A stretch of DNA of 64,000 nt from contig CAYOSX010000001.1 of NCBI GenBank assembly GCA_964406745.1, forward strand, positions 57 through 64,056, given 5' to 3'. The notes under the pieces were generated by a model. It ran no database searches. It was not told where the DNA came from and saw only the letters and a list, made by a program, of their open reading frames with translations. Of this stretch, positions 1 through 64,000 are shown piece by piece. Origin of the DNA: an uncultured Opitutus sp. (GTDB lineage: Bacteria > Verrucomicrobiota > Verrucomicrobiia > Opitutales > Opitutaceae). The stretch's first letter is position 1. Each line of letters starts with the position of its first letter. The position numbers were made by a program, and so were the translations under genes.

Positions 1-528
1 GAGCTCCCGGGCGTGAGCTACGAAGACATTGTGTACGAGGGCTACGGGCCGGGTGGCGTGGCGTTCATTGTCAAAGTCACCACGGACAACAAGAATCGCG
101 CCGCCTCCGACATCCGCAGTCTGTTTACCCGGCACGGCGGCAACCTCGCAGTCACCGGCGCCGTGGCGTTCCAGTTTCTCCATGCCGGCCAGTTCCTGAT
201 CGCGAAGGAGACGGTGGACGAGGATCGGCTCATGGAGGTCGTCCTTGAGGCGGGAGGCGATGACGTCATTTCGACCGACGATGGTCACGAGGTGCGATGC
301 GACGTGCATGCCTTCGACAAGATGCTGCATGCCCTCGAGGATGCGGGCATCAAGACCGAGAGTGCGGAACTCGCCTACATCCCGAACACGACGGTTCCGC
401 TCACGGATGTCTCCCTCGCGAAGTCGGTGGTCTCTCTGCACAACGCGCTCGACGAGCATGACGACGTGCAGGCCGTCTTCTCGAATGAAGAAATGGATGA
501 GGCGATCAGCGCCGCCGTCAACGGGTAG
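1..528 (+). CDS. YebC/PmpR-family transcriptional regulator, 5'-truncated by window edge
   Basis: Reading frame is open from the window edge to the stop at 528. The C-terminal two thirds are typical of the YebC family (EGYGPGGVA.IV...TDNKNR, ...V.SNEEM). Confidence 0.85.
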   Translation, partial: ELPGVSYEDIVYEGYGPGGVAFIVKVTTDNKNRAASDIRSLFTRHGGNLAVTGAVAFQFLHAGQFLIAKETVDEDRLMEVVLEAGGDDVISTDDGHEVRCDVHAFDKMLHALEDAGIKTESAELAYIPNTTVPLTDVSLAKSVVSLHNALDEHDDVQAVFSNEEMDEAISAAVNG

Positions 529-591
529 GTCACGGAGGTTCCCGTCGCCGCGGTCTTGCCATCCGGCGATCATTGAGCACCGGTGATTTCC

Positions 592-1029
592 ATGCGCATC
601 GCTGTCATCGCCGACACCCATGATCGCTTTCCGCCGGGACTGCCTGAGAGGCTCAAGTCGGCGGATGAAATCTGGCATCTGGGAGACGTCTGCAACCCGT
701 CGACGCTGGTGGAGTTCGAGCAACTTGGCCCGCCCCTCCGGGTCGTGTTGGGCAACAATGACTGGCATGCACCCTGGCCACTCGAATTGTCGCTCAAACG
801 CGAGGGCGTGAGCTGTCACCTCGTACACATCCCGCCGCGACGGGCGCCGCGGGGCTGCCGGCTCCTGCTGCATGGGCACACCCATGTGCCCAGGGACGAG
901 GTCGACGTTCACGGCGTGCGCTGGCTGAATCCCGGCTGCATTTCGTACGCGAGCAGGGGAGCTCCGCCCAGCTTTGCCTGGCTTGAGCTGGCGGAGGGGG
1001 CCATCCGTTGGAAAGTCGTTCGCCTCTGA
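592..1029 (+). CDS. YfcE/MJ0936-family metallophosphoesterase
   Basis: MRIAVIADTHD...HLGD...GNND...HGHTH motifs of calcineurin-like phosphoesterases. ATG at 592 preferred over the in-frame GTG at 583. Confidence 0.8.
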   Translation: MRIAVIADTHDRFPPGLPERLKSADEIWHLGDVCNPSTLVEFEQLGPPLRVVLGNNDWHAPWPLELSLKREGVSCHLVHIPPRRAPRGCRLLLHGHTHVPRDEVDVHGVRWLNPGCISYASRGAPPSFAWLELAEGAIRWKVVRL

Positions 1030-1084
1030 CTCAGGCGGGAGACGAAATTGCGAGGGGATTGAGTGGCCGTCCGCTCGACAAGTA

Positions 1085-1843
1085 ATGTCTGACCACCTTC
1101 ACTGCGACGCCAAGGTGAGTGATGCGTTTCAATCCGATCTTTTCAGCGCCGAGGCGCCTTCAAACCTGGGGGCGGGACGGTCCGATGTGCTCTTCGAGCG
1201 GAGCGCGCGCGCGCGGCATTATCGGCTGACGCTGCGGCGGGATGGCACGGCCGTGGCGATCATTCCGTTGCGCGGAAGCGAACGGGAGGCCCGCGCGTTT
1301 GTGGCCCAGCATGCCGAATGGCTTGAACGCGCCCGCGCGCGGCAGTCGCGGCGGCCGCGCGGGGCCGAGGTGTGGACGCCGGGCACCCGGGTGATGTGGC
1401 GCGGCGATCCGGTCGAGATCCGGGTGGCCTCGGATGCGCCCCGCCCGGCGGTCTGCCTGGCGGCGGACGTGTTCCGCGTGGCAGGATTTGACCGTGATCT
1501 CCGGCCCACGCTCGAAGCGCACTTCCTGCGCCTCGCGAAGGTGGAACTGCCGGCCCGCACGTGGGAGCTGGCGGCAGTGACGGGTGTCGCGGTGTCGTCC
1601 GTCACCGTGCGCAACCAGCGCACCCGCTGGGGCTCGTGTTCGACGAACGGCGTGATTTCCCTGAACTGGCGCCTCGTGCAGACGCCGTATTCAGTTCGTG
1701 ATTACATCATTTACCACGAACTCATGCATTTGCGGGAGATGAATCATTCCGGACGATTCTGGGCAAAAGTGGCCGAGGTCTGTCCGGGTTGGGAGGACGC
1801 GGAACGCTGGCTCAAGCTGAACGGCTCCCTGCTGGGGCTTTGA
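1085..1843 (+). CDS. YgjP-like (DUF45/M48-type) metal-dependent hydrolase
   Basis: C-terminal YIIYHELMHLREMNHSGRFW zinc-binding signature (HExxH...H). ATG at 1085 chosen because the ORF-track start at 974 overlaps the upstream gene. Confidence 0.75.
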   Translation: MSDHLHCDAKVSDAFQSDLFSAEAPSNLGAGRSDVLFERSARARHYRLTLRRDGTAVAIIPLRGSEREARAFVAQHAEWLERARARQSRRPRGAEVWTPGTRVMWRGDPVEIRVASDAPRPAVCLAADVFRVAGFDRDLRPTLEAHFLRLAKVELPARTWELAAVTGVAVSSVTVRNQRTRWGSCSTNGVISLNWRLVQTPYSVRDYIIYHELMHLREMNHSGRFWAKVAEVCPGWEDAERWLKLNGSLLGL

Positions 1844-1914
1844 ATCCCACGCATGCGGGTGCCTGCCGGCAAGATTCCGGGCGCGCGGCGGCAACGTTCC
1901 CCGTTGATGCCCGC

Positions 1915-4038
1915 TCAATCCTCTGCCGCGCGTGGATCAAGCGCGTCGCGCACCATGCTCAGCAGCATGTCGACCGAGAACGGCTTCGGCAGGAAGCCGG
2001 CGAGCCCGCGTCCGGCAAAGCGGTCGATGATCGCCTGCTCGTTGAAGCCCGAGGTGAGGATGACGCGAAGCTGCGGGTTGAGCGCACGCATGCGTCGGAG
2101 CGCCTCCTCTCCGTCGAGGCGCGGCATGGTGAGGTCGAGCAGAACGATGGCGTAGCGTTGCGGGTTGAGGCGTACACGATCGACCCCTTCCTGTCCGTCG
2201 ACTGCCTGCTCCACCTCGAAGCCGGCCCTAACAAGGGCGGCGGTGGCGAGCTCGCGGACGGCGCGCTCGTCGTCGACCACCAGGGCGATGCCTTTTCCGG
2301 TCCACGATTTCTTGGACGTGGCCGGCGGAGGAACGGCCGGACTGAGGGGATCGCCGGTCGCGGGCAGAACGATCTTGAAGGTCGAACCCTTGCCGCGATC
2401 GCTGTAGACTTTGATGGCTCCCTTGTGGCCGTGGACGATGCCGAGCACCGCCGCGAGTCCGAGTCCGCGTCCCGTGAATTTCGTGGTGAAGAAGGGCTCG
2501 AAAATGCGGGCCTTGGTTTCTGCGGTCATGCCTTCGCCCGTATCGCTCACCTCGAGCATGAGGTAGTCGCCGGGTTCGAGGTGGTCGGAGAACGCCATGC
2601 TTTGGAGGTACTCCTGGGTGGCGTGCAGGCGTCCGGTCTGCACATTGATGACTCCCGGGTGCTCGCCCAGGGCTTCAGACGCGTTGATGACGAGGTTCAT
2701 CACGATCTGGCGAATCTGGTTGGCGTCTCCTTGGAAGGACGGAAGGCTTGGGGCCAGATGACACTGAAGGTCCGCCTTCTTGCTTACAGAGGCGCGGAGA
2801 AGGGGGACCGTTTCCTCGATCAGGCGGCTGAGATCGAGCGGCTCAACGAGGAATCGACCCTTGCCGGCGTAGGCGAGCAGTTGCTTGCATAATTCAGCCG
2901 CCCGCAAGGAGGCTTGCTCCACGTATCCAAGCGCGAGGTTGGCCTGGTCCTGGGACGGTTGCAGCTCGAGACGGGCAAGGCTGGCGTTGCCGAGGATGCC
3001 GGTGAGCAGATTGTTGAAGTCGTGGGCGATGCCGCCCGCGAGCACGCCGAGGCTTTCGAATTTCTGGGTTTCCTGCATCCGGCGCTCGAGGGCGAGACGG
3101 TCGCGTTCGGCGCGGCGTTGGGCGGAGAGGTCCTGAAACGTCGCGAGGCAGCCGCGGGCCCTGCCGGCCTCATCGCGAAGAGGGACGGCGTTGACGAGCA
3201 GTTCGATGCGCCGCCCGTCGGCGTGAACCACCGTTTCAACGAAGTTGAGCAGAGGCTCGTTCTCCGCGGCCGCGCGCTGCATGGGCAGCTCGTGGGGTTT
3301 CAGGATGCGGCCGCCCTGTTCGACGTGGAAGTGTTGCGGGGCATCATTGCCCGGAGCGGTGAGGGAAACGTTGGCGCCGCGCGAGACATCGAGCATTTCC
3401 GCAAAGGCGCGATTGGTGCGGATGGTCGTGCAATTGGCGTCCTCTGCGATGCCGACTCCGACGGGCAGCAGATCGAAGAGCGCCTGCACCTCGTCGATGC
3501 GTTCGTGCAAGGAGGCGTTGAGGCGGAGGACCTGCGCTTCGGCCTCTTGGCGAGAGCGTACCTCCGCGGTGAGCCGTTCGTTGGCGGCGGTGAGGTCGGC
3601 GGTGCGTTCGCGCACACGATCTTCCAAGGCCGTATTCAACCTTCGAAGGTCCTCCTGGCTTGGGAGGTTGAGGGCCAGGGGGGCGATGCGGACCAACGTG
3701 ATGGCCGTCGCGAGGGAGATCAGCGCGGTGATCGCCTTGGCGCCTCCTGACCACCAATAATGAGGCTGCCAAAGGGACCATACTTCGAGCAGATGGGTTG
3801 TCCCGCATGCGACGATGAAAGCCCCGAACATGAGGAAGACCCCGCGGAAGGGCATATCCCGCCGCTTGCGGACAAAGTGGAGCAGGATCAGCGGAATTGA
3901 ATAGAACGCCAGGCCGATCACCGTGTCAGACACGGCGTGGAGGATGACGAGCCTGCTGTCCCATTCCGAATCACCTTCGGACAATCTGAAGAGACTCGCG
4001 CTGAAGGGACTGAGCCATGTGGGTGACGGCGCCGGCAC
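1915..4038 (-). CDS. Hybrid sensor histidine kinase/response regulator with N-terminal ethylene-binding-domain-like membrane module
   Basis: 707 aa. Three N-terminal TM helices with an ETR1-like FGAFIVACGTTH motif, then a coiled coil and a PAS-like region. HisKA (AHDFNNLL), HATPase (DTGEGM, GRGLGLA) and a C-terminal receiver (VVDDE...LLDLTMP...KPF) follow. GTG start at 4038. Confidence 0.9.
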   Translation of the reverse strand: MPAPSPTWLSPFSASLFRLSEGDSEWDSRLVILHAVSDTVIGLAFYSIPLILLHFVRKRRDMPFRGVFLMFGAFIVACGTTHLLEVWSLWQPHYWWSGGAKAITALISLATAITLVRIAPLALNLPSQEDLRRLNTALEDRVRERTADLTAANERLTAEVRSRQEAEAQVLRLNASLHERIDEVQALFDLLPVGVGIAEDANCTTIRTNRAFAEMLDVSRGANVSLTAPGNDAPQHFHVEQGGRILKPHELPMQRAAAENEPLLNFVETVVHADGRRIELLVNAVPLRDEAGRARGCLATFQDLSAQRRAERDRLALERRMQETQKFESLGVLAGGIAHDFNNLLTGILGNASLARLELQPSQDQANLALGYVEQASLRAAELCKQLLAYAGKGRFLVEPLDLSRLIEETVPLLRASVSKKADLQCHLAPSLPSFQGDANQIRQIVMNLVINASEALGEHPGVINVQTGRLHATQEYLQSMAFSDHLEPGDYLMLEVSDTGEGMTAETKARIFEPFFTTKFTGRGLGLAAVLGIVHGHKGAIKVYSDRGKGSTFKIVLPATGDPLSPAVPPPATSKKSWTGKGIALVVDDERAVRELATAALVRAGFEVEQAVDGQEGVDRVRLNPQRYAIVLLDLTMPRLDGEEALRRMRALNPQLRVILTSGFNEQAIIDRFAGRGLAGFLPKPFSVDMLLSMVRDALDPRAAED

Positions 4039-4195
4039 GATTGGGGGGAGGCTAGTGGTGACGTCGACCTTGGCAAACGAACTGCGCGGAATTCTCGCGA
4101 ATTCGCCCGTCGTTCACCGGATCGGTAAAGTCACTCGTGTAGCTGGCGAACAACTACCCAAATGGTTCGGGTAAAACGGACCTGATTCTCCAAGC

Positions 4196-4726
4196 TTAGC
4201 GGAAGTCGACCAACTCCACATCGAAGACGAGGGTCGCCTTCGGCGGGATTTTGCCGCGAATCCCTTTTTCACCGTAAGCCAGCCAGTAGGGGATGATCAG
4301 CGTTCGCTTCTCGCCTTTCTTCATGGTGAGAAAGGCTTCGTCCCATCCGGCGATCACCTTGCCTGCACCCACTTGAAAATTGAGCGGACCGTTCCCTTCG
4401 TCGTGACTGCTGTCGAACGGCACGCCGTCGATGAACCAAGAGTCGTAGTGGGCAGTGACCCATTGTCCGCGTGAAGGAGTCTCCTCGCCGGATCCCGCCT
4501 CACGAACGACGTACCTCATCCCGCGCGGTGTTTCGCGCGCGCCCGGATACTTCTTGGCGATCAGCATCAGGTCGCGATCTGGCCAAAGGTGAACCCCGAG
4601 TGCCTCGCGCATGGCACTGTTGATCGGGAGGCCAGGATCCTTCCGCGCGTAGGCGCCGGAGCGAACCACAAAGGCGAGGGTGATCAACGCCACTCCAAGG
4701 AACGCGAGGACGAAAAAGTTGCGCAT
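4196..4726 (-). CDS. FKBP-type peptidyl-prolyl cis-trans isomerase, N-terminally membrane-anchored or exported
   Basis: Hydrophobic N-terminus followed by an FKBP domain (FDSS...PL.F.VG.G.VI.GWDE....M..GEKR.L.IP..LAYG...IPP.A.L.F.VEL). Confidence 0.9.
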   Translation of the reverse strand: MRNFFVLAFLGVALITLAFVVRSGAYARKDPGLPINSAMREALGVHLWPDRDLMLIAKKYPGARETPRGMRYVVREAGSGEETPSRGQWVTAHYDSWFIDGVPFDSSHDEGNGPLNFQVGAGKVIAGWDEAFLTMKKGEKRTLIIPYWLAYGEKGIRGKIPPKATLVFDVELVDFR

Positions 4727-4762
4727 GGTGGTAAGGTTGGTCGAGGCGGCCCGTGAAACAGG

Positions 4763-5089
4763 TCAGAGGAACGAGCAGATGTACTCGCAGATGCCCGAGG
4801 TGACTTCGATCGTGAACCCGCTCTTTCCGGGCACGTCGAAATGCGATCCAGCTGCGTATTCCAGCGTGGCGTTCTGCTCATCGATGGTAACCCGGCAGGA
4901 TCCAGAAATGATTTCCATGCGCTCAGGCGCGGCAGTGCCGAAATGGTAGGTGCCGGGATAGATCAGACCGAGGGTTTTCTTGGCACCGTCGGGCAGGTGC
5001 AGCGTATGGGAGACGACGCGACCGTCGAAGTAGATGTTGGCCTTCGTCGCAACAGTGACTCCGGCAAATTGGGTTGGGAGAGGTGCCAT
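4763..5089 (-). CDS. ppnP: Pyrimidine/purine nucleoside phosphorylase PpnP (DUF1255)
   Basis: ~100-aa cupin-like protein with YFDG.V.S...G.Y.F.T..PE.M.IISG...V pattern of the PpnP/YaiE family. Confidence 0.8.
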   Translation of the reverse strand: MAPLPTQFAGVTVATKANIYFDGRVVSHTLHLPDGAKKTLGLIYPGTYHFGTAAPERMEIISGSCRVTIDEQNATLEYAAGSHFDVPGKSGFTIEVTSGICEYICSFL

Positions 5090-5200
5090 GCAGTCAAGGG
5101 GACGAGCGTAGCCGCAGAGTCAAGCGCAGGGGCCGGACCTCCGGAGCGCGTGCCTGGGTTGCGTCGATGACGCCACCCATTCGCGGACAACCGAGACCGG

Positions 5201-8200
5201 TCAGGGGATGCGCAAGGACGTGCCGACGACGAGCACGTTGGGATTGGCGATGACCTCGCGGTTCGCCTCGAGGATCTCCATCCATCGATTGGCGGTGCCA
5301 TAATAACGCCGGGAAATGGCGCTAAGCGAATCACCTGAAGCGACCGTGTGGGTGCGCGGTCCCGAGGCTTCCGTCGGCGCGGGAGGAGGCAGGGTCTCTG
5401 CAGGTTGAGGCGCCGGCGAGGTGGTCGCCAGTGCGGCTGACGGCGTTCCGGGGCGGGTCGGCGCACCCAACGAAGAAGCGGGCGAAGGTCCCGACACTGT
5501 CAGCCGCGTCCGAAGTTGCTGGACCTGGGCGGCCAGAACGGAGGACTGCGCCTGGGTCTGGCGAAGTTGCTCGCGCAGCAGGGCGACTTCACCCGACGAG
5601 TCCGAAGCCGAGCTGCGGGTCGAATCCAGCTCCTGTTGAGCCGCGGCAAGGGCCTGGGCGCGCGATTCGGCCAGTTCACTGGCCGAGGCGAGTTGGGAGC
5701 GAAGGTTTTCAATTTCCTCACGGGAGGAGGATTCGCTGGCGGCCTGCGGGCGAAGCGATTCGAGTTCGGCGCGGGCCTGCTCGAGCGCGGCGGCGGCGTT
5801 CTCGCGCTCCGAATTGACGGCGGTCAGTGCCGTCTGGAGGCGTCCGATCTCGGACTCGCGGACGGTGTAGGCGCGGAGACTGGTGGCCAGGCGGCCTTGC
5901 GTATCCGCAAGTTGAGTACGAAGGGATTCAAGGTCGGTGGAGGAGGCATCCGTTGCGGGCGCCGGTTGGGAGCGTGCGGATTCCAACTGGCTCCGCGATT
6001 CCTCGAGCTGGCGCGCAAGGGCGTCACGCTCCGCGGTCACACTGGCGAGTTCTGAACGCAGTCCGGACATATCCGGTGCAGCCTGAACCTGGCTGGCGGA
6101 TTGCCGCACCTGTTCGAGCTCCCGGTTGACAGCGGCCAGCTCCCGCTGGCGTTGATTGGCCTGGTCTTCGGCGGCCTGCAACCGGCTGGACAAACCTGCG
6201 ACCTGGCGGGTGAGGCGATCGCGCTCATCGGCGATGGAGGAAGTTTGGTTTTTCAGGCGTGAAAATTCCGCCTCCTGCGTCCGTGCCGCGGTGAGGGCGC
6301 TCTCGGCCTGCTGCTGCGTACGCTCCAGCTCGCGCATGGCCTGCTGGACGGAAGCATTCTGCTGTTGGAGTTCGGCACGTTCGGCGCGGAGGCGCTCCGC
6401 GCTGGCGCGTGCGGCGTCGAGTTCCGTCTTGCCAGCGGAGATCTCCGCAGCGAGGCGGTCACGCTCCTCGCGAAGCTTGGCCAGTTCGCTCTGCGAGGAG
6501 GACGTGGCCGCCTGACGGGCCTCGGCGACGGCTTGCGTCAGTCGGTTGCGTTCGTTCTCCGAATTACCGAGGGCTGTCCGGAGTTCACTGACCTCGTTGT
6601 CCTTTTGCGCGGACTTTTGGCGAAGGTCGGCCATCTGCTGGTTCAGCGAGGCAACCTGTTCGCGCAGTGCGGTGGTGGCGGCGGCTTCGGAAGGGGCATT
6701 TGCGCGCGCGGTGGCGAGTGCTTCGCGGGCTTCCTGCAAGGACCGTTCGAGGGCGTCGCGTTCGGAGGTCAGGCGGCTGGACGTGTCGTTGGCGGCGGTG
6801 AGTTGGTTGCGAAGGTCGGTGGCTTCGCGTGTGGCTGCGGCGAGTTGCCGGGCGGCGTCTCCCGCGGATGCAGCGCCAGCCCTGGCTTGGGCGAGTTCGT
6901 TTTCGAGCGTGGAGACCCGTTGTTCGGCGGCGGCGAGCTGGCTGCGGACGTTCCCCAGCATTTCGGCTTGGCTGGCGGACGCCTCGATTTGCTGGCGCAA
7001 CGTGGCGGCCTCCGCTTCGAGGCGGGCAAGCGAGCTGCGGGTGTCGGTGAGCTCGCGTGAGCTGGTCGCGGCGAGATTGCGGGTTGTGGTCAGTTCCGCG
7101 CGGGCCTGGTCCAGCTGGCTTTGCACCTGTGCGAGGGAGGTGGCGCCGGAGCCTGCGGCCTGTCGGGCGTCTTGCAGGGCCGCCTGCGATTCAGCCAGGA
7201 GACGCGTCTGTTCGGCGAGGCGCTGCTCGAGGGATGCGAATTCGGTGGAGGCGTCGCGTGCCGAGGCGCGGAGGCTGGCCAATTCCTCAGTGGATCGACG
7301 GGCGGCCTCGGCCGCTTCCGCTGCGCGCGTATCGGCGGCTTCGCGTGCCGTGTTGGCTTGGGCAATTGCGTCGCGCGCGGAGGCGACCTCTCCGGCGAGA
7401 GCCTCGGCTCGGGCCCGTTCCTGTTCGATTGTGGCCAGTAAGGATTCGACATTGGCGGCGTTCGAGCGGGACTGGGACTGAGACGCTAAGGACTGGGCGG
7501 TGCGCAAACGGTCCACCTCGGCTTGCGCGCTGAGGGCGGCATCGCGCCATTGGCTGACCTGGCCCTGCAACGGTGCCAGTTCGGAAGCGTTGGCGGATAC
7601 GCGGGCCACCTCCTCGCGGGCTTCCTGCAATTGACGAGCGAGAGAGTCGCGTTCGGCCTGCGACCGGAGGAGGGAGTCGCGCAGGGCCTCGGCCTGCGTC
7701 GAGGCCTCGTTTACGCGGTTCTGCACGGCTTCCAGTTCGGCGCGGGCCCGGGCGAGTTCGGCCTGGGCATCAATGGTCGGCTTGGGTGCGTTTCCGTCGC
7801 CGACGTTGATGGTGGGGACCGCGCTGGAGGCAGGGGCGGCGTCAGCGGGAGAAGGAACCGGGGAGACGATCGGGGCCGGCCGGACGATGGATGCCGGCCG
7901 TGGCCGCATGAAGACATTGGGACGTCGCTCATCGAGCCGGCGTTTACCTTCCGCGAGTTCCGCGGGCGTCAGCTGTTCGACCAGCGTGGCGAGCGCGCGG
8001 CCCGTGGTGCCGTTCTCGGCGGCGATCATCAACCAAACGTAGGCCTCAAGCTTGTCGTGGACGGCTTCGCGGGGATCGGCGTAGATCAAGCCAAGGTTAT
8101 ATTGGGCGACAAAGTTGCCGTCCTCCGCTTTCTGTCGGAGCGAGGCAACTTCGTCTGCGGATGCCGCCGGCAGCGAAGAGGAGCCAATCCCTGCGAGAAG

Positions 8201-8254
8201 TCCGGCAAAGAAAAGAAGGGTCGTGACAGCGGATCGGAATCGAGGGGCGTTCAT
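5201..8254 (-). CDS. Exported Sel1-repeat / long coiled-coil / C-terminal LysM protein
   Basis: ATG at 8254 gives the signal peptide MNAPRFRSAVTTLLFFAGLLAG...AASA. A Sel1-like motif (AEDGNFVAQYNLGLIYAD) follows, then ~750 aa of A/E/Q/R/L/S-rich heptad-like sequence and a Pro-rich linker. A LysM domain (HTVASGDSLSAISRRYYG...W..I..AN) closes the protein. The ORF-track start at 8530 is an unsupported extension. Confidence 0.8.
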   Translation of the reverse strand: MNAPRFRSAVTTLLFFAGLLAGIGSSSLPAASADEVASLRQKAEDGNFVAQYNLGLIYADPREAVHDKLEAYVWLMIAAENGTTGRALATLVEQLTPAELAEGKRRLDERRPNVFMRPRPASIVRPAPIVSPVPSPADAAPASSAVPTINVGDGNAPKPTIDAQAELARARAELEAVQNRVNEASTQAEALRDSLLRSQAERDSLARQLQEAREEVARVSANASELAPLQGQVSQWRDAALSAQAEVDRLRTAQSLASQSQSRSNAANVESLLATIEQERARAEALAGEVASARDAIAQANTAREAADTRAAEAAEAARRSTEELASLRASARDASTEFASLEQRLAEQTRLLAESQAALQDARQAAGSGATSLAQVQSQLDQARAELTTTRNLAATSSRELTDTRSSLARLEAEAATLRQQIEASASQAEMLGNVRSQLAAAEQRVSTLENELAQARAGAASAGDAARQLAAATREATDLRNQLTAANDTSSRLTSERDALERSLQEAREALATARANAPSEAAATTALREQVASLNQQMADLRQKSAQKDNEVSELRTALGNSENERNRLTQAVAEARQAATSSSQSELAKLREERDRLAAEISAGKTELDAARASAERLRAERAELQQQNASVQQAMRELERTQQQAESALTAARTQEAEFSRLKNQTSSIADERDRLTRQVAGLSSRLQAAEDQANQRQRELAAVNRELEQVRQSASQVQAAPDMSGLRSELASVTAERDALARQLEESRSQLESARSQPAPATDASSTDLESLRTQLADTQGRLATSLRAYTVRESEIGRLQTALTAVNSERENAAAALEQARAELESLRPQAASESSSREEIENLRSQLASASELAESRAQALAAAQQELDSTRSSASDSSGEVALLREQLRQTQAQSSVLAAQVQQLRTRLTVSGPSPASSLGAPTRPGTPSAALATTSPAPQPAETLPPPAPTEASGPRTHTVASGDSLSAISRRYYGTANRWMEILEANREVIANPNVLVVGTSLRIP

Positions 8255-8396
8255 GGCTGAAATGGTCGGGAGTCTTCGAATGTGCGGGCGGTTTGCAACG
8301 TTGCTCGTCGCAGCGCGGGCGCGGGTGCAAAGTTGGGCAAAAGGTTGAAACCTCGGCAATCCAGCGATGTCCTGTTGAGAGGGAAACTTTGAAACC

Positions 8397-9104
8397 ATGA
8401 AAACGCTCGCGCTCTGTCTTGGACTTGCCGCACTCGCCATCGTTCCTGCCAGCCAGGCGCAGGTATTTCGTCCCGAAACGGTGCGGGGAGCCGTGGTCGG
8501 CGGGATTGTTGGCGCCGTGGTCGGCCACAACGACGGGCGGCATGGTTGGGAAGGCGCGGCGTACGGCGCGGCGGCCGGGGCGTTGATCGGTTCGTTCGTC
8601 GGCGAGTCCCGCGAGCGCCATCTGCCTCCGGTTCCTCGCTACCAGTCGGGCTACTCCCGTACGTATCGTGAACCGCTTTGGCATCGTCACCCGGGATGGG
8701 CTTATGAGCGCCGGGATGACCGTTGGATCCGCCGGCCGTATCGCGGTCCGGTGGGCGTGTATCAATATTATGGTTACGATCGCCATCGCATCCGGACGGA
8801 CCATGCAACCCGGGGGCTGCTGATCGGTGGAGCGCTCGGAGCGATCATCGGGCACAACAATGGCCGCCGGGGCTGGGAAGGCGCGGCGTATGGCGCGGGG
8901 GCCGGCTGGCTGGCGGGTACGCTGGCCGATCGTGCGGGCGCTCGTCGTGAGCAGGAGCATCGTGCGTGGATTGAGGAGGGGTGGGAAAGCGTGCGTCGGG
9001 AATCACCTGCCCAGGCGCAGCCGGCGGTGATTCATCATCATCACTACTACGGCTCGGGCGCCCGCGGCGTGATGGGCGAAGCCAACGGACTTTTCGGCCG
9101 TTGA
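8397..9104 (+). CDS. Exported glycine-zipper repeat protein with His/Tyr-rich C-terminus
   Basis: Signal peptide MKTLALCLGLAALAIVPASQA. Two ~40-aa copies of RG..(V/I)GG..GA..GHN.GR.GWEGAAYGA.AG are separated by an R/Y/H/W-rich spacer. C-terminal HHHHYYG. Confidence 0.7.
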   Translation: MKTLALCLGLAALAIVPASQAQVFRPETVRGAVVGGIVGAVVGHNDGRHGWEGAAYGAAAGALIGSFVGESRERHLPPVPRYQSGYSRTYREPLWHRHPGWAYERRDDRWIRRPYRGPVGVYQYYGYDRHRIRTDHATRGLLIGGALGAIIGHNNGRRGWEGAAYGAGAGWLAGTLADRAGARREQEHRAWIEEGWESVRRESPAQAQPAVIHHHHYYGSGARGVMGEANGLFGR

Positions 9105-9124
9105 ACCGGCGGCGTATCTTTTTC

Positions 9125-9784
9125 ATGCGTACTCGCAGCCCTTCCATGACTTACCCATTCCATTCGAAGTGTTACCCGGTGGCGATCGCGGCGCTGGCGG
9201 TCTTGCTGTCGGGAGGGTGCGCCAGCCAAGGCGTGCGCAATCCGTCCGGTGTTCCGGTGACCGAAATGGGCGCCGACGAACGTGGATTCGTCGCAGGTAC
9301 CGGCGTCGAGTCTCAGGACTTGGTGGCCGTGACTGACCGGATGGCACGCAGTATTCTCGGCATTCCTGCCATTGCACAGGCGTCCAAGCCGCCCGTCGTG
9401 GCGATCGATCCCGTTGTCAACGAGACGAGGTTTCCAATCAACAAGGACATCTTCCTCACCCGCATTCGCACGCAGCTGAACTCGCGTGCGGCCGGCCGGG
9501 TGAGTTTTCTGGCGAGGGAAAACATGCGTGCGCTCGAGCGTGAGCGGCAGTTAAAGCAGGACGGCCTCGTGACGGCGTCGGCGGATCCCCACCAGGTCGA
9601 GTTTCTTGGGGCCGACTACTTCCTCACGGGAAAACTGCAGGGGATCTCAACGCGGACGAGTCAGGGCGTCAGCGACTACATTCTCTACAGCTTCCAGCTC
9701 ATCGACGCGCGCACCAGCGTGATCGTCTGGGAGGATATGGCGGAGATCAAGAAGCAGGGCCTTGAAGATGCCGCCTACCGCTAA
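9125..9784 (+). CDS. LpoB-like (COG3417-type) lipoprotein
   Basis: Lipobox LLSGGC. Body resembles the penicillin-binding-protein activator LpoB/YcfM family (V.N.T...I....F...I...L......F......DY.LTGK...I......Y.L.......D.RT..IVWE). ATG at 9125 chosen within the longer ORF. Confidence 0.7.
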   Translation: MRTRSPSMTYPFHSKCYPVAIAALAVLLSGGCASQGVRNPSGVPVTEMGADERGFVAGTGVESQDLVAVTDRMARSILGIPAIAQASKPPVVAIDPVVNETRFPINKDIFLTRIRTQLNSRAAGRVSFLARENMRALERERQLKQDGLVTASADPHQVEFLGADYFLTGKLQGISTRTSQGVSDYILYSFQLIDARTSVIVWEDMAEIKKQGLEDAAYR

Positions 9785-9803
9785 TCCGCACCGAGAATCC
9801 GCC

Positions 9804-10223
9804 ATGCACTCTTTCTTTTCCCTTTTCCTGATCGCGTCGTTAATGCTGGTGGTGGCCGGATGTCAGGCTCCGCCGGGACCGTTTGCGCCGCAGGACACCA
9901 CGCGGTACACGCTCGAAAACACGGAGCGTTTTGTCCTCATGGACGAGCAGGTCCAGACTTCGGTCACCTGCACGGGGCTTCAGGAATTCGTGCGGCCGGC
10001 GGATGGTCACCTTGAGGTGGTGGCCAACGTGAAAAATCGCGAAGCCCGGCGCATCCAGGTGCAGATTAGTTGTGTGTTCAAGGACGAGCAGGGGTTTTCC
10101 ACCGGAGACGAGACTCCGTGGCAAACGCTCATCCTGGGCGAGAACGCCACTGAAGCTGTCCGCTTTTCTTCCATGAATGATCGCGCCCGCAGCTACACGA
10201 TTCGCGTGCGGCAGGCGCGCTAA
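9804..10223 (+). CDS. YcfL-like (DUF1425) lipoprotein
   Basis: Lipobox VVAGC. ~125-aa mature beta-rich domain with the G.L.V...V.N......V...C.F.D..GF pattern of the YcfL family. Lies directly after the LpoB-like gene, and ycfL-lpoB adjacency is known in E. coli. Confidence 0.6.
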   Translation: MHSFFSLFLIASLMLVVAGCQAPPGPFAPQDTTRYTLENTERFVLMDEQVQTSVTCTGLQEFVRPADGHLEVVANVKNREARRIQVQISCVFKDEQGFSTGDETPWQTLILGENATEAVRFSSMNDRARSYTIRVRQAR

Positions 10224-10256
10224 CTTGAATAGGACGGCTCCGCCGTTCGTCTCACG

Positions 10257-11240
10257 GTGATGAAACGAAAATTGATGCTCGCGGTGTTTCCGGGGTTGCT
10301 TGCCGGTGTGTCGTTCGCGGCCGACCGGTACGTAGGCGAGCGTCCGCCGGTGTCGATTGTCGAGTCGCCACCGGGCCCGCCCGCCACGGGAGCCGACGGT
10401 TATCCGCAACGGCTCTATGCACCCGGAGCGGCGCTGATTGCCCCCGATAAGGCGGGAGAGATCGTTGTCCGGTTCCGGGAAGCATATGAGAGAGTCGGTC
10501 GTCCCCGGCTTGTCCTGGCGGTAAATCGTGAGCTTGTGGATTCAGAGTCGGGCTTGCGCCTGACGGGACGGTCCGAACGTGTGGAAACCACGCGCGAAGA
10601 GGTCACCAGTGATCTGACGCCGACCGGGACGGTTGCGCCGGCCGGTCCCGGCACCCAGGTCAATGTGTCCGTCGGGGGTTCTGCAGGCGAGGCGGTCGCA
10701 ATTCCGCCCCTTGCCAAGGGCGAGGCTACCACCCGCCGGGAAAAGACGGTGGCAGAGAACACCTATGAGAACTCACCCTCGGAAAAGGTGACACTCGCGG
10801 ATCGCCAGACCGTGCGTGATCTCGAGCGCCTTTTTGGTCGTCCCCTGCGTGCGGGCGGGGCGGCACTGGTCGATCAAAGGGTCGTGGCGTCGCTGATCGA
10901 CGACAAACCGGTGGATCACTTCCTTCCCCGATCAGGCGAAGCGGCGAGCAAGGATCGCGAGGCGCTGGCTTTGTCCGCCGACGCGGTGCTGGAAATCCTC
11001 ATCTCATCACGAACGCTGACGACGCCGGGCCTGACCGGGGATCAAGAGTACCGTGTGCCCGATATTCAGGCGACCTTGGTGCGCTTGAAGGACGGGGCGA
11101 TCCTTGCGCAGGCGTCGTCCTCAGACGTTTTGGGCAAGGACCGATACGCGGGCCCGATTATCCGCACGTTTGATGTCAACGAAATCGCCGAAGCGACGGC
11201 GCTCGCCTTGATGGAGGATTTTGCGGCGACGACTCCGTGA
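10257..11240 (+). CDS. Exported hypothetical protein in the lipoprotein module
   Basis: Signal peptide MMKRKLMLAVFPGLLAGVSFA. No recognisable catalytic motif. The C-terminal part (ADAVLEILISS...VPDIQATLVRLKDGAILAQ) loosely recalls LpoB/CsgG-like folds. Its stop overlaps the start of the next gene. Confidence 0.55.
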   Translation: MMKRKLMLAVFPGLLAGVSFAADRYVGERPPVSIVESPPGPPATGADGYPQRLYAPGAALIAPDKAGEIVVRFREAYERVGRPRLVLAVNRELVDSESGLRLTGRSERVETTREEVTSDLTPTGTVAPAGPGTQVNVSVGGSAGEAVAIPPLAKGEATTRREKTVAENTYENSPSEKVTLADRQTVRDLERLFGRPLRAGGAALVDQRVVASLIDDKPVDHFLPRSGEAASKDREALALSADAVLEILISSRTLTTPGLTGDQEYRVPDIQATLVRLKDGAILAQASSSDVLGKDRYAGPIIRTFDVNEIAEATALALMEDFAATTP

Positions 11241-12541
11241 TCGGCGACCGACAGTACTTCCGTTCGCTCATTTCCGGTCTGCTCAGGCGCGCCGTGTCAA
11301 TCGCAAGGGGAACGATGGTGATGGGCTCGCTGGTGGCGCTCTCCGGTTGTCAATCGTGGGAGCCGTTGCCGGTGGTGGTGCCGACGGGTGATCCCTTGAT
11401 TGACGCCAAGGCCTGGCAGGGGAACGCCCCGGAGAAAGATCGGGTGCTTTGGAACTATCGGGTCGGAGCCATCGCCCTTCGGCGAGGGGAGTGGTATGAG
11501 GCGCGCGCCCAGTTCGACGCCGGCTTGCGCACGGCGGCGGGCATCCTTGCTGATGCCGGCTCGAGGGATGCGGCTCGTGCGCGCGGACTGTTTCGGGCGG
11601 AGTCGCGCAAGCCTTTCGTTGGCGAGCCCTATGAACGTGTCATGGCCAACTACTATCGTGGCATCCTCTATTGGGCGGAAGGAGAGCCGGACAATGCCCG
11701 CGCGGCTTTCCGAAATGGAATGTTCATCGATGGGGACGCAGCGGAGCAGCAGTACGCAGGAGACTTCGTTCTTCTCGACTATCTGGACAGCACCATCACG
11801 ACCCGGCTGGGTGGTGACGGGGAAGATGCCCTCCGTCGTGCGCAGGAGCGTTCAGCCTTCACGCTGCCCCCCGTCGAGGCGGATGCGAATGTGATGGTTT
11901 TTGTCGAGTATGGTCAGGGACCTCGCAAGGTGGCCGAAGGGTCGGACGGGGAGCGCCTGGCTTTCCGAACGCGTCCGTCGCTCGTCGTCCGGGGCGAACT
12001 GGTCGTCGGGGGCCGGACCGTCGCGTTGCCCCCGTATGATGATCTCCATTACCAAGCGACCACTCGCGGAGGGCGGGTCATGGACTACATCCTTGGCAAC
12101 AAGGCGGTCTTCAAACGGAACACGGGAGCGGTCGGCGACGTGGCGCTTGGCGCTGCGGTGGTGGTTGCCTCCGAAGGTCGGGAAGGACCTCCTCCCAAGA
12201 CGACCGAGGAGCGGGAGAGACAAAAGGAAAACGAGCGCGAGCGCGAGCAGGCGGCCATCGCGCTGGCGACGGTGGGTATCTTCAGCAAGATTGCCAGTGC
12301 CGCGGCCCAACCGGCGGCCGATACGCGGACGTGGGATAACCTTCCGCAGTATTTGAGTTTTGCCGCGCTCAGGCTTCCGCCGGGGCATCACGATGCCGTT
12401 CTCGATTTTTACGACGAGAACGACAAGCAGCTGCCGTCACGGACCCAGCGTTTCAGCATTCACGTTCCGGCCGATGAAGCCGGCGTCGGGCCTTCGCGGG
12501 CGGAGGACGTCATCGTGTTTCGAAGCGACGTCGTGCGCTGA
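11237..12541 (+). CDS. Lipoprotein with TPR-like N-terminal region (possibly COG3014/Cj0089-like)
   Basis: Lipobox VALSGC. TPR-like helices (EWYEARAQFDAGL..., ANYYRGILYWAEGEPDNARAAFRNG), a charged ERERQKENERERE stretch and a conserved-looking C-terminus (DTRTWDNLPQ). GTG at 11237 overlaps the upstream stop; ATG at 11315 is an alternative start. Confidence 0.55.
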   Translation: MIGDRQYFRSLISGLLRRAVSIARGTMVMGSLVALSGCQSWEPLPVVVPTGDPLIDAKAWQGNAPEKDRVLWNYRVGAIALRRGEWYEARAQFDAGLRTAAGILADAGSRDAARARGLFRAESRKPFVGEPYERVMANYYRGILYWAEGEPDNARAAFRNGMFIDGDAAEQQYAGDFVLLDYLDSTITTRLGGDGEDALRRAQERSAFTLPPVEADANVMVFVEYGQGPRKVAEGSDGERLAFRTRPSLVVRGELVVGGRTVALPPYDDLHYQATTRGGRVMDYILGNKAVFKRNTGAVGDVALGAAVVVASEGREGPPPKTTEERERQKENEREREQAAIALATVGIFSKIASAAAQPAADTRTWDNLPQYLSFAALRLPPGHHDAVLDFYDENDKQLPSRTQRFSIHVPADEAGVGPSRAEDVIVFRSDVVR

Positions 12542-12729
12542 GCTCGTAGGGCGATTCTTATTGGGACGTGTCCGCCGGATCCAGCAGGGAACCGCTCGAC
12601 GCGATCGGGACGTAACGTTCGTTGGAGATTGCGCTTCAAGCGTCCGCGATTCACTTGGAGCGGTCTCGTCCTGGCATCGTAACCGTCGGGCCGGCCCGTG
12701 TCCCGCACCCAAGCTTACTTTCTTTCCGC

Positions 12730-14982
12730 ATGCTGCCGTTCGCCCTGTCGATCTTCACCGGAGCGTTTCTGCTATTCCAAGTCCAGCCGCTGATCGGCAA
12801 GTTCATCCTTCCTTGGTTCGGAGGGAGTCCTGGGGTCTGGACGACCTGCATGCTTTTCTTCCAGACCGTCCTGCTTGCCGGTTATGCCTATGCGCACGTG
12901 ACGTCGCGGTGGTTGCGGCCGCGTCAGCAGGCGGTGGTTCATCTGGCCTTGCTGGTACTGGCAGTGGTGTTGCTGCCGATTGCTCCGTCGGAGTCGTGGA
13001 AACCCATCAATGGCGGCAATCCTTCCGTGCGGATTTTGCTCCTGTTATCGGCGACGCTGGGATTGCCTTACTTTGTATTGTCTTCGACCGGCCCCCTGAT
13101 GCAGCGCTGGTTCAGCCTTTCGCATCCGGGTCGTTCACCGTACAGGCTCTACGCGCTTTCCAACATCGGCTCCTTGCTCGCGTTGGTGAGCTATCCGTTC
13201 GTGTTTGAGCCCGCTCTTTCCCGGCAGCAGCAAGCAGCAGTATGGTCCATCGGTCTCTGCGTGTTTGCCGTTGTGTGTGCAATCTGCGCGTTCCGGGTGA
13301 GGCGGGTGGCGGAGGTGAGCGAGTCTTTGGCGGACGACGATGCCGGGCAGACGCCCGATGCGCCCCCCAGTGTCTTCAATCGATTTCTCTGGCTGGCGCT
13401 TCCGGCGACGGCCTCGGTCCTGTTGCTCGCAACCACGAACAAGCTGTGTCAGGACGTCGCCGTCATTCCATTCTTGTGGGTGCTCCCGCTGGCGCTTTAT
13501 CTGTTGAGCTTCATTGTCTGCTTTGACCACGCCCGCTGGTACCGGCGCGATGTCTTTGGAGGCCTGTTCATCTTGGGCGCTGCAGTGGTGGCTTATCTAT
13601 TCTATGCGGAGCACTCCGCGCCGCTGGTGGTTCAGATCTCCGGCTATTCCGCGACCTTGTTTTTCGCATGCATGATCTGCCATGGCGAAGTCTACCGTCT
13701 CAAACCTTCGGTGCGGCGGCTGACCGGATACTATCTCATGATTGCGGCCGGAGGTGCGTTGGGTGGTTTCCTCGTGGCGGTGGTCGCACCGCTGGTTTTC
13801 AGCCATTATATCGAGTTGCAGATTGGATTGTGCGTCCTCGCCTATCTCCTCGGCATCATCGTGCTTCGTGACGAAAGTCGGGAGGCGGCTTGGGGCGTGG
13901 TCGCCGGGGTGGTGGCGGCCGCGGTGCTTGTGCCGCTGTTGTCGGCGTCGTTCTGGAAGCTTTACTTCGGCGAAATGCTTGCGGCTTATCCGGAATACTA
14001 TCGCGAGCACTGGAAGGAGGCGTTGCTCGTGACTGGCGTTACGCTTTTGTGCTTTGGCGACCTCCGCCGCGGCCTTTCGCGCAGCTGGCAACCGCGAATG
14101 GGCGGCTACATCATGTTCGTTACGCTCGGGCTCGGCTTGCTGTTTGTCGTGCAGCTTCATCAGACAAGCCGTCAGGTGGTGAGTGCGGAGCGCAACTTCT
14201 ACGGGTTGCTCAAGGTCGTGCAGTACAACGCAGATGATCCTCGCATTCATTATTTCTCACTCGTCCATGGCGGGATAACCCACGGCTTGCAGTTCACCGA
14301 TCCGATCATGGCGACGCTGCCAACGACCTATTATGGCGAGACGAGCGGGGTAGGTCGGGCGCTCAAACAAATGTGGCGGGCGGAGGGACGGCGAATCGGT
14401 CTGGTGGGCCTCGGCACCGGTTCACTGGCGGCCTATGGCGAAGAGGACGATTATTTTCGGATCTACGAGATTAACCCCGAAGTAGAACGCCTTGCGCGAA
14501 CGCGATTCACCTACCTCGAATCGAGCGAGGCCAGCGTTGACGTGATCATGGGCGATGCGCGCGTCTCGATGGAACGCGAGGCGAAGTTGGGCGATCGCCA
14601 ACGGTTTGACCTGCTGGCCCTGGATGCGTTTAGCAGCGATGCGATTCCTGTTCACCTCCTTACGGCGGAGGCGTTCGAAGTCTACCTTGAACACCTCAAG
14701 CCTGACGGAGTGATTGCCGTGCATATCTCAAACCGGTACCTCGACCTCTATCCCGTGGTCGACAATCTGGCCGGACACTTTGGCCTCCGCGTTGTGTACA
14801 TCGCGGACGACTCCGAGGAAGAGTGGTGGAACTACCGGACGTCGTGGATGCTGCTCTCGCGCAATCAGGAGTTTCTCGATTTGCCTGAGATTGGAGGGGT
14901 GGCCAGCGCGCCAGAGGCCCGGGAACGGCCGGTGAAATTATGGACAGATGATTACGCCAGTCTGTTTGACGTGTTGCGATAG
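12730..14982 (+). CDS. Fused multi-pass membrane (MFS-like) / spermidine-synthase-like protein
   Basis: ~500 aa of TM helices followed by a SpeE-like SAM-fold domain (GLVGLGTGSLAAYG...IYEINPEV...D.LALDAFSSDAIPVHL.T.EAF...L.P.GV.AVH). ATG at 12730 chosen within the ORF that starts at 12622. Confidence 0.8.
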   Translation: MLPFALSIFTGAFLLFQVQPLIGKFILPWFGGSPGVWTTCMLFFQTVLLAGYAYAHVTSRWLRPRQQAVVHLALLVLAVVLLPIAPSESWKPINGGNPSVRILLLLSATLGLPYFVLSSTGPLMQRWFSLSHPGRSPYRLYALSNIGSLLALVSYPFVFEPALSRQQQAAVWSIGLCVFAVVCAICAFRVRRVAEVSESLADDDAGQTPDAPPSVFNRFLWLALPATASVLLLATTNKLCQDVAVIPFLWVLPLALYLLSFIVCFDHARWYRRDVFGGLFILGAAVVAYLFYAEHSAPLVVQISGYSATLFFACMICHGEVYRLKPSVRRLTGYYLMIAAGGALGGFLVAVVAPLVFSHYIELQIGLCVLAYLLGIIVLRDESREAAWGVVAGVVAAAVLVPLLSASFWKLYFGEMLAAYPEYYREHWKEALLVTGVTLLCFGDLRRGLSRSWQPRMGGYIMFVTLGLGLLFVVQLHQTSRQVVSAERNFYGLLKVVQYNADDPRIHYFSLVHGGITHGLQFTDPIMATLPTTYYGETSGVGRALKQMWRAEGRRIGLVGLGTGSLAAYGEEDDYFRIYEINPEVERLARTRFTYLESSEASVDVIMGDARVSMEREAKLGDRQRFDLLALDAFSSDAIPVHLLTAEAFEVYLEHLKPDGVIAVHISNRYLDLYPVVDNLAGHFGLRVVYIADDSEEEWWNYRTSWMLLSRNQEFLDLPEIGGVASAPEARERPVKLWTDDYASLFDVLR

Positions 14983-15000
14983 GCCCGCACCGTCTTCGCG

Positions 15001-15327
15001 ATGCATTTTTTCACGACAACGATCGGACGACTCCGGTTTATCGGATTTCTGGAGGGTGTGTCTTTTCTGCTTTTGCTTGGGGTAGCCATGCCGCTCAAGT
15101 ATCTGGCGGATCAACCCGAGGCAGTGCGGGTGGTGGGAATGGCGCACGGTATTCTCTTCCTGCTTTATCTCTGGGCGACGATTTTAGCGGCCATCGAATT
15201 CAAGTGGACATGGGGACGCACGCTTGTGGTGGCGGCCGCCAGTCTCTTTCCCTTCGGGCCGTTCTATGCTGACGCGCGCTGGTTAAAACCGCTGAGCAGG
15301 CCAAGCGCCCATCAGGTGGAAGGATAA
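15001..15327 (+). CDS. DUF3817-family small membrane protein
   Basis: 108 aa with 3-4 TM segments. LRFIGFLEGVSFLLLLGVAMPLKY...VVGMAHGILF is typical of DUF3817. Confidence 0.7.
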   Translation: MHFFTTTIGRLRFIGFLEGVSFLLLLGVAMPLKYLADQPEAVRVVGMAHGILFLLYLWATILAAIEFKWTWGRTLVVAAASLFPFGPFYADARWLKPLSRPSAHQVEG

Positions 15328-15467
15328 ACGAAGAATACCGGCCTTCGGCAGGAGCTTAACTTGACATTATTGGTCCCCTTGCCCCTCTGGAAGGAAGACC
15401 GCAAACGGACTGCGTAGGTACACGACTGCCATGGTGGTTTGGTTGCGGTGTCCCATCCCACGACCCC

Positions 15468-17234
15468 ATGCATTCCACCATTCCGGTTCTCCGGAGGACT
15501 GTTTCATTCCTTGCGGCTCTTTACCTTGCCGGGGCGGTGCCGATTACCGCTCAACCGGCGGCCCCAAGCGACGACGTTGTTGAGTTACCGCAGTTTCTGG
15601 TCACAGACACGCGCGAACTGCCTCCCCCCGAGCCATGGCGTTACGCGCGCATTCCCGGATTTGAGATTCTGTCAAACGCCCGTGATCGCGATGCGGAACG
15701 CTTGATCCGGGACTTCGATCTGTTCCGCCAAGCCCTGGCCGTTGTCTGGCCGTTGCCGGAACGTACACACCGCCCCACGACGCTGATCCTCTGCGGTCGC
15801 CGTGATGCGTTTGATGCATTTTCGCAACGGGAGTCGTCCCGTGTGGACGTCGGGTCCGCGAGTCTATTCGTTCGTAATCCCGAGCAGGCAGCGATCGTCC
15901 TCGACCTGCAGCTCAAGACGTTGGACGTGCTTGCGGACGACGTCGGTATCGATCCGACGGGCAGCACGGATTTCGGATTGGTGGCGGTGGAGCACAACAA
16001 GCAGCTCTATCGCGAGTACATCTATCACCTGTTGAGTTCGGCATCTCCGCGCGCCCCGGCCTGGTTTGAGGAGGGTCTCGCACAGATAATGATGGCGATG
16101 AAATTCGACCAGAATACGATCCGCTTGGGGGTGATTGAAGACCCTAACACGTTGTCCGTTTCGGCGGCGGCTGTGGCGGGCGTCAACGCATCGGGGGACG
16201 CGGATCCGGATCTCCCGGCACTTCCCACAGCACCCGCGGAGGATCGAGATTTCAACGTGGCTTTGGCGCGCAGGGCCCTAGTGCCTTTCGGTGCATTCTT
16301 CTCTGTCGCGCACGGGGCGCCCGAGACCCGCAACCCGTTGGGCAATAATATCTGGGCGAAACAGGCATACGCTTTTGTTCATATGTGCCTTTTCGGTCGC
16401 GGAGCTCGGTTTCAGCAGCCGTTTGCCTTGTTTTTGCAGCGTTTGGGGCGTGGCGAGCCGGTTTCCGAAGAACTTTTCATCGAGTGCTTCAAGATGAACT
16501 ACAAGACGATGTCGCTCGAACTGCGGGCATACGTCCAGTTCACGGATTACAAAGCCCAAGGAGCCCGTGCAAGAAAAGGGGAAGGACTCGCCGCGCCAGC
16601 CGACGTGGACTTTCGCGAAGCGACCCAATCCGAGGTGGGCCGAATCAAGGGCGAAGCATTGATGTTGGCCGGGAGATTGGATCCGGCGCGCCTCGCGATG
16701 ATTGCGCCTTACGTTCGCGGTGAACGAGATCCCGAATTGCTGGCCTCTTTGGGCCTGTTGGAGCGAACGCTGGGAAGCGACGAACGGGCGCGTCGCTTCC
16801 TCGAGGCTGCGGCAACGGCGTCGGTGGATCGGCCTCGGGTCTATCTTGAGGTGGGAAGACTTCGTTACATGGAAGCAGCGGCCGCCCCATCCGGGGAAGG
16901 GGGAATGCTTTCATCGACTCAAGCCGAACACATTCTCTCCGTCTTGCGTAAAGGCCGCACCTATCCTCCCCCCATGCCCGCGCTTTACGAACTTGCTGCG
17001 GATACGCTCGCCTCCGCGGCGCAGGTTCCAGCGAAGGAGGATTTGAAGATGTTGATTGAAGGCGTGAATACGTTTCCTCGACGTTCGTCGCTTACGTTGA
17101 AAGCGGCGCGCCTCTGCGCGCAGCATGGATACCCGAGTGAGGCTCGGGAACTTGCTGAGTTTGGGCTTCGCTTCGCGACCACCTCGGAACAAAAGGCAGA
17201 GTTCGAGTCGCTGCGCTCTACCCTCACTCCATAA
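15468..17234 (+). CDS. Exported hypothetical protein, possibly a degenerate MA-clan/DUF1570-like fold with a helical C-terminus
   Basis: Signal peptide (...LYLAGAVPITAQP). Central REYIYHLL...PAWFEEGLAQ resembles the HExxH...W..EG.A region of DUF1570-type peptidases, but the first His is not in register. Helical repeat-like C-terminus. Confidence 0.6.
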   Translation: MHSTIPVLRRTVSFLAALYLAGAVPITAQPAAPSDDVVELPQFLVTDTRELPPPEPWRYARIPGFEILSNARDRDAERLIRDFDLFRQALAVVWPLPERTHRPTTLILCGRRDAFDAFSQRESSRVDVGSASLFVRNPEQAAIVLDLQLKTLDVLADDVGIDPTGSTDFGLVAVEHNKQLYREYIYHLLSSASPRAPAWFEEGLAQIMMAMKFDQNTIRLGVIEDPNTLSVSAAAVAGVNASGDADPDLPALPTAPAEDRDFNVALARRALVPFGAFFSVAHGAPETRNPLGNNIWAKQAYAFVHMCLFGRGARFQQPFALFLQRLGRGEPVSEELFIECFKMNYKTMSLELRAYVQFTDYKAQGARARKGEGLAAPADVDFREATQSEVGRIKGEALMLAGRLDPARLAMIAPYVRGERDPELLASLGLLERTLGSDERARRFLEAAATASVDRPRVYLEVGRLRYMEAAAAPSGEGGMLSSTQAEHILSVLRKGRTYPPPMPALYELAADTLASAAQVPAKEDLKMLIEGVNTFPRRSSLTLKAARLCAQHGYPSEARELAEFGLRFATTSEQKAEFESLRSTLTP

Positions 17235-17386
17235 ACGATCCGCTACACCCGGTGTTTGCTGTCGGCGCAGTCGACCGATTGTGAATGAGTTGTGAATAAC
17301 TCGCGCTTGTCAAACACCGTGCCTTCAGCGAGTTTTCAGTTCCTCCCGCCAAAATGACGAAGTAGAGCTTAGCTCCTCGTCATTGA

Positions 17387-17419
17387 TCGCCCGGCCCTCG
17401 TGGCCGGGCGATTTTTTTT
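17387..17419 (+). terminator. Rho-independent terminator
   Basis: 10-bp GC-rich stem tcgcccggcc/ggccgggcga with loop ctcgt, followed by T8 (17412-17419). Lies ~150 nt downstream of the stop at 17234. Confidence 0.75.
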
Positions 17420-17714
17420 GCAGGGATCGGAAACGGGCCACCGCCCGAACCCTGCCGGCGGCCGGCGGGTGGGCAGGCCGGCAAGATTGGAATTCTTTGA
17501 ACTTGTCATCGGAACGCCAAGACCCACTTTCCCGCTCTCCTCGTCGCAGCGGTCGCAGATGATCGTGACGAACCCGATGACTTTCGCCCCGTGAAAACCG
17601 GACGTTCTGTCCGGAATTCGCGAGAGGTCATCTTTTCGCCAGAAAGTTCTTGCCGACCATTTCGGCGTTCCTCACGTTTCTCCTCTTTTCCCAAATTCCC
17701 ATCCTTCTTCTCGT

Positions 17715-18098
17715 ATGCCGACCATCAACCAACTCGTGCGCAAAGGGCGTCGCCAAATCAAGGCGAAGTCCAAGTCGCCGGCGCTCTCAGGAAATCCTTT
17801 CCGCCGTGGCGTCTGCGTGCAGGTCATGACCCGCACGCCGAAGAAGCCGAAATCTGCCATTCGCAAAGTAGCGAAGGTCCGTCTGACCAATGGTAACGAG
17901 GTCATCTCCTACATTCCCGACGAAGGTCACAATCTGCAGGAGCACTCAATTGTCCTCGTTCGCGGTGGTCGTGTGAAAGACTTGCCGGGTGTCCGTTACC
18001 ACATCGTTCGTGGCACCCTCGACGCGACCGGCGTCGAGAAGCGCCGTCGCAGCCGCTCCAAGTATGGAGTCAAGCGTCCGAAGGCCGCCAAAAAGTAA
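17715..18098 (+). CDS. rpsL: 30S ribosomal protein S12
   Basis: [12 protein letters not shown]...; full-length match to S12. Confidence 0.98.
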
Positions 18099-18120
18099 GC
18101 TTTTAACCTGATTTTCGCCC

Positions 18121-18594
18121 ATGTCACGCCGCCACCGAGCTGAGAAACGTCACGTCGAACCCGACGTTCGCTACAAGAGCCCTCTCGTTGCCCATCTGGT
18201 CAACGTCATCATGAAGAGTGGGAAAAAGAATCTGGCCGAGCGCGTGGTCTACGGAGCGTTCGAGAAGGTCTCTGAGAAGCTCGAGAAGGGGGATCCCGTC
18301 GATCTGTTGATCGGCGCCTTGGAGAACGCCCGTCCGCGCCTTGAGGTCAAGAGCCGCCGCGTCGGTGGTGCGACCTACCAAGTGCCCGTGGAGATCTCGT
18401 ATGAGCGTCAAGAGAGCTTGGCCCTGCGTTGGATCGTCACCGCGGCCGGCCAGCGAAAAGGCACTCCCATGAGGGATGCCCTCGCCGCCGAGATTATCGA
18501 CGCTTACAACAATACTGGAAGCGTCGTGAAGAAGAAGGAAGACACGCATAAGATGGCTCAAGCCAACCGTGCCTTCGCCCACCTCCGCTGGTAA
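18121..18594 (+). CDS. rpsG: 30S ribosomal protein S7
   Basis: [10 protein letters not shown]....PD..Y......; canonical S7, and follows rpsL. Confidence 0.98.
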
Positions 18595-18600
18595 GGTCCC

Positions 18601-20787
18601 ATGTCCTCTTCTGCTCCCGCCATTTCCATCGTCACCGACAAGGCGAAGATCTCCCCGGTCAACGCCAAGGGTCGTCCATTCCCTCTTGAGTGGACGCGTA
18701 ACATCGGCATTGCCGCGCATATCGATGCCGGCAAGACGACCACCAGCGAACGCATTCTCTTCTACTCGGGTGCCGTCCACAAAATGGGCGAGGTTCACGA
18801 GGGAACCGCGGTGACCGACTGGATGGAGCAGGAGCGTGAGCGGGGCATCACCATCACCGCCGCGGCCATCTCTTGCGCTTGGAACGCCTCCTGTGGGCCG
18901 TGGAAGGGCATCAAGCAGCGTATCAATATTATCGATACTCCAGGACACGTTGATTTCACCGCCGAGGTGGAGCGCTCAATGCGTGTTCTCGATGGAGCGA
19001 TCGCCGTTTTTTGCGCCGTGGCCGGTGTCCAGCCGCAATCCGAAACTGTCTGGCGCCAGGCCAACAAGTACGGAGTCCCGCGTATCGCCTTCATTAACAA
19101 AATGGATCGTGTCGGAGCCGATTTCTATCGGGCGATCCAGGAGATGCGCGATAAGCTGAAGGCCAACGCCCACGCCCTCTTTCTGCCGATCGGCAAGGAG
19201 GAAGATTTCACGGGCCTCGTGGATCTGGTCCAGCAGATTGCCTACATTTTTGAGGACCCCACGAACATGGACCTCGAACCGGTCCGTCATCCCATCCCCG
19301 CCGACATGGCGGCTCAGGCGAAGGAGTACCGCGAAAAACTCATCGAAGCGGCCTCTGACTTTGATGATGCGCTGGCTGAGAAATACCTCAGTGGCGAAGC
19401 GGTTTCCACCGAGGAACTCATGGTCGCCATCCGCAAGGCCACCGTCTCGATGAAGTTTACCGGGGTTGTCCCGGGGTCTGCCTTCAAGAAGAAGGGCGTG
19501 CAGCGCCTTCTGGACTGCGTTGTGAACTATCTTCCGAACCCCCTGGAGTTGCCTCCAATGAAGGGGCAGGACAGCGAGGGCGGCGAGGTCGGCATTGTCC
19601 CCGATGACAACGCGAAACTGGCCGGCTTGGCATTCAAGCTCTGGACGGATCCTTTCGTCGGCAAGCTGGTGTTCTACCGTGTTTATACTGGCACCCTCCA
19701 GAAGGGTATGTCCCTGTACAATCCCCGTACCCGCCGCTCCGAACGTGTCTCACGCTTGGTTTTGATGCGTGCGATGGATCGCGAGGAAATCGACGTAGCC
19801 TACTCTGGCGACATTTGCGCGTTGGTTGGTGTGAAGGATGTGATCACGGGTGACACGCTTTGCCATGAAGACGCGGACATCCGTCTTGAGCCCCCGTCTT
19901 TCCCCGAGCCCGTCATCGCAATGTCGATCGAGCCGAATTCGAAGAGTGATCAGGAGAAGCTTGGCACCGCTCTTCAGCGCCTTGTGGCCGAGGATCCCAC
20001 CCTCAAGGTGAAGACGGACCCGGACACGGGCCAGACGATTCTTGCCGGCATGGGTGAGCTCCACCTGGAGATCATCATCGACCGGATGAAGCGTGAATTC
20101 AAAGTGGAAGCCACCTCCGGGAAGCCTCAGATCGCGTACCGTGAGACGGTCATTGGCAGCGCCGGCGGCGAAGGTAAGTTCATCCGCCAAACCGGTGGCA
20201 AGGGCCAGTACGGTCACGTGGTGGTCAAGATCGAGCCCAACGAAAAGGGCAAGGGCATCGAAGTCATCAACGAGATTGTTGGCGGCGTCATTCCTAAGGA
20301 ATTCATCAAACCGTCGACCGAAGGCATTCTTGAGGGGTGCAACAACGGTGTCGTCGCCGGCTATCCTGTCGTCGACGCGAAGATTCGCATTGTAGACGGC
20401 TCCTTCCACCCGGTCGACTCGTCCGAAATCGCGTTCAAGATGGCAGGCATCTTCGCCTTCAAGGAGGCCATGAAGGCTGCGCAGCCGATCTTGCTCGAGC
20501 CCATCATGGGTGTCGAAGTCACCACGCCTGAAGAATTCCAAGGCGATCTCATGGGCGACATCAACCGTCGTCGCGGCGCCATTCAAGGCATGGAAAACAA
20601 GGCCGGTGCGTGCATCATCACGGCCCACGTTCCGCTTGAGACCCTGTTTGGATACGTGACGGACATCCGTTCGCTCTCCAAAGGCCGCGCCAGCGCCTCC
20701 ATCACTCCTTCACATTTCGAACAGGTGCCCAATTCGCTCCTTGGCAAGATTGTCGAGAGCTCCACGAAGGCTCCTGCCCGCTCTTAA
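18601..20787 (+). CDS. fusA: Elongation factor G
   Basis: [29 protein letters not shown] and NKMD GTPase motifs. 728 aa, with a ~25-aa N-terminal extension relative to typical EF-G. Confidence 0.97.
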
Positions 20788-20806
20788 ACCTCGTTCTTTG
20801 TTCCGC

Positions 20807-21115
20807 ATGAAAGGCCAACGCATTCGCATCAAGCTTCAGGGCTTCGATTACCGTGTAATCGACCAGTCCGCCCTGGAGATCGTCGAGACCGCAAAGCGCT
20901 CCGGCGCTCGAGTCTCCGGCCCCATCCCGCTGCCGACCCGCATCGAGAAGCTCTCCGTCAATCGCTCCCCGCACGTCGACAAGAAGTCCATGGAGCAATT
21001 CGAGACCCGCACGCACAAGCGGCTCATCGATATCATCGAACCCACCGCCCAGACTGTGGATGAGCTCAAGAAGCTCAACCTGCCGTCGGGCGTGGATATC
21101 ACCATCAACGTCTGA
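20807..21115 (+). CDS. rpsJ: 30S ribosomal protein S10
   Basis: [21 protein letters not shown]...; ATG at 20807 chosen because the ORF-track start at 20741 overlaps fusA. Confidence 0.97.
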
Positions 21116-21237
21116 GCCTTCGCGCCCAGCAAACAATAAGTTTCACCAACAGTTTAGCGGCTCTTCCGACGGGCCATACCGTCGGAATCGCTAATGTAGG
21201 TCCCACGAAACGGAAACCTCCACCTACCGCTTAGCCC

Positions 21238-21885
21238 ATGATCAGTACACTTATCGGTAAAAAACTCGGCATGACCCAGGTCTACGACGCTCAAAACGTC
21301 TTGGTCCCGGTTACCGTAGTCGAAGCTGGACCCTGCGCAGTGGTTCAGGTCAAGACGCTCGAGAACGATGGCTACCATGCTGTCCAACTCGGGTTCTCGA
21401 AACAAAAGCTCAAGAACGCCTCGAAGGCGGAGCTCCATCACGCGAAGAAGGCGGGCCTCGAGGCCGCTCCTCGCGTCCTCGGCGAAGTCCGTCTCGCCGA
21501 AGCGCCGGCTGCGAAGCTGGGCGATGTCCTCACTGTCGAGACCTTTAAGGAAGGTCAGATGGTCGACGTCATTGGCGTCTCCAAGGGCAAAGGCTTCCAA
21601 GGTGTAGTCAAACGGTTCCGCGTTGCCGGTGGACCCGCCTCCCATGGTTCCATGTTCCACCGCCGCATCGGCTCGATCGGCATGCGCCAGACTCCCGGTC
21701 GTGTTTGGAAGAATCAGGCAATGCCCGGTCACATGGGGCAGGATCGCCGCACGATCCAAAATCTTCGCATCGTGAAGATCATTGCCGAGAAGAACCTCCT
21801 TCTCGTCAAGGGCGCCATCCCGGGGGCCAACGGCGACGACGTTATTGTCCGCACCGCCATCAAGGGGCAGCCCAAGACCGCCTAA
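21238..21885 (+). CDS. rplC: 50S ribosomal protein L3
   Basis: GKKLGMTQV...GKGFQGV.KR; canonical L3. Confidence 0.97.
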   Translation: MISTLIGKKLGMTQVYDAQNVLVPVTVVEAGPCAVVQVKTLENDGYHAVQLGFSKQKLKNASKAELHHAKKAGLEAAPRVLGEVRLAEAPAAKLGDVLTVETFKEGQMVDVIGVSKGKGFQGVVKRFRVAGGPASHGSMFHRRIGSIGMRQTPGRVWKNQAMPGHMGQDRRTIQNLRIVKIIAEKNLLLVKGAIPGANGDDVIVRTAIKGQPKTA

Positions 21886-21904
21886 CCCTAGAGTACACGC
21901 AGAC

Positions 21905-22540
21905 ATGAAACTCACCGTTTTTAGTTCCGACGGAACCAGCAGCCGCGAACAGGATTTCGCGGATCTTCCGACCTTCGAAGGCGACCGCGGCCTGCAAGCT
22001 GTCAAGGAGGTCATCGTCGCAATCAATGCGAACAACCGTCTTGGTACCCATTCCACGAAGACTCGCGGCGAAGTTCGCGGTGGCGGCAAAAAGCCGTGGC
22101 GTCAAAAGGGCACCGGCCGCGCCCGTGCCGGCTCCACGCGTTCTCCCATCTGGAGTGGTGGTGGCGTCGTTTTTGGCCCCAAGCCCCGTGATTACTCGAA
22201 GAAGATCAATGCAAAGGTGAAGGCCCTGGCTTTCAGTCGGGCGCTTTTCGACCGCGCCTCTGCCGGAGACATCGCCGTCATCGAGGAATTCGATGCCAAG
22301 GTTGTGAAGACAAAGGTAGCCAGCCAGATCGTCGCTCGCATCGCCCCCAAGGGCAAGGTGCTGCTCGTCGATGCTCCTTTCACTGCCGAAGCTACTCGCG
22401 CAATTCGTAATATCGAACGGGTTTCGCTCCAGGAAGCAGCCAAGCTTAACACCGTAGATCTCGCCCAGTATCGCCGGATCGTCGTGAGCTCGCGAGCCCT
22501 CGAAACCATCCTCGCACGCGTCAATGGAGGGAAAAACTAA
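21905..22540 (+). CDS. rplD: 50S ribosomal protein L4
   Basis: MKLTVFSSDG...KPWRQKGTGRARAGS.RSP.W.GGG..FGP; ATG at 21905. Confidence 0.96.
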   Translation: MKLTVFSSDGTSSREQDFADLPTFEGDRGLQAVKEVIVAINANNRLGTHSTKTRGEVRGGGKKPWRQKGTGRARAGSTRSPIWSGGGVVFGPKPRDYSKKINAKVKALAFSRALFDRASAGDIAVIEEFDAKVVKTKVASQIVARIAPKGKVLLVDAPFTAEATRAIRNIERVSLQEAAKLNTVDLAQYRRIVVSSRALETILARVNGGKN

Positions 22541-22821
22541 TGCAAGCCGACAAAGTCCTAAAACTCGTCCGTCTCACGGAGAAGGCCAACAAGCTGTCGT
22601 CGGAGCTCGGTCAATACACGTTTGAAGTGTTCCCCGACGCCACCAAGGCGGCGGTTGCCCGCGCAGTTGAGAGCACCTTCAAGGTTACGGTGAAACGCGT
22701 CAACGTGCAGCATATCCGCGGCAAGAACAAGCGCAGCCGCACCGGACGCCCGAGCAAGACGTCCGACTTCAAGAAGGCCGTCGTGACCCTCAAGGCCGGC
22801 GATAAGATCGAACTCGTCTGA
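22540..22821 (+). CDS. rplW: 50S ribosomal protein L23
   Basis: L23-like sequence. ATG overlaps the rplD stop (TAATG). Confidence 0.95.
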   Translation: MQADKVLKLVRLTEKANKLSSELGQYTFEVFPDATKAAVARAVESTFKVTVKRVNVQHIRGKNKRSRTGRPSKTSDFKKAVVTLKAGDKIELV

Positions 22822-22850
22822 TAGGCGAGCCCACCAGGAGAAAACATCCC

Positions 22851-23720
22851 ATGGCACTTAAACTCTCTCGACCGCTGACTCCATCGCAGCGCTATACCCA
22901 TCTCAATCGCTCGCCTGAGCTCACAAAGAAGCGCCCGGAACGCGCCCTCACCGAGCCGAAGCCCAAGACCGGTGGACGTAACGTTTATGGTCGTATCACT
23001 TCCCGCCGTCGTGGGGGTGGTCATAAGCGCCTGTATCGAATCATTGATTTCAAGCGCACGGACCGTCTCGATCAGCCGGCAAAGGTGATCGCTTTGGAAT
23101 ACGATCCCAACCGTTCCGCCCGGATCGCATTGGTCCAATATCCGGACGCCGAGAAGCGTTACATCATCGCTCCCCTGGGCTTGAAGGTGGGCGATACGAT
23201 TGTCGCGTCCGATCGCGCCACCACGAACGATTATCTTGTCGGCAACAACTTCCCCCTGTCGCTAATCCCTCCTTCAACGAAGCTGCACTGTGTGGAGTTG
23301 ATCCCGGGCCGTGGTGCCCAATTGGGACGCAGCGCCGGGACATCGATTGAACTTGTAGCCGTCGACCAGGACAAGGCCCAGCTCAAGATGCCTTCTGGAG
23401 AGCTCCGTTTGGTCAACTCAAACTGCCGCGCCACGATCGGCGAGGTTGGCAATGGTGATCACAACAATCAGTCCCTCGGGAAAGCCGGCCGTAATCGCTG
23501 GCTCGGCAAGCGCCCTCGGTCACGTGGCGTTGCGATGAATCCCGTCGATCACCCCAACGGTGGTGGTCAGGGCAAGTCCAAGGGCGGTGGTGGTCGTCAG
23601 CACCTCGTCTCGCCTTGGGGTCAGCTCGCCAAGGGGTTCCCGACCCGTCGTCGCTCCAAGCCCTCTAACAGTCTTATCCTTACCCGCCACAACGGTCGCC
23701 CGCCGCGCGGCAAGAAGTAA
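22851..23720 (+). CDS. rplB: 50S ribosomal protein L2
   Basis: GGGHKR.YR.IDF.R...VA.IEYDPNRSA.IAL...; canonical L2. Confidence 0.98.
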   Translation: MALKLSRPLTPSQRYTHLNRSPELTKKRPERALTEPKPKTGGRNVYGRITSRRRGGGHKRLYRIIDFKRTDRLDQPAKVIALEYDPNRSARIALVQYPDAEKRYIIAPLGLKVGDTIVASDRATTNDYLVGNNFPLSLIPPSTKLHCVELIPGRGAQLGRSAGTSIELVAVDQDKAQLKMPSGELRLVNSNCRATIGEVGNGDHNNQSLGKAGRNRWLGKRPRSRGVAMNPVDHPNGGGQGKSKGGGGRQHLVSPWGQLAKGFPTRRRSKPSNSLILTRHNGRPPRGKK

Positions 23721-23738
23721 TCCCATCGACTCCTCACC

Positions 23739-24017
23739 ATGGCACGTTCCATCAAAAAAGGCTTCTTCGTCGACTATCACCTGCTCGAGAAGATCGAGAA
23801 GGCGGCAAAGACCGGCGGCAGCCGCAAGCCAATCCAGACCTGGTCCCGTCGATCGACGATCACGCCGGACTTCATCGGCCACACTTTCAACGTTCACAAC
23901 GGCAAGGCCTTTGTGGCCGTGTACGTCACCGAGAACATGGTTGGTCACAAGCTGGGCGAGTTCGCCCCAACACGGGTGTTCAAGGCCCACGGTGGCATGA
24001 CCCGCAAGGAAATCTAA
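23739..24017 (+). CDS. rpsS: 30S ribosomal protein S19
   Basis: [16 protein letters not shown]......TWSR.STI.P.F.GHT..VHNG. Confidence 0.98.
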
Positions 24018-24108
24018 CCCTTAACGTCACGTCTGAATTTATAACCAAAAGGGCAGGGTGGCGTTAACCCGTCGCTGCTGTCGCCTCTCCGAGGAATCTC
24101 TTCATACC

Positions 24109-24450
24109 ATGGAAGTCCAAGCTCTCACCCGCTACGCCCGCATGTCACCCAAGAAGGTGCGTGAAGTGGCGCGTACCATCCAAGGCCGCAAGGCCCCCGA
24201 AGCCGTTGATCTGCTTTCGATCATCCCGCGCAAATCGGCGCAGCTGATCGCCAAGACGCTCAAATCGGCGATCGCGAACGCCGAGAATAACGGCAACCTT
24301 TCGGCCGACAGCCTGGTCGTCAAATCGGCCATCGTTGAGATGGGCCCCGTCCTCAAACGCTTCAAGGCTGGCGCCCGTGGCACCGCAATGCCCCGCCGCA
24401 AGAAGATGTCGCACATTCGCATCGTCCTGTCGGACGGCAACTCCAACTGA
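24109..24450 (+). CDS. rplV: 50S ribosomal protein L22
   Basis: MEVQALTRYARMSPKKVREVAR.I.G; ATG at 24109 within the ORF that starts at 24058. Confidence 0.95.
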   Translation: MEVQALTRYARMSPKKVREVARTIQGRKAPEAVDLLSIIPRKSAQLIAKTLKSAIANAENNGNLSADSLVVKSAIVEMGPVLKRFKAGARGTAMPRRKKMSHIRIVLSDGNSN

Positions 24451-24459
24451 TTTACCACC

Positions 24460-25092
24460 ATGGGCCAAAAGACCAACCCGACCGGCTTCCGTCTCGCCGT
24501 CCGCCGCAACTGGCAGTCCCGCTGGTACGCGACCAAGCGTGATTTCCCCAAGCTCCTTCTTGAAGACCAGATCATCCGCGAAAAGCTGATGGAGAAACTC
24601 AAGCAGGCCTCGGTTCCCCGCATCTTCATCGAACGCGCCAGCAATCGCGTTCGCGTCAAGATCTACACCGCCCGTCCCGGCATTGTCATCGGTCGTAAGG
24701 GGCAGGAGATCGAGAAGATCAAGGAGGAACTCGCGAAGCTTACCGGCAAGGACATCCTTCTCGATATCCAGGAAGTTAAGAAACCCGAAATCGAAGCCCA
24801 GCTCGTGGCCGAGAACGTGGCTCTTCAACTGGAGCGTCGAATTGCGTTTCGCCGTGCGATGAAGAAGGCGGTCGAGATGGCGATGGCGCTGGGCGCCGAG
24901 GGCATTCGTATTCAGTGCTCTGGTCGTCTTGGCGGTGCTGACATCGCTCGTCGCGAATGGCAGCGCAAGGGTCGCGTGCCGCTTCATACGCTCCGCGAAA
25001 ACATCGACTACGGTTTCTTCGAGGCGCGTACGCTCTTCGGCAAGATCGGGGTCAAGGTCTGGATCTGCAAAAAGGAATCCGACAACAACTGA
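24460..25092 (+). CDS. rpsC: 30S ribosomal protein S3
   Basis: [12 protein letters not shown]......W.SRW.; KH and S3-C domains. Confidence 0.98.
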
Positions 25093-25160
25093 CGTCGCCG
25101 CGCCGTTCGACGGCCCGCGCCCGCGGATCTGAAAATCCCAACTCTTAAATCGTTCGTTCC

Positions 25161-25583
25161 ATGGCTCTCGCTCCCGCCCGCACCAAATACCGCAAATCGC
25201 AGAAAGGTTCCCGCAAAGGCAACGCCAAGCGCGGTAACACCCTCGCGTTTGGAGAATTCGGCCTCCAGTCTCTCACGCGCGGTCCAATGACCGGTCGTCA
25301 GATCGAGGCGGCCCGTGTCACCATCTCGCGTCACCTGAAGCGCAAGGGAAAACTCTGGATTCGCGTGTTCCCTCACAAGCCCGTGACCAAGAAGCCCGCA
25401 GAAGTCCGCATGGGCTCCGGCAAGGGCCCTGTGGAGTACTACGTCGCTCAGATCAAACCGGGAGCGGTCCTTTTTGAGCTCGCCGGTGTCCCGGCTACCA
25501 TCGCAAAGGAGGCATTCCGTCTTGCTGACGCGAAGCTCCCGTTCCGCTGCCGCTTCATCGTTCGCGAAGGCGGTCTCGCTTAA
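25161..25583 (+). CDS. rplP: 50S ribosomal protein L16
   Basis: P.RTKYRK.QKG...G.A..G....FGEFGLQ; canonical L16. Confidence 0.97.
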
Positions 25584-25605
25584 CAAGACCTCAAGTCCTC
25601 CGCAT

Positions 25606-25800
25606 ATGAAGAATAAAGAAATTCGTGAACTTTCCCCTGTAGAGATCGAAAGCCGACTCCGCAGCATCCGGGATCAACTTGTCCAGCTCCGCCTGCGTAA
25701 ACAAACCGGCCAGGTCGAGAAAACCCATGAGCTGCGCTCCCTTCGCAAGGAAATCGCGCGTCTCGAAACCACCCTCCGCCAAAAGAAGGTGGCAGCCTGA
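25606..25800 (+). CDS. rpmC: 50S ribosomal protein L29
   Basis: [32 protein letters not shown]; ATG at 25606 within the ORF that starts at 25474. Confidence 0.93.
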
Positions 25801-25895
25801 CGGTCCTGCCGACGCGGAACCGACTGCATCGAATCCACCCTTTCCCGCGGCCCGCTGAGTCACCCGTCGCAACCCTTCACTTAATTACGTCCGTC

Positions 25896-26228
25896 ATGTC
25901 CACCGAGACCCGCAATACGCGCAAAACACTCATTGGCTTCGTCACCAGCCGTTCTGGCGACAAGTCTGTCAAGGTTACCATTCCCTTCAAGGTTCCGCAT
26001 CCGCGTTACAAGAAGGTCATCAATCGTCAGACCGTCGTGCACGTCCATGACGAAAAGAACGAAACGTCCGTCGGCGACAAGGTCGAGGTGATGGAGACGC
26101 GGCCGATAAGCCGCCTCAAGCGCTGGCGGATTGTTTCCGTAGTCGAGCGTGCGGTTTCCGCCACTGGCGAGGCGATCTCCGAATCAGATGTCGCGGCGAA
26201 GGTTCCGACCAAGACCTCCAAGGCCTGA
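25896..26228 (+). CDS. rpsQ: 30S ribosomal protein S17
   Basis: R.TLIG.V.S...DK...V........HP.Y.K.......VH.HDE.N....GD.V...E.RP.S; ~25-aa C-terminal extension. Confidence 0.95.
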   Translation: MSTETRNTRKTLIGFVTSRSGDKSVKVTIPFKVPHPRYKKVINRQTVVHVHDEKNETSVGDKVEVMETRPISRLKRWRIVSVVERAVSATGEAISESDVAAKVPTKTSKA

Positions 26229-26258
26229 ATCCCGAACGTTTAACTTAGGAGACACCAC

Positions 26259-26624
26259 ATGATCCAACTCCGCTCCATTCTCGAAGTCGCCGATAATACG
26301 GGTGCGCGCAAGGCCGCAATGATCTCTAAAAAGGGTCAAAACACCGACAGCGCCGGCGTCGGCGACCTTATTACGGTCCACATCAAAGACAGTGCCACGG
26401 ACGCTACGGTAAAAAAAGGCGAAGTCGCCAAAGCCGTCGTCGTCCGCACGAAGGCGCCTGTGCGCCGGGCCGACGGCAGCTACCTCCGTTTCGACAGCAA
26501 CGCCATTGTCATCATCGGCACGGACGGAAATCCCAAGGGCACTCGTATCTTCGGCCCGGTTGCGCGTGAACTGCGTGCAAAGAATTACATGAAGATCATC
26601 TCTCTTGCTCCGGAGGTCCTTTAA
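26259..26624 (+). CDS. rplN: 50S ribosomal protein L14
   Basis: [18 protein letters not shown]; canonical L14. Confidence 0.98.
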
Positions 26625-26625
26625 C

Positions 26626-26895
26626 ATGCAGAAGTTTCACATTAAACGCGGTGACGAGGTCGTCGTTATCGCCGGTTCCCACAAAGGCAAGTCAGGCAAG
26701 ATTCTTGAGATTCTCGCAGCGAAGCAACGCGCTCGCATCGAAGGTGTTGCGATGATCAAGAAGCACCAGAAGAAATCTCAAGAGAATCCGAATGGTGCCA
26801 TCGTAGAACGTGAAGGTTCGGTACACGTGTCGAATCTCATGCTCAAATCCCGTCACGACGCTTCAAAGAAGCGTCCCGCCCCCGCCAAGGCCTGA
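26626..26895 (+). CDS. rplX: 50S ribosomal protein L24
   Basis: MQKFHIKRGDEVVVIAGSHKGKSGKI (KOW motif); ATG at 26626. Confidence 0.95.
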   Translation: MQKFHIKRGDEVVVIAGSHKGKSGKILEILAAKQRARIEGVAMIKKHQKKSQENPNGAIVEREGSVHVSNLMLKSRHDASKKRPAPAKA

Positions 26896-27016
26896 CGATT
26901 CCGGGCTTCGACAAGTCCACGCTTGCCAAAGCCGATTCCGCCCTGCGTTACTGACCCTCTTTTCTCTCTCATCTCTCCTTTTCGCCGTCGGGTCGGAAAT
27001 CCGATGGCCATGATCC

Positions 27017-27592
27017 ATGAGCAGCTCCTACACACCCACTCTTAAGAAACTCTACGCCGAACAGGTCGTATCCGCTCTGGTGCAGAGTCGCGGCTACAAG
27101 AATACCCATCAAGTTCCGAAGATCACGAAGATCACGTTGAACACGGGAATCGATGCCGAGGCGGACAAGAACCAGATTGCCGACATTGCTCGCGACCTGG
27201 GTACAATTGCCGGGCAGAAACCGGTCCTTTCCAAGGCAAAGAAGGCCATTTCGAACTTCAAGCTTCGCCAGGGCCAGGTGGTTGGTGCCCACGTCACCTT
27301 GCGCGGTGATACCATGTGGGAGTTCCTCTATCGCCTGATCGCCGTGGCCCTTCCGACCATTCGCGACTTTCGCGGCATTTCGTCCAAACTTGATGGGCAG
27401 GGGAATTACAACCTCGGTATTTCTGACTTCACCATCTTCCCGGAGATCACGGTGGAGAATGTGAAGAAAACCATGGGTCTTGACGTAACGATTGTCACAT
27501 CGGCGGATTCCGATGACGAAGCCCGTGAGCTCCTCCGCCTGCTTGGTATGCCCTTCCGCCGCACGGATGCAGCCAAGTCCAACGCTGCCTGA
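27017..27592 (+). CDS. rplE: 50S ribosomal protein L5
   Basis: P.I.KI.LN.G......D......A...L..I.GQKP...KAKK.I..FKLR.G; canonical L5. Confidence 0.97.
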   Translation: MSSSYTPTLKKLYAEQVVSALVQSRGYKNTHQVPKITKITLNTGIDAEADKNQIADIARDLGTIAGQKPVLSKAKKAISNFKLRQGQVVGAHVTLRGDTMWEFLYRLIAVALPTIRDFRGISSKLDGQGNYNLGISDFTIFPEITVENVKKTMGLDVTIVTSADSDDEARELLRLLGMPFRRTDAAKSNAA

Positions 27593-27609
27593 TTTATTCA
27601 TAGAACGCC

Positions 27610-27915
27610 ATGCCGAAGACCTCCGCCATCAACCGCAACGAGAAGCGCAAGCAGCTTTCGTCCAAGTACGCTGCGAAGCGAACTGAACTCAAGGCGATCC
27701 TCGCCAATCCCGACACGAACGACGAGGAATTCTTCGCCGCTCAAAAGAAGCTTCAGAAGCTTCCCCGCAATTCCTCCAAGGTTCGCGTTCGTAATCGCTG
27801 TTCAATGAGCGGGCGCCCGCGCGCATTCATTGGGAAGTTTGGCGTTTCTCGTATCCAATTTCGGGAACTCGCCCTCTCCGGTAAGATTCCCGGTGTAATC
27901 AAATCATCCTGGTAG
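27610..27915 (+). CDS. rpsN: 30S ribosomal protein S14 (long, non-zinc form)
   Basis: 101 aa, ...RNRC..SGRPR......FG.SRI.FRELA..G.IPGV.KSSW. Confidence 0.96.
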
Positions 27916-27995
27916 CGCTTTTCTCCCCGCGGAAGTGCAAGCGCCTCGGCGCTACGGATATGATCCGTTGGGGCTCAACCTAGACAACATCCACC

Positions 27996-28388
27996 ATGAC
28001 CGATCCCATTTCCGACTGCCTCACACGGCTTCGCAACGCGAGCAAAGCCCGTCTTGAGGAATGTGTAATTCCGCACTCGCGCCTGAAGGAGAGCCTTGCA
28101 GCCATCCTCAAAGCCGAAGGCTATGTGGTAGATCACGCCGAAGGCGTTGATGCCCAGGGTCACAAGACGCTTGTGATCAAAATGAAATATGTTGATGGCA
28201 CGCCGGCTATCACTGGCTTGAAGCGCGTTTCCACTCCTGGACGTCGCCTCTATTTTAGCTATAGCGAGATACCCCGGGTGCTTAACGGACTTGGTATCAG
28301 CATCCTCTCGACGTCAAAGGGCCTGATGAAGGATCAAGATTGCCGTCGCAACAAGGCAGGGGGCGAACTCCTCTGCAACGTTTGGTAA
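27996..28388 (+). CDS. rpsH: 30S ribosomal protein S8
   Basis: MTDPISDCLTRLRNA; canonical S8. Confidence 0.97.
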   Translation: MTDPISDCLTRLRNASKARLEECVIPHSRLKESLAAILKAEGYVVDHAEGVDAQGHKTLVIKMKYVDGTPAITGLKRVSTPGRRLYFSYSEIPRVLNGLGISILSTSKGLMKDQDCRRNKAGGELLCNVW

Positions 28389-28402
28389 GGAGACCCACCA
28401 CC

Positions 28403-28942
28403 ATGAGTCGTATTGGCAAACTTCCTGTATCTGTTCCCGACAAAGTAAAGGTCGACATCAAGGGGAGCACTGTCTCCGTCGAGGGCCCCAAGGGCAAAAT
28501 ATCCAAGACCTTTGCGCCGGTCGTGAGCATCGTTTTCGCAGACAAGCGGGTCACTGTTTCTCCCACCAAGGATACCAGCCGGTTCGCGCGCGCCATGTAT
28601 GGAACCGTTCGCTCGGTCATAGCAGGCATGGTCAAGGGCGCCGCTGAAGGCTATTCCAAGGATCTTGAAATTCAGGGCGTGGGTTTCAAGGCGAACCTCA
28701 AGGGAAAACAACTCGATCTCGCTCTCGGCTATTCGCACCCGATCCTTTTTGATATCCCCGAGGGAATCAAGGTAACGGTCGTCGATCAGACAAAGGTCAA
28801 GATCGAGGGGGCAGACAAGCAGCTCGTGGGTGCCGTCGCAGCTGACATTCGCGCCTTCTATCCGCCCGAGCCGTATAAAGGCAAGGGTGTGCGTATCGTT
28901 GGTGAGCGTGTCCGCCGCAAGGAAGGCAAGACCGTCGCCTAA
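28403..28942 (+). CDS. rplF: 50S ribosomal protein L6
   Basis: MSRIGKLPVSVPDKVKV...; ATG at 28403 within the ORF that starts at 28340. Confidence 0.96.
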   Translation: MSRIGKLPVSVPDKVKVDIKGSTVSVEGPKGKISKTFAPVVSIVFADKRVTVSPTKDTSRFARAMYGTVRSVIAGMVKGAAEGYSKDLEIQGVGFKANLKGKQLDLALGYSHPILFDIPEGIKVTVVDQTKVKIEGADKQLVGAVAADIRAFYPPEPYKGKGVRIVGERVRRKEGKTVA

Positions 28943-28977
28943 GCCATTAGAACCTTATAGACAAGGGCTCCACCGCC

Positions 28978-29340
28978 ATGAATACCATTTACAAAGCCAA
29001 TCTTCTTCAGAAGCGCAAATGGCGCATTCGCAAGAAGGTCTCCGGAACTGCCGCCCGTCCCCGTCTCAGCGTCAAGTTCTCGTCCAAGCATGTCTATGCT
29101 CAGGCGATCAACGACGAGACTGGGACCACGCTGGTTTTCCTCTCCAGTCTCGACTCCGAGCTGCGCAAGCAAAAGCTCGCTGCCAATCTCGCCGGGGCAA
29201 AGGTGCTCGGCGACGCCTTTGCCAAGAAGGCCAAGGAAGCCGGGGTCTCCTCGGTTGTGTTCGATCGCAACGGCGCCCGCTATCACGGTAAAGTCAAAGT
29301 CTTCGCCGACGCTGCGCGCGAAGGCGGTCTCCAATTCTAA
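28978..29340 (+). CDS. rplR: 50S ribosomal protein L18
   Basis: ...RPRLSV..S.KH.YAQ.I.D....TL...S.......; ends ...[17 protein letters not shown]. Confidence 0.96.
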
Positions 29341-29344
29341 GTCC

Positions 29345-29869
29345 ATGAGCCAACCCAATTACTCTTCCCGCCGAGACAATCGCCGCGACTCAGCTCCGGC
29401 CGACGGCTCGCCTGAGATGGTCGAAAAGGTCGTCTTCATCAATCGGTGCGCCAAGGTCGTTAAGGGCGGCCGTCGCTTCAGCTTCTCCGCTCTCGCGGTC
29501 GTGGGTGACCGTAAAGGCAATATCGGTGTGGGTCTTGGCAAGGCCAACGAGGTCCCCGAGGCGATCCGAAAGGGTACCGAGCATGCCAAAAAGCGCATGG
29601 TGCATGTGAAGCTGAAGGGCGATACGATTCCTCACGATGTCCTTGGTGTGTATGACGGCGGTCGGGTGCTTCTGAAACCGGCTTCCCCCGGTACGGGCCT
29701 GATTGCCGGCGGCGGCGTGCGTGCGGTTCTCGAAGCTGCGGGCATCAAGAACATCCTCACCAAGTCGATGGGTTCCAGCAACCATATCGCCGTGGTGCAG
29801 GCGACAATCGCTGCGCTGCGCAAGCTCCGTCTTTCGGAGGATATCTCCCTGGTTCGCAAGGCCTCTTAA
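29345..29869 (+). CDS. rpsE: 30S ribosomal protein S5
   Basis: ...[33 protein letters not shown]; ATG at 29345 within the ORF that starts at 29090. Confidence 0.96.
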
Positions 29870-29937
29870 AGGGCCCCCTTTTTATCCGAGTCCCGGTCGT
29901 CCAGATGCGGCCGGGGCGCCTCAATTAAGGAAATCTC

Positions 29938-30384
29938 ATGAAACTTCACGAACTCAAAAACGTCCCCGGTGCGGTGCACCGCAAGAAGCGCGTCGGTTGC
30001 GGCGAAGGCTCAGGCCACGGCAAGACCTCCGGTCGCGGCGGCAAAGGTCAGACCGCTCGCTCCGGTGGCAGCATCCGTCCCGGATTCGAAGGCGGCCAGA
30101 TGCCTCTTTATCGAAAGCTCCCTCATCGAGGCTTCAACCAGGCGGCATTCCGTGTGGAGCCGGTCGTGGTCAATGTGGGTGATCTTGCCCGTTTGTCGGA
30201 TACCGTTTCCGACGTCGACGCCAAGGTCCTCGCCGACGCCGGCCTGATCCGCAAGGATGAGAAGTTCGTCAAGGTTCTGGGCGACGGCGAGATCAGCCGT
30301 GCTCTCAAGGTGACGGCCAGCAAGTTTTCGGAGTCAGCCAAGGCCAAGATCGAAAAGGCCGGCGGTCAGGCCATTGTTGCCTGA
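29938..30384 (+). CDS. rplO: 50S ribosomal protein L15
   Basis: MKLHELK......K.RVG.G.GSG.GKTSGRG.KGQ.ARSG; follows rpsE directly, with no rpmD in the 68-nt gap. Confidence 0.96.
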
Positions 30385-30487
30385 GGTCCAACTCCACGTA
30401 CCGATCAACCTGATCGGTGTGGCGGACGGTCCTGACCAAACCTAGCGTCCGTCGTTTGCTCTCCCACCATCGAAAAAATCACGACCC

Positions 30488-31993
30488 GTGCTCTCCGCTT
30501 TCACGAACTCGTTGAAGATCCCTGAGCTGAGGCAGCGTATTTTCTATACGCTGTCGCTCCTCTTTATTGCCCGCGTCGCCGCTATCATCCCGCTACCCGG
30601 GTTGGATCCGAAGCCGCTGCAGGCGTTCTTCGCCGATCAGACTGCCGCGGGAGGTGGTGCCCTCGTCGGTCTCTATAACATGTTCACGGGAGGCGCCCTC
30701 GTAAAGGGGGCGATTGGTGCGTTGGGCATCATGCCCTACATTAGCGCTTCAATTATTTTCCAGCTGATGACCGCGGTGGTCCCGTTCCTAAGCCGGCTCC
30801 AGCAGGAAGGCGACGTTGGACGTCAGAAGCTTACCCAGTACACGCGTTACGCGACGGTCCTGATTTGTTTGGTGCAAGGCACCCTGTTGATTCTTGCGTT
30901 GGAGAATCCGGATCGGTTGTTCCCTGGCTACGATGTCAATCTCTACGGCGATATCGTGATCGTCAGTAAAACGTGGTTCCTCATCACGTCGGTGATCATC
31001 ATGACCGCGGGCTGCATGCTCCTCATGTGGTTGGGCGAGCAAATAACACAGCGGGGTATCGGAAACGGCGTGTCCCTCCTGATTACCATTGGTATTCTCT
31101 CCGATCTTCCCGGAGCGGCGGCCGCCACCTATCAGCTCTTCTTTGCGCCCATCGGCGTCCAGTCCCTTGGTGTCCCGCAGGCGATCGTGATGCTTTTGCT
31201 CTTTGTCGTCGTGACCATGGGCATCATCATGGTGGTTCAGGGGCAGCGGAAGATCCCGGTGCAATACGCCAAGCGCGTGGTCGGCAACAAAGTGATGGGT
31301 GGCCAGAGCTCTTTTTTGCCGCTTAAGGTCAATTATTCCGGCGTCATGCCTGTGATCTTCGCGAGTGCGATTCTGCTTTTCCCTCAGCAGATCTTTGCCC
31401 AGATCGGCGCAGCGTTCGATCTTAAGTTTCTCGTGGAGTTCTCCAACAACCTGTTGCGCGGGCATTGGGTTTACTACGCCAGTATGGCGATCCTGATCCT
31501 TTTCTTCAGCTATTTCTGGGTGTCCGTGATGTTCAAGCCGATCCAGATTGCGGACGATCTGAAGAAGTACGGTGGTTACATTCCCGGCGTTCGCCCAGGT
31601 GAACCGACGGCGCAGTTCTTGGATTTTATCATGACTCGCCTGACGTTGGCGGGCGCGATCTTCCTCACGGTGATTGCGGTTATGCCGGATGTTTTGCTCT
31701 TTGAGCTCAACGTACCTCAGCGCATAGCGATCTTTTTCGGTGGCACGGGCATGCTCATCACCGTGGGTGTGATTCTCGATACCATGCGCCAGATTGAGAC
31801 CTTCCTTCTCCAACGGCACTATGACGGGTTCTTGAAGAAGGGTCGCATTCGAGCGCGCAGTACCACCCAGCAATCGGCAATTGGAGAGGCCGCCAGTTCC
31901 GACGCGGTACTCAAATTGACTGCGTTCATGGCTGGAATGCTTCTGCTTGGTCTTTCTATCTGGCTTTGGCGCTACTTTAGCGAGGCTGTCTAA
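30488..31993 (+). CDS. secY: Preprotein translocase subunit SecY
   Basis: 10-TM protein with SecY signatures (L..RI..TL..L...R.....P.PG, GIMPYISASII.QL). GTG start at 30488. Confidence 0.96.
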   Translation: MLSAFTNSLKIPELRQRIFYTLSLLFIARVAAIIPLPGLDPKPLQAFFADQTAAGGGALVGLYNMFTGGALVKGAIGALGIMPYISASIIFQLMTAVVPFLSRLQQEGDVGRQKLTQYTRYATVLICLVQGTLLILALENPDRLFPGYDVNLYGDIVIVSKTWFLITSVIIMTAGCMLLMWLGEQITQRGIGNGVSLLITIGILSDLPGAAAATYQLFFAPIGVQSLGVPQAIVMLLLFVVVTMGIIMVVQGQRKIPVQYAKRVVGNKVMGGQSSFLPLKVNYSGVMPVIFASAILLFPQQIFAQIGAAFDLKFLVEFSNNLLRGHWVYYASMAILILFFSYFWVSVMFKPIQIADDLKKYGGYIPGVRPGEPTAQFLDFIMTRLTLAGAIFLTVIAVMPDVLLFELNVPQRIAIFFGGTGMLITVGVILDTMRQIETFLLQRHYDGFLKKGRIRARSTTQQSAIGEAASSDAVLKLTAFMAGMLLLGLSIWLWRYFSEAV

Positions 31994-32009
31994 ATTGGGC
32001 TTTACTTCC

Positions 32010-32447
32010 GTGGAGGGGACAGCCACGTTCTCACTCTTTTCCCTCCGCGGCGATCCCGCGAAGGTAAAGCTAATAGTCCTCGGTTCCAAGCGCCCTGAAT
32101 GGCTTGGAACCCTCCGTTCTTTGAATATTGAGCACGTCTCTCCGACCCAACTGGTGAGGTCGGGGATTTCGCGTTCCGCCCAAGGCGGGTCTACCGCCTC
32201 CGAGCTATCTCAGCTTGCCGCCTTTCGGCGGTGGTTTTGGACGCGTAAACCTGATGCGGGTTTCGTTTTGATCGATTTCCCGGCTACGTTGCTCCAAGCC
32301 AAAGTGCTCGACGAATGGCTCGATGCTCGCGGTGAACACCTCACTGCATGTCTGCTTTCCGCAAAGGAGGACGACGCATCGCCCTTGGCCGAACACTATC
32401 GCACTCACGGACTCGATCTGATCGATCCGCCTGCAAATCGTAACTGA
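32010..32447 (+). CDS. Adenylate-kinase-like protein lacking the P-loop and LID (degenerate adk)
   Basis: Occupies the secY-adk-map position. KLIVLGSKRPEWLGT replaces (I/L)(I/L)LG.PG(A/S)GKGT. HVSPTQLVRSGI aligns with ISTGD(M/L)LR, and GFVLIDFPATLLQAKVLDEWL aligns with GF(L/I)LDGFPRT..QA..L. Only ~145 aa. Start is uncertain (GTG 32010 or TTG 31995; the ATG at 31947 lies inside secY). Its stop overlaps the map ATG. Confidence 0.6.
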   Translation: MEGTATFSLFSLRGDPAKVKLIVLGSKRPEWLGTLRSLNIEHVSPTQLVRSGISRSAQGGSTASELSQLAAFRRWFWTRKPDAGFVLIDFPATLLQAKVLDEWLDARGEHLTACLLSAKEDDASPLAEHYRTHGLDLIDPPANRN

Positions 32448-33259
32448 TGGCCGTCCCAATCAAGAATAAGGAAGGCGTCGCCCGGATGCGGGAAGTGTGT
32501 GCAATCGCCGCAACCGTGCTTTATCGACTCAAGGAGTTGGTGAAGCCCGGCGTGACGACCTCCGACTTGGACCAGGCCGGAAAGGACTTCATCGCTAACT
32601 TGGGCGCGGTCAGCGCTTGTTACGGCTATCGAAACGGCTCCCGTCGATTCCCCGCCCATACGTGTATCTCCGTCAACGAAGAGGTGGTGCACGGAATCGG
32701 ATCCCTTCGTCGAGTGCTGCGCGATGGTGACATTGTCTCCCTCGACGTCGTCGTCGAAGCGAACGGCTATGTCGGCGACAACGCAGTCACCGTTCCGGTG
32801 GGTGAAATCAACGCCGACAAAGCCAGCCTATTGCGGGTTACTGAAGAGTCACTCCGTCTTGGAATCGAGCAGGCCCAGGTCGGAAATCGCATCGGGGATA
32901 TTTCCAACACGATCCAGACCTACGTCGAATCGCACGGCTTTAGTGTGGTGCGCGACATGGTGGGACACGGGGTGGGGGTATCAATGCATGAAGAGCCGCA
33001 GATTCCCAATTTTGGAAAACGGGGCCGCGGTGAAATCATCAAACCTGGGATGACCTTGGCGATCGAGCCGATGGTCAACTTCGGAGGTTATCGGACGAAG
33101 ACGCTGCCTGATGGCTGGACGATCGTGACTGCCGATGGCTCGCCTGCCGCCCATTTTGAACATACCGTGCTCACTTCTGAAAAAGGACCGGAGGTCCTTA
33201 CACGTCCCCGAATGCCGGTGACCGTACATTCGATCGCGCACACCGCCGCGCTTTCCTGA
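32447..33259 (+). CDS. map: Type I methionine aminopeptidase
   Basis: ...H.C.S.NE...HGIP....L..GDIV..D........Y.GD...T..VG... HGVG...HE.P.I.N...; canonical MetAP. Confidence 0.96.
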
Positions 33260-33302
33260 TTTTTACTCTCTAAACCAATCACAACTCTCAACTCGAACTC
33301 AC

Positions 33303-33680
33303 ATGCCACGTCTCCTTGGTGTTGAAATTCCCGCGAAGAAGAAAGTCTCCTTCTCTCTCCGTTATATCTACGGCATCGGGCCCGCCCGTGCCGATCAAAT
33401 CCTCAAGGAAGCGGGTCTGGACGGCGATCTGCGCGCCCAAGACCTTACTGAAGAGCAGCTCAATAAGATCCTCCAAGTGATCACCGAGCCCAAGTGGGTG
33501 GTCGAAGGCGACCTGCGCCGCGAGCTTACCGGCAATCTTAAGCGCTTGCAGGCGATCAATTGCTATCGAGGTGTTCGCCACCGCCGCAGCCTCCCGGTTC
33601 GCGGTCAGCGTACCAGCACAAATGCCCGCACCCGCAAAGGGCCGCGTCGCACCGTCGGCGTCACCAAAGCCAAAGAATAA
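33303..33680 (+). CDS. rpsM: 30S ribosomal protein S13
   Basis: [20 protein letters not shown]...A..I; canonical S13. It follows map with no infA or rpmJ between them. Confidence 0.98.
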
Positions 33681-33692
33681 CCTGTACCCGTC

Positions 33693-34268
33693 ATGGCCGA
33701 AGAAAAGTCCGCTCCCAAGAAAGAAAAGGCTCCGAAAGCCGCCGCTGCCGCCGAGTCGTCGACGAAAGCCGCTCCCACCACCGAGAATAAAGGCGCCCCT
33801 GCTCCCGCCGCTGAAAAGCCGGTTGAGCTTGTCGGAGGCGTGGCCAAGCAGCCCACGGCCGAAGATCTCCTCAAGGAGGAGATTGGCGCCATCAAGGTTC
33901 GCAAGGCAAAGGGCTCGAAGAACGTCACGTCCGGCGTCGCGAATATTCTCGCTTCGTTCAACAACACGATCGTTTCGATCACTGACCAGAAGGGGCAGGT
34001 CATTGCTTGGTCGAGCGCGGGCAAGTGCAACTTCCGTGGTTCCCGCAAGTCCACCGCCTATGCGGCTCAGGTTGTTGCCCAAGACGCAGCCCGCAACGCC
34101 ATGGCTCACGGCCTCAAAGACGTCGTTATTCGCGTGTCGGGTCCTGGACTTGGTCGTGACAGCGCCATCCGGGCCCTCCAGGCGATCGGCCTCGAGATCG
34201 TATCCATTGTCGATGTGACTCCGGTGCCGCATAACGGCTGCCGTCCGCCGAAACGTCGCCGCGTCTGA
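33693..34268 (+). CDS. rpsK: 30S ribosomal protein S11 with a ~60-aa K/A/P/E-rich N-terminal extension
   Basis: Core ...[26 protein letters not shown]...F.GSRKST.YAAQ... is canonical S11, preceded by [43 protein letters not shown]... Confidence 0.95.
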
Positions 34269-34311
34269 GGCGCTGCATCCTCTCAACCCTTAATTTTCAA
34301 TATCTTTAGTC

Positions 34312-34923
34312 ATGGCTCGTTACATCGGACCCACCACCCGCATCAGTCGGCGCTTCAACCAGCCGATTTTTGGTGCAACCAAGGCATACGAGAAACGTCA
34401 GTATCCGCCCGGTCAACACGGCCCCAAGCTCCGCCGCAAGCTGTCGGAGTACGCCGTTGGCCTTAACGAAAAGCAGAAGCTTCGCTACACCTACGGTTTG
34501 CTCGAACGGCAGTTCCGCCGTTTGTTCGAAATCGCCAAGCGTGAGCGCGGCGTCACCGGCGAACGTTTCTTGCAGCTGCTCGAGACCCGGCTGGACAGCG
34601 TGGTCTATCTTCTTGGCTTCGCCAAGAGCCGCGCCGCCGCCCGCCAGCTGGTCAATCATGGCCATGTACGCGTAAACGGCCATAAGGTCGACATCGCTTC
34701 CTACAGCGTTCAGGCCGGTGACGAGGTGGAGATCAAGAACACGCCGACCTCCCGCCAGATCGCGACCCGTAATCTCGAGGAGAACCGGGGACGTAACGTT
34801 CCTGGCTGGCTCACCCTCACCGCCGAGCAGTTCAAGGGCGTCGTCACCCGCCTGCCCAATCGCGATGAAATGGAACCCGCCATCAACGAACAGTTGATCG
34901 TCGAGTTCTATTCACGCTTCTAA
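34312..34923 (+). CDS. rpsD: 30S ribosomal protein S4
   Basis: MARYIGP..R.SRR......; S4 domain ...RLD.VVY.LGFA.SR..ARQLV.HGH..VNG. Confidence 0.97.
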   Translation: MARYIGPTTRISRRFNQPIFGATKAYEKRQYPPGQHGPKLRRKLSEYAVGLNEKQKLRYTYGLLERQFRRLFEIAKRERGVTGERFLQLLETRLDSVVYLLGFAKSRAAARQLVNHGHVRVNGHKVDIASYSVQAGDEVEIKNTPTSRQIATRNLEENRGRNVPGWLTLTAEQFKGVVTRLPNRDEMEPAINEQLIVEFYSRF

Positions 34924-35014
34924 CCACGTTGTGCGCGCTGGTTTGAGTGAGATGTTGAAGTCCACCCTTCCATTTCACTTAAACATAAACCTTTGATTCA
35001 AATTCTCATCCGTC

Positions 35015-36016
35015 ATGCCCAAACGCCTCGGTAAGTTCGAACTCCCCAACAAGCTCACGAAGGTCGAGGAAGGCTCCACCTCCACCTACGGCAAGTTCAT
35101 CGCCGAGCCTTTCGAGGCCGGCTACGGTCACACCATCGGCAACTCGCTCCGCCGCGTTCTTCTCAGTTCGATTGAGGGCGCGGCCATCTCCTCGATCAAG
35201 ATCGAGAGCGTGAACCACGAATTCCAAAGCATCGATGGCGTCGTTGAAGATGTCACCGACATCGTTCTCAACCTGAAGAAGATCCTGATCGTATCGACCA
35301 AGCGCGAGCCGGTCACGCTCTCGATCAAGGTTAGCCGTGCGGGTGCCGTCACCGCCGCTGACATTCAGGCCGACGCGAACATCACGATCGTCAATCCCGA
35401 CCAGGTCATCTGCACCCTCGACAAGGCCCGCACGTTCGAGGCCGAAATCGAGATTAAGACCGGACGCGGGTACTGCCCCGGTGAACTCAACAAGAAGGAA
35501 GATCAGGCGATTGGCGTTATTCCGATCGACTCGCTTTTCTCGCCGGTAAGGCTCGTCAAGTACGCCGTTGAGGCCACGCGTGTCGGTCAGATCACCGATT
35601 ACGACAAGCTCATCCTTGAGATCTGGACGGACGGTCGCATTACGCCGGACGACTCGCTCAAGCAGGCGTCTTCGATTCTCAAGCATCACCTCGATGTCTT
35701 CGATCGCGTCAGCGACGAGGCCTACGAATTCGAAAGCCAGCAAAGTGAGGTCAGCGAGGAGCAAAACAAGCTCCGTAAGCTGCTCAACATGTCGGTTAAC
35801 GAAATCGAACTCTCCGTCCGTGCCGCCAACTGTCTGAATAATGCCAATATCACCACCGTGGGTGAGCTGGCCATGAAGACGGAGCAGGAGATGCTCAAGT
35901 ACCGCAACTTCGGCAAAAAATCGCTCAACGAGATCAAGGACAAGCTGGAGGCTCTGGGTCTCTCGCTTGGCATGAAGTTCGACGAGCGCCTTTTGGACGC
36001 CAAAAAGGAGCTTTGA
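35015..36016 (+). CDS. rpoA: DNA-directed RNA polymerase subunit alpha
   Basis: ...G.F..EP.E.GYGHT.GNSLRRVLLSS..GAAI...KI..V.HEF..I.GV.EDV..I.LNLK...; C-terminal domain ...ELSVRAANCL....I.TVGEL. Confidence 0.98.
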   Translation: MPKRLGKFELPNKLTKVEEGSTSTYGKFIAEPFEAGYGHTIGNSLRRVLLSSIEGAAISSIKIESVNHEFQSIDGVVEDVTDIVLNLKKILIVSTKREPVTLSIKVSRAGAVTAADIQADANITIVNPDQVICTLDKARTFEAEIEIKTGRGYCPGELNKKEDQAIGVIPIDSLFSPVRLVKYAVEATRVGQITDYDKLILEIWTDGRITPDDSLKQASSILKHHLDVFDRVSDEAYEFESQQSEVSEEQNKLRKLLNMSVNEIELSVRAANCLNNANITTVGELAMKTEQEMLKYRNFGKKSLNEIKDKLEALGLSLGMKFDERLLDAKKEL

Positions 36017-36219
36017 TTTGGAGCCCGGCATTCCCGGGTTTCCGTAACCAATCCTCAATGGATTGCCTGTCCCTCGGGCGCTCGGTTGGCTCTGCTCTAT
36101 CGGGCGCTCCGTTGGGTCGTTGATCAGATACATTGTTTCTCGCGCCGCCGGCTCGCTCAACGCTGCGATGCCGGTTGCCGATCGGGAAACTCGCTAAAAA
36201 AACCCAATACACTACCACA

Positions 36220-36741
36220 ATGCGTCACAATAAACACCGCGCCTCCCTCGGCGTCACCCGCGAGCATCGCGAAGCGATGCTGTCCAACCTTGCCGTTGGC
36301 CTCATCACGCATGGTCGCATCAAGACCACGTTGACCAAGGCGAAGGCCCTGCGCCCCTTTATCGAGCGGGTCGTCACCAAGGCCAAGAAGGCCTCCGCCA
36401 AGACTGACAAGAAGGATTCCTCGCATCTCCGCCGCCTCGCTCTGCGCGACGTGCGCAATCCGGCGGCGATCGATCTGCTCTTTGACGAGAAGGTCAAGGA
36501 GTTCGCCAACCGTCCGGGTGGTTACACCCGCATCTACAAGCTTGGCGCCCAGCGTCAGGGTGATGCCGCCGAGATGGCATTGATCGAGTTCGTCAAGTCT
36601 GACGATCCGGGCTACAAGAAGTCGCGCAAGAAGGGCGCAGCCAAGGCCCGCAAGAGCCCCAAGAAGGCAACGGCTCCTGCTGAAGCCGCTCCCGCTCCCG
36701 CTGGCGAGGCCCCCCCGGCCGAGGGCGACAAGCAGGCCTGA
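36220..36741 (+). CDS. rplQ: 50S ribosomal protein L17 with a K/A/P-rich C-terminal tail
   Basis: MRHNKHRASLGVTREHREAML.NL...LI.HGRI.TT..KAK.LRP; ATG at 36220 within the ORF that starts at 36133. ~50-aa basic tail. Confidence 0.96.
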   Translation: MRHNKHRASLGVTREHREAMLSNLAVGLITHGRIKTTLTKAKALRPFIERVVTKAKKASAKTDKKDSSHLRRLALRDVRNPAAIDLLFDEKVKEFANRPGGYTRIYKLGAQRQGDAAEMALIEFVKSDDPGYKKSRKKGAAKARKSPKKATAPAEAAPAPAGEAPPAEGDKQA

Positions 36742-36769
36742 TCGGCCGAGCTGAGTTTGTTTCTTTCAC

Positions 36770-36804
36770 GGCGCACCGGCACAGTCCGGTGCGCCTTTTT
36801 TTTT
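36770..36804 (+). terminator. Rho-independent terminator ending the ribosomal-protein/rpoA operon
   Basis: Stem ggcgcaccgg/ccggtgcgcc (10 bp), loop cacagt, then T9 (36796-36804), 28 nt after the rplQ stop. Confidence 0.85.
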
Positions 36805-36853
36805 GCGGTTCCCGTGCGTTGCGTTTCGTGGCGTCTCCTGCACGTTTCGTGGC

Positions 36854-37081
36854 GTGTTCGATCTCACTACGGGCGCCTTTGTATTCTCGCTGATTATTGC
36901 GGCGGTTTTTCTGGGATTGTGGATCTACTACGACCGACGGGATCACGCGCGCTTTGAGGTGGAACGACGGAACACCTCGTTTCACTGCATCCGCTGTGAC
37001 CACGTCTACGCTCATCCCGGGCACACGGACGTGGGCGTTTGTCCTCGCTGTGGACACGAGAATGGCCGCTTGCGATTCTGA
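36854..37081 (+). CDS. Small membrane-anchored zinc-ribbon protein (hypothetical)
   Basis: One TM helix (GAFVFSLIIAAVFLGLWIYY) followed by CIRC...x18...CPRC. GTG at 36854 preferred because the ORF-track ATG at 36803 lies inside the rplQ terminator T-tract. Confidence 0.5.
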   Translation: MFDLTTGAFVFSLIIAAVFLGLWIYYDRRDHARFEVERRNTSFHCIRCDHVYAHPGHTDVGVCPRCGHENGRLRF

Positions 37082-37160
37082 CGGAGCATTGCCGGAGAGA
37101 TCCGTGCAGTTTCCCGTTCTCCTCGCTTGATTCCGGGCGGCGCGCCCGCTCTCTTTTCCT

Positions 37161-38699
37161 ATGGCTCAGACCATTGCCGTTCTTGACTTCGGTTCCCAGT
37201 ATACGCAGGTCATCGCGCGTCGTATCCGCGAGTGCCAGGTTTACTCGAAGATCTATCACTATTCGACACCCGCTTCTCAATTGAAGGAGGAGGGTGTGAT
37301 CGGAGTCATCCTGTCAGGGGGGCCGAGCAGCGTATTCTCGAAGCAGGCCCCGATTCCCGATCGAGCGCTCTTTGATCTCGGCGTTCCGGTTCTCGGCATA
37401 TGTTACGGCATCCAGCTGATGGGGCATTTGCTCGGCGGGCGGGTATCGAAGAGCGACCACCGCGAATATGGCCACGGACTGCTAAAGATCACCAAACCAG
37501 GCCGACTGTTCGCGAAGGTGCCGCGCCGGCTCAAGGTCTGGAATTCCCACGGGGACAGGCTCATCAAGATGCCCCCTGGGTTCGCTGCGATCGGCACGAC
37601 GGACAATTCGGAATATGCCGTCATCGAGGACCGCAAACGGAACTTCTACGGTATCCAGTTTCATCCGGAGGTCTTTCATACCGAACGGGGCGTTGACGTC
37701 ATTCGCAATTTTCTGGTCGGCGTCTGCGGCGCGAAGCAGGACTGGACCACGCGGGATTACATCAAGCACGCCATCGAGGGGATTCGCGACCAGGTCGGCA
37801 AGTCCCGGGTCATTCTCGGGCTCTCCGGCGGGGTGGATTCATCGGTAGCGGCTGCGCTGATACATCGAGCCATCGGCCGTCAGCTGACCTGTGTCTTCGT
37901 CGACAACGGCCTGCTGCGAAAGGGCGAGCGCGAGGCAGTCGAGTCCCTCTATGCGCGCCACTTCAAGATCGACCTGCGGGTCGTCGATGCCTCGAGGCTT
38001 TTCCTGCGCCGCCTCAAGGGCGTCGAGGACCCGGAGAAGAAGCGCAAGATCATCGGCAACACATTTGTCGAGGTGTTTGAGAAGTCCCTGAAGTCGATCG
38101 GACATGCGGACTTTCTTGCCCAGGGAACCTTGTACCCGGACGTCATCGAAAGCATTGCCATCGGCAACAATCCGGCCGCGCTCATCAAGAGCCATCACAA
38201 TGTCGGGGGTCTGCCTGAGCGGATGAAGCTCAAGTTGCTCGAGCCCCTGCGCGAACTCTTCAAGGACGAGGTCCGGGCGGTCGGCACCGCCCTCGGCCTG
38301 CCCAAGGAGGTTGTCTGGCGCCAGCCCTTCCCGGGCCCGGGCTTGGGCGTGCGTGTCTTGGGGGAAATCTCGGCCGAGAAGCTCGAGATCCTGCGCAACG
38401 CCGACTACATCCTGCAGCATGAGATGATGAAGTCGGGTCTTTACTGGAAGGTCTGGCAGTCGTTCTGCGTCTTCCTTCCGGTAAAATCGGTCGGAGTGAT
38501 CGGCGACGAGCGCAATTACGCCTACGTCATTGCGCTTCGCATCGTCGAGAGCATCGACGCGATGACCGCCGACTGGTCACGGGTCCCGTACGATCTGCTG
38601 CAACGCATCTCCAGTCGTATCACCAACGAAACCCGAGGCGTCTCCCGCGTGGTGCTCGACATCAGTTCCAAGCCTCCGGCCACGATCGAGTGGGAATAA
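37161..38699 (+). CDS. guaA: Glutamine-hydrolysing GMP synthase
   Basis: GATase domain (GICYG.Q), ATP-PPase SGGVDSSV motif and C-terminal dimerisation domain ending ...KPPATIEWE. Confidence 0.98.
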
Positions 38700-38746
38700 G
38701 AATGGCTCTTTGGGGCAAACCCGCGGTCTGAGGTCAGGACAACGGC

Positions 38747-39514
38747 ATGGCATCATGGATGAAAGTTCTTCGAGGCGTCCTGCTCGCCGGCACGATGGCG
38801 GGGGCGCCGCTTGTCGCGGCTGAGCTGTCCGAGGTGCTGGCGACGGCCCGTGCCTATCTGGGCAGTGAAGCTGCCTTGAGCGACCTTAGGTCCGTCCGCT
38901 TCACTGGTACGTTGGAGACGATGGAGGCTACGCCTGAAGGTCCCCGCCCGGTGAAAGCCGGGCTGGAGATCTATTTTGAGAAGCCGTTCCGGCAGCGCAT
39001 TGAGCTCACGATGGGCGATCGCGTGGAGGTCACTGCGCTGGACGAGTACGAAGGGTGGCAGCGTGTGCACGCCATCGATGAATCCCAAGGATGGCGCCTG
39101 ACGTTGCTTGGCAAGGAGCAGATCCGTCGCCTCCGGGCGAACACGTGGGAGAATCTTTCCTTTTATCACGGACTGGACCGGGCCGGTGGGGAGGTGAAGG
39201 ATCTAGGAACGGTGGAGCTGGAGGGCCAGCGGGTGCGGAAGGTCGCGTTCATACACGGCCCCGCCATCGTGTTTTTTCGGTATTTCGATGAGTCGACCGG
39301 ACGGCTTGTGCTGACTGAAACTGAGAAGCAAGGGATCATCCGTGAAGAAGGCGAAGTGCTGGCGGGCGGAATTCGCTTTCCGGCCAAGATAATCACCACG
39401 AACAAGTTGCCAGATGGAACTACTCGCGAGGTCGTGGTTTCATTCGAACGCATTGAGGTCAATCAGGACCTTCCTGACGAACTCTTCACCGTGCCTCCCG
39501 TGCAGTCGCGTTGA
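38747..39514 (+). CDS. Exported LolA-like / outer-membrane lipoprotein-sorting-like protein (hypothetical)
   Basis: Signal peptide. The beta-rich body has the layout seen in LolA-like DUF proteins (A...Y.G......L.S.R..G....). No catalytic motifs. Confidence 0.5.
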   Translation: MASWMKVLRGVLLAGTMAGAPLVAAELSEVLATARAYLGSEAALSDLRSVRFTGTLETMEATPEGPRPVKAGLEIYFEKPFRQRIELTMGDRVEVTALDEYEGWQRVHAIDESQGWRLTLLGKEQIRRLRANTWENLSFYHGLDRAGGEVKDLGTVELEGQRVRKVAFIHGPAIVFFRYFDESTGRLVLTETEKQGIIREEGEVLAGGIRFPAKIITTNKLPDGTTREVVVSFERIEVNQDLPDELFTVPPVQSR

Positions 39515-39595
39515 GTCTGGGTGGCGTGCTGAAGCGTATTTCCGTCTCGCTCCGCTTGTGACCGGCGGGTAACACCTCTTTGAATACCGTTTGCC

Positions 39596-40894
39596 GTGCG
39601 CCACCTGTCCATTGCCTCCAAGACCTTCGAAGCTGAACTGAACGAATTCTGCCGGAGTACCGTCGTTCCCCGGGAGATTGCGGACTCGGTGACGACCATC
39701 CTCGCGGACGTGCGGCAGCGTGGCGATGAGGCGGTCTCCTACTACGCGGCCAAATTTGACGGCGCCAAGTTGCGGGCGCGCGATTTCCGCGTCAAAACGA
39801 GTGATCTTGCGGCCGCGGCGAAACGGATCTCGCCCGTCGAGATGAAGGCCATGGTGGCGGCGCGCGATAATATCGTCGCCTTCAATCAGCGCGGCCTTCC
39901 GAAGGATTGGAAAGCGCGCAACAAGCAGGGGGCCGAGATTGGTGAGCTGCACTTTCCGTTGCGGCGTGTCGGTCTTTACGTGCCGGGTGGGGAAGTGCCT
40001 CTCGTCTCGACCGTCCTGATGACGGCCACGCTGGCGAAAATCGCAGGATGCCCGGAGGTCGCGGTGTTCACCCCGTCGAATTCGCAGGGGCGCGTGGCCG
40101 ATGGCCTGCTCGCTGCACTTCACCTCGCCGGTGTTGAAGAGGTGTATCGGATCGGCGGCGTGCAAGCCGTGGGTGCAATGGCCTACGGCACCTTCACCGT
40201 TCCGGCCGTGGACAAGGTATTTGGTCCTGGCAATGCGTACGTGTGCGAAGCGAAGCGCCAGGTCTTCGGCACGGTGGGTGTCGATTCGCTGCCCGGCCCC
40301 AGTGAGGTCATGATTATCGCGGACGATTCGGCTCGTCCTGACTTTGCGGCTGCCGACTTGCTGGCTCAGGCGGAGCACGGTTCCGGACGGGAAAAGATCT
40401 ACCTTGTGGCGACCTCGAGCGCGCTCATCGAAGCGATCAACATGGAAATCGAATCCCAAATCAAGACCCTCACACGATCGGAAAAGACCCGTCGCGTGCT
40501 GGGGGAAGGCTTCCTCGCGATTCAGGTCAACAACATGGCGGAGGCCGCCCGTGTGGCGAATCATGTCGCCCCGGAGCATCTCGAGTTATTGGTCGTGCCC
40601 GCCGCGCAGAAGACCTTGATGCGCACCATTACGACGGCGGGCGCCATCATGCTTGGCAACTACACGCCCACGGCGGTGGGTGACTTCACCGCGGGGCCGA
40701 GTCATGTGCTGCCAACCGGTCGTGCCGGAAGGTTCTTCAGCGGACTCCGGGTCGCCGATTTCATGCGCCGGACGAGCATCGTGCGTTACGAACGCGCCAG
40801 CATCAAGAAGGCCGCCCCGGTGGTGTCGGCTTTTGCCACCATGGAAAAGCTCGATGCGCACGGCCGCTCGGTGACGATGCGCGCCATGGGCTGA
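39596..40894 (+). CDS. hisD: Histidinol dehydrogenase
   Basis: ...YVPGG..PL.STVLM.A..A..AG........P......; ...QAEHG... motifs. GTG start at 39596. Confidence 0.96.
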   Translation: MRHLSIASKTFEAELNEFCRSTVVPREIADSVTTILADVRQRGDEAVSYYAAKFDGAKLRARDFRVKTSDLAAAAKRISPVEMKAMVAARDNIVAFNQRGLPKDWKARNKQGAEIGELHFPLRRVGLYVPGGEVPLVSTVLMTATLAKIAGCPEVAVFTPSNSQGRVADGLLAALHLAGVEEVYRIGGVQAVGAMAYGTFTVPAVDKVFGPGNAYVCEAKRQVFGTVGVDSLPGPSEVMIIADDSARPDFAAADLLAQAEHGSGREKIYLVATSSALIEAINMEIESQIKTLTRSEKTRRVLGEGFLAIQVNNMAEAARVANHVAPEHLELLVVPAAQKTLMRTITTAGAIMLGNYTPTAVGDFTAGPSHVLPTGRAGRFFSGLRVADFMRRTSIVRYERASIKKAAPVVSAFATMEKLDAHGRSVTMRAMG

Positions 40895-40989
40895 CAGCCT
40901 TTTGTTGCGCGGTTTTCGCCGGGCCGCCGCCGCGTCAGTCGCCCGCGCGCCGGACCGCCGCCGCGCCGCGCCGTCGAGGGACCAATCTC

Positions 40990-42102
40990 ATGTTCAACGA
41001 ACTTCAACGCCTGACGCTACCCCACATCGAGCGCCTGCATGCCTATACGCCGGGCGTGCAACCGACCGAACCGGGCTGGGTGAAGCTCAACACCAATGAG
41101 TGTCCGTATGCTCCGAGCCCGCGCGTCGCCGAGGCGATCCGACGAGAGCTCGGCAATGACGGTGAAAGCCTCCGCCTTTATCCGAATCCACGGAGCGCCC
41201 CCTTGCGACAGTTGATCGCGCGCCTGCATGGCATCACGGAGGACCATGTTATCATTGGCAACGGTTCCGATGATGTGCTGAACCTGCTCGTACGCTGCTT
41301 TGCCGGTCCGCAGGCGGCGGCGGGATATACGTTTCCAAGCTACTCGCTCTACCCGGTGCTGATCGCGATTCAGAATGGTGCCTTCCGGACCATCGAGTTC
41401 AGCCGCGAGATGACGCTGCCGGTCGAGGCGATCGTCAATTCCCAGGCGCCCGTTTTTTTTCTCACTTCGCCCAACGCACCCACCGGAGTCGGTTTCACCC
41501 AGGAGCAGCTTTCCAGCGTGCTGTCACGGTACAAGGGTATGCTGGTGGTGGACGAGGCCTACGCTCCGTTTGCGCGGGAGAATGCCGTGCCGCTCCTCTC
41601 GAGGCACCCACGCCTGGTGATCACGCGGACACTCTCCAAGGCGCATGCACTTGCGGGTATCCGTGTGGGCTACGCTCTGGGGCATCCCGATGTGATTGAT
41701 CTGCTCGATCGGGTACGCGACAGCTACAACGTGAACCGTCTTTCCCAAGCGGCCGCCTTTGCTGCGCTCAGCGATCCGGGTTATTACGACGCGATCATTG
41801 GCAAGATTGTACGGACACGCGATTACTGGCTCGGCGAATGGACCGGCCGTCGCGGATGGTTCGCCTATCCGTCGGAAGCCAACTTCATCTTTACGGAGCC
41901 GCGCGATCTCTCAGGCCGTGCTGGACCGGATGTTGCCAAGGATCTCTATACCTTCCTGTTGTCGCGCAAGATCCTCGTGCGGTACTTCCCGAGCCACGCC
42001 TTGACCGCAACCTTCCTCCGCATCAGCGTCGGCACCGACGATGAAATGCTCGCCGTCAATGAAGCCTTCGACGCATGGCAACAGAACGCAAAGCAACGCT
42101 GA
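40990..42102 (+). CDS. hisC: Histidinol-phosphate aminotransferase (cytoplasmic, no signal peptide)
   Basis: [23 protein letters not shown] and [15 protein letters not shown] (PLP Lys) motifs. Located between hisD and hisB. Confidence 0.93.
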
Positions 42103-42671
42103 CTCGTAAAACAGCCGAAACCGACATCGCCCTGACCCTGGCGCTTGACGGGCGGGGTCGCTCGGAGATCGCCACCGGGGTGCCGTTCTTCGACCACATG
42201 CTCACCCTGTTTGCCAGGCACGGGCTTTTCGATCTGTCGGTGAATTGCAAAGGCGACGTCGACGTCGATTACCATCACACGGTCGAGGATGTCGGATTGG
42301 TCCTTGGGGATGCGTTCAAGCAGGCCCTTGGGGACAAGCTGGGCATCCGGCGCTACGGTTTCTTCCTGCTCCCGATGGACGAGTCGCTTGCCCGAATCGT
42401 GGTCGATATCGGCGGGCGTCCCCATCTCGTTTACGACGCCGAGGCGCCGACCATGTTCGTGCGCGATTTCAACATCGTGCTCGTGAAGGAGTTTTGCCGG
42501 GCGTTTAGCAACGCGCTCGGCTGCAACCTGCACGTGAAGCTGGAGTACGGTGAGGAGCCGCATCACGTCGCCGAAGCGATTTTCAAGGGCCTGGCCCGGG
42601 CGCTCGATGTCGCGACTCAGGTCGATGCCCGTGCGGCGGATCAGTTGCCGAGCACCAAGGGTAAGATCTGA
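42075..42671 (+). CDS. hisB: Imidazoleglycerol-phosphate dehydratase
   Basis: RKTAETDI...L.LDG.G......TG.PFFDHML..F..HG.FDL......D...D.HHT.ED.G..LG. The only ATG (42075) overlaps the hisC 3' end by 28 nt. Confidence 0.95.
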
Positions 42672-42681
42672 AAACAGACTC

Positions 42682-42706
42682 GCGCCCGGGGTTTGACCCC
42701 GGGCGC
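42682..42706. terminator. GC-rich hairpin between convergent hisB and aminotransferase paralogue 1 (putative bidirectional terminator)
   Basis: gcgcccgggg/ccccgggcgc 10-bp stem with loop tttga. No clear U-tract on either side. Confidence 0.45.
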
Positions 42707-42768
42707 AAGGGTCAGGTTGTCTTGGAGTCGGTGGAGGAGCCGAGCAAATGCTGACGCAGTGCGTTGGC

Positions 42769-43902
42769 TCAGGTTTTGCCGAGAATTCGTGAGAGCTCGC
42801 CGAGGAACATGTCCATCTGCTCTTTCGTGCCGATGCTCACGCGGCACCAGTTGCCGTAGGTCCCCTCCGGCACGCCGCTCTCGCGCGTGCTGCCGATGAG
42901 GATGTTGGCCTCGCGCATTTTTGCGTTCAGTTCACGGCCGGGGATGCCGGCGTGAAAATAGATGAAGGCGCCTTGAGGGTTCTTCACGTAGTCGATGCCC
43001 ATCTTGGCGAACTCGGCGCAGACGTAGTTGCGAACATCGGAGTAATTCCTGCGGTTCATTTCGAGGTGGGCTTCGTCCTTCAACGCCTCCTGCGCCGCGA
43101 TGGCGGCGAGGAAGCTCGGGCCGCTGGTCGAGAACTCGGCCAGCCTGTCGAGCACCTCAGGATGCCCCATCCCGTAGCCGAAACGCAGCCCGGCCATGCC
43201 GTGGCCCTTCGAGAAGGTACGGGTCACCAGCAGGTTTTTCCTCACGTTTACCAGCGGAGCCATGGTGTTGGCCTTCAACCCGCTGTCCGCGATCTCCAGG
43301 TAGGCCTCGTCGACGAACACGAGGATGTGTTGCGGCACCGACATGATGAAACGCCGCAGTTCGGCCGGATCGGCCAGCGTGCCGGTCGGATTGTTCGGAT
43401 TGCAGATGTAGACGATGACGGTGTTGTCGTCGATCTCGCGGGCCAGCGCCTTGAAGTCGTAGCCCATGTCGGCGCCGAGCGGCGCGAATTTCACGTCGCC
43501 GCCACGTTGCTCGAACCGATTGATGAGCGAGGTGTAACCCATGGCGGTGGTGACCACATTCTTGCCCGGTTTCGCATAGGCGAGTGCGGTGAGCGAGAGG
43601 AGCGGGCCGGATCCCGCGGTGGTCATGATGTGGTTTTCTTTCACGCCGTTGTAGGCGGCGCAGAGTTTGATGAACTCCGAGATCTCATCGCGGTTGTAGT
43701 AGTTGCCTGTCGAAATTTCCGACGTGAGGCGTTCGAGGGCCTTGGGCGAGAAGCCCCAGACGTTTTCGTTACTGCTGATCTTCACCTTGCCATCAATCTT
43801 GACCGGCTGGGCATGGAGCAGGGTGGCGGGAATAAACGTGGTGGCGGACATGAGCGCGGCGCAGGTCAGGCGGCGGGCGAGGGTGGATCGGAGCGTATTC
43901 AT
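42769..43902 (-). CDS. Exported HisC-family PLP aminotransferase, paralogue 1
   Basis: ATG at 43902 gives MNTLRSTLARRLTCAALMSATTFIPATLLHA/QP (signal peptide containing an RR pair). SSNEN, YICNPNNPTG, VDEAYLE and RTFSKGHGMAGLRFGY motifs are present. Confidence 0.85.
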   Translation of the reverse strand: MNTLRSTLARRLTCAALMSATTFIPATLLHAQPVKIDGKVKISSNENVWGFSPKALERLTSEISTGNYYNRDEISEFIKLCAAYNGVKENHIMTTAGSGPLLSLTALAYAKPGKNVVTTAMGYTSLINRFEQRGGDVKFAPLGADMGYDFKALAREIDDNTVIVYICNPNNPTGTLADPAELRRFIMSVPQHILVFVDEAYLEIADSGLKANTMAPLVNVRKNLLVTRTFSKGHGMAGLRFGYGMGHPEVLDRLAEFSTSGPSFLAAIAAQEALKDEAHLEMNRRNYSDVRNYVCAEFAKMGIDYVKNPQGAFIYFHAGIPGRELNAKMREANILIGSTRESGVPEGTYGNWCRVSIGTKEQMDMFLGELSRILGKT

Positions 43903-43946
43903 AGGGAGTGTATCGATTTTATGGATCAGATCGACGCTCCCCATCG

Positions 43947-43961
43947 AGCACCGGATATGCC
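43947..43961 (-). promoter_or_regulatory. Candidate sigma54 (-24/-12) promoter of paralogue 1
   Basis: Minus strand reads GGCAT-ATCCG-GTGCT. The GG-N10-GC spacing matches TGGCAC-N5-TTGC exactly. Lies ~45 nt upstream of the ATG at 43902. Confidence 0.5.
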
Positions 43962-44020
43962 GCGTCCGCGGTCGCCGCCGTGCAAAGAAATCATACCGCG
44001 ATCTTCTTTTTCATGGCACG

Positions 44021-44046
44021 AAAAAGGGCCGGTCAGTGACCGGCCC
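44021..44046 (-). terminator. Rho-independent terminator after paralogue 2
   Basis: Minus strand: gggccggtc-act-gaccggccc followed by TTTTT, 30 nt downstream of the stop at 44077. Confidence 0.7.
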
Positions 44047-44076
44047 GGAAGGAGCAGGACAGACTCTGATGAAGGC

Positions 44077-45198
44077 TCAGGTCTTTCCGAGGATTCGTGC
44101 GAATTCTCCGAGGAAGAGATCCATTTCCTCGCGTGTTCCGAGGCTCACGCGGGCCCACTCACCGTAGGCGCCTTCGGGTACGCCGCTTTCACGGGAGCCG
44201 CTGATGAAGACTTTCGCGTCGCGCATCCTGGCGACCAGCTCGGAGCCGGGCATGCCGGCCTGGAAGTAGACGAAGGCTCCTTGGGGAGCGGCGTACTTGA
44301 CGCCGAGACGATCGAACTCCTTGCAGACGTAGTCACGCACCTCCTTGTAGTTCTTCCGGTTGGCCTCCATGTGCGCCTTGTCCTTGATCGCTTCCTGGGC
44401 GGCGATGGCGGCGAGGAAGCTCGGGCCTCCGGTGTGAAACCGGCGCAGATTGGCGAGTACTTCCGGGTTGGCGACGCCATAGCCGGCGCGAAGCCCGGCC
44501 ATGCCATGGGCCTTGGAGAAGGTGCGGGAGATCAGGAGATTTTTGCGCACCTTGACGAGCGGGGCCATGGTGTTCGCCTGGAGGCCGGTGTCCGACAACT
44601 CGAGATACGCCTCGTCCACGAAGACAAGGATGTGCGCCGGCACCGACATGATGAAGCGACGCAGCTCGGCGGGATCGGCGATGACGCCCGTCGGATTGTT
44701 CGGATTGCAGATATAAACGATGGCGGTGTTCTCGTCGATCTCGCGCGCCAACGCCTTGAAATCGTAACCCATGTCGGCGCTGAGCGGCGCGAATTTGATG
44801 TCGCCGCCGTGCTCCGTAAACGCGCGCGTGAGCTGCGTGTAACCCATGGCGGTGGTGACGACATTCTTGCCCGGTTTCGCATAGGCGAAGGCGGTGAGCA
44901 TGAGAATCGGTCCGGAGCCTGGCGTCGTGAGGATGAAGTCCTCCTTGACCCCCTCGGCAGCCGCGCAGAGGCGCACCATCTCGGCTACCTCGGTGTGATT
45001 GTAATAGTTGCCCGTGACGAGGGCCTCTTGCATGCGGGCGAGGGCTTTTGGCGTGTAGCCGAAGGCGTTCTCATTGCTGCTCAGGCGGGCGCGGGCGTCG
45101 CCTTGGGCTTGAAGGGACAGGCCGGGCAGGAGGGTGGCGAACGCGAGGGCGCCAGCAAGCAGGCGACTGCGCGGAGAAGGGAGGGCGGATCGTTTCAT
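44077..45198 (-). CDS. Exported HisC-family PLP aminotransferase, paralogue 2
   Basis: ATG at 45198 gives MKRSALPSPRSRLLAGALAFATLLPGLSLQA/QG. The SSNEN, NPNNPTG and RTFSKAHGMAGLRAGY motifs match paralogue 1, and long identical runs are shared with it. Confidence 0.85.
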   Translation of the reverse strand: MKRSALPSPRSRLLAGALAFATLLPGLSLQAQGDARARLSSNENAFGYTPKALARMQEALVTGNYYNHTEVAEMVRLCAAAEGVKEDFILTTPGSGPILMLTAFAYAKPGKNVVTTAMGYTQLTRAFTEHGGDIKFAPLSADMGYDFKALAREIDENTAIVYICNPNNPTGVIADPAELRRFIMSVPAHILVFVDEAYLELSDTGLQANTMAPLVKVRKNLLISRTFSKAHGMAGLRAGYGVANPEVLANLRRFHTGGPSFLAAIAAQEAIKDKAHMEANRKNYKEVRDYVCKEFDRLGVKYAAPQGAFVYFQAGMPGSELVARMRDAKVFISGSRESGVPEGAYGEWARVSLGTREEMDLFLGEFARILGKT

Positions 45199-45250
45199 AG
45201 TGGTGAAGGTCCAGGCTTGCGGGGCGCACGGCCGGGATGCGTAGCGAGGG

Positions 45251-45265
45251 AGCACCCGGTGTGCC
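45251..45265 (-). promoter_or_regulatory. Candidate sigma54 (-24/-12) promoter of paralogue 2
   Basis: Minus strand reads GGCAC-ACCGG-GTGCT with correct spacing, ~53 nt upstream of the ATG at 45198. Confidence 0.5.
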
Positions 45266-45312
45266 GGCTGCCCGCGGGCACGGAGGAAAAAAACTAATGC
45301 GATGCTCCGGAA

Positions 45313-46428
45313 TCAGGTTTTGCCGAGGATGCTCGCCGTCGCCCCGAGGAAGAGCTCCATGTCTTCCTGCGTGCCGATGCTGACCCGCACCCATTCGGCA
45401 TAGTCGGTCTCCAGCGGACCGAGGCCGAAGGGGCGTGTGACCATGATCTTCTTCTCGAGCATCTTCTTCACGAATTCCGAGGAATCCATGCCGGCCTTGA
45501 AAAGGATGAAGGCGCCTTCCGGCTTCGCATAGGCGAGGCCAAGGCGGTCGAACTCCTTGCAAACGTAGGCACGGACCTCCTGGTACTTGCGCACGTTCTC
45601 CTGAAGGTGAGCCTGATCCTTGATCGCTTCCTGCGCGGCGATGGCGGCGAGGTAGCTGGGCGAGGCGCCGATGTTGTGGCGCTGCAGCTTCGCCAGTGTA
45701 TCCGGATGTGCGATACCGTAGCCGGCGCGGAAGCCCGCGAGGGCATAGGCTTTCGAGAACGTGCGGCTGACCACGAGATTGCGACGGACCTTGACCAAAG
45801 GCGCCATCGAGTTTGCGGGCACGCCTCCGGCCGAGAGCTCAAGGTAGGCCTCGTCAACGAAGACGAGGACGTTGGCCGGGACCGACATGATGAAGCGGCG
45901 GAGCTCCGCCGGATCGGCGAGCACGCCGGTGGGATTGTTCGGATTGCAGATATAGACCATCGACGTGTGGTCATCGATGCTCAGCGCCATGGCCTTGAAA
46001 TCGTAGCCGAGCTGCTCATTGACCGTGACGTATTTGATGGTGCCACCCCACTTCGCGAACGTGGACGTCAGTTGCGGGTAGCCTGGCGCCGCGGTCACGA
46101 TGTTGACCCCCTCGCGTCCAAAAGCGGCGCCGGTCATTTCGAGCAAGGGGCCCGACCCGGCGGTGGGAAGGATGTAGTTGGGTGCGACGCTCTCTTTCTC
46201 GGCGCAGATGCGCACCATCTCATCGACCTCGTTGCGATTGTAGTAATTGGCGCTTTCAACGTAGCGGATGACCGCTTCCTTCGCCTTCGGGCTGTAGCCG
46301 AAGGGGTTTTCGTTGCTGCCGAGGCGCAGGGGACTGGAGCTGTCGGTGGGAGCGGCGGACAAGGCGGTGAGGCCGGCAAGGGCCAGGCCCGCGTGGAGGC
46401 AGAGGGAACGCAGGGAGTGTTTTTTCAT
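45313..46428 (-). CDS. Exported HisC-family PLP aminotransferase, paralogue 3
   Basis: MKKHSLRSLCLHAGLALAGLTALSA/AP signal peptide. GSNENPFGYSPKA, YICNPNNPTG, VDEAYLE and RTFSKAYALAGFRAGY motifs are present. Confidence 0.85.
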   Translation of the reverse strand: MKKHSLRSLCLHAGLALAGLTALSAAPTDSSSPLRLGSNENPFGYSPKAKEAVIRYVESANYYNRNEVDEMVRICAEKESVAPNYILPTAGSGPLLEMTGAAFGREGVNIVTAAPGYPQLTSTFAKWGGTIKYVTVNEQLGYDFKAMALSIDDHTSMVYICNPNNPTGVLADPAELRRFIMSVPANVLVFVDEAYLELSAGGVPANSMAPLVKVRRNLVVSRTFSKAYALAGFRAGYGIAHPDTLAKLQRHNIGASPSYLAAIAAQEAIKDQAHLQENVRKYQEVRAYVCKEFDRLGLAYAKPEGAFILFKAGMDSSEFVKKMLEKKIMVTRPFGLGPLETDYAEWVRVSIGTQEDMELFLGATASILGKT

Positions 46429-46460
46429 GGTGGATGGAGGCAGGGTGACGTCCGTCAGGG

Positions 46461-46475
46461 AGCACCGGCCGTGCC
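46461..46475 (-). promoter_or_regulatory. Candidate sigma54 (-24/-12) promoter of paralogue 3
   Basis: Minus strand reads GGCAC-GGCCG-GTGCT with correct spacing, ~33 nt upstream of the ATG at 46428, in the divergent region shared with hisH. Confidence 0.5.
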
Positions 46476-46568
46476 CGGGACCGATCCGATGTCTTGCAAA
46501 AAACTCATGGGTCGGGGCGCGATTTTCGGGATGGCGCGGAGCGTGGGCGGGCGTAAGGTGTCAGGTCC

Positions 46569-47225
46569 ATGTCCGCCACCGTCATCGCCGTCATCGACAA
46601 TGGAATCTGCAACCTGCGCAGCGTGACCAAGGCCCTCGAGGCCGTGGGCGCGGCTCCTCAGGTCGTGCGCACACCGGCTGAAGTCGAGGCGGCGGATGCC
46701 GCCGGCCTCGTATTGCCCGGCGTGGGCGCGCTGCGCGATTGCGTGGCTTCGCTCCGGGCCACCGGGCTTTCCGAGACGGTGAAGGCGTGGATTGCCGCGG
46801 ACCGTCCCTTTCTCGGCGTGTGTCTCGGCATGCAGGCCCTGTTTGAGCGGTCGGAAGAAGGCGGGGTGACGGGCCTCGGGGTCTTTCCGGGCGAAGTTCG
46901 CCGATTCCGCCTGCCGAGCGAGTTCAAGGTGCCTCACATGGGATGGAATACGGTGCAATTTGTGCAGCCCCATTCGCCGCTCGGGGAGGGCCTTGCGGTG
47001 TCCGGAGAGTCGTTCTACTTCGTCCACAGCTATTATTGCGTGCCGGCAGATCGCAGCTTGGTGCTCGCCGAGTGTGATTACGGCGGTCCGTTCACCGCGG
47101 CGATTGGTCGCGGGGTCTGTTTCGCCACCCAGTTTCACCCTGAGAAGAGTCAGGCGAAAGGACTGCAGATCTACCGGAATTTTGCCGCGGTGGCGGAGAA
47201 GGGCAGCGCCTTGGCTTCCCGCTGA
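46569..47225 (+). CDS. hisH: Imidazole glycerol phosphate synthase, glutamine amidotransferase subunit
   Basis: I.VID.G.GN..S..KAL...G........P......D...LPGVG.F......L...; GVCLGMQ (catalytic Cys); ...QFHPEKS. Confidence 0.95.
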
Positions 47226-47337
47226 GATTCAACGTCCTAACCTGACCGGCGCGGAGCACTTATGGTCGGACGCGAACGCGCGACCCCGGCCAACTTTGCT
47301 TTGCAAGCCGGGGGAATTTTGTTCTGTTGCCTTGATC

Positions 47338-48633
47338 ATGGCCAACAACGCTACCCTCAAGGTCGATAACAAGGAACTGACCCTGCCCGTCATCACGGGC
47401 TCGGAGGGGGAAAAAGGCATCGACATTTCGAAACTGAGGGCCGAGACGGGCTACATCACCTTCGACGACGGTTTTGGGAACACCGGCTCCTGCACGAGTG
47501 ACATCACCTACATCGATGGCGAGGCGGGCATCCTGCGTTACCGCGGCTACCCGATTGAACAGCTCGCTGAAAAATCGAACTTCGTCGAGACGGCCTACCT
47601 GGTGATGAACGGTGAGCTGCCGAAGCCCGATCAACGCGCGAAGTTTTCCCTGTTGCTCACCCAGAATGCACCTCTGCGCGAGGGCATGCTGCGTTTCATC
47701 CAGAGTTTCCCCCGGGATGCGCATCCGATGGCTGTGCTTTCCGCGACGCTCAACGCTTTGGGGGCGTACTACCCCCACCTCGCGAGCAACAACCACCAGC
47801 GCGACCTCGAGCATTTTGACGAAGCCGCTGCGATCGCGATCTCCAAAGTGCGCACGATCGCCGCGCACACCTTCCGGGTCAGTCGCGGACAGCCCTTCAA
47901 CTATCCCCGGCCCAACTTCGGTTACTGCGAGAATTTCCTGCATCTGATGTTCTCGGAGCCGTACAACGAGTACGTGCCCACGGCCGAGGTTGCATCCGCC
48001 CTCAATCTCTTCCTGCTCCTCCACGCCGATCATGAGCAGAACTGTTCCACCTCGACTGTCCGCATGGTTGCCTCCGCGGGAGCCAACCTCTTCGCTTCGG
48101 TCTCGGCCGGCGTGAACGCCCTCTGGGGCCCCCTCCACGGCGGGGCGAACATGGCCGTCATCGAGATGTTGAAGAACATCCACGCCGAGGGTGACGACGG
48201 TACGAAATTCATCGCCGCCGCCAAGGCGGGCAAAGGTGACCGTCTGATGGGTTTTGGTCACCGCGTTTACAAAAACTACGACCCGCGTGCGAAGATCATC
48301 AAGACGAGCTTCTACAAGGCGCTCGCGTCGCTCGGCATCAAGGACGACCCCCTGCTGAACATCGCCATGAAGCTCGAAGAGGTGGCGCTGAACGACGACT
48401 ACTTCGTTTCGCGCAAGCTCTACCCGAACGTCGACTTCTACTCCGGGCTCATCATGCGCGCACTCGGCATTCCCGAGAACATGTTCACGGTCATGTTCGC
48501 CATCGGGCGGATGCCCGGCTGGATCGCGCAATGGCGGGAGGTCGCGCAGACTCCGAAGCTCAAGATCTACCGCCCGCGGCAGATCTACACGGGTTCGCCG
48601 GCGCGCAATATCGTGCCCATCAACCTGCGCTGA
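47338..48633 (+). CDS. gltA: Citrate synthase
   Basis: ATG at 47338 ([18 protein letters not shown]...). [35 protein letters not shown] and GFGHRVYK motifs. The ORF-track start at 46960 overlaps hisH and is rejected. Confidence 0.96.
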
Positions 48634-48645
48634 ACGCGGGAGGAC

Positions 48646-49383
48646 TTACTTTTTCGGCGCCTCGGCGCGGAAGATGTCCTCAAAGGCGAGGCCGGTCAGT
48701 CGGCGAATGCCTCCGATCAGCCGCCAGAGGGCGAACATCATCATGATCATGCTGGGGATCACGATGACGGGCCAGCTCAGCAGATTCATGCGTCCCAATT
48801 CTTCATTGAACTCCGGAGAGCCCGACGGGCTGCGCAGCAGGTAGCGGGCGAGTCCGTAGTTGAGGACCGCGCTCACCAGAAACGACAAGGCGAGCAGATA
48901 GCTCGAGTTTTGAAGCAGGCGGTCGAAGGCCGGTTTGTTGCCACGCTCTTCCAAGGCTGCGTCCACTCTTGGCAGGTCCATGACACTTTCATTGAGCAAA
49001 AACTGGCGGACGAGCGGTCGCTTGCTGCGCATCGAAGCGAGCACTGCGAGGCCGATGATCGTCGGTACGGAAGCCTCCTTCACGGCAAACCAGACCCCGT
49101 CCATCTTCATCAGCCCGAGGCCGCCGGTGAGCAGTACGCTCACGAATCCTATCACCGAAATGAAGTTCGTCTGGCGCCGTCGGGCGAAATCCCAGATGCC
49201 GTAGCCAAGCGGAAAGAGCAGGGCGATGACCAGACCAAGTGCCGGACCCAGATACTCCGGTTTGCTGAACCGCACCAAAATCAACGAAGGCAGGGCGATG
49301 TTGCAGACGAGATTGAGGACAAGGTTTTCCTGTTTCGGAGCGGGATGGGTCACGTTGGAGGCGGCGATATGCCATGAAGCCAT
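48646..49383 (-). CDS. Multi-pass inner-membrane protein (hypothetical; possibly VC0807/septation-protein-A-like)
   Basis: Six or so hydrophobic helices and no soluble domain. Family assignment comes from general resemblance only. Confidence 0.5.
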   Translation of the reverse strand: MASWHIAASNVTHPAPKQENLVLNLVCNIALPSLILVRFSKPEYLGPALGLVIALLFPLGYGIWDFARRRQTNFISVIGFVSVLLTGGLGLMKMDGVWFAVKEASVPTIIGLAVLASMRSKRPLVRQFLLNESVMDLPRVDAALEERGNKPAFDRLLQNSSYLLALSFLVSAVLNYGLARYLLRSPSGSPEFNEELGRMNLLSWPVIVIPSMIMMMFALWRLIGGIRRLTGLAFEDIFRAEAPKK

Positions 49384-49450
49384 GAAATGAGGACATGGGG
49401 CGATTCATTTCTTGGATTCCCCTCCCGCCGATTTATATCTGCCTGTCGTC

Positions 49451-50194
49451 ATGATCCTTCTCGGTTTCAATATCGACCATAGCGCAACGATCCGGCAGGC
49501 CCGGTACCGGCAGTCCGAGAGCACGGTGGGAGGGGCGGTGGAGCCGGATCCGGTGATGTGTGCCGTGCTGGGAGAACGCGCCGGCGCCGATGGCATTACC
49601 GTTCATCTTCGGGAGGATCGGCGCCACATCCAGGAGCGTGACGTCTGGCGCCTGCGGGAATCGATCGGCACCCGGCTCAATCTGGAGATGGCCTGCACCC
49701 CCGCCATGATCGAGTTCGCGCTCAAGCTGAAGCCCGAGTCGGTCTGCGTCGTCCCGGAAAGCCGCGAGGAGGTCACGACGGAAGGTGGTCTCGACGTCGT
49801 TGGGCTTCGAGCGAAGGTGGCCGCGTGCGTCGACGCGATGAACGCCGCGGGAATCATCACGAGTCTCTTCATCGACCCCGATGAGGCGCAGATCGAAATG
49901 AGTGCCCAGCTGCGTGCTCCCTGGATCGAGTTGCACACGGGCGCCTATGCCAACGCCTACCAAGGCCCCCGGCGAGCAGAGGAGTTCAAACGCCTCCGCT
50001 TGGGCGCCACCTTTGGCCACCAGTGCGGCCTCGTGGTCAACGCCGGCCACGGCATCAATTACATCAACGTGTCCGAAGTCCGTACGCTGCCGCACCTGCA
50101 CGAGCTAAACATCGGCCACAGCATCATCAGCCGGGCGCTTTTTACGGGGGTCGAGGAAGCGGTGCGCGAGATGAAGGCGCGGATGAAAGGCTAG
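49451..50194 (+). CDS. pdxJ: Pyridoxine 5'-phosphate synthase
   Basis: LG.NIDH.AT.RQAR....EPDPV..A.L.E.AGADGITVHLREDRRHI.ERDV..L......LNLEMA; ATG at 49451. Confidence 0.95.
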   Translation: MILLGFNIDHSATIRQARYRQSESTVGGAVEPDPVMCAVLGERAGADGITVHLREDRRHIQERDVWRLRESIGTRLNLEMACTPAMIEFALKLKPESVCVVPESREEVTTEGGLDVVGLRAKVAACVDAMNAAGIITSLFIDPDEAQIEMSAQLRAPWIELHTGAYANAYQGPRRAEEFKRLRLGATFGHQCGLVVNAGHGINYINVSEVRTLPHLHELNIGHSIISRALFTGVEEAVREMKARMKG

Positions 50195-50272
50195 ATCGCG
50201 GACTGGTTATCGCGGGGCGCTTATGGAGAATTCTGCTCGCCCCGAAGGCTGCGCCGGGCGCAGCTTGGTGCC

Positions 50273-50683
50273 ATGAACATCGATCTGCCCCCCGGCGGGA
50301 TCCTGCTTGGCCTCGGTTGCGACTTGATCGAGATCGAGCGCATTCGTGGGGTGTTCGAGCGCCAGGGAAACCGATTTCTGGAACGCGTTTTCACCGAAGA
50401 GGAGCGAACGTACTGCCTGGGTATGAAGTTTCCTCACAAACACCTCGCGGCGCGTTTCGCCGCGAAGGAGGCGGTCTCCAAATGCTTTACGACGGGGATC
50501 GGCGCGGAGTTGGGCTGGAAATCGGTCTCGATCTACCACGGCAGCCGGCACGAACCGCTGGTGCGATTGGACGAGAAAGGCGAGGCCCTGCTCCGTCACG
50601 TCGGCGGCACCCACGTGCGGGTCTCCCTTTCGCACAACGAAACGTCCGCCATGGCAGTTGCCGCCGTGCTGAGGGCGACCTAG
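50273..50683 (+). CDS. acpS: Holo-[acyl-carrier-protein] synthase
   Basis: GLG.DLIEI.RI.......G.RFL.RVFT..E......; ...RFAAKEA..K; ...LS.SH....A.A. Confidence 0.92.
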   Translation: MNIDLPPGGILLGLGCDLIEIERIRGVFERQGNRFLERVFTEEERTYCLGMKFPHKHLAARFAAKEAVSKCFTTGIGAELGWKSVSIYHGSRHEPLVRLDEKGEALLRHVGGTHVRVSLSHNETSAMAVAAVLRAT

Positions 50684-50692
50684 GATTCCGTC

Positions 50693-51304
50693 ATGGAGTA
50701 CGACACGCCCTCTCCTTCGCGCGCCGAGCTTTCGAAGACGCCGTCGTGGGTCATGCTGGGCTTCGTGCTCGGGGTTCTGGCGGTCCTTGGGTTTCAACGC
50801 GAGCGGAGCGAGCCCGCACCCGTGAAGACGGATGCACCCGCTGCGGCGGCGCCGACCAAAGGGGTGGTCGATGTTGTCCAGGAGCCTGCTCGCTCCGTCA
50901 CCAGCCTGGAGGATCGTCCCAGCCTGGCCGTCATCGAGGCTGTGTTTGCCGAGTGGGGCGGGTATGCCTTGTGGGAAAATGAAGTCACGGAAGTCGCGTT
51001 GTGGAATTCCCTCACCAACGACTTCACCGACTATTTTGAAGTCCTGCGCACGGGAGCGGGTTACTATTATCGGTCTGTGCCTCGATTGACCCGTCCGTGG
51101 ACCGATGCCCGGCCACCGCGCGAGTCGCCGCTTCGTTTCACCGAGCCGCACGAGCAGCGCCGCGCCCGGCTTGAAGGTCGCCTTTCGTCCAAAGGGCTGG
51201 AGATCGGGCCGACCGGACCGTGGAAGGGGGGCAATGAGACTCCGGCTCCGGATACAAACTTCCTGCCTCCGCTGCCGCCAAAACCAGCCGAGGATGGGTT
51301 GTGA
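50693..51304 (+). CDS. Single-pass membrane protein (hypothetical)
   Basis: One TM helix (WVMLGFVLGVLAVLGF) and a Pro/Ala-rich linker, with no known motif. Its stop overlaps the GTG of nnr, which suggests translational coupling. Confidence 0.5.
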   Translation: MEYDTPSPSRAELSKTPSWVMLGFVLGVLAVLGFQRERSEPAPVKTDAPAAAAPTKGVVDVVQEPARSVTSLEDRPSLAVIEAVFAEWGGYALWENEVTEVALWNSLTNDFTDYFEVLRTGAGYYYRSVPRLTRPWTDARPPRESPLRFTEPHEQRRARLEGRLSSKGLEIGPTGPWKGGNETPAPDTNFLPPLPPKPAEDGL

Positions 51305-52800
51305 ATGCCGACCTGTCTTCTCTGACGTATCCCGTCCTGACCTGCGACGAAGCACGCCATTTCGAAGCGGCGCGTTTTGGTGGCGACGAGGTGAAGGAGT
51401 GGCCGGCCATGTGTGCGGCCGGCGCCGGGGTGGCCCGGGCGGTGCTGGCGGATTTTGAGGAACTGGGACCTTTTCCCGCGAACGCGCGTGTCCTCGTGCT
51501 CGCAGGGAAGGGCCACAATGGAGGCGATGCGTTGCTCGCTGCGCTATCGATCGGCCGGGCGTTTGCCGGCGCTTCATTCGATGTCGCGCTCGCAGGCGGC
51601 GAACACGCGCTCAAGCCCTTGGCGGCCCGTGCGTGGAAGGAGTTGATCCACGCCGCCCGTGGAAGGGTCCGGTTGATCCGCCTCGACGCTCTCGCCGAAT
51701 CCTACGATCTCGTGCTCGACGGCATTTTCGGCTTCCAGTTTCGTCCCCCGCTCGCCAGCGCGGCCGCACGGTGGCTTCGACGGGTGAACGAGCTCCCGGT
51801 CCGGCTTCGCGCTGCGGTGGATCTGCCGAGCGGCCTGGGGGAGCCGGACGCGTTTCGGGCCGACTTCACCTATGCGACCGGCCTCGTCAAGGCACCGCTG
51901 CTCGACCTGGCCAATGCCGGCCGCCTCCGCCTGGTCGACCTCGGTTTCGCGGCGGGCCCGGCGTATCCAGAAAATCGTGACTGGGTGTTGGGTGGCCGGC
52001 TGCTTGATCCGCTCCGCAGCCTTCGTCCCGCCTCCGTGGACAAGCGCACATTCGGCCACCTGTTCGTGATTGGCGGTTCCCGAAGCTATCCGGGTGCCGT
52101 GCTCATGAGCGTGCTGGCGGCGTTGCGGAGCGGCGTGGGCCTCGTGACGGCCTTCGTGCCCGAGTCGCTGGCGGCATCCTTCGCCGCGCGGGCGCCGGAA
52201 GCCATGTGGGTGGGGTGGCCCGAGGCGCCGGACGGCGGGCTGGCGATGGAGGGCACGCATCTACTTGAGTCCCGCCTCGAGCGGGCGACGGCCGTGCTGA
52301 TCGGCCCGGGCCTCGGCCGCGAACCTGAGACGCTGGCCTGGGTGAAGGATTTCGTGGCGCGCCAAAAACACCCGCTCGTGCTCGATGCCGATGCGCTCCA
52401 GCCGGATGTGGTGCGCGGGGGACGGGCGCCGCGTATTCTCACGCCACACGCCGGTGAGTTCGCGCGCATCGGCGGCGGGGCCTCCTTGCCGGAGGTGGCG
52501 AAAGGCCTTTCAGGGGCGGTCGTCTTGAAGGGAGCCGTTACCCGGATATGCGACGGAGACCGGGTTTATCACAGCCTCTGCGGAGGTCCGGTCCTTGCGC
52601 GGGGAGGCAGCGGCGACCTCCTGGCAGGATTGATTGGCGGACTGCTGGCGCAGAACCCCGCCGACCCCTTGTTGGCGGCATGCCGCGGGACCGTCTGGCA
52701 CGGGATGGCGGCGGACCGGTTGGCGCGCGCCGGCGGGCAGGTGGCGGTCCGGACCACCGACGTGCTCGACCACCTCGCGTCGGTGCTGCGTGCGACCTGA
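51301..52800 (+). CDS. nnr: Bifunctional NAD(P)H-hydrate repair enzyme (epimerase/ADP-dependent dehydratase)
   Basis: N-terminal YjeF_N (VLAGKGHNGGDAL) and C-terminal carbohydrate-kinase-like domain (K...GH..VIGGS..YPGA..., GSGD.LAG.I...LAQ). Confidence 0.9.
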   Translation: MNADLSSLTYPVLTCDEARHFEAARFGGDEVKEWPAMCAAGAGVARAVLADFEELGPFPANARVLVLAGKGHNGGDALLAALSIGRAFAGASFDVALAGGEHALKPLAARAWKELIHAARGRVRLIRLDALAESYDLVLDGIFGFQFRPPLASAAARWLRRVNELPVRLRAAVDLPSGLGEPDAFRADFTYATGLVKAPLLDLANAGRLRLVDLGFAAGPAYPENRDWVLGGRLLDPLRSLRPASVDKRTFGHLFVIGGSRSYPGAVLMSVLAALRSGVGLVTAFVPESLAASFAARAPEAMWVGWPEAPDGGLAMEGTHLLESRLERATAVLIGPGLGREPETLAWVKDFVARQKHPLVLDADALQPDVVRGGRAPRILTPHAGEFARIGGGASLPEVAKGLSGAVVLKGAVTRICDGDRVYHSLCGGPVLARGGSGDLLAGLIGGLLAQNPADPLLAACRGTVWHGMAADRLARAGGQVAVRTTDVLDHLASVLRAT

Positions 52801-52808
52801 CGCCGGCG

Positions 52809-55130
52809 TCACGCCCCCAAGGCGGCGATCTTTTCGCGCAAGTGGGTCTGGCGGGTCTTTGCCTCGCTGTTGCGCACGGCCATGGCGTAGGCGGCGGGCT
52901 CGCCGACGATGAAGACCTTTTTCTTCCCGCGCGTGATGGCGGTGTAGAGCAGGTTGCGTTGAAGCATCATGAAGTGCGCCTTGAGCAGGGGCACGATCAC
53001 CACGGGGTACTCGCTACCCTGCGATTTGTGGATGCTGATCGCGTAGGCAAGGGCCAGGTCGCCGAGGTCGCCGCGTTCGAAAGTTTGTGTGGTGCCGTCG
53101 AAATCCGCCGTCATCGTGCCGGCTTCGGCGTCCACGCCGGTGATGACCCCGATGTCTCCGTTGAAGAGGTTTTTGTCGTAGTTGTTGCGCAGCTGGATGA
53201 CCTTGTCGCCGGCGCGGAACTCTCCCGCGGGACCCCGGAGCGCCGGCGCCCTGGCGCCCGGACGGCCGGGATTCAACGCGGCCTGGAGTTGCACATTGAG
53301 GTTGGCCACGCCGGCCGCGCCCTTGTGCATGGGGGCAAGCACCTGGACGTCATTGATCGGTTTGAACCAGGCGTAGTGGCGCGGCACATACGTGGTGCAG
53401 AGGTCAATGGTCTTGCGCACACAGTCCTCGGCTGATTCGGCCACGATGAACGTCAGGTCGCTCCACGCCTGTGCCTCGGCCACGTCGCGCACTGCGGGCG
53501 GGAGTGACGGGTCCCCGGCGTTGATGGCGTGGGCGGTCGTGACGATCGCGCTCTGACCCTTCTGGCGAAAGATGACGCTGAGACGGGTGACAGGCACGCG
53601 GTCGGTGGCGATGAGGTCTTTGAGCACATTGCCGGCGCCGACGGACGGCAACTGATCGGTGTCGCCGACCAACAGCAGATGCGCCCGGGACGGGACCGCC
53701 TGGAAGAGGGCGGCCGCCAGGCGCGTATCGAGCATGGAGGCCTCGTCGACGACCAGGAAGTCCGTCGCCAGAGGCTGGTGTTCGTTGGCCTGAAAGCCGC
53801 CCTTGGCCGGGTCGAACTTGAGCAACCGGTGGATCGTGGTGGCAAAGCCCCCGGTGGTCTCGGCGAGGCGCTGGGCAGCACGGCCGGTGGGAGCGGCGAG
53901 ATGCATGCGCACCTTCTTCGCCTTCAGGATGTCCACGAGCGCGCGGATGATGCTGGTTTTTCCGGTTCCGGGGCCGCCGGTCAGGATCGAAAGTTTGTGG
54001 CCAAGCGCGAGCTTGAGCGCGGTGCGCTGGTGGTCGGCAAAGGCAAAGCCCGCCTTTTTTTCGGCCCATTCGACGGCGGCATCGATTTTGATCGGGGGGA
54101 GGCCGCTGCCGACGCGCTGCAATCGAGTGACGACCCCGGCAATCTTCTGCTCTGCCCGGTCGTTGACGGGGAGCTGGATCAAGGCCGAGCCCGGCAGGGG
54201 CGCGCCGCCGTGGGACGCAGGCATTTCCTGGCGCACCACCCCGCGGGCGGAGACCAGCGCTTCGATGCGTCGCTCGACGCGCTCGGAAGTGGTTTCGAGC
54301 AGACCGGCCGCGTAATCGCGCAAATCCCCCTCCCGGATGGCGGTGTGTCCTTCTTCCTGCAGGGTTTCGAGGGCGAAGATGATTCCCGCGTCGAGACGCG
54401 GGGCTGCGTCGTTGGCGAAACCGAGGTTGATCGCGATCCGATCCGCGGTCTTGAAGCCGATGCCGTCGATCTCGCGCGCGACCGTGTACGGTTCTGTCAT
54501 GAGGATGCGCTTGGAATCCGCTCCGTAGGCTTTGACCAGTTTGACGCACTGGCTGGAGGTCACCCCGTAGGTCTGCAGGAAAATGTAGAGTTCGCGGAAG
54601 GCGCGCTGGTCGTCCCAGGCCTTCTTGATGGCGGTGGCGCGTACCTTGCCGATGCCGGGCACGGTGCGGAGGCGGCCGGACTCCTCGCTCAGCACGCGAA
54701 AGGTGTCCGTGCCGAAGGCGTCGACGACCTTGTTGGCGTAGGCCTTGCCAATGCCGGGAACGAGGCCGCTCCCCAAGTATTTGCGAATCCCATACACGGA
54801 CGACGGCAGGGAGCTGGTGAACGACACGATGCGGAACTGGTCTCCGTGCTGGGCGTGCCGCGTCCATTCGCCGGTCAGCTGGAGGGTCTCGCCACATTGC
54901 ACGCCCGGCAGGGCCCCGACGATGGTGACCTTGCCGTCGCTCTCGTCGCCCCGGAATTCGGCGATGGTGTAGTGGTTCTCCTCATTGAGGAAGATGATGC
55001 GTTCGAGAACGCCCTTGAGGGTACTGGTGTTCGAAGACGGCACGGACGGGGTCGGATCAACACGGGTTTCGGCCGGATTGCAAATGCGCGGAGTTGCCTG
55101 CGGGCGGGATTTTTGACCGACTGCGTCCAT
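52809..55130 (-). CDS. recD2: RecD2-type SF1 ATP-dependent DNA helicase
   Basis: N-terminal OB/HhH region, Walker A ILTGGPGTGKTS, LVVDEASM, LVGD.DQLPSVG..GNV and C-terminal ...AI.IHKSQGSE. Start is uncertain: ATG at 55130, or the in-frame GTG ~30 codons downstream. Confidence 0.9.
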   Translation of the reverse strand: MDAVGQKSRPQATPRICNPAETRVDPTPSVPSSNTSTLKGVLERIIFLNEENHYTIAEFRGDESDGKVTIVGALPGVQCGETLQLTGEWTRHAQHGDQFRIVSFTSSLPSSVYGIRKYLGSGLVPGIGKAYANKVVDAFGTDTFRVLSEESGRLRTVPGIGKVRATAIKKAWDDQRAFRELYIFLQTYGVTSSQCVKLVKAYGADSKRILMTEPYTVAREIDGIGFKTADRIAINLGFANDAAPRLDAGIIFALETLQEEGHTAIREGDLRDYAAGLLETTSERVERRIEALVSARGVVRQEMPASHGGAPLPGSALIQLPVNDRAEQKIAGVVTRLQRVGSGLPPIKIDAAVEWAEKKAGFAFADHQRTALKLALGHKLSILTGGPGTGKTSIIRALVDILKAKKVRMHLAAPTGRAAQRLAETTGGFATTIHRLLKFDPAKGGFQANEHQPLATDFLVVDEASMLDTRLAAALFQAVPSRAHLLLVGDTDQLPSVGAGNVLKDLIATDRVPVTRLSVIFRQKGQSAIVTTAHAINAGDPSLPPAVRDVAEAQAWSDLTFIVAESAEDCVRKTIDLCTTYVPRHYAWFKPINDVQVLAPMHKGAAGVANLNVQLQAALNPGRPGARAPALRGPAGEFRAGDKVIQLRNNYDKNLFNGDIGVITGVDAEAGTMTADFDGTTQTFERGDLGDLALAYAISIHKSQGSEYPVVIVPLLKAHFMMLQRNLLYTAITRGKKKVFIVGEPAAYAMAVRNSEAKTRQTHLREKIAALGA

Positions 55131-55596
55131 GGACCTATTCCGGCAGGAGGAGTTGTTGCCGATCATCCAGCTCGCGATCACGCCCGTCATTTTGATCACG
55201 GGCCTGGGGTCCCTCCTTTTGACGATGACCAACCGCATGGCGCGCATCGTCGATCGCACGCGGTCGCTGGCCGGGCAGGTTCGGTCGGCGGGTCCCGATG
55301 ACCGGCTTCACGCGGAGCAGCAGCTGAGGATCATGTTTCGACGGGCGAGATTCATCCGTCTGGCGGTGACGTTGAACACGTTGAGCATCTTTTGTGCGGG
55401 TCTGCTCGTGGTGTTCATCTTCGTCGGAGCGATCTGGAGGCTGGAGATGGCGGCGGGAATCGTGGCCCTTTTCTTTGCGAGCGTAAGCTTTCTTGTCGCG
55501 GCACTCGTGGCGTTCCTGCGCGACATCTTCATGTCCCTCGCGGCCCTGCGCCTCGAGGTGGACCGGGCGCTCAACAGCGTGGCGCGGCAACCCTGA
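55129..55596 (+). CDS. DUF2721-family membrane protein
   Basis: ...LAITPVILITGLGSLLLTMTNRMARIVDRTRSL... plus two further TM helices, typical of DUF2721. Confidence 0.7.
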   Translation: MDLFRQEELLPIIQLAITPVILITGLGSLLLTMTNRMARIVDRTRSLAGQVRSAGPDDRLHAEQQLRIMFRRARFIRLAVTLNTLSIFCAGLLVVFIFVGAIWRLEMAAGIVALFFASVSFLVAALVAFLRDIFMSLAALRLEVDRALNSVARQP

Positions 55597-55628
55597 CGTG
55601 GGGCGTTTCGCGCCGGTTCGGGATGCGT

Positions 55629-57227
55629 TTATCCCGGCCGCACGCGCGAGTCGCTCGCGGCCTTCCTCTTTTTCGGGAAGTCCGCGATCGCGTGCAGGCC
55701 ACGACTCTCCTTGCGCTGAAGCGCGCAGGCGACGATGAGCTCGGCGACCTGGCAGAGGTTGCGCAGTTCAAGCAGCTGCGGGTCCACGGAAAAGTTCCAG
55801 TAGTACTCCTTGATCTCGCGCGAGAGGGTTGCGATGCGCGTTCGCGCCCGTTCGAGCCGCTTCGTGGTGCGCATGATGCCGACGTAGTCCCACATCACAT
55901 GGCGAAGCTCCGTCCAGTTGTGGCTGACCACGACCCGTTCGTCCGAATCGTGTCCGCCGAGGTCGACCCACTCGGGAAGGGCCCCGTTTTCGGCCGTCTT
56001 CAGTCGCTTGAGATAACGCTCGACCGACGCCGCCCCGCGGTGGGCCATGACCACCGCCTCGAGCAGGGAGTTGCTCGCGAGCCGATTCGCCCCGTGCAGG
56101 CCGGTGCAGGCGACCTCGCCGCAAGCGTAGAGGCCGGGCAGGGAGGTTTCCGCGGCAAGGTTGGTCGCGACGCCGCCGCAGGTGTAGTGAGCGGCGGGGA
56201 CGACGGGCAGGTAGTCCTTGGCGAGATTGTAGCCGAGGCGCTTGCAGGTCTGGTAAATCTGGGGGAAACGCTCGCGCAGGAACGGCTCCGTCCGGTGGGT
56301 GATGTCGAGCCAGACGTGCGGAGAGCCCGACTTCTTCATCTCCGTGTCGATCGCGCGCGCCACGATGTCGCGGGGCGCGAGGTCCGCCATCGGATGGTAT
56401 CCGCGCATGAACGCCTCGCCGGCGAGGTTGCGAAGGATGGCGCCCTCGCCGCGCACCGCCTCGCTGACGAGGAAACGGTCGTTGGTTGTTGAATACAACG
56501 TGGTCGGATGGAACTGGATGAATTCCATGTTCCGCACTTCGACCCCGGCCCGGTAGGCCATGGCGATGCCATCGCCGGTGGCGATGTCGGGGTTGGTTGT
56601 GTAGAGGTACACCTGGCCGGCTCCGCCCGAGGCGAGCACGATGACAGGCGTGCGAAAGGCGACCACCCTCCCGTCGCGAACATCGAGCGCATACAGACCG
56701 CGCACGCGGTCCGGTCCGGCCACGCGGTGGCGTCCGGGCTTGCGGCGTGTGATGATGTCGACGGCGAAGAAATGTTCGAACAGCGCGACCTGCGGCTCGA
56801 GGGCGATGGCGCGCAGCAAGGCCTCCTCGATGGCTTTGCCCGTCATGTCTTTCACATGCAGGATCCGCCGTTCGCTATGCCCGCCTTCGCGTCCGAGATC
56901 GTAGGCGCCGCGCTTGTTGCGGGAGAACGTGAGGCCGAGGTCGACCAGTTCCTGCACCCGGGCGGGGCCTTCGCGTACGATCTGCTCGACGACCTTGCGG
57001 TTGCACAGGCCGTCCCCGGCGACGAGCGTGTCATCGACGTGCTTGGCGAAGTCGTCCTTGCGGTCCGTGACGACCGCGATGCCGCCTTGGGCCCAGTTGG
57101 TGTTGGAATCGGCCTTGTTCTTCTTCGTCAGGATGGCGACCGACTTCCCCTGCCGGGCGATTTTCAGGGCAAAGCTCAGGCCGGCGATGCCGCTGCCGAC
57201 AACGATCACATCATAGTGACGGGACAT
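55629..57227 (-). CDS. nadB: L-aspartate oxidase
   Basis: FAD motif DVIVVGSGIAGLS..., ...AQGGIA... and ...HYTCGG... signatures of NadB/succinate-dehydrogenase flavoproteins. 532 aa. Confidence 0.95.
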   Translation of the reverse strand: MSRHYDVIVVGSGIAGLSFALKIARQGKSVAILTKKNKADSNTNWAQGGIAVVTDRKDDFAKHVDDTLVAGDGLCNRKVVEQIVREGPARVQELVDLGLTFSRNKRGAYDLGREGGHSERRILHVKDMTGKAIEEALLRAIALEPQVALFEHFFAVDIITRRKPGRHRVAGPDRVRGLYALDVRDGRVVAFRTPVIVLASGGAGQVYLYTTNPDIATGDGIAMAYRAGVEVRNMEFIQFHPTTLYSTTNDRFLVSEAVRGEGAILRNLAGEAFMRGYHPMADLAPRDIVARAIDTEMKKSGSPHVWLDITHRTEPFLRERFPQIYQTCKRLGYNLAKDYLPVVPAAHYTCGGVATNLAAETSLPGLYACGEVACTGLHGANRLASNSLLEAVVMAHRGAASVERYLKRLKTAENGALPEWVDLGGHDSDERVVVSHNWTELRHVMWDYVGIMRTTKRLERARTRIATLSREIKEYYWNFSVDPQLLELRNLCQVAELIVACALQRKESRGLHAIADFPKKRKAASDSRVRPG

Positions 57228-57252
57228 GGAGGAAAAGCGCCGGGAGGCGCCG

Positions 57253-58095
57253 TCAGAGGACGACGTTGTCGATCAACCGGACTTCATCGACCCAGGCGGC
57301 GATGGCCATGATTGCCTTGCCGGGGATGACATCGCGCACCGGCTCCATCGTGCAGCGGTCGACGACCGACGCATAGATGATGCGGATGCGCCGGTGCTCG
57401 CCGAGCAGGTGGGTGGCCTCGGCGACGAGGCGGTCTGAACGGCATTCGCCTGATTCGACCATGGACTTCGCCATTTGCAGCGCCCGGTTGATGGCGAGCG
57501 ACTCGATGCGTTGGGTGGGGGTGAGGTGGCGGTTGCGCGAGCTCAACGCGAGACCGTCCGGGTCGCGCTGGGTCGGTGCGGAGACGATATCGACCATGAA
57601 ATGCAGGTCGTTGACCATCTTCTTGATCACGGCGACCTGCTGGGCGTCCTTCTGGCCGAACACCGCGAAATCCGGCCGGACGATGTTGAAGAGCTTGGCG
57701 ACAATGGTCGTGACGCCCCGGAAATGGTTGGGGCGTGAAACCCCCTCCAGCGGTTTGCTGATGAACTCCTCAAGGACGTAGGTGGAGTAGCCTTTGGGGT
57801 AAAGCTCCTCGGCGCTGGGGGCGAAAACCACCCCGGCCCCGGCTTCGCGGCATTTCTCCACATCGCTTGCGAGTTCCCGCGGGTAGCGGGTGAAGTCCTC
57901 GTTTGGACCAAACTGCGTGGGGTTGACAAAGATCGAAACCACGACGGTGTCTGCGCGTTCGGCGGCGAGGCGGATCAGGCTGAGGTGGCCGTCGTGCAAG
58001 GCGCCCATGGTGGGGACGAGCCCGACAATCTGCCCCTTGGACCGGAGGTCCTCGGCCAGTGTCTGCATTTCAAATACCGATGTAAGGGTCTGCAT
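57253..58095 (-). CDS. panC: Pantoate--beta-alanine ligase
   Basis: VPTMGALHDGHLSLI......D..VVSIFVNP.QFGPNED...YPR; canonical PanC. Confidence 0.95.
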   Translation of the reverse strand: MQTLTSVFEMQTLAEDLRSKGQIVGLVPTMGALHDGHLSLIRLAAERADTVVVSIFVNPTQFGPNEDFTRYPRELASDVEKCREAGAGVVFAPSAEELYPKGYSTYVLEEFISKPLEGVSRPNHFRGVTTIVAKLFNIVRPDFAVFGQKDAQQVAVIKKMVNDLHFMVDIVSAPTQRDPDGLALSSRNRHLTPTQRIESLAINRALQMAKSMVESGECRSDRLVAEATHLLGEHRRIRIIYASVVDRCTMEPVRDVIPGKAIMAIAAWVDEVRLIDNVVL

Positions 58096-58177
58096 GAGCT
58101 CGGGAGCGCGACAACGCGAGGCTTGAACTAAGCCGTGGCCCGGCGCTTATTCAAGTTTTTCGCCGACTCTCCCGCCC

Positions 58178-59404
58178 ATGATCCGCATCAACGAAAACTA
58201 CCTGAAGCTCAAGGCTTCGTACCTCTTCTCGGATATCGCCAAGCGCGTCTCCGCCTATACGCAGGCCAATCCCGACAAGCCTGTCATTCGCCTGGGCATC
58301 GGCGATGTCACCGAGCCCCTGCCGCAGGTTTGCATCGAGGCCCTCCATGCCGGGGCCGACGAGCTCGCCAATCGTGCGACCTTCAAGGGCTACGGTCCCG
58401 AGCAGGGGTACGCCTTCCTGCGTGAAGTCATTGCGCAAAACGACTACGCGGCCCGTGGCTGCAAGATCGACGCGGACGAGATATTCGTGTCGGACGGCTC
58501 GAAGTGCGATTGCGGCAACATCCAGGAAATCTTCGCGACGGAAGGGCTGAAGCTCGCGATTCCGGATCCGGTGTATCCGGTTTATGTCGACACGAACGTG
58601 ATGGCCGGGCGCACCGGGCCCAATCTCGACGGCCGTTATTCAGGCATCACCTACCTCGAGTCGACCCCGGGCAATGGTTACGTGCCCTCGATCCCGACGG
58701 AGGCGACGGACCTCATCTACCTTTGCTTCCCCAACAATCCCACGGGGGCGGTTGCCACGCGGGAGCAACTCGCCGCTTGGGTCGCCTACGCACGGGCGAA
58801 CAAGGCGATCATTCTCTTCGACAGCGCCTATGAGGCCTACATCCGCGACCCGAAGATTCCGCATAGCATCTACGAGATCGACGGCGCGCGCGAGTGTGCG
58901 ATCGAGTTCCGCAGTTTTTCGAAGACGGCTGGATTCACCGGGACCCGTTGCGCGTACACGGTGGTGCCGAAGTCGCTCATGGCCTACGATGCGGCCGGCG
59001 GTGCGCATGCCGTCCATGCGCTCTGGAACCGCCGTCACACGACGAAGTTCAATGGGGTTTCCTATCCGGTGCAAAAGGCCGCCGCCGCGATCTACACCGA
59101 GAAAGGCAAGGCTCAGGTCAAGGCGATGACCGACGCCTACCTGGTCAATGCGTCCCTCATCCGTGATGCCGTGACCAAGCTCGGCTACGCATGCGTCGGC
59201 GGGGACAACGCGCCCTACATCTGGATCAACACCGGGCGCGATTCCTGGGAGTTCTTCGATCTCCTTCTCAACAAGGCGCAGGTCGTCTGCACGCCTGGCG
59301 CCGGCTTCGGCAAGTGTGGCGAAGGGCATGTGCGCATCAGCGCCTTCAATAGCCGCGAGAACGTGGAGAAGGCGCTCGAGCGCATCGCCGCGGCCTTGAA
59401 GTAA
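58178..59404 (+). CDS. dapL: LL-diaminopimelate aminotransferase
   Basis: [24 protein letters not shown]......P....I.LGIGDVT.PL; ...SFSK.AGFTG.RC.Y.VVP... characteristic of DapL (found in the PVC superphylum, cyanobacteria and plants). Confidence 0.9.
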
Positions 59405-59426
59405 GGACGCGCAGGCCCTGGGGCAC

Positions 59427-59457
59427 AAAAAAGGCGCGCAGGAGAATCCTGCGCGCC
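59427..59457 (-). terminator. Rho-independent terminator of the small minus-strand gene (also sits after dapL)
   Basis: Minus strand: ggcgcgcagg-attct-cctgcgcgcc followed by TTTTTT, ~40 nt downstream of the stop at 59497. Confidence 0.75.
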
Positions 59458-59496
59458 CGCCAGGGCAAAAGGGAATTTGGGCGTCGGGGCCGTTCG

Positions 59497-59829
59497 TCAG
59501 ACCGTTTCCAACGCGGCTGGCTGGGAATCGTGCACCCAGAAGCGGAGGACGGTCAGGTGTTCAACCTTCACGTCGTAGCCCCATTCGGTGTCGGTCATCG
59601 TCACGCGACCCGGGCGGCCCGTCTCGCGAATCGACTTGGCCGAGAGCTCCGCAAACGACTTCGCCGCATTGAGGCGGGCGACGGCAAAGGCGGCTTCGAT
59701 GGAGGCGAAACGACCGCAGGGGACGACCTTCTGATTGGCTTTGCCTTGGGCATCCTGCTCCAACGAAAACTGCAAGACGGTGAAGGCGGTGGCGGAGGGT
59801 GTTTCGCGCGGTTCCATGATTAAAACCAT
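59497..59829 (-). CDS. Small hypothetical protein
   Basis: 110-aa ORF (or 106 aa from the second ATG) with its own terminator. No recognisable motif. Confidence 0.4.
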   Translation of the reverse strand: MVLIMEPRETPSATAFTVLQFSLEQDAQGKANQKVVPCGRFASIEAAFAVARLNAAKSFAELSAKSIRETGRPGRVTMTDTEWGYDVKVEHLTVLRFWVHDSQPAALETV

Positions 59830-59952
59830 AGCCCAAGCGCCGGGAAAAGGTAAGGAGATTTCCCTAGAAAACGGCCGGTATTATTACTTAGCCCGGTTGG
59901 GTAGTCCCCGCCCTTGCGAGCTTGCCGGAGACGCCCGCCCGGACCCCATGCA

Positions 59953-60612
59953 TCACTGCGACGTCGGCCTCGAATCGGGCAACTGGGCGACGACTTCATT
60001 CGCGAGATGGCCGACGGATTCGCTCAGCGCTTCCACCAAGCCTGCGTAATCGCCATTCCACGGTAGATCGGGCGCGATCACCACACGACGGGAGACCACA
60101 TTGCCGTGTTTCGCTTCAACGATTTCGACAACCGCTGCGAAGCGCGCGACGGCCTCGGGTGTCTCACGCGTGCCCTCGCAGCGAATCACCGTCACGCTGA
60201 TGTCATAGTCGCGCTCGCGATCAAAGGGGAACGGATGCGCATACACCCGGCCAACCGCCTCCGTGGCCGTGAGACGGGCTCGGAGCACGCGGGCGATTCC
60301 GGCTTCAAGGGGCTCCGCCCACCGGGCGAAATCTTCATAGACCACCTCGTTCCGTCCGTTTCGAACGACGAGTGAACGACTCTTGAGGTACGCCGGCAGT
60401 TCGACTGTGCGCAGGCCGAGACGCAGGGTTCCTTCCGGCGCGCCGGGCGACGAGGGCAGGCCCGGTCCGGTGAGCACAAAGAATCGCGTCGGATCGGGCG
60501 CGGGTTCGGGGATGATCTGGCAGCCGGTGAACAGGGAGGCCAGGGAGGCGGCGAGGCACGTAAACCAGAGGGGACGCAAACGGCGCAACGGGAAGGGGAC
60601 GGGAGCGGTCAT
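59953..60612 (-). CDS. PqiC/YmbA-like (DUF330) ABC-transport auxiliary lipoprotein
   Basis: Lipobox LFTGC. ...P.P.RFFVL......L.L..VELP.YL....LVVR.G.NEV.Y..F.RWAEPL..G..R.L...L is typical of PqiC. Overlaps the mlaD-like stop by 4 nt. Confidence 0.75.
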   Translation of the reverse strand: MTAPVPFPLRRLRPLWFTCLAASLASLFTGCQIIPEPAPDPTRFFVLTGPGLPSSPGAPEGTLRLGLRTVELPAYLKSRSLVVRNGRNEVVYEDFARWAEPLEAGIARVLRARLTATEAVGRVYAHPFPFDRERDYDISVTVIRCEGTRETPEAVARFAAVVEIVEAKHGNVVSRRVVIAPDLPWNGDYAGLVEALSESVGHLANEVVAQLPDSRPTSQ

Positions 60613-61634
60613 CGGGACGAGGGCGTTTCAGGAGGACGGCGTCCGGTCAGGAGCGCGCCGGGATTGCGTTCAAGGTAATCGGCGAGCCGTTGCACGGACT
60701 CGGCAGCAGCAGCGAGTTGATGAAAAGCCTGGTTGGCGCCGTCGCCGAGTCCCTGCTGCGCATTGACGAAGGCACCGAGCGAATCGAGCACGCGTTCGAA
60801 GGAAGCGAGCGAGTCGCGTACTTCGCCGAGCGTGGTGGTGAAGCCCTCCGCCGCCGGGTCGACCTGGGAGTCGATGTTGGCAATGAGCGCCCGCAGGTCG
60901 GCGACGGCGCCATTGACGTTTGTGAGCGTGTTCTTGATCTCCGGGTCGCTGGTCAACGTGGCCAGCGAAGTGCCTGCCTTCGTCCATTCGGCGACCAGCG
61001 CCTTGCTGTCGAGGTCCTTGAGGTGGCCGCGCACGTCTGCCAGCAATCCCTGCAACTCGCGCGACAAGCGTCCGAAGTCGACTTGATTGATGTTGGCGAG
61101 GATCTCCGTGAAGCTCGCCTGGAATTGCGAGATGGTCGAGGGCACGGCGGGAATAAGCGCGTAGCGTTCATCGCGGTCGACCTCCGGCAGGGGGAACTCG
61201 GTTTTGTCGAAGAAATCGAGCTCAACATAGAGGAGGCCGGTGGCGAGACCGATGACCCCCAACTGCGCGCGCAGTCCGCGATCGATCAGGCGTTCGAGTT
61301 CCGCACGGGAGGAAACATCGATGGGCGCGCCGCGCTCGTCGCTCAGGATGTTGCGGCTCAGTTCGCAGACCACGGCGACGACGGATTGGTTGGCCTCCTC
61401 GTTGTAGCGCAGGTTGATGCTCGCCACCCGACCGACGCGTACCCCGCGCAGCTTGACCGGCGAGCCGAGGTCGAGACCGTGGATCGTCTCGTCGAAGTAG
61501 ACGACGAAGCGCTGGGGCTTGGAAAAAAAGTTGACCCCGCCAAAGGAGAACAAGGCGATCAACCCGAGGCCGAGCGCACCCAGTACAAAGAAACCAACGA
61601 CTGCGGGACTGACCTTCGTTTTCACAGTGGGCAA
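60609..61634 (-). CDS. mlaD: MlaD/MCE-domain protein
   Basis: N-terminal TM helix, MCE domain (...F.....GL..GSPV.LRGV.VG.V..I.L...) and a long helical C-terminal region. Confidence 0.85.
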   Translation of the reverse strand: MPTVKTKVSPAVVGFFVLGALGLGLIALFSFGGVNFFSKPQRFVVYFDETIHGLDLGSPVKLRGVRVGRVASINLRYNEEANQSVVAVVCELSRNILSDERGAPIDVSSRAELERLIDRGLRAQLGVIGLATGLLYVELDFFDKTEFPLPEVDRDERYALIPAVPSTISQFQASFTEILANINQVDFGRLSRELQGLLADVRGHLKDLDSKALVAEWTKAGTSLATLTSDPEIKNTLTNVNGAVADLRALIANIDSQVDPAAEGFTTTLGEVRDSLASFERVLDSLGAFVNAQQGLGDGANQAFHQLAAAAESVQRLADYLERNPGALLTGRRPPETPSSR

Positions 61635-61644
61635 GGGAAGGGGA

Positions 61645-62460
61645 TTATCCGGGCGGACTCAATGAAGGGTTTGGAAAGTTTGGGCCGGGTTCTGCCGACG
61701 ACTCGTCTCCCCGGTTTAGAAAGGCGCGTACGCGCGGATTGGGCGATGACTCGAGCAAAGCACGCGGGGGACCTTCCGCGATGATGCCCTTCGACTCCTT
61801 GTCGAGCATGATCACGCGGTCTGCGATGCTGAAGATCGAGGCGAGTTCGTGGGAGACGACCACGCACGTCGTGCCGAGGGTTTCGCGGATCTCGATGATG
61901 AGTTCATCAAGGCTGCGCGACATCAGCGGATCCAGCCCGGCGGAGGGTTCGTCGAAGAACACGATCTGGGGGTCGAGCGCGAGTGCGCGCGCCAGCCCGG
62001 CCCGCTTCTTCATACCGCCGCTGATCTCAGAGGGATAGTAGTCTTCGTAGCCGCAAAGGCCGACCTGCGCCAGTTTGAGGCAGGCAAGCTCCTCGCGCTC
62101 GCGGCGCGTGAGCGGGGTGTACTCCTCGAGCGGAAGCATGACGTTCTCGCGCAACGAGAGCGACGACCAGAGTGCCCCGCTTTGGTAGAGGACGCCAAAC
62201 GTCTTGAGCAACTGCCGGCGCCGCGACGCGTCCGCGTCGATAAACGACTCGCCGAAGAAGCGCACGCCGCCGGCGAGCGGACGGTGCACGCCAATGAGGT
62301 TCTTGAGCAGCGTGCTCTTGCCGCAGCCCGACGCACCGATGATGAAGAACACTTCACCGCGACCGACGCTGAAGGTGACGTCTTCGAGGATGACGGTGCC
62401 GTCATACCCACACTGCAATCCGGTGACGTCGATGGCTGCTGGGTTGTCCACGGTGCTCAC
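61645..62460 (-). CDS. mlaF: ABC transporter ATP-binding protein (MlaF-like)
   Basis: Walker A GASGCGKSTLLK, signature SGGMKKRAGLARAL and Walker B IVFFDEPSAGLDP. Confidence 0.92.
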   Translation of the reverse strand: MSTVDNPAAIDVTGLQCGYDGTVILEDVTFSVGRGEVFFIIGASGCGKSTLLKNLIGVHRPLAGGVRFFGESFIDADASRRRQLLKTFGVLYQSGALWSSLSLRENVMLPLEEYTPLTRREREELACLKLAQVGLCGYEDYYPSEISGGMKKRAGLARALALDPQIVFFDEPSAGLDPLMSRSLDELIIEIRETLGTTCVVVSHELASIFSIADRVIMLDKESKGIIAEGPPRALLESSPNPRVRAFLNRGDESSAEPGPNFPNPSLSPPG

Positions 62461-63584
62461 CAGCCGAGAATGTTGAAGATCACCGCGTACAATGCATCGG
62501 CGACGATGATCAGGAGGATGGCGGTGACGACCGCCGAGGTGGCGGCGAGGCCGACGCCGGTGGCGCTTCGCTGCGCCTGCAGCCCGCGCAGGCAGCCGGC
62601 AAGGCCGACAATCAGGCCGAACGTGAGCGCCTTGATCAGGCCGGTGCTGATGTCCGACAGATCAATCATCGTCAGGGTCTCGACCCAGTAGGCGGTGGGC
62701 GGGATATCGAGGATGATGAGCGACACCGCCATGCCGCCGAGGATGCCGAGCCCGTTGGCGTAGAGTGCGAGCAAGGGCATCATGAGGCCCAGGGCGACAA
62801 TCCGCGGCATCACCAGAAAATCCACGGCGCGGATACCGAGCGTTTCCAGGGCGTCGATCTCCTCGTTGGCCTTCATGTTGCCCAGCGTCGCGGCGTACGC
62901 GGCACCCGTGTGGCCGGCGAGGACGATCGCCGTCATCACGGAACCCATTTCGCGCACCATCGTAAGGCCGACCAGATCCGCGACCCAGATGTCCGCGCCG
63001 AATTGCCGGAGGATGACCGCCCCCGTGTAGGCAAGGGTGAGGCCCACGAGAAAAGCGATGAGACTGACGATGGGCAGGGACATCGCCCCGCACTGCTGCA
63101 TCTCATAGACGCAGTCCCGCCAGCGGAACTTGTGCGGATGCTTGAGAAGATGAATCGAACTCAGGGTGCACTCTCCGACGAACTGGATGATCTCCCGGAC
63201 CTTCGCAGTCACGTCGGTCGCGGCGAGGCCGACGGAGGTCAGAAAGCCGGGCGAACGATCACGCGGGATGCGCGAGTCCCGCGTCGAGTCGAACTGGGCC
63301 AGCAGACGTCGTACGGCCGGGAGCAAGCCCTCGGCGTCGAACTCGCTCCCATGGGCTTCGCACCACAGGTTGGTTTCGTGCGCAAAGAGGACGACGGAGC
63401 TGTCCCAGCTCTCAATCTCACCCATCTCGATCGCCACGCGGGCAGGATGGCAACCGGCCAGCGTCTTAGCTGGAGAGGGTCGCTGGGCCGTGATCTGCCA
63501 CCGGCCGCCCAAGGCGAGCACCATGGCGTCAGCCTCGTGACGGACGGAAACCGTGGGACGAAGCTCGGCGGACGGTGCAGACAT
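62457..63584 (-). CDS. mlaE: MlaE-family ABC permease with N-terminal STAS/MlaB-like extension
   Basis: ATG at 63584. ~110-aa N-terminal soluble domain (..L.L.G.W............VAIEMGEIESWDSS.V), then the MlaE core (...REMG.V.TAI.LAG..GAA.AA.LG.M...EEIDAL...G...). The ORF-track start at 63731 overlaps the divergent HAD gene region. Confidence 0.85.
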   Translation of the reverse strand: MSAPSAELRPTVSVRHEADAMVLALGGRWQITAQRPSPAKTLAGCHPARVAIEMGEIESWDSSVVLFAHETNLWCEAHGSEFDAEGLLPAVRRLLAQFDSTRDSRIPRDRSPGFLTSVGLAATDVTAKVREIIQFVGECTLSSIHLLKHPHKFRWRDCVYEMQQCGAMSLPIVSLIAFLVGLTLAYTGAVILRQFGADIWVADLVGLTMVREMGSVMTAIVLAGHTGAAYAATLGNMKANEEIDALETLGIRAVDFLVMPRIVALGLMMPLLALYANGLGILGGMAVSLIILDIPPTAYWVETLTMIDLSDISTGLIKALTFGLIVGLAGCLRGLQAQRSATGVGLAATSAVVTAILLIIVADALYAVIFNILGW

Positions 63585-63669
63585 TGAGGTGAGGATCCAC
63601 GTCGTGTCCGGGCGGGCAAAGCCAAATTTCTTGCGGGCTCGTGCCGGGTGGGGGAGCGTCATCGATTTC

Positions 63670-64000
63670 ATGACGACCCGCACCGTCCTCTTCGACCTCG
63701 ACGGCACCCTCATCGAGCATCTGCCGGCCATCCATCGCAGCTACTCGCACACGCTCCCGCAGCTCGGGTTGGCTGCCCCCACCTACGAGCAGGTGAAGAG
63801 TGCCATTGGCGGTGGTCTGGAAAAGGCCATGCTTACGTTTGTCAGCGAAGCCCAGCTGCCGGAGGCCCTGCGAATCTATCGCGCCCATTGGGACGCCACG
63901 ATGCTGGAAGGTGCGAGCCTCATGCCGGGCGCACGCGAGCTGTTGGCAGGGCTGACTGCGCGCGGTGTGACGTGTGCGGTGTTCACCAATAAGTTCGGCG
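63670..64000 (+). CDS. HAD-IA family hydrolase (phosphoglycolate-phosphatase-like), 3'-truncated by window edge
   Basis: My own translation from the ATG at 63670 gives MTTRTVLFDLDGTLIEHLPAIHRSY...GARELLAGLTARGVTCAVFTNKFG (DxDGT motif I, T/S motif II). Not in the ORF track because it runs off the window. Confidence 0.8.
   Translation, partial: MTTRTVLFDLDGTLIEHLPAIHRSYSHTLPQLGLAAPTYEQVKSAIGGGLEKAMLTFVSEAQLPEALRIYRAHWDATMLEGASLMPGARELLAGLTARGVTCAVFTNKFG

What the first reader, a model, noticed from the sequence alone, without database searches (positions are those of the whole stretch)
3664..3957. Histidine kinase carries an ethylene-binding-domain (ETR1-like) membrane module with the Cu-ligand Cys and His intact
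Residues ~28-125 of the 707-aa hybrid kinase read ...AVSDTVIGLAFYSIPLILLHFVRKRRDMPFRGVFLMFGAFIVACGTTHLLEVW...AKAITALISLATAITLVRIAP. From memory, Arabidopsis ETR1 helices 1-3 read [52 protein letters not shown]...AKVLTAVVSCATALMLVHIIP. The match is nearly colinear. It includes the Asp of helix 1, the SIP(L) motif, and the Cys/His pair that ligates Cu(I) for ethylene binding (Cys codon at 3805-3807, His codon at 3793-3795 on the minus strand). Downstream, the plant GAF domain is replaced by coiled coil-PAS-HisKA-HATPase-REC. Ethylene-binding domains are experimentally characterised in plants and a few bacteria (Synechocystis SynEtr1), and have only been predicted in other phyla. This would therefore be a candidate ethylene or small-olefin sensor in a non-cyanobacterial lineage.
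Basis: partly seen in the sequence, partly recalled or inferred. Interest (0 to 1): 0.65.

Follow-up and report, generated by a model that had tools for sequence, protein, structure and literature searches.

The report
Ethylene-receptor-type sensor kinase in Opitutaceae
This soil/freshwater bacterium (Verrucomicrobiota, Opitutaceae) encodes a signalling kinase whose membrane part belongs to the same copper-dependent ethylene-binding domain family as the plant hormone receptor ETR1, but such bacterial domains are already catalogued in thousands and one with the same layout has been proven to bind ethylene, so this is a fairly ordinary new member with one unusual substitution.

Summary
ORF 1915-4038 (-) encodes a 707-aa hybrid histidine kinase. 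Residues 30-125 match Pfam PF25487 (ETR1_N, ethylene receptor N-terminal domain) end to end (E=4e-39, 133 bits, cutoff 27). Cys78, His82, Asp38 and Lys101 are in register with ETR1 Cys65, His69, Asp25 and Lys91. The downstream kinase and receiver motifs are intact.

The novelty is low. The family has about 7,800 cluster representatives in public data. The gene is a syntenic, vertically inherited ortholog across Opitutaceae. AzoEtr1 of Azospirillum brasilense (ethylene-binding domain-PAS-kinase) was shown in 2025 to bind ethylene, so the premise "only predicted outside cyanobacteria" is outdated.

- The "essential" Tyr32 position is Phe45 here. Phe occurs in 0 of 148 representatives, 0 of 80 genome loci and only the two nearest relatives.
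- The pre-helix motif PHGxCxxW, present in about 95% of bacterial ethylene-binding domains, has been substituted away.

The domain is nevertheless under strong purifying selection (dN/dS 0.02-0.10).

Best reading: a Cu(I)-dependent ethylene or small-alkene sensor feeding a phosphorelay, possibly with altered affinity. Family membership is about 0.97; ethylene binding itself about 0.6. Verdict: new member of a known kind, interest about 0.3.

The parts
1915..4038 (-). Complete CDS of the 707-aa hybrid sensor histidine kinase (GTG start at 4038).
   Evidence: ORF list. The N-terminus upstream of Leu19 is conserved at protein level in relatives L004 and L003, which supports the GTG start. GC3 of 0.79 is typical of genes in this window.
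3961..3987 (-). Residues 18-26, 'RLSEGDSEW'. This is the colinear remnant of the pre-helix-1 motif PHGxCxxW of bacterial ethylene-binding domains. Pro, His, Gly and Cys are all substituted and only the Trp is kept. There is no Cys anywhere in residues 1-37.
   Evidence: The motif is present in 141/148 family representatives, 78/80 GTDB loci, AzoEtr1, Eleftheria and 77/95 Opitutaceae orthologs. It is absent in the window, P0001 and P0003-P0005.
3664..3951 (-). Ethylene-binding domain (Pfam ETR1_N), residues 30-125.
   Evidence: PF25487 E=4.1e-39, 133 bits, model 2-97/97. It is 48-49% identical to AzoEtr1, 55-56% to the plasmid-borne EBDs of Kovacikia (cyanobacterium) and Eleftheria (betaproteobacterium), and 56-69% to the best genome-collection EBDs, mostly cyanobacterial.
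3865..3957 (-). Predicted transmembrane helix 1 (residues 28-58). It carries Asp38 (3925-3927), Phe45 (3904-3906, the ETR1 Tyr32 position), Ile48 and Pro49 (3892-3897).
   Evidence: AF2 model, mean pLDDT 83, helix 28-58. Hydropathy peak near residue 44. Residue mapping.
3769..3849 (-). Predicted transmembrane helix 2 (residues 64-90). It carries Ile75 (3814-3816), the Cu(I) ligands Cys78 (3805-3807) and His82 (3793-3795), and Thr81.
   Evidence: AF2 helix 64-90. Cys and His are invariant in alignments A1-A3 and in 148/148 representatives.
3667..3759 (-). Predicted transmembrane helix 3 (residues 94-124). It carries Lys101 (3736-3738), the equivalent of ETR1 Lys91, the proposed polar-bridge partner of Asp25.
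   Evidence: AF2 helix 94-124. Lys is invariant in 148/148 representatives. The role of Lys91 is taken from PMC10266040.
3478..3663 (-). Cytoplasmic helical linker, putatively a coiled coil (residues 126-187), joining helix 3 to the PAS domain.
   Evidence: The AF2 helix continues from residue 128. The conserved 'LPS..L...N..LE' and 'TADL...N..L..E...R..AEAEV.RLN' stretch appears in the ortholog alignment.
3112..3477 (-). PAS domain (residues 188-309).
   Evidence: PF08448 PAS_4, E=1.1e-8, 35.7 bits against cutoff 23.1.
2866..3042 (-). HisKA dimerisation/phospho-acceptor domain (residues 333-391). The H-box 'AHDFNN' has His339 at 3022-3024.
   Evidence: PF00512, 26.3 bits (just under the 26.9 cutoff; the family hit is precomputed in the orthologs). 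H-box position.
2356..2730 (-). HATPase_c catalytic domain (residues 437-561) with N-box (448), G1 DxGxG (499), F-box (513) and G2 (523).
   Evidence: PF02518 E=8e-19. Motif positions.
1948..2283 (-). C-terminal receiver domain (residues 586-697): Asp589/Asp590, phospho-acceptor Asp635 (2134-2136), Thr662 and Lys685.
   Evidence: PF00072 E=4.4e-21. Motif positions.
4196..4726 (-). Upstream same-strand neighbour: a membrane-anchored or secreted FKBP-type peptidyl-prolyl isomerase. It is a syntenic partner of the kinase across Opitutaceae. A functional link is not shown.
   Evidence: PF00254. The gene order FKBP, EBD kinase, YgjP-like, metallophosphoesterase is conserved in L003, L004 and Nibricoccus aquaticus L085.

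Best explanation
The gene encodes a membrane-bound hybrid histidine kinase. Its N-terminal three-helix bundle is a genuine member of the ETR1-type ethylene-binding domain (EBD) family.

Proposed mechanism:
1. The protein is probably a homodimer held by the linker helix and the HisKA domain.
2. Cys78 and His82 of helix 2 hold one Cu(I) per monomer. Asp38 of helix 1 orients or polarises the His.
3. Ethylene, or a similar small alkene, diffuses into the membrane and binds the copper.
4. The change is passed through the Asp38-Lys101 polar bridge to helix 3, then down the helical linker and PAS domain.
5. This alters autophosphorylation at His339.
6. The phosphoryl group moves to Asp635 of the fused receiver, and from there probably to an unlinked Hpt protein or response regulator.

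What is shown here: family membership, register and conservation of the Cu/Asp/Lys residues, intact catalytic motifs, three predicted helices, purifying selection, and orthology across Opitutaceae.

What is inferred: copper loading, ethylene binding, the direction of the kinase response, and the downstream partners. These rest on analogy with ETR1, SynEtr1 and AzoEtr1.

Because the otherwise near-invariant Tyr (ETR1 Tyr32) is Phe here and the N-terminal PHGxCxxW motif is lost, the affinity or kinetics may differ from canonical EBDs.
For: - Family: Pfam ETR1_N at 133 bits, full model length.
- Register: ungapped alignment of helices 1-2 with AzoEtr1. AzoEtr1 was taken from its own database record, is 525 aa, and its D35 and C75 numbering matches the paper. 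Its residues 1-130 bind 14C-ethylene.
- Key residues: Asp38, Ile48, Pro49, Ile75, Cys78, Thr81, His82 and Lys101 are all conserved.
- Core conservation: 48 of 51 highly conserved EBD columns are retained.
- Fold: the AF2 model has mean pLDDT 83 with helices 28-58, 64-90 and 94-124.
- Kinase and receiver: H-box, N, G1, F and G2 boxes and the receiver Asp/Thr/Lys are intact.
- Selection: EBD dN/dS is 0.02 against the 96%-identical relative and 0.10 against the 85% relative.
- Orthology: conserved synteny as far as the cultured Nibricoccus aquaticus.
- Literature: roles of Asp25 and Lys91 and the Cys/His copper site are from PMC10266040.
Against: - One of the seven residues whose alanine substitution abolishes ethylene binding in ETR1 is not conserved. 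Tyr32 is Phe45 here. Phe was seen in 0/148 representatives, 0/80 genome loci, 0/39 short hits, and only 2/120 orthologs, the two nearest relatives.
- The PHGxCxxW motif upstream of helix 1 is absent.
- Among the orthologs, loss of this motif goes together with loss of the Tyr (7/18 against 0/77) and of the copper-ligand Cys (4/18 against 0/77). This hints that motif loss marks relaxed ligand-binding constraint. The comparison is not corrected for phylogeny.
- On the branch to the 85% relative, the EBD changed about three times faster than the kinase core.
- No binding assay, no copper-delivery gene and no cognate regulator is available in the window.
Confidence: 0.6

Rival explanations
1. Retuned sensor. 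The domain still holds Cu(I) through Cys78 and His82. The Tyr-to-Phe change and the loss of the PHGxCxxW segment have shifted its properties: much lower ethylene affinity or faster off-rate (as with the natural Asp25Asn variants), or a preference for another small unsaturated or Cu(I)-binding ligand.
For: - Phe45 is unique to this small clade.
- Motif loss.
- The sensor domain evolved faster than the kinase core on the recent branch, yet dN/dS stays at or below 0.10. This indicates a changed function that is still constrained.
- There is precedent that natural single-residue variants modulate affinity 100-fold without destroying function (PMC10266040, PMC11971883).
Against: Tyr to Phe is conservative, since only the hydroxyl is lost. 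Only Tyr32Ala has been tested, as far as the papers read here say. All residues proposed to contact copper are unchanged. No alternative ligand is known for any EBD.
Confidence: 0.22
2. Decaying sensor. The three-helix domain no longer binds a ligand. It serves as a membrane anchor and dimerisation module, while the cytoplasmic PAS domain perceives the real signal.
For: Some orthologs in the same family have clearly lost the copper ligands: P0087, P0092, P0105 and P0111 have Gly, Ala, Val or Leu at the Cys position. All of them also lack the N-terminal motif, as the window protein does. A PAS domain is available as an alternative input.
Against: Asp, Cys, His and Lys and 48 of 51 conserved columns are intact. 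EBD dN/dS of 0.02-0.10 is as low as in the kinase core. That is not expected for a mere anchor, where only hydrophobicity would be kept.
Confidence: 0.12
3. Copper or redox sensor. The Cys/His site reports Cu(I) availability or oxidation state in the membrane or periplasm and does not sense a gas.
For: The site is a Cu(I) site by homology. No olefin-related genes are nearby.
Against: There are no copper homeostasis genes nearby either. Every EBD tested so far binds ethylene. In known receptors copper is a stably bound cofactor.
Confidence: 0.05
4. Chance resemblance, or membership of an unrelated 3-TM sensor family.
For: None found.
Against: Pfam E=4e-39 over the full model. There are 5,838 family members at E<=1e-10. 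No competing Pfam family passes its cutoff; UPF0242 scores 19.5 bits against a cutoff of 33.5. No structural match to another family was found in the PDB.
Confidence: 0.01

Closest known systems
AzoEtr1 of Azospirillum brasilense Sp7 (PLoS Genet 2025, PMC11819568); sequence read here from NZ_CP012915.1 (L001:2935-4512)
   Same: - Same N-terminal three-helix EBD, 48-49% identical over residues 26-139.
- Same order of EBD, helical linker, PAS, HisKA, HATPase.
- The BLASTP alignment is colinear over 558 columns (28% identity, E=3e-45).
- Asp, Ile, Pro, Ile, Cys, His and Lys are conserved in both.
- It is a non-cyanobacterial bacterium.
   Different: - AzoEtr1 has no fused receiver. Its response regulator is a separate overlapping downstream gene. 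The window protein has a fused REC and no regulator within 64 kb.
- AzoEtr1 keeps the Tyr (Y42) and the 'LPHGVCLFW' motif. The window protein has Phe45 and 'RLSEGDSEW'.
- AzoEtr1 is experimentally proven to bind ethylene. This protein is untested.
Arabidopsis thaliana ETR1 (prototype ethylene receptor)
   Same: - Same domain family; the Pfam model is named after ETR1.
- About 38-40% identity in the EBD to my recalled ETR1 sequence.
- Equivalents of Asp25, Ile35, Pro36, Ile62, Cys65, Thr68, His69 and Lys91 are present.
- Overall logic of EBD, kinase and receiver.
   Different: - ETR1 has a GAF domain where this protein has linker plus PAS.
- ETR1 has Cys4/Cys6 disulfides at its N-terminus; this protein has no N-terminal Cys.
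- The Tyr32 position is Phe here.
- The loop between helices 2 and 3 is 3 residues shorter here.
- ETR1 signals through CTR1 and EIN2, which do not exist in bacteria.
- The ETR1 sequence used for alignment was recalled from memory. It was cross-checked only against eight published residue numbers.
SynEtr1 (Synechocystis slr1212) and GeiEtr1/GeiEtr2 (Geitlerinema) cyanobacterial ethylene receptors
   Same: - EBD followed by a histidine kinase that signals by phosphotransfer.
- GeiEtr2 also carries PAS and a C-terminal receiver (PMC6682694).
- The most similar EBDs outside Opitutaceae are cyanobacterial, at 56-67% identity.
   Different: - The cyanobacterial proteins add GAF or cyanobacteriochrome light-sensing domains.
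- They retain all seven key residues and, per the paper, one N-terminal Cys.
- The SynEtr1 sequence itself was not retrieved here.
Opitutaceae orthologs, e.g. Nibricoccus aquaticus CMV30_14720 (P0078) and Candidatus Didemnitutus (P0049)
   Same: - Same 5-domain architecture and length (about 700 aa), 50-96% identity.
- Same FKBP / kinase / YgjP / metallophosphoesterase gene order.

The separate 820-aa Horticoccus hit P0071 carries an extra PAS-type insert and was not checked for synteny.
   Different: Most orthologs (104/120) have the canonical D-Y-I-P-I-C-H-K set, and 77/95 have the PHGxCxxW motif. The window protein and its nearest relatives (P0001, P0003) do not.

Membership tests
ETR1-type ethylene-binding domain (Pfam PF25487, ETR1_N) | Significant full-length match to the curated family profile | tested here: met
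   133.2 bits against gathering cutoff 27, E=4.1e-39, model positions 2-97 of 97.
ETR1-type ethylene-binding domain (Pfam PF25487, ETR1_N) | Three N-terminal transmembrane helices | tested here: met
   AF2 helices 28-58, 64-90 and 94-124, mean pLDDT 83. Three hydropathy peaks near residues 44, 75 and 112.
ETR1-type ethylene-binding domain (Pfam PF25487, ETR1_N) | Cu(I) ligands Cys65 and His69 in helix 2, spaced CxxxH | tested here: met
   Cys78 and His82 fall in invariant alignment columns shared with AzoEtr1 C75/H79.
ETR1-type ethylene-binding domain (Pfam PF25487, ETR1_N) | Helix-1 Asp25 and helix-3 Lys91 (polar bridge, affinity and signal transmission) | tested here: met
   Asp38 and Lys101 are in invariant columns. 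Their roles are from PMC10266040.
ETR1-type ethylene-binding domain (Pfam PF25487, ETR1_N) | Remaining alanine-scan-essential residues Ile35, Pro36 and Ile62 | tested here: met
   Ile48, Pro49 and Ile75.
ETR1-type ethylene-binding domain (Pfam PF25487, ETR1_N) | Alanine-scan-essential Tyr32 | tested here: not met
   Phe45 occupies this position. Tyr is found in 146/148 representatives, 80/80 GTDB loci and 113/120 orthologs. Phe occurs only in the window, P0001 and P0003. The effect of Tyr to Phe, as opposed to Tyr to Ala, is unknown.
ETR1-type ethylene-binding domain (Pfam PF25487, ETR1_N) | Bacterial pre-helix-1 motif PHGxCxxW. This is an empirical feature seen here, not part of the Pfam model or of published definitions. 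| tested here: not met
   The window has the colinear 'RLSEGDSEW'. The motif is present in 141/148 representatives and 78/80 GTDB loci.
ETR1-type ethylene-binding domain (Pfam PF25487, ETR1_N) | Saturable, copper-dependent ethylene binding | not testable with these tools
   This needs a 14C-ethylene binding assay on the expressed domain, as done for SynEtr1 and AzoEtr1.
Hybrid sensor histidine kinase (HisKA/HATPase_c + REC) | H-box His; N, G1, F and G2 boxes; receiver Asp-Asp, phospho-acceptor Asp, Thr and Lys | tested here: met
   His339, N-box 448, DTGEG 499, FEPFF 513, GRGLGL 523, Asp589/590, Asp635, Thr662 and Lys685. Pfam HATPase_c and Response_reg are above cutoff; HisKA scores 26.3 against 26.9.
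CckA / VirA-like named kinases (NCBIfam equivalogs) | Score above the curated equivalog cutoff | tested here: not met
   The best hits score 271 bits against cutoff 647 (VirA-like) and 269 against 1000 (CckA). They cover only the PAS-kinase-REC core. The 'CckA' labels given by some sources are core-domain similarity only.

The most novel reading that the evidence does not exclude
The window's small clade (window, P0001, P0003) is a natural experiment in the ethylene-binding site. It has replaced the near-invariant Tyr32-equivalent by Phe and erased the N-terminal PHGxCxxW segment. It still keeps the Cu(I) ligands, Asp and Lys under strong purifying selection. Across the orthologs, loss of the motif co-occurs with loss of the Tyr and of the copper-ligand Cys. 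The undescribed PHGxCxxW segment may therefore be a functional part of the bacterial ethylene or copper site, for example a periplasmic Cu(I)-entry or lid element. This clade may sense ethylene with markedly different affinity, or sense another ligand.
Probability: 0.2. Interest if true: 0.5.

Novelty: new member of a known kind. Interest (0 to 1): 0.3.

Why it matters
If the protein binds ethylene, functional ethylene perception would extend to Verrucomicrobiota. These are abundant soil, rhizosphere and freshwater polysaccharide degraders. I found no mention of ethylene receptors for them in the searchable literature. It would add to the view that ethylene is a widespread inter-kingdom gas signal. 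That view already rests on cyanobacteria, Azospirillum and a mycorrhizal fungus.

In practice the canonical ortholog in the cultured Nibricoccus aquaticus is a better test subject. The window's Phe45, motif-less variant would serve as a natural comparison for what Tyr32 and the N-terminal motif contribute. By itself the finding changes no concept. The domain family, its bacterial spread and the EBD-PAS-kinase layout are all known.

Tried and rejected
- **PDB sequence search with the N-terminal 140 aa.** It returned only a chance hit to the vasopressin receptor (E=0.38). No EBD transmembrane domain is held in this PDB copy.
- **Foldseek of the AF2 model against the PDB.** Nothing scored below E=1, so there is neither structural confirmation nor any competing fold family.
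- **Exact-sequence lookup of the window protein.** It is not on record. The window's own species was also not among the best GTDB matches, where the best EBD identity was 69%. The organism can therefore be placed only as Opitutaceae-like, from homolog names and shared synteny.
- **Homolog search with the EBD alone.** It returned only 41 short fragments. These helped as an alignment but not for taxonomy.
- **Papers not held.** Lacey & Binder 2016 and Wang et al. 2006 could not be read. The 'seven essential residues' are cited second-hand through PMC11819568 and PMC6682694. No Tyr32Phe data were found.
- **Search for partners in the window.** I looked for a cognate regulator, an Hpt protein, a second kinase or EBD, and for copper or ethylene-related genes in all 64 kb. 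None was found; the rest is housekeeping.
- **Promoter and terminator scan around the gene.** No sigma-70-like site was found and nothing useful emerged.
- **'CckA' and 'VirA-like' names.** Rejected because scores are far below the NCBIfam cutoffs.
- **Frameshift or wrong start as the cause of the missing motif.** Rejected. The segment is colinear, has the same length as in the orthologs, and is conserved in an independent metagenome contig.
Full report
**1. Observation**

The window carries a 707-aa ORF at 1915..4038 on the minus strand. Cys78 is encoded by tgc at 3805-3807 and His82 by cat at 3793-3795, as stated.

A Pfam scan puts residues 30-125 in PF25487, 'Ethylene receptor 1-like, N-terminal domain'. 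The score is 133.2 bits (gathering cutoff 27), E=4.1e-39, covering model positions 2-97 of 97. The domain is followed by:
- PAS_4 at residues 188-309
- HisKA at 333-391
- HATPase_c at 437-561
- a receiver at 586-697

**2. Register with validated receptors**

I avoided relying only on a remembered ETR1 sequence. I fetched AzoEtr1 from the Azospirillum brasilense Sp7 replicon NZ_CP012915.1. The ORF is 525 aa. Its Asp35 and Cys75 match the numbering of the D35A and C75A mutants in the paper that demonstrated 14C-ethylene binding by residues 1-130 (PMC11819568).

The window protein aligns to AzoEtr1 without gaps through helices 1 and 2. In the table below, the AzoEtr1 numbers other than D35 and C75 were counted by hand from the sequence, not from a tool output. 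The ETR1 numbers marked 'published' are as given in the finding and the papers read.

| Window | AzoEtr1 | ETR1 |
|---|---|---|
| Asp38 | D35 | D25 (published) |
| Phe45 | Y42 | Y32 (published) |
| Tyr46 | Y43 | F33 (from my recalled sequence) |
| Ile48 | I45 | I35 (published) |
| Pro49 | P46 | P36 (published) |
| Ile75 | I72 | I62 (published) |
| Cys78 | C75 | C65 (published) |
| Thr81 | T78 | T68 (published) |
| His82 | H79 | H69 (published) |
| Lys101 | K98 | K91 (published) |

The published ETR1 numbers fix the spacing by themselves. Tyr32 lies three residues before Ile35, and three residues before Ile48 in the window stands Phe45. The ETR1 sequence I used was recalled from memory. It agrees with eight published residue numbers but was not checked against a database copy.

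Six of the seven residues whose alanine substitution abolishes ethylene binding are conserved. So are the more recently described Asp-Lys pair and Thr (PMC10266040). The seventh, Tyr32, is Phe.

**3. Structure and catalytic competence**

An AlphaFold2 model built on 34 sequences has mean pLDDT 83. It shows three long helices (28-58, 64-90, 94-124) that continue into a cytoplasmic helix from residue 128. Hydropathy peaks agree with this.

No EBD transmembrane domain is held in the PDB copy searched here. Accordingly, neither the sequence search nor the fold search found anything meaningful. This also means no competing fold family turned up.

The kinase H-box (His339), the N, G1, F and G2 boxes, and the receiver residues (Asp589/590, Asp635, Thr662, Lys685) are all present. 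NCBIfam hits to CckA and VirA-like kinases cover only the PAS-kinase-receiver core and lie far below their cutoffs. The 'CckA' names given by some sources are therefore not to be taken literally.

**4. Who has it**

The full-length protein has hundreds of relatives at 50-96% identity with the same domain set. Those with names are Opitutaceae or Verrucomicrobiota: Nibricoccus aquaticus, Horticoccus, Candidatus Didemnitutus and Opitutaceae bacterium EW11. Each already carries the precomputed PF25487 label.

The gene order FKBP-type isomerase, EBD kinase, YgjP-like metallopeptidase, metallophosphoesterase is conserved in three places:
- an 85%-identical relative
- a 96%-identical relative
- the complete genome of Nibricoccus aquaticus at 56% identity

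This is therefore a vertically inherited chromosomal ortholog. In the two close relatives it lies a few genes from yidC-rnpA-rpmH. The remainder of the window is housekeeping: EF-G, SecY, RpoA, GuaA, HisD, citrate synthase, PdxJ, RecD2, NadB, PanC and MlaDE. Near-identical DNA occurs in groundwater, runoff, soil and sediment metagenomes.

**5. How big the family is**

The N-terminal 140 aa were scored against 1.84 billion cluster representatives. This gave 7,831 proteins at E<=1e-3 and 5,838 at E<=1e-10, with lengths from 173 to 1,951 aa.

A single peptide pattern, FI[VFL][AG]CGTTH, hit at least 598 confirmed loci in one-genome-per-species GTDB contigs. The best 80 are mostly Nostoc and other cyanobacteria, plus Opitutaceae, Pseudomonadota, a deltaproteobacterium and an Acidiferrales MAG.

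Plasmid and chromid records add Azospirillum, Rhizobium, Novosphingobium, Blastomonas, Rhodovastum, Eleftheria (Betaproteobacteria) and Deinococcus.

The literature already states that putative ethylene receptors occur in several bacterial phyla. It has now shown function in Azospirillum. I found no paper mentioning them in Verrucomicrobiota.

**6. What is unusual here**

Two features set the window protein apart from almost all relatives.

(a) Phe45 at the Tyr32 position. Tyr is found in:
- 146/148 representatives
- 80/80 GTDB loci
- 39/39 informative short hits
- 113/120 orthologs

Phe occurs only in the two nearest relatives, P0001 (96% identity) and P0003 (88%). The 85% relative has Tyr.

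(b) Loss of the PHGxCxxW motif. Bacterial EBDs carry this conserved segment just before helix 1, outside the Pfam model. It is present in:
- 141/148 representatives
- 78/80 GTDB loci
- AzoEtr1, as 'LPHGVCLFW'
- Eleftheria

The window has 'RLSEGDSEW' at the colinear position, with the same length. The motif was therefore lost by substitution and not by a frameshift or a wrong start. An independent metagenome contig encodes the same N-terminus.

The Cys in this motif is probably the single N-terminal Cys that PMC6682694 suggests could form a dimer disulfide. The window protein has no Cys before helix 1.

Among the 95 orthologs with a complete N-terminus:
- The Tyr is lost in 7/18 that lack the motif and in 0/77 that have it.
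- The copper-ligand Cys is lost in 4/18 that lack the motif and in 0/77 that have it.
- Fisher p is 3e-6 and 1e-3 respectively. These are not phylogeny-corrected, so they are only indicative.

**7. Is the domain still constrained?**

Yes. 48 of 51 columns that are at least 85% conserved in the family are retained. The exceptions are Phe45, His54 and Ser88.

EBD dN/dS is 0.02 against the 96% relative and 0.10 against the 85% relative, similar to the kinase core.

Against the 85% relative, however, the EBD is the less conserved part: 78% identity against 90-92% for PAS, kinase and receiver. Against Nibricoccus it is the most conserved part: 66% against 47-58%. The sensor domain therefore went through a burst of change on the recent branch and is now again under purifying selection.

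**8. Interpretation**

The best-supported reading is a Cu(I)-dependent ethylene or small-alkene sensing hybrid kinase. It would work like AzoEtr1 and SynEtr1. The steps are:
1. The gas binds at the Cys78/His82 copper site, tuned by Asp38.
2. The signal passes through Lys101 and helix 3 into the helical linker and PAS domain.
3. His339 autophosphorylation changes.
4. The phosphoryl group transfers to Asp635.
5. An unlinked partner is reached. No regulator, Hpt protein or second kinase lies within 64 kb.

I put family membership at about 0.97 and actual ethylene binding at about 0.6. The rivals are:
- a retuned sensor, 0.22
- a decaying sensor used as an anchor with PAS as the input, 0.12
- a copper or redox sensor, 0.05

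Only a binding assay can separate them.

**9. Novelty and score**

Its premise of novelty is outdated:
- The domain family is curated in Pfam.
- The domain is present in thousands of bacterial proteins.
- It has been experimentally validated in a proteobacterium with the same EBD-PAS-kinase layout.

This is a new member of a known kind. It belongs to a phylum for which I found no mention of ethylene receptors in the searchable literature. It has a small clade-specific twist that could serve as a natural variant for structure-function work. Interest is about 0.3.

Noticed in passing
window 3961-3987 (-) and homologs P0006-P0030, L001, L002: Bacterial ethylene-binding domains carry a strongly conserved segment, 'F-M-P-H-G-x-C-Y-L-W', immediately before helix 1 and outside the Pfam ETR1_N model. 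It is present in about 95% of representatives. I saw no description of it in the papers read. Its His and Cys could be a periplasmic copper-handling or dimerisation element. Its loss correlates with loss of the Tyr32 and Cys65 equivalents among Opitutaceae orthologs.
   Followed up: partly
P0087, P0092, P0105, P0111 (homologs, not in the window): Some Opitutaceae orthologs with the same 5-domain architecture have lost the copper-ligand Cys (Gly, Ala, Val or Leu). One has also lost the His. The domain evidently decays in some lineages while the kinase persists.
   Followed up: partly
window 5201-8530 (-): A 1,109-aa Ala/Gln/Glu/Arg-rich protein that reads like a long low-complexity, coiled-coil-type protein. 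It has a C-terminal LysM domain and only weak, below-cutoff Pfam hits to eukaryotic coiled-coil families. It is syntenic in relatives (978 aa in L003, at least 954 aa in L004) but absent from this position in Nibricoccus. Function unknown; possibly a peptidoglycan-anchored structural protein.
   Followed up: partly
window 8397-9104 (+), 8981-10223 (+): A Gly-rich ORF is followed by LpoB-like and DUF1425 lipoprotein-type genes. The syntenic gene in relative L003 carries Gly-zipper (YMGG/OmpA-type) Pfam hits. The same trio is conserved in L003. It is an envelope-related cluster next to the LysM protein.
   Followed up: no
window 42769-46428 (-): Three tandem class I/II aminotransferase paralogs (391, 392 and 371 aa) lie head to tail. 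A histidinol-phosphate-type aminotransferase (40990-42102) and hisD sit just upstream on the other strand.
   Followed up: no
window 12622-14982 (+): A 786-aa ORF with gene-like codon usage (GC3 0.72) has no Pfam match at E<=1e-5.
   Followed up: no
window ~14000-38000: GC content drops to 0.56-0.59, against 0.62-0.68 in the flanks. The stretch holds fusA (EF-G), secY and rpoA. I took the short ORFs between them to be the ribosomal-protein operons but did not scan them. The drop looks compositional and typical of such highly expressed genes, not a sign of foreign DNA.
   Followed up: partly
window 4196-4726 (-): A 176-aa FKBP-type peptidyl-prolyl isomerase with a hydrophobic N-terminus always sits directly upstream of the EBD kinase on the same strand, from the window to Nibricoccus. 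The intergenic gap is 158 bp here. Co-transcription or a role in folding the receptor is possible but untested.
   Followed up: partly

What the first reader, a model, noticed from the sequence alone, without database searches (positions are those of the whole stretch)
42769..46428. Three tandem signal-peptide-bearing HisC-like PLP aminotransferases inserted antisense between hisB and hisH
A 3.7-kb minus-strand block splits an otherwise colinear hisD-hisC-hisB / hisH arrangement. It encodes three paralogues of 371-377 aa that share long identical runs. Examples are DMGYDFKALAREID, (V/M)YICNPNNPTG, ADPAELRRFIMSVP, LVFVDEAYLE, APLV.VR(K/R)NL and (G/A)PS(F/Y)LAAIAAQEA. All keep the HisC-family signatures, including the PLP lysine (RTFSK(A/G)(H/Y)..AG.R.GY) and the (S/G)SNEN motif, so they look catalytically competent. 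Unlike the nearby genuine hisC, each starts with a basic n-region, a hydrophobic core and an AxA-type cleavage site only ~10 residues before the first conserved motif. The sites are LHA/QP, LQA/QG and LSA/AP, and one paralogue has an RR pair. There is no in-frame ATG just after the hydrophobic segment that could give a cytoplasmic form. Exported class I/II transaminases are very unusual. The only well-known periplasmic PLP enzymes I can recall are broad-spectrum racemases. A periplasmic, triplicated and independently regulated transaminase set would imply extracytoplasmic amino acid/keto acid interconversion, for nitrogen scavenging, detoxification, or production of aryl-pyruvate or signalling metabolites. 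This is the strongest candidate in the window for an undescribed system.
Basis: partly seen in the sequence, partly recalled or inferred. Interest (0 to 1): 0.7.

Follow-up and report, generated by a model that had tools for sequence, protein, structure and literature searches.

The report
Three exported HisC-like aminotransferases, sigma-54 driven
Three neighbouring genes in a soil/water Verrucomicrobium (Opitutaceae) encode vitamin-B6 enzymes that look built for export to the space outside the cell membrane, each with its own sigma-54-type promoter motif; such exported transaminases are already known from one studied example (PtaA of Pseudomonas), but what this branch does is unknown.

Summary
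Three minus-strand genes (42769-43902, 44077-45198, 45313-46428) lie between hisB and hisH. They encode 377, 373 and 371 aa HisC-like PLP aminotransferases with intact catalytic residues. Each has an N-terminal n-region, hydrophobic core and LxA site.

The N-terminal segment is real. 114 of 120 close homologues keep it, and in an NJ tree all signal-bearing relatives cluster apart from cytoplasmic HisC (bootstrap 76-91%).

The novelty claim is overstated. PtaA of Pseudomonas is a characterised Tat-exported periplasmic transaminase of this lineage. I also found textbook twin-arginine signals on relatives in Bacteroidota, Proteobacteria, Acidobacteriota, Gemmatimonadota and Planctomycetota. The window proteins fail the curated cut-offs for PtaA, PRK09105 and HisC, so they form an uncharacterised Opitutales branch.

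New findings:
- Each gene has its own sigma-54-type -24/-12 motif (GGCAY-N5-GTGCT). These are the only three matches in 64 kb, and they are conserved upstream of orthologues.
- The copies are old (70-76% DNA identity), and the 2-3 copy array beside hisH is conserved in Opitutaceae.
- The twin arginine is kept in one paralogue and lost in two, so the export route (Tat or Sec) is open.

Substrate and role are unknown. Verdict: a new member of a known kind, of moderate interest.

The parts
45313..46428 (-). P3: exported HisC-like PLP aminotransferase, 371 aa. It is the first gene of the block and is divergent from hisH.
   Evidence: ORF. PF00155 171 bits. PRK09105 225, hisC 216 and PtaA 195 bits, all below cut-off. 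AF2 model pLDDT 90.6; Foldseek TM (normalised by target length, TMt) 0.84-0.88 to 3FFH/3LY1/4R2N.
44077..45198 (-). P2: exported HisC-like PLP aminotransferase, 373 aa.
   Evidence: The longer GTG start at 45255 lies inside the -12 promoter element, so ATG 45198 is the start.
42769..43902 (-). P1: exported HisC-like PLP aminotransferase, 377 aa. It is the only paralogue that keeps a twin arginine (ARRLTCAAL).
   Evidence: The longer ATG at 43944 lies 3 nt after the promoter motif, upstream of the predicted transcript start, so ATG 43902 is the start.
46354..46428 (-). Predicted signal peptide of P3 (residues 1-25, MKKHSLRSLCLHAGLALAGLTALSA | AP).
   Evidence: Hydrophobicity and charge analysis. 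The segment is conserved in kind but not in sequence among orthologues. It has low pLDDT and forms a detached helix 7-22 in the AF2 model.
45106..45198 (-). Predicted signal peptide of P2 (residues 1-31, ...PRSRLLAGALAFATLLPGLSLQA | QG).
43810..43902 (-). Predicted signal peptide of P1 (residues 1-31, ...LARRLTCAALMSATTFIPATLLHA | QP). It is possibly Tat-type.
   Evidence: RR is kept in 5 of 5 P1 orthologues.
46461..46475 (-). Sigma-54-type -24/-12 promoter element of P3 (GGCACGGCCGGTGCT).
   Evidence: Conserved upstream of orthologues in L081, L082, L085 and L089.
45251..45265 (-). Sigma-54-type -24/-12 promoter element of P2 (GGCACACCGGGTGCT).
43947..43961 (-). Sigma-54-type -24/-12 promoter element of P1 (GGCATATCCGGTGCT).
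46494..46509 (-). T-rich box (CATGAGTTTTTTGCAA) about 20 nt upstream of the -24 element of P3. Its function is unknown; it may be a DNA bend or a regulator site.
   Evidence: It recurs upstream of all three window promoters and in L081/L084 orthologues.
45285..45299 (-). T-rich box upstream of the P2 promoter (CATTAGTTTTTTTCC).
43981..43995 (-). T-rich box upstream of the P1 promoter (TATGATTTCTTTGCA).
44026..44046 (-). Intrinsic-terminator-like hairpin plus T-run after P2.
   Evidence: 9 bp stem, 8 GC pairs, TTTTT.
42679..42709 (-). Strong terminator-like hairpin after P1, lying between P1 and the convergent hisB.
   Evidence: 14 bp stem, 11 GC pairs.

Best explanation
The block encodes three old paralogues of a signal-peptide-bearing branch of the HisC/aromatic (subfamily I-beta) PLP aminotransferases. 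This is the lineage that contains the characterised periplasmic transaminase PtaA.

Shown:
- Each protein keeps the full catalytic set and a confident fold-type-I model.
- Each begins with a conserved-in-kind signal peptide.
- In a distance tree they sit inside a clade in which every sampled member carries a Tat or Sec-like signal.
- Each gene is preceded by a conserved -24/-12 sigma-54-type element.
- P2 and P1 are each followed by terminator-like hairpins.

Inferred:
- After export and cleavage at LxA, the roughly 345-residue mature enzymes form homodimers in the periplasm. There they transfer alpha-amino groups between periplasmic amino compounds and 2-oxo acids.
- The lid tyrosine of cytoplasmic HisC falls in the removed segment, and the HisC-specific Asn is replaced by Gly. 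Histidinol phosphate is therefore unlikely to be the substrate, and the pocket is probably wider.
- P1, which keeps RR, probably leaves by Tat with PLP already bound. P2 and P3, which have lost RR, may use Sec and bind PLP outside, or may use Tat with a degenerate motif.
- Transcription needs RpoN and an unidentified enhancer-binding activator, so the set is switched on by a specific signal. Nitrogen limitation is the most plausible candidate.

The physiological substrate is not known.
For: Family and catalysis:
- PF00155 scores 168-180 bits.
- Catalytic residues are invariant.
- The AF2 model has pLDDT 90.6, with residues 1-30 at 47-55 and a detached helix 7-22.
- Foldseek top hits are 3FFH, 3LY1 and 4R2N, TM (normalised by target length) 0.84-0.88.

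Export signal:
- 114 of 120 close homologues have an n-region, an h-region and a small -1 residue before the SNEN motif.
- Relatives at 30-38% identity in Bacteroidota, Steroidobacteraceae, Alteromonas, Gemmatimonadota, Acidobacteriota and Planctomycetota have signals such as DRRQWLKTAGLTG and SRRSFLHFSAAAS.
- In the NJ tree all signal-bearing sequences fall in one cluster. Bootstrap for the split was 91/100 in a first run that carried a numerical warning, and 76/100 in each of two corrected runs (different subsamples); the Opitutales clade gets 99-100/100.
- L035 and L041 pass the PRK09105 cut-off and score 380-417 on the PtaA model.
- PtaA is a Tat-exported, PLP-bearing periplasmic transaminase (PMC6206403).

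Promoters:
- GGCAY-N5-GTGCT has 3 matches in 64 kb, against 0.21 expected. All three lie 30-50 nt upstream of the three ATGs on the correct strand.
- The general pattern GGCAY-N5-KTGCW also gives only these three.
- The element is conserved upstream of orthologues in L081 (x3), L084 (x2, one with ATGCT), L085 (x2) and L089, within otherwise diverged spacers.

Pocket: the specificity tetrad of PMC4703992, mapped through the 4R2N alignment, gives Gly93/Tyr117/Leu120.

Context consistent with periplasmic work: in Pelagicoccus and DG1235 the orthologue is the last gene of a TonB-dependent receptor-ExbB-ExbD-TonB-TPR cluster. TonB-dependent receptors also recur next to Tat-type relatives.
Against: - No dedicated signal-peptide predictor could be run. 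My classification is a hydrophobicity, charge and motif heuristic.
- There is no experimental localisation for any member of the Opitutales branch.
- All three proteins score far below the curated cut-offs of PtaA (177-195 against 500) and PRK09105 (220-227 against 444).
- The RR pair comes and goes between close orthologues (P2 group 24/47, P3 group 3/12). That is atypical for true Tat substrates and leaves the route unresolved.
- No rpoN, enhancer-binding protein or tat gene is in the window, and the promoter assignment rests on sequence pattern and conservation only.
- No conserved partner gene points to a substrate.
Confidence: 0.7

Rival explanations
1. PtaA-like tailoring enzymes. The three proteins would mature a secreted secondary metabolite, such as a siderophore, in the periplasm by converting an amino group on it to a keto group. 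They would not act on free amino acids.
For: The only characterised relative, PtaA, does exactly this on the glutamate residue of pyoverdine. Pelagicoccus and DG1235 orthologues sit at the end of a TonB-dependent receptor/ExbBD/TonB cluster of the kind used for siderophore uptake. Loss of the lid tyrosine and Asn-to-Gly in the pocket would suit a bulky substrate.
Against: No NRPS, PKS or siderophore genes were found among the window ORFs I scanned: ten in Pfam and eight flanking ones in NCBIfam. The block lies in a housekeeping region (ribosomal proteins, guaA, his, gltA, pdxJ). Two or three diverged copies per genome, and presence across many phyla, argue for a general role. PtaA model scores are far below cut-off.
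Confidence: 0.15
2. Membrane-anchored rather than soluble periplasmic enzymes. The N-terminal hydrophobic segment would not be cleaved and would tether the catalytic domain to the outer face of the inner membrane.
For: The -3 residue is Leu in all three (LxA), which is a weaker signal-peptidase site than AxA. The hydrophobic stretches are long, at 21-23 uncharged residues.
Against: A small residue at -1 followed by a conserved mature N-terminus (A/G-K-P-T...) recurs in nearly all 120 homologues, as expected for a processed site. Tat-type relatives have ordinary cleavable signals.
Confidence: 0.08
3. Cytoplasmic isozymes of HisC or aromatic aminotransferase. The N-terminal extension would be an artefact of start-codon choice, and the position in the his cluster would reflect a role in histidine or aromatic amino-acid biosynthesis.
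For: The genes lie between hisB and hisH. The hisC model scores 205-216 bits. P1 has a GTG at codon 40, just before the SNEN motif.
Against: A genuine hisC that passes its cut-off lies next door. The extension is kept, with signal-peptide character, in 114 of 120 homologues. P2 and P3 have no ATG or GTG after the hydrophobic core; only rare CTG codons occur just before the SNEN motif (P2 codon 39, P3 codon 34). The promoter elements sit upstream of the proposed ATGs. The proteins group with Tat-signal proteins, not with cytoplasmic HisC. The HisC-specific Asn is Gly.
Confidence: 0.04

Closest known systems
PtaA, periplasmic transaminase A of Pseudomonas fluorescens/aeruginosa (NCBIfam NF051461; Ringel, Dräger & Brüser, J Biol Chem 2017, as summarised in PMC6206403)
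   Same: Both are HisC-like fold-type-I PLP transaminases with an N-terminal export signal. PtaA acts in the periplasm. Homology runs nearly full length; for P1 and P3 the PtaA-model alignment starts at residues 9 and 5 (model position 5). Both fall in the same signal-bearing clade.
   Different: The window proteins score 177-195 bits against a cut-off of 500. Two of the three lack the twin arginine. There are 2-3 tandem copies rather than a single gene. They carry sigma-54-type promoter elements. No pyoverdine genes were seen in the window, and I know of no pyoverdine production outside pseudomonads (own knowledge), so the substrate is very likely different.
PRK09105 subfamily of PLP-dependent aminotransferases (NCBIfam NF006580), mostly Tat-signal proteins of unknown function
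   Same: It is the best-scoring curated model for all three proteins (220-227 bits). True members found here (L035 Planctomycetaceae, L041 Solibacter) carry Tat signals and cluster with the window proteins against cytoplasmic HisC.
   Different: The window proteins fall below the 444-bit cut-off. The Opitutales branch is a separate, well-supported clade (99-100% bootstrap).
HisC, histidinol-phosphate aminotransferase (TIGR01141), and mycobacterial ArAT Rv3772 (PDB 4R2N)
   Same: They share the fold, the PLP lysine, the Asn/Asp/Tyr/Arg cofactor ligands and both substrate-anchoring arginines.
   Different: The window proteins fall below the HisC cut-off (205-216 against 276.6). They have a signal peptide in place of the N-terminal lid that carries the tyrosine. 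The pocket is Gly/Tyr/Leu, against Asn/Tyr/Met in HspAT and Val/Phe/Leu in ArAT.
PDB 3LY1, 'putative histidinol-phosphate aminotransferase' of Pectobacterium atrosepticum (structural genomics, function unknown)
   Same: It is the best sequence match among solved structures (E 3e-40) and a top structural match (TM 0.83-0.88). The crystallised chain reads APSTDNPIRINFNEN from residue 12 (first aligned residue 11), close to the predicted mature N-termini here. Its NCBIfam score profile is the same.
   Different: Identity is 28%. Whether its native form has a signal peptide could not be checked here.
Other exported PLP enzymes: PvdN (Tat) and the periplasmic broad-spectrum amino-acid racemases such as BsrV and Pseudomonas putida Alr (Sec; own knowledge for the racemases)
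   Same: They show that PLP enzymes can work in the periplasm, either carried out folded with cofactor (PvdN) or exported by Sec.
   Different: They belong to unrelated families and catalyse different reactions.

Membership tests
Class I/II aminotransferase, fold type I (Pfam PF00155) | Profile score above the gathering cut-off, and the fold | tested here: met
   168-180 bits against 19.7. AF2 pLDDT 90.6 and Foldseek TM up to 0.88 to I-beta aminotransferases.
Class I/II aminotransferase, fold type I (Pfam PF00155) | Schiff-base lysine and the PLP ligands (Asn, Asp, Tyr, Arg) | tested here: met
   K226, N165, D192, Y195, R234 and R348 (P3 numbering) are invariant in 22 relatives and present in all three paralogues.
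HisC, histidinol-phosphate aminotransferase (TIGR01141 equivalog) | Score at or above the curated cut-off of 276.55 | tested here: not met
   205.6, 204.8 and 216.0 bits. The neighbouring hisC scores 284.4.
HisC, histidinol-phosphate aminotransferase (TIGR01141 equivalog) | Hydrophilic substrate pocket (Asn103/Tyr127/Met129/Tyr261* of M. tuberculosis HspAT) and an N-terminal lid tyrosine | tested here: not met
   Asn is replaced by Gly (AGSGP); Tyr is kept; Met is replaced by Leu. The lid tyrosine position falls in the predicted cleaved segment. The mapping is by sequence alignment only.
PtaA, pyoverdine biosynthesis transaminase (NF051461 equivalog) | Score at or above the curated cut-off of 500 | tested here: not met
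   188.3, 177.0 and 194.9 bits.
PtaA, pyoverdine biosynthesis transaminase (NF051461 equivalog) | Twin-arginine (Tat) signal peptide | tested here: inconclusive
   P1 has ARRLTC, conserved in 5 of 5 orthologues. P2 has PRSRLL and P3 has SLRSLC, without RR. RR is present in 24/47 and 3/12 of their orthologue groups. No TatP or SignalP was available.
PtaA, pyoverdine biosynthesis transaminase (NF051461 equivalog) | Acts on the glutamate residue of pyoverdine or ferribactin in a pyoverdine producer | not testable with these tools
   No pvd or NRPS genes were found among the window ORFs scanned. The organism is an Opitutaceae relative.
PRK09105 subfamily (NF006580) | Score at or above the curated cut-off of 444 | tested here: not met
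   226.6, 219.5 and 225.2 bits. The true members L035 and L041 score 484 and 503.
Signal-bearing (exported) clade of HisC-like aminotransferases (defined here, not curated) | An N-terminal signal peptide conserved across orthologues, and grouping with Tat-signal relatives against cytoplasmic HisC | tested here: met
   114 of 120 homologues carry the signal. The NJ split is found on the full data, with bootstrap 76-91/100.
Sigma-54 (RpoN)-dependent promoter | GG at -24 and GC at -12 with consensus spacing (TGGCAC-N5-TTGCW), placed just upstream of the gene and conserved in orthologues | tested here: met
   GGCAC/T-N5-GTGCT occurs at 46475-46461, 45265-45251 and 43961-43947. These are the only three matches in the window and they are conserved in L081, L084, L085 and L089.
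Sigma-54 (RpoN)-dependent promoter | Dependence on RpoN and on an enhancer-binding ATPase with an upstream binding site | not testable with these tools
   No rpoN or GAFTGA-type activator is in the window, and no palindromic upstream site was recognised. Only a T-rich box was found.

The most novel reading that the evidence does not exclude
Opitutaceae run a sigma-54-switched periplasmic transamination module made of two or three diverged isozymes. The isozymes would have lost the N-terminal lid and widened their pocket. Under nitrogen limitation they would strip amino groups from amino compounds that the cell cannot import, passing them to an exported 2-oxo acid to make glutamate or alanine for uptake. 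Two of the isozymes would have moved from Tat to Sec export and would therefore have to fold and bind PLP outside the cytoplasm. That combines a mode of nitrogen scavenging and a cofactor-loading route that have not been described for transaminases.
Probability: 0.15. Interest if true: 0.7.

Novelty: new member of a known kind. Interest (0 to 1): 0.45.

Why it matters
Transamination outside the cytoplasm has been demonstrated for only one enzyme, PtaA. This locus, and the relatives collected here, suggest that the signal-bearing HisC-like lineage is large, spans at least six phyla, and is functionally uncharted.

The Opitutaceae set is a convenient entry point for four reasons:
- It has two to three diverged isozymes side by side.
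- Each has a recognisable sigma-54-type promoter that can be tested genetically.
- There is a natural contrast between an RR-bearing and two RR-less signal peptides. That contrast bears on how PLP enzymes get their cofactor outside the cell.
- A related solved structure, 3LY1, is available.

If the substrates turn out to be free amino acids, this would add a periplasmic step to bacterial nitrogen and keto-acid economy. If they are secreted metabolites, it would extend PtaA-type tailoring beyond pseudomonads.

Tried and rejected
- **Recent local duplication of hisC.** Rejected. Identity to the adjacent hisC is 26%, lower than to Tat-type relatives in other phyla (up to 38%).
- **Recent triplication or gene conversion as the source of the identical peptide runs.** Rejected. 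DNA identity between copies is 70-76% with no long identical stretches, and each paralogue has its own orthologue group.
- **Horizontal insertion.** No support. GC is 0.59-0.64 across the block, as in the flanks, and GC3 is 0.81-0.83, within the range of other window genes. Synteny is conserved.
- **A conserved partner gene across 38 Tat-type loci.** None was found. Only small clusters appeared, including TonB-dependent receptors, and there were no tandem copies outside Opitutales.
- **Riboswitch, leader or tRNA features.** There were no Rfam gathering-level hits and no tRNAs in the window.
- **Sigma-70-type promoters.** One weak match before P1, no more than chance.
- **rpoN, enhancer-binding protein, tatA or tatC in the window.** None found by motif search.
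- **Literature.** Searches for other periplasmic or Tat-dependent transaminases and for sigma-54 in Opitutaceae found nothing beyond PtaA. The primary PtaA paper is not held.
- **Genome scan.** Close contexts came from exact-protein look-ups instead.

Full report
**What is there**

The minus strand between 42769 and 46428 carries three ORFs. I take the starts at ATG 43902, ATG 45198 and ATG 46428. This gives P1 (377 aa), P2 (373 aa) and P3 (371 aa), transcribed in the order P3, P2, P1.

The flanking genes pass curated NCBIfam cut-offs:
- hisD 39596-40894
- hisC 40990-42102
- hisB 42075-42671
- hisH 46569-47225

hisH is followed by citrate synthase, a VC0807-family membrane protein and pdxJ, so the his cluster is already fragmentary there.

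P1 and P2 are 67% identical, P1 and P3 are 51% identical, and all three are about 26% identical to the adjacent hisC. At the DNA level the copies are only 70-76% identical, with no long identical stretches. The shared peptides therefore reflect purifying selection on old duplicates, not recent duplication or gene conversion. Base composition and GC3 do not set the block apart from the rest of the window.

**Enzyme family and competence**

All three match Pfam PF00155 at 168-180 bits. The Schiff-base lysine (RTFSK), the NPNNPTG asparagine, the VDEAY aspartate and tyrosine, the PLP-phosphate arginine and the C-terminal substrate arginine are present in all three. They are also invariant in an alignment of 22 relatives.

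An AlphaFold2 model of P3 has mean pLDDT 90.6. Residues 1-30 score only 47-55 and form a detached helix at 7-22. Foldseek places the model with subfamily I-beta aminotransferases: 3FFH, 3LY1 and 4R2N, with TM-scores (normalised by target length) of 0.84-0.88.

The best curated models are PRK09105 (220-227 bits, cut-off 444), hisC (205-216, cut-off 276.6) and pyoverdine PtaA (177-195, cut-off 500). None is reached. The proteins are therefore competent-looking aminotransferases that belong to none of the named families.

**Is the N-terminal segment a real export signal?**

Each protein begins with a net-positive n-region, followed by 21-23 uncharged residues. The 11-residue Kyte-Doolittle maximum is 1.7-2.2, against 0.09 for the real HisC. 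An LxA site follows (LHA/QP, LQA/QG, LSA/AP), 6-8 residues before the SNEN motif.

Of the 120 closest homologues, all Opitutaceae, Pelagicoccus or other Verrucomicrobia where named, 114 have the same architecture. The sequence itself varies freely, which is the signature of a signal peptide.

No ATG lies between the hydrophobic core and the SNEN motif. The only alternative start there is a GTG at codon 40 of P1.

About 45 of them carry textbook twin-arginine signals, for example DRRQWLKTAGLTG, SRRDWFKSTLALTA and SRRSFLHFSAAAS. These come from Bacteroidota, Gamma- and Alphaproteobacteria, Gemmatimonadota, Acidobacteriota and Planctomycetota. The rest are ordinary cytoplasmic HisC with the PY.PGK lid.

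In a neighbour-joining tree built without the N-termini, every signal-bearing sequence falls on one side and every cytoplasmic one on the other:
- The split has 76-91% bootstrap support in subsamples.
- The Opitutales clade has 99-100% support.
- Two members of the signal-bearing side (L035, L041) pass the PRK09105 cut-off and score 380-417 on the PtaA model.

I could not run SignalP or TatP, so the export call rests on these comparative arguments.

**What is already known**

PtaA, 'periplasmic transaminase A', of Pseudomonas fluorescens is a normal PLP transaminase. It is carried folded, with its cofactor, through the Tat pathway, and it converts the glutamate residue of pyoverdine to 2-oxoglutarate in the periplasm. 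Its discoverers noted homologues in species that make no pyoverdine and proposed other periplasmic pathways (review PMC6206403; the primary paper is not held).

This locus is best filed as an uncharacterised branch of that kind. Literature searches found no other characterised periplasmic transaminase.

**Tat or Sec?**

P1 keeps ARRLTCAAL, and all five P1 orthologues keep the RR. P2 reads PRSRLLAGAL and P3 reads SLRSLCLHAGL.

Within their orthologue groups RR is present in 24 of 47 (P2) and 3 of 12 (P3). It flips between close relatives, for example QSRRSRLL, QSRPSRLL and QSRQSRLL.

True Tat substrates normally hold RR fixed, so this suggests relaxed dependence on Tat in the Opitutales branch. 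Lineage-specific variant motifs are known elsewhere, for example in Leptospira (PMC4758666), so that possibility cannot be excluded.

The route matters because it decides whether PLP is bound inside or outside the cytoplasm. It remains open.

**A new observation: sigma-54-type promoters**

Upstream of each ATG lies GGCA(C/T)-N5-GTGCT:
- 46475-46461 for P3
- 45265-45251 for P2
- 43961-43947 for P1

This fits the -24 GG / -12 GC consensus TGGCAC-N5-TTGCW with exact spacing. The specific pattern has three matches in the 64-kb window on both strands, against 0.21 expected. The general pattern GGCAY-N5-KTGCW finds the same three and nothing else.

The element recurs upstream of orthologues in spacers that are otherwise diverged:
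- L081 and L082: all three genes
- L084: both genes, one with ATGCT
- L085: both genes
- L089: the first gene
- The Pelagicoccus-type locus L087: absent

Its position also settles the start codons. The GTG at 45255 is the -12 element itself. The ATG at 43944 lies before the predicted transcript start.

A T-rich box (consensus near CATGAGTTTTTTGCA) sits about 20-35 nt upstream of the -24 element in the window, in L081 and in L084. It may bend the DNA or bind a regulator.

Terminator-like hairpins follow P2 (44046-44026) and P1 (42709-42679). The three genes thus look like separately fired, sigma-54-dependent units. No rpoN or activator gene is in the window, and dependence on RpoN is inferred, not shown.

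**Synteny**

The arrangement hisH, then 2-3 exported aminotransferases on the opposite strand, then hisB-hisC-hisD, is conserved:
- L081 and L082 have three copies.
- L084 and L085 have two copies.
- In L089 a pair still sits next to hisH, but with other neighbours.

In Pelagicoccus mobilis and strain DG1235 the orthologue is instead the last gene of a TonB-dependent receptor-DUF3450-ExbB-ExbB-ExbD-TonB-TPR cluster. In another Opitutales genome it lies among a ThuA/cytochrome c protein and an M28 peptidase.

Among 38 Tat-type loci from other phyla no universal neighbour emerged, though TonB-dependent receptors recur. None has tandem copies. The tandem array is thus an Opitutaceae feature. The link to outer-membrane uptake systems is suggestive only.

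**Substrate clues**

The specificity-determining residues reported for M. tuberculosis are Asn103/Tyr127/Met129/Tyr261* in HspAT and Val86/Phe110/Leu112/Phe246* in ArAT (PMC4703992). I mapped them through the 4R2N alignment.

The window proteins have Gly (AGSGP, invariant in the clade), Tyr and Leu at the first three positions. The fourth could not be aligned reliably.

The lid tyrosine (Y19 in the window's HisC, HAYTPG) corresponds to a position inside the predicted cleaved segment. Histidinol phosphate is therefore an unlikely substrate, and the pocket may be more open. This rests on sequence alignment only.

**Most likely mechanism**

- Shown: competent fold-type-I aminotransferases with conserved signal peptides, membership of the signal-bearing clade that includes PtaA-like proteins, and individual conserved -24/-12 elements.
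- Inferred: export (P1 probably by Tat; P2 and P3 by Sec or a degenerate Tat signal), cleavage at LxA, and dimeric periplasmic enzymes exchanging amino groups between periplasmic amino compounds and 2-oxo acids. Expression would be switched on through RpoN and an unknown activator, with nitrogen limitation the most plausible signal.

I give this 0.7. Three rivals remain: PtaA-like tailoring of a secreted metabolite (0.15), membrane-anchored rather than soluble enzymes (0.08) and cytoplasmic isozymes with mis-called starts (0.04).

**Verdict**

This is a new, uncharacterised member of a known kind, the exported PtaA-like HisC-family transaminases. It has three features of its own: an old tandem array, sigma-54-type promoters, and erosion of the twin-arginine motif. 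Interest is moderate (0.45). The family is large and almost unstudied, but the central idea of a periplasmic transaminase is not new.

Noticed in passing
window 1915-4038 (-): A hybrid histidine kinase/response regulator (PAS, HisKA, HATPase_c, receiver) has an N-terminal domain that matches the plant ethylene-receptor ETR1 N-terminal domain (PF25487, 133 bits).
   Followed up: no
window 10257-17234 (+): Four consecutive sizeable ORFs (327, 434, 786 and 588 aa; GC3 0.66-0.72) have no Pfam match at E<=1e-5. Upstream, at 5201-8530 (-), lies a 1109-aa protein whose only hit is a C-terminal LysM domain.
   Followed up: no
window 49454-50194 (+); also L081, L084, L085: pdxJ (pyridoxine 5'-phosphate synthase, the PLP biosynthesis step) lies three genes from the exported PLP enzymes, in the order hisH-gltA-VC0807 family-pdxJ-acpS. 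This neighbourhood is conserved in relatives. It may be coincidence.
   Followed up: partly
L087 1995-11140 and L091 1-9140: In strain DG1235 and Pelagicoccus mobilis the orthologous exported aminotransferase is the last same-strand gene of a TonB-dependent receptor-DUF3450-ExbB-ExbB-ExbD-TonB-TPR cluster. It lies 60-76 nt after the TPR gene and has no sigma-54-type element upstream.
   Followed up: partly
N-termini of P0019, P0037, P0042 and P0048 (P2 orthologue group); window 45160-45198: The twin arginine flips on and off between close orthologues (QSRRSRLL / QSRPSRLL / QSRQSRLL / PSRSSRLL). This is unusual for Tat substrates and remains unexplained.
   Followed up: partly
window 43903-43912, 45199-45208, 46429-46440 (-) and orthologues in L081-L089: No Shine-Dalgarno sequence precedes the three ATGs. 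Instead a C-rich CCACC or CTCCC lies directly before the start codon, and it is conserved in orthologues.
   Followed up: no
window 38747-39514 (+); L081 16809-17579, L084 9773-10543: A 255-aa protein with its own signal-peptide-like N-terminus (MASWMKVLRGVLLAGTMAGAPLVAA) has no NCBIfam match here, and relatives have no Pfam match. It is conserved between guaA and hisD.
   Followed up: no
window 58178-59404 (+) and 55629-57227 (-): A further class I/II aminotransferase (PF00155, 408 aa; N-terminus not examined) lies near an FAD-dependent flavoprotein of the succinate dehydrogenase/fumarate reductase/L-aspartate oxidase type (PF00890 plus PF02910; a NadB identity is my guess, not tested).
   Followed up: no
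L081 11345-11359 (-), L085 10130-10144 (-): The reverse complement of the DNA encoding the conserved SNENA motif (AGCAACGAGAATGCC) happens to match the sigma-54 search pattern. This is a coding artefact to exclude when scanning relatives for the promoter.
   Followed up: yes
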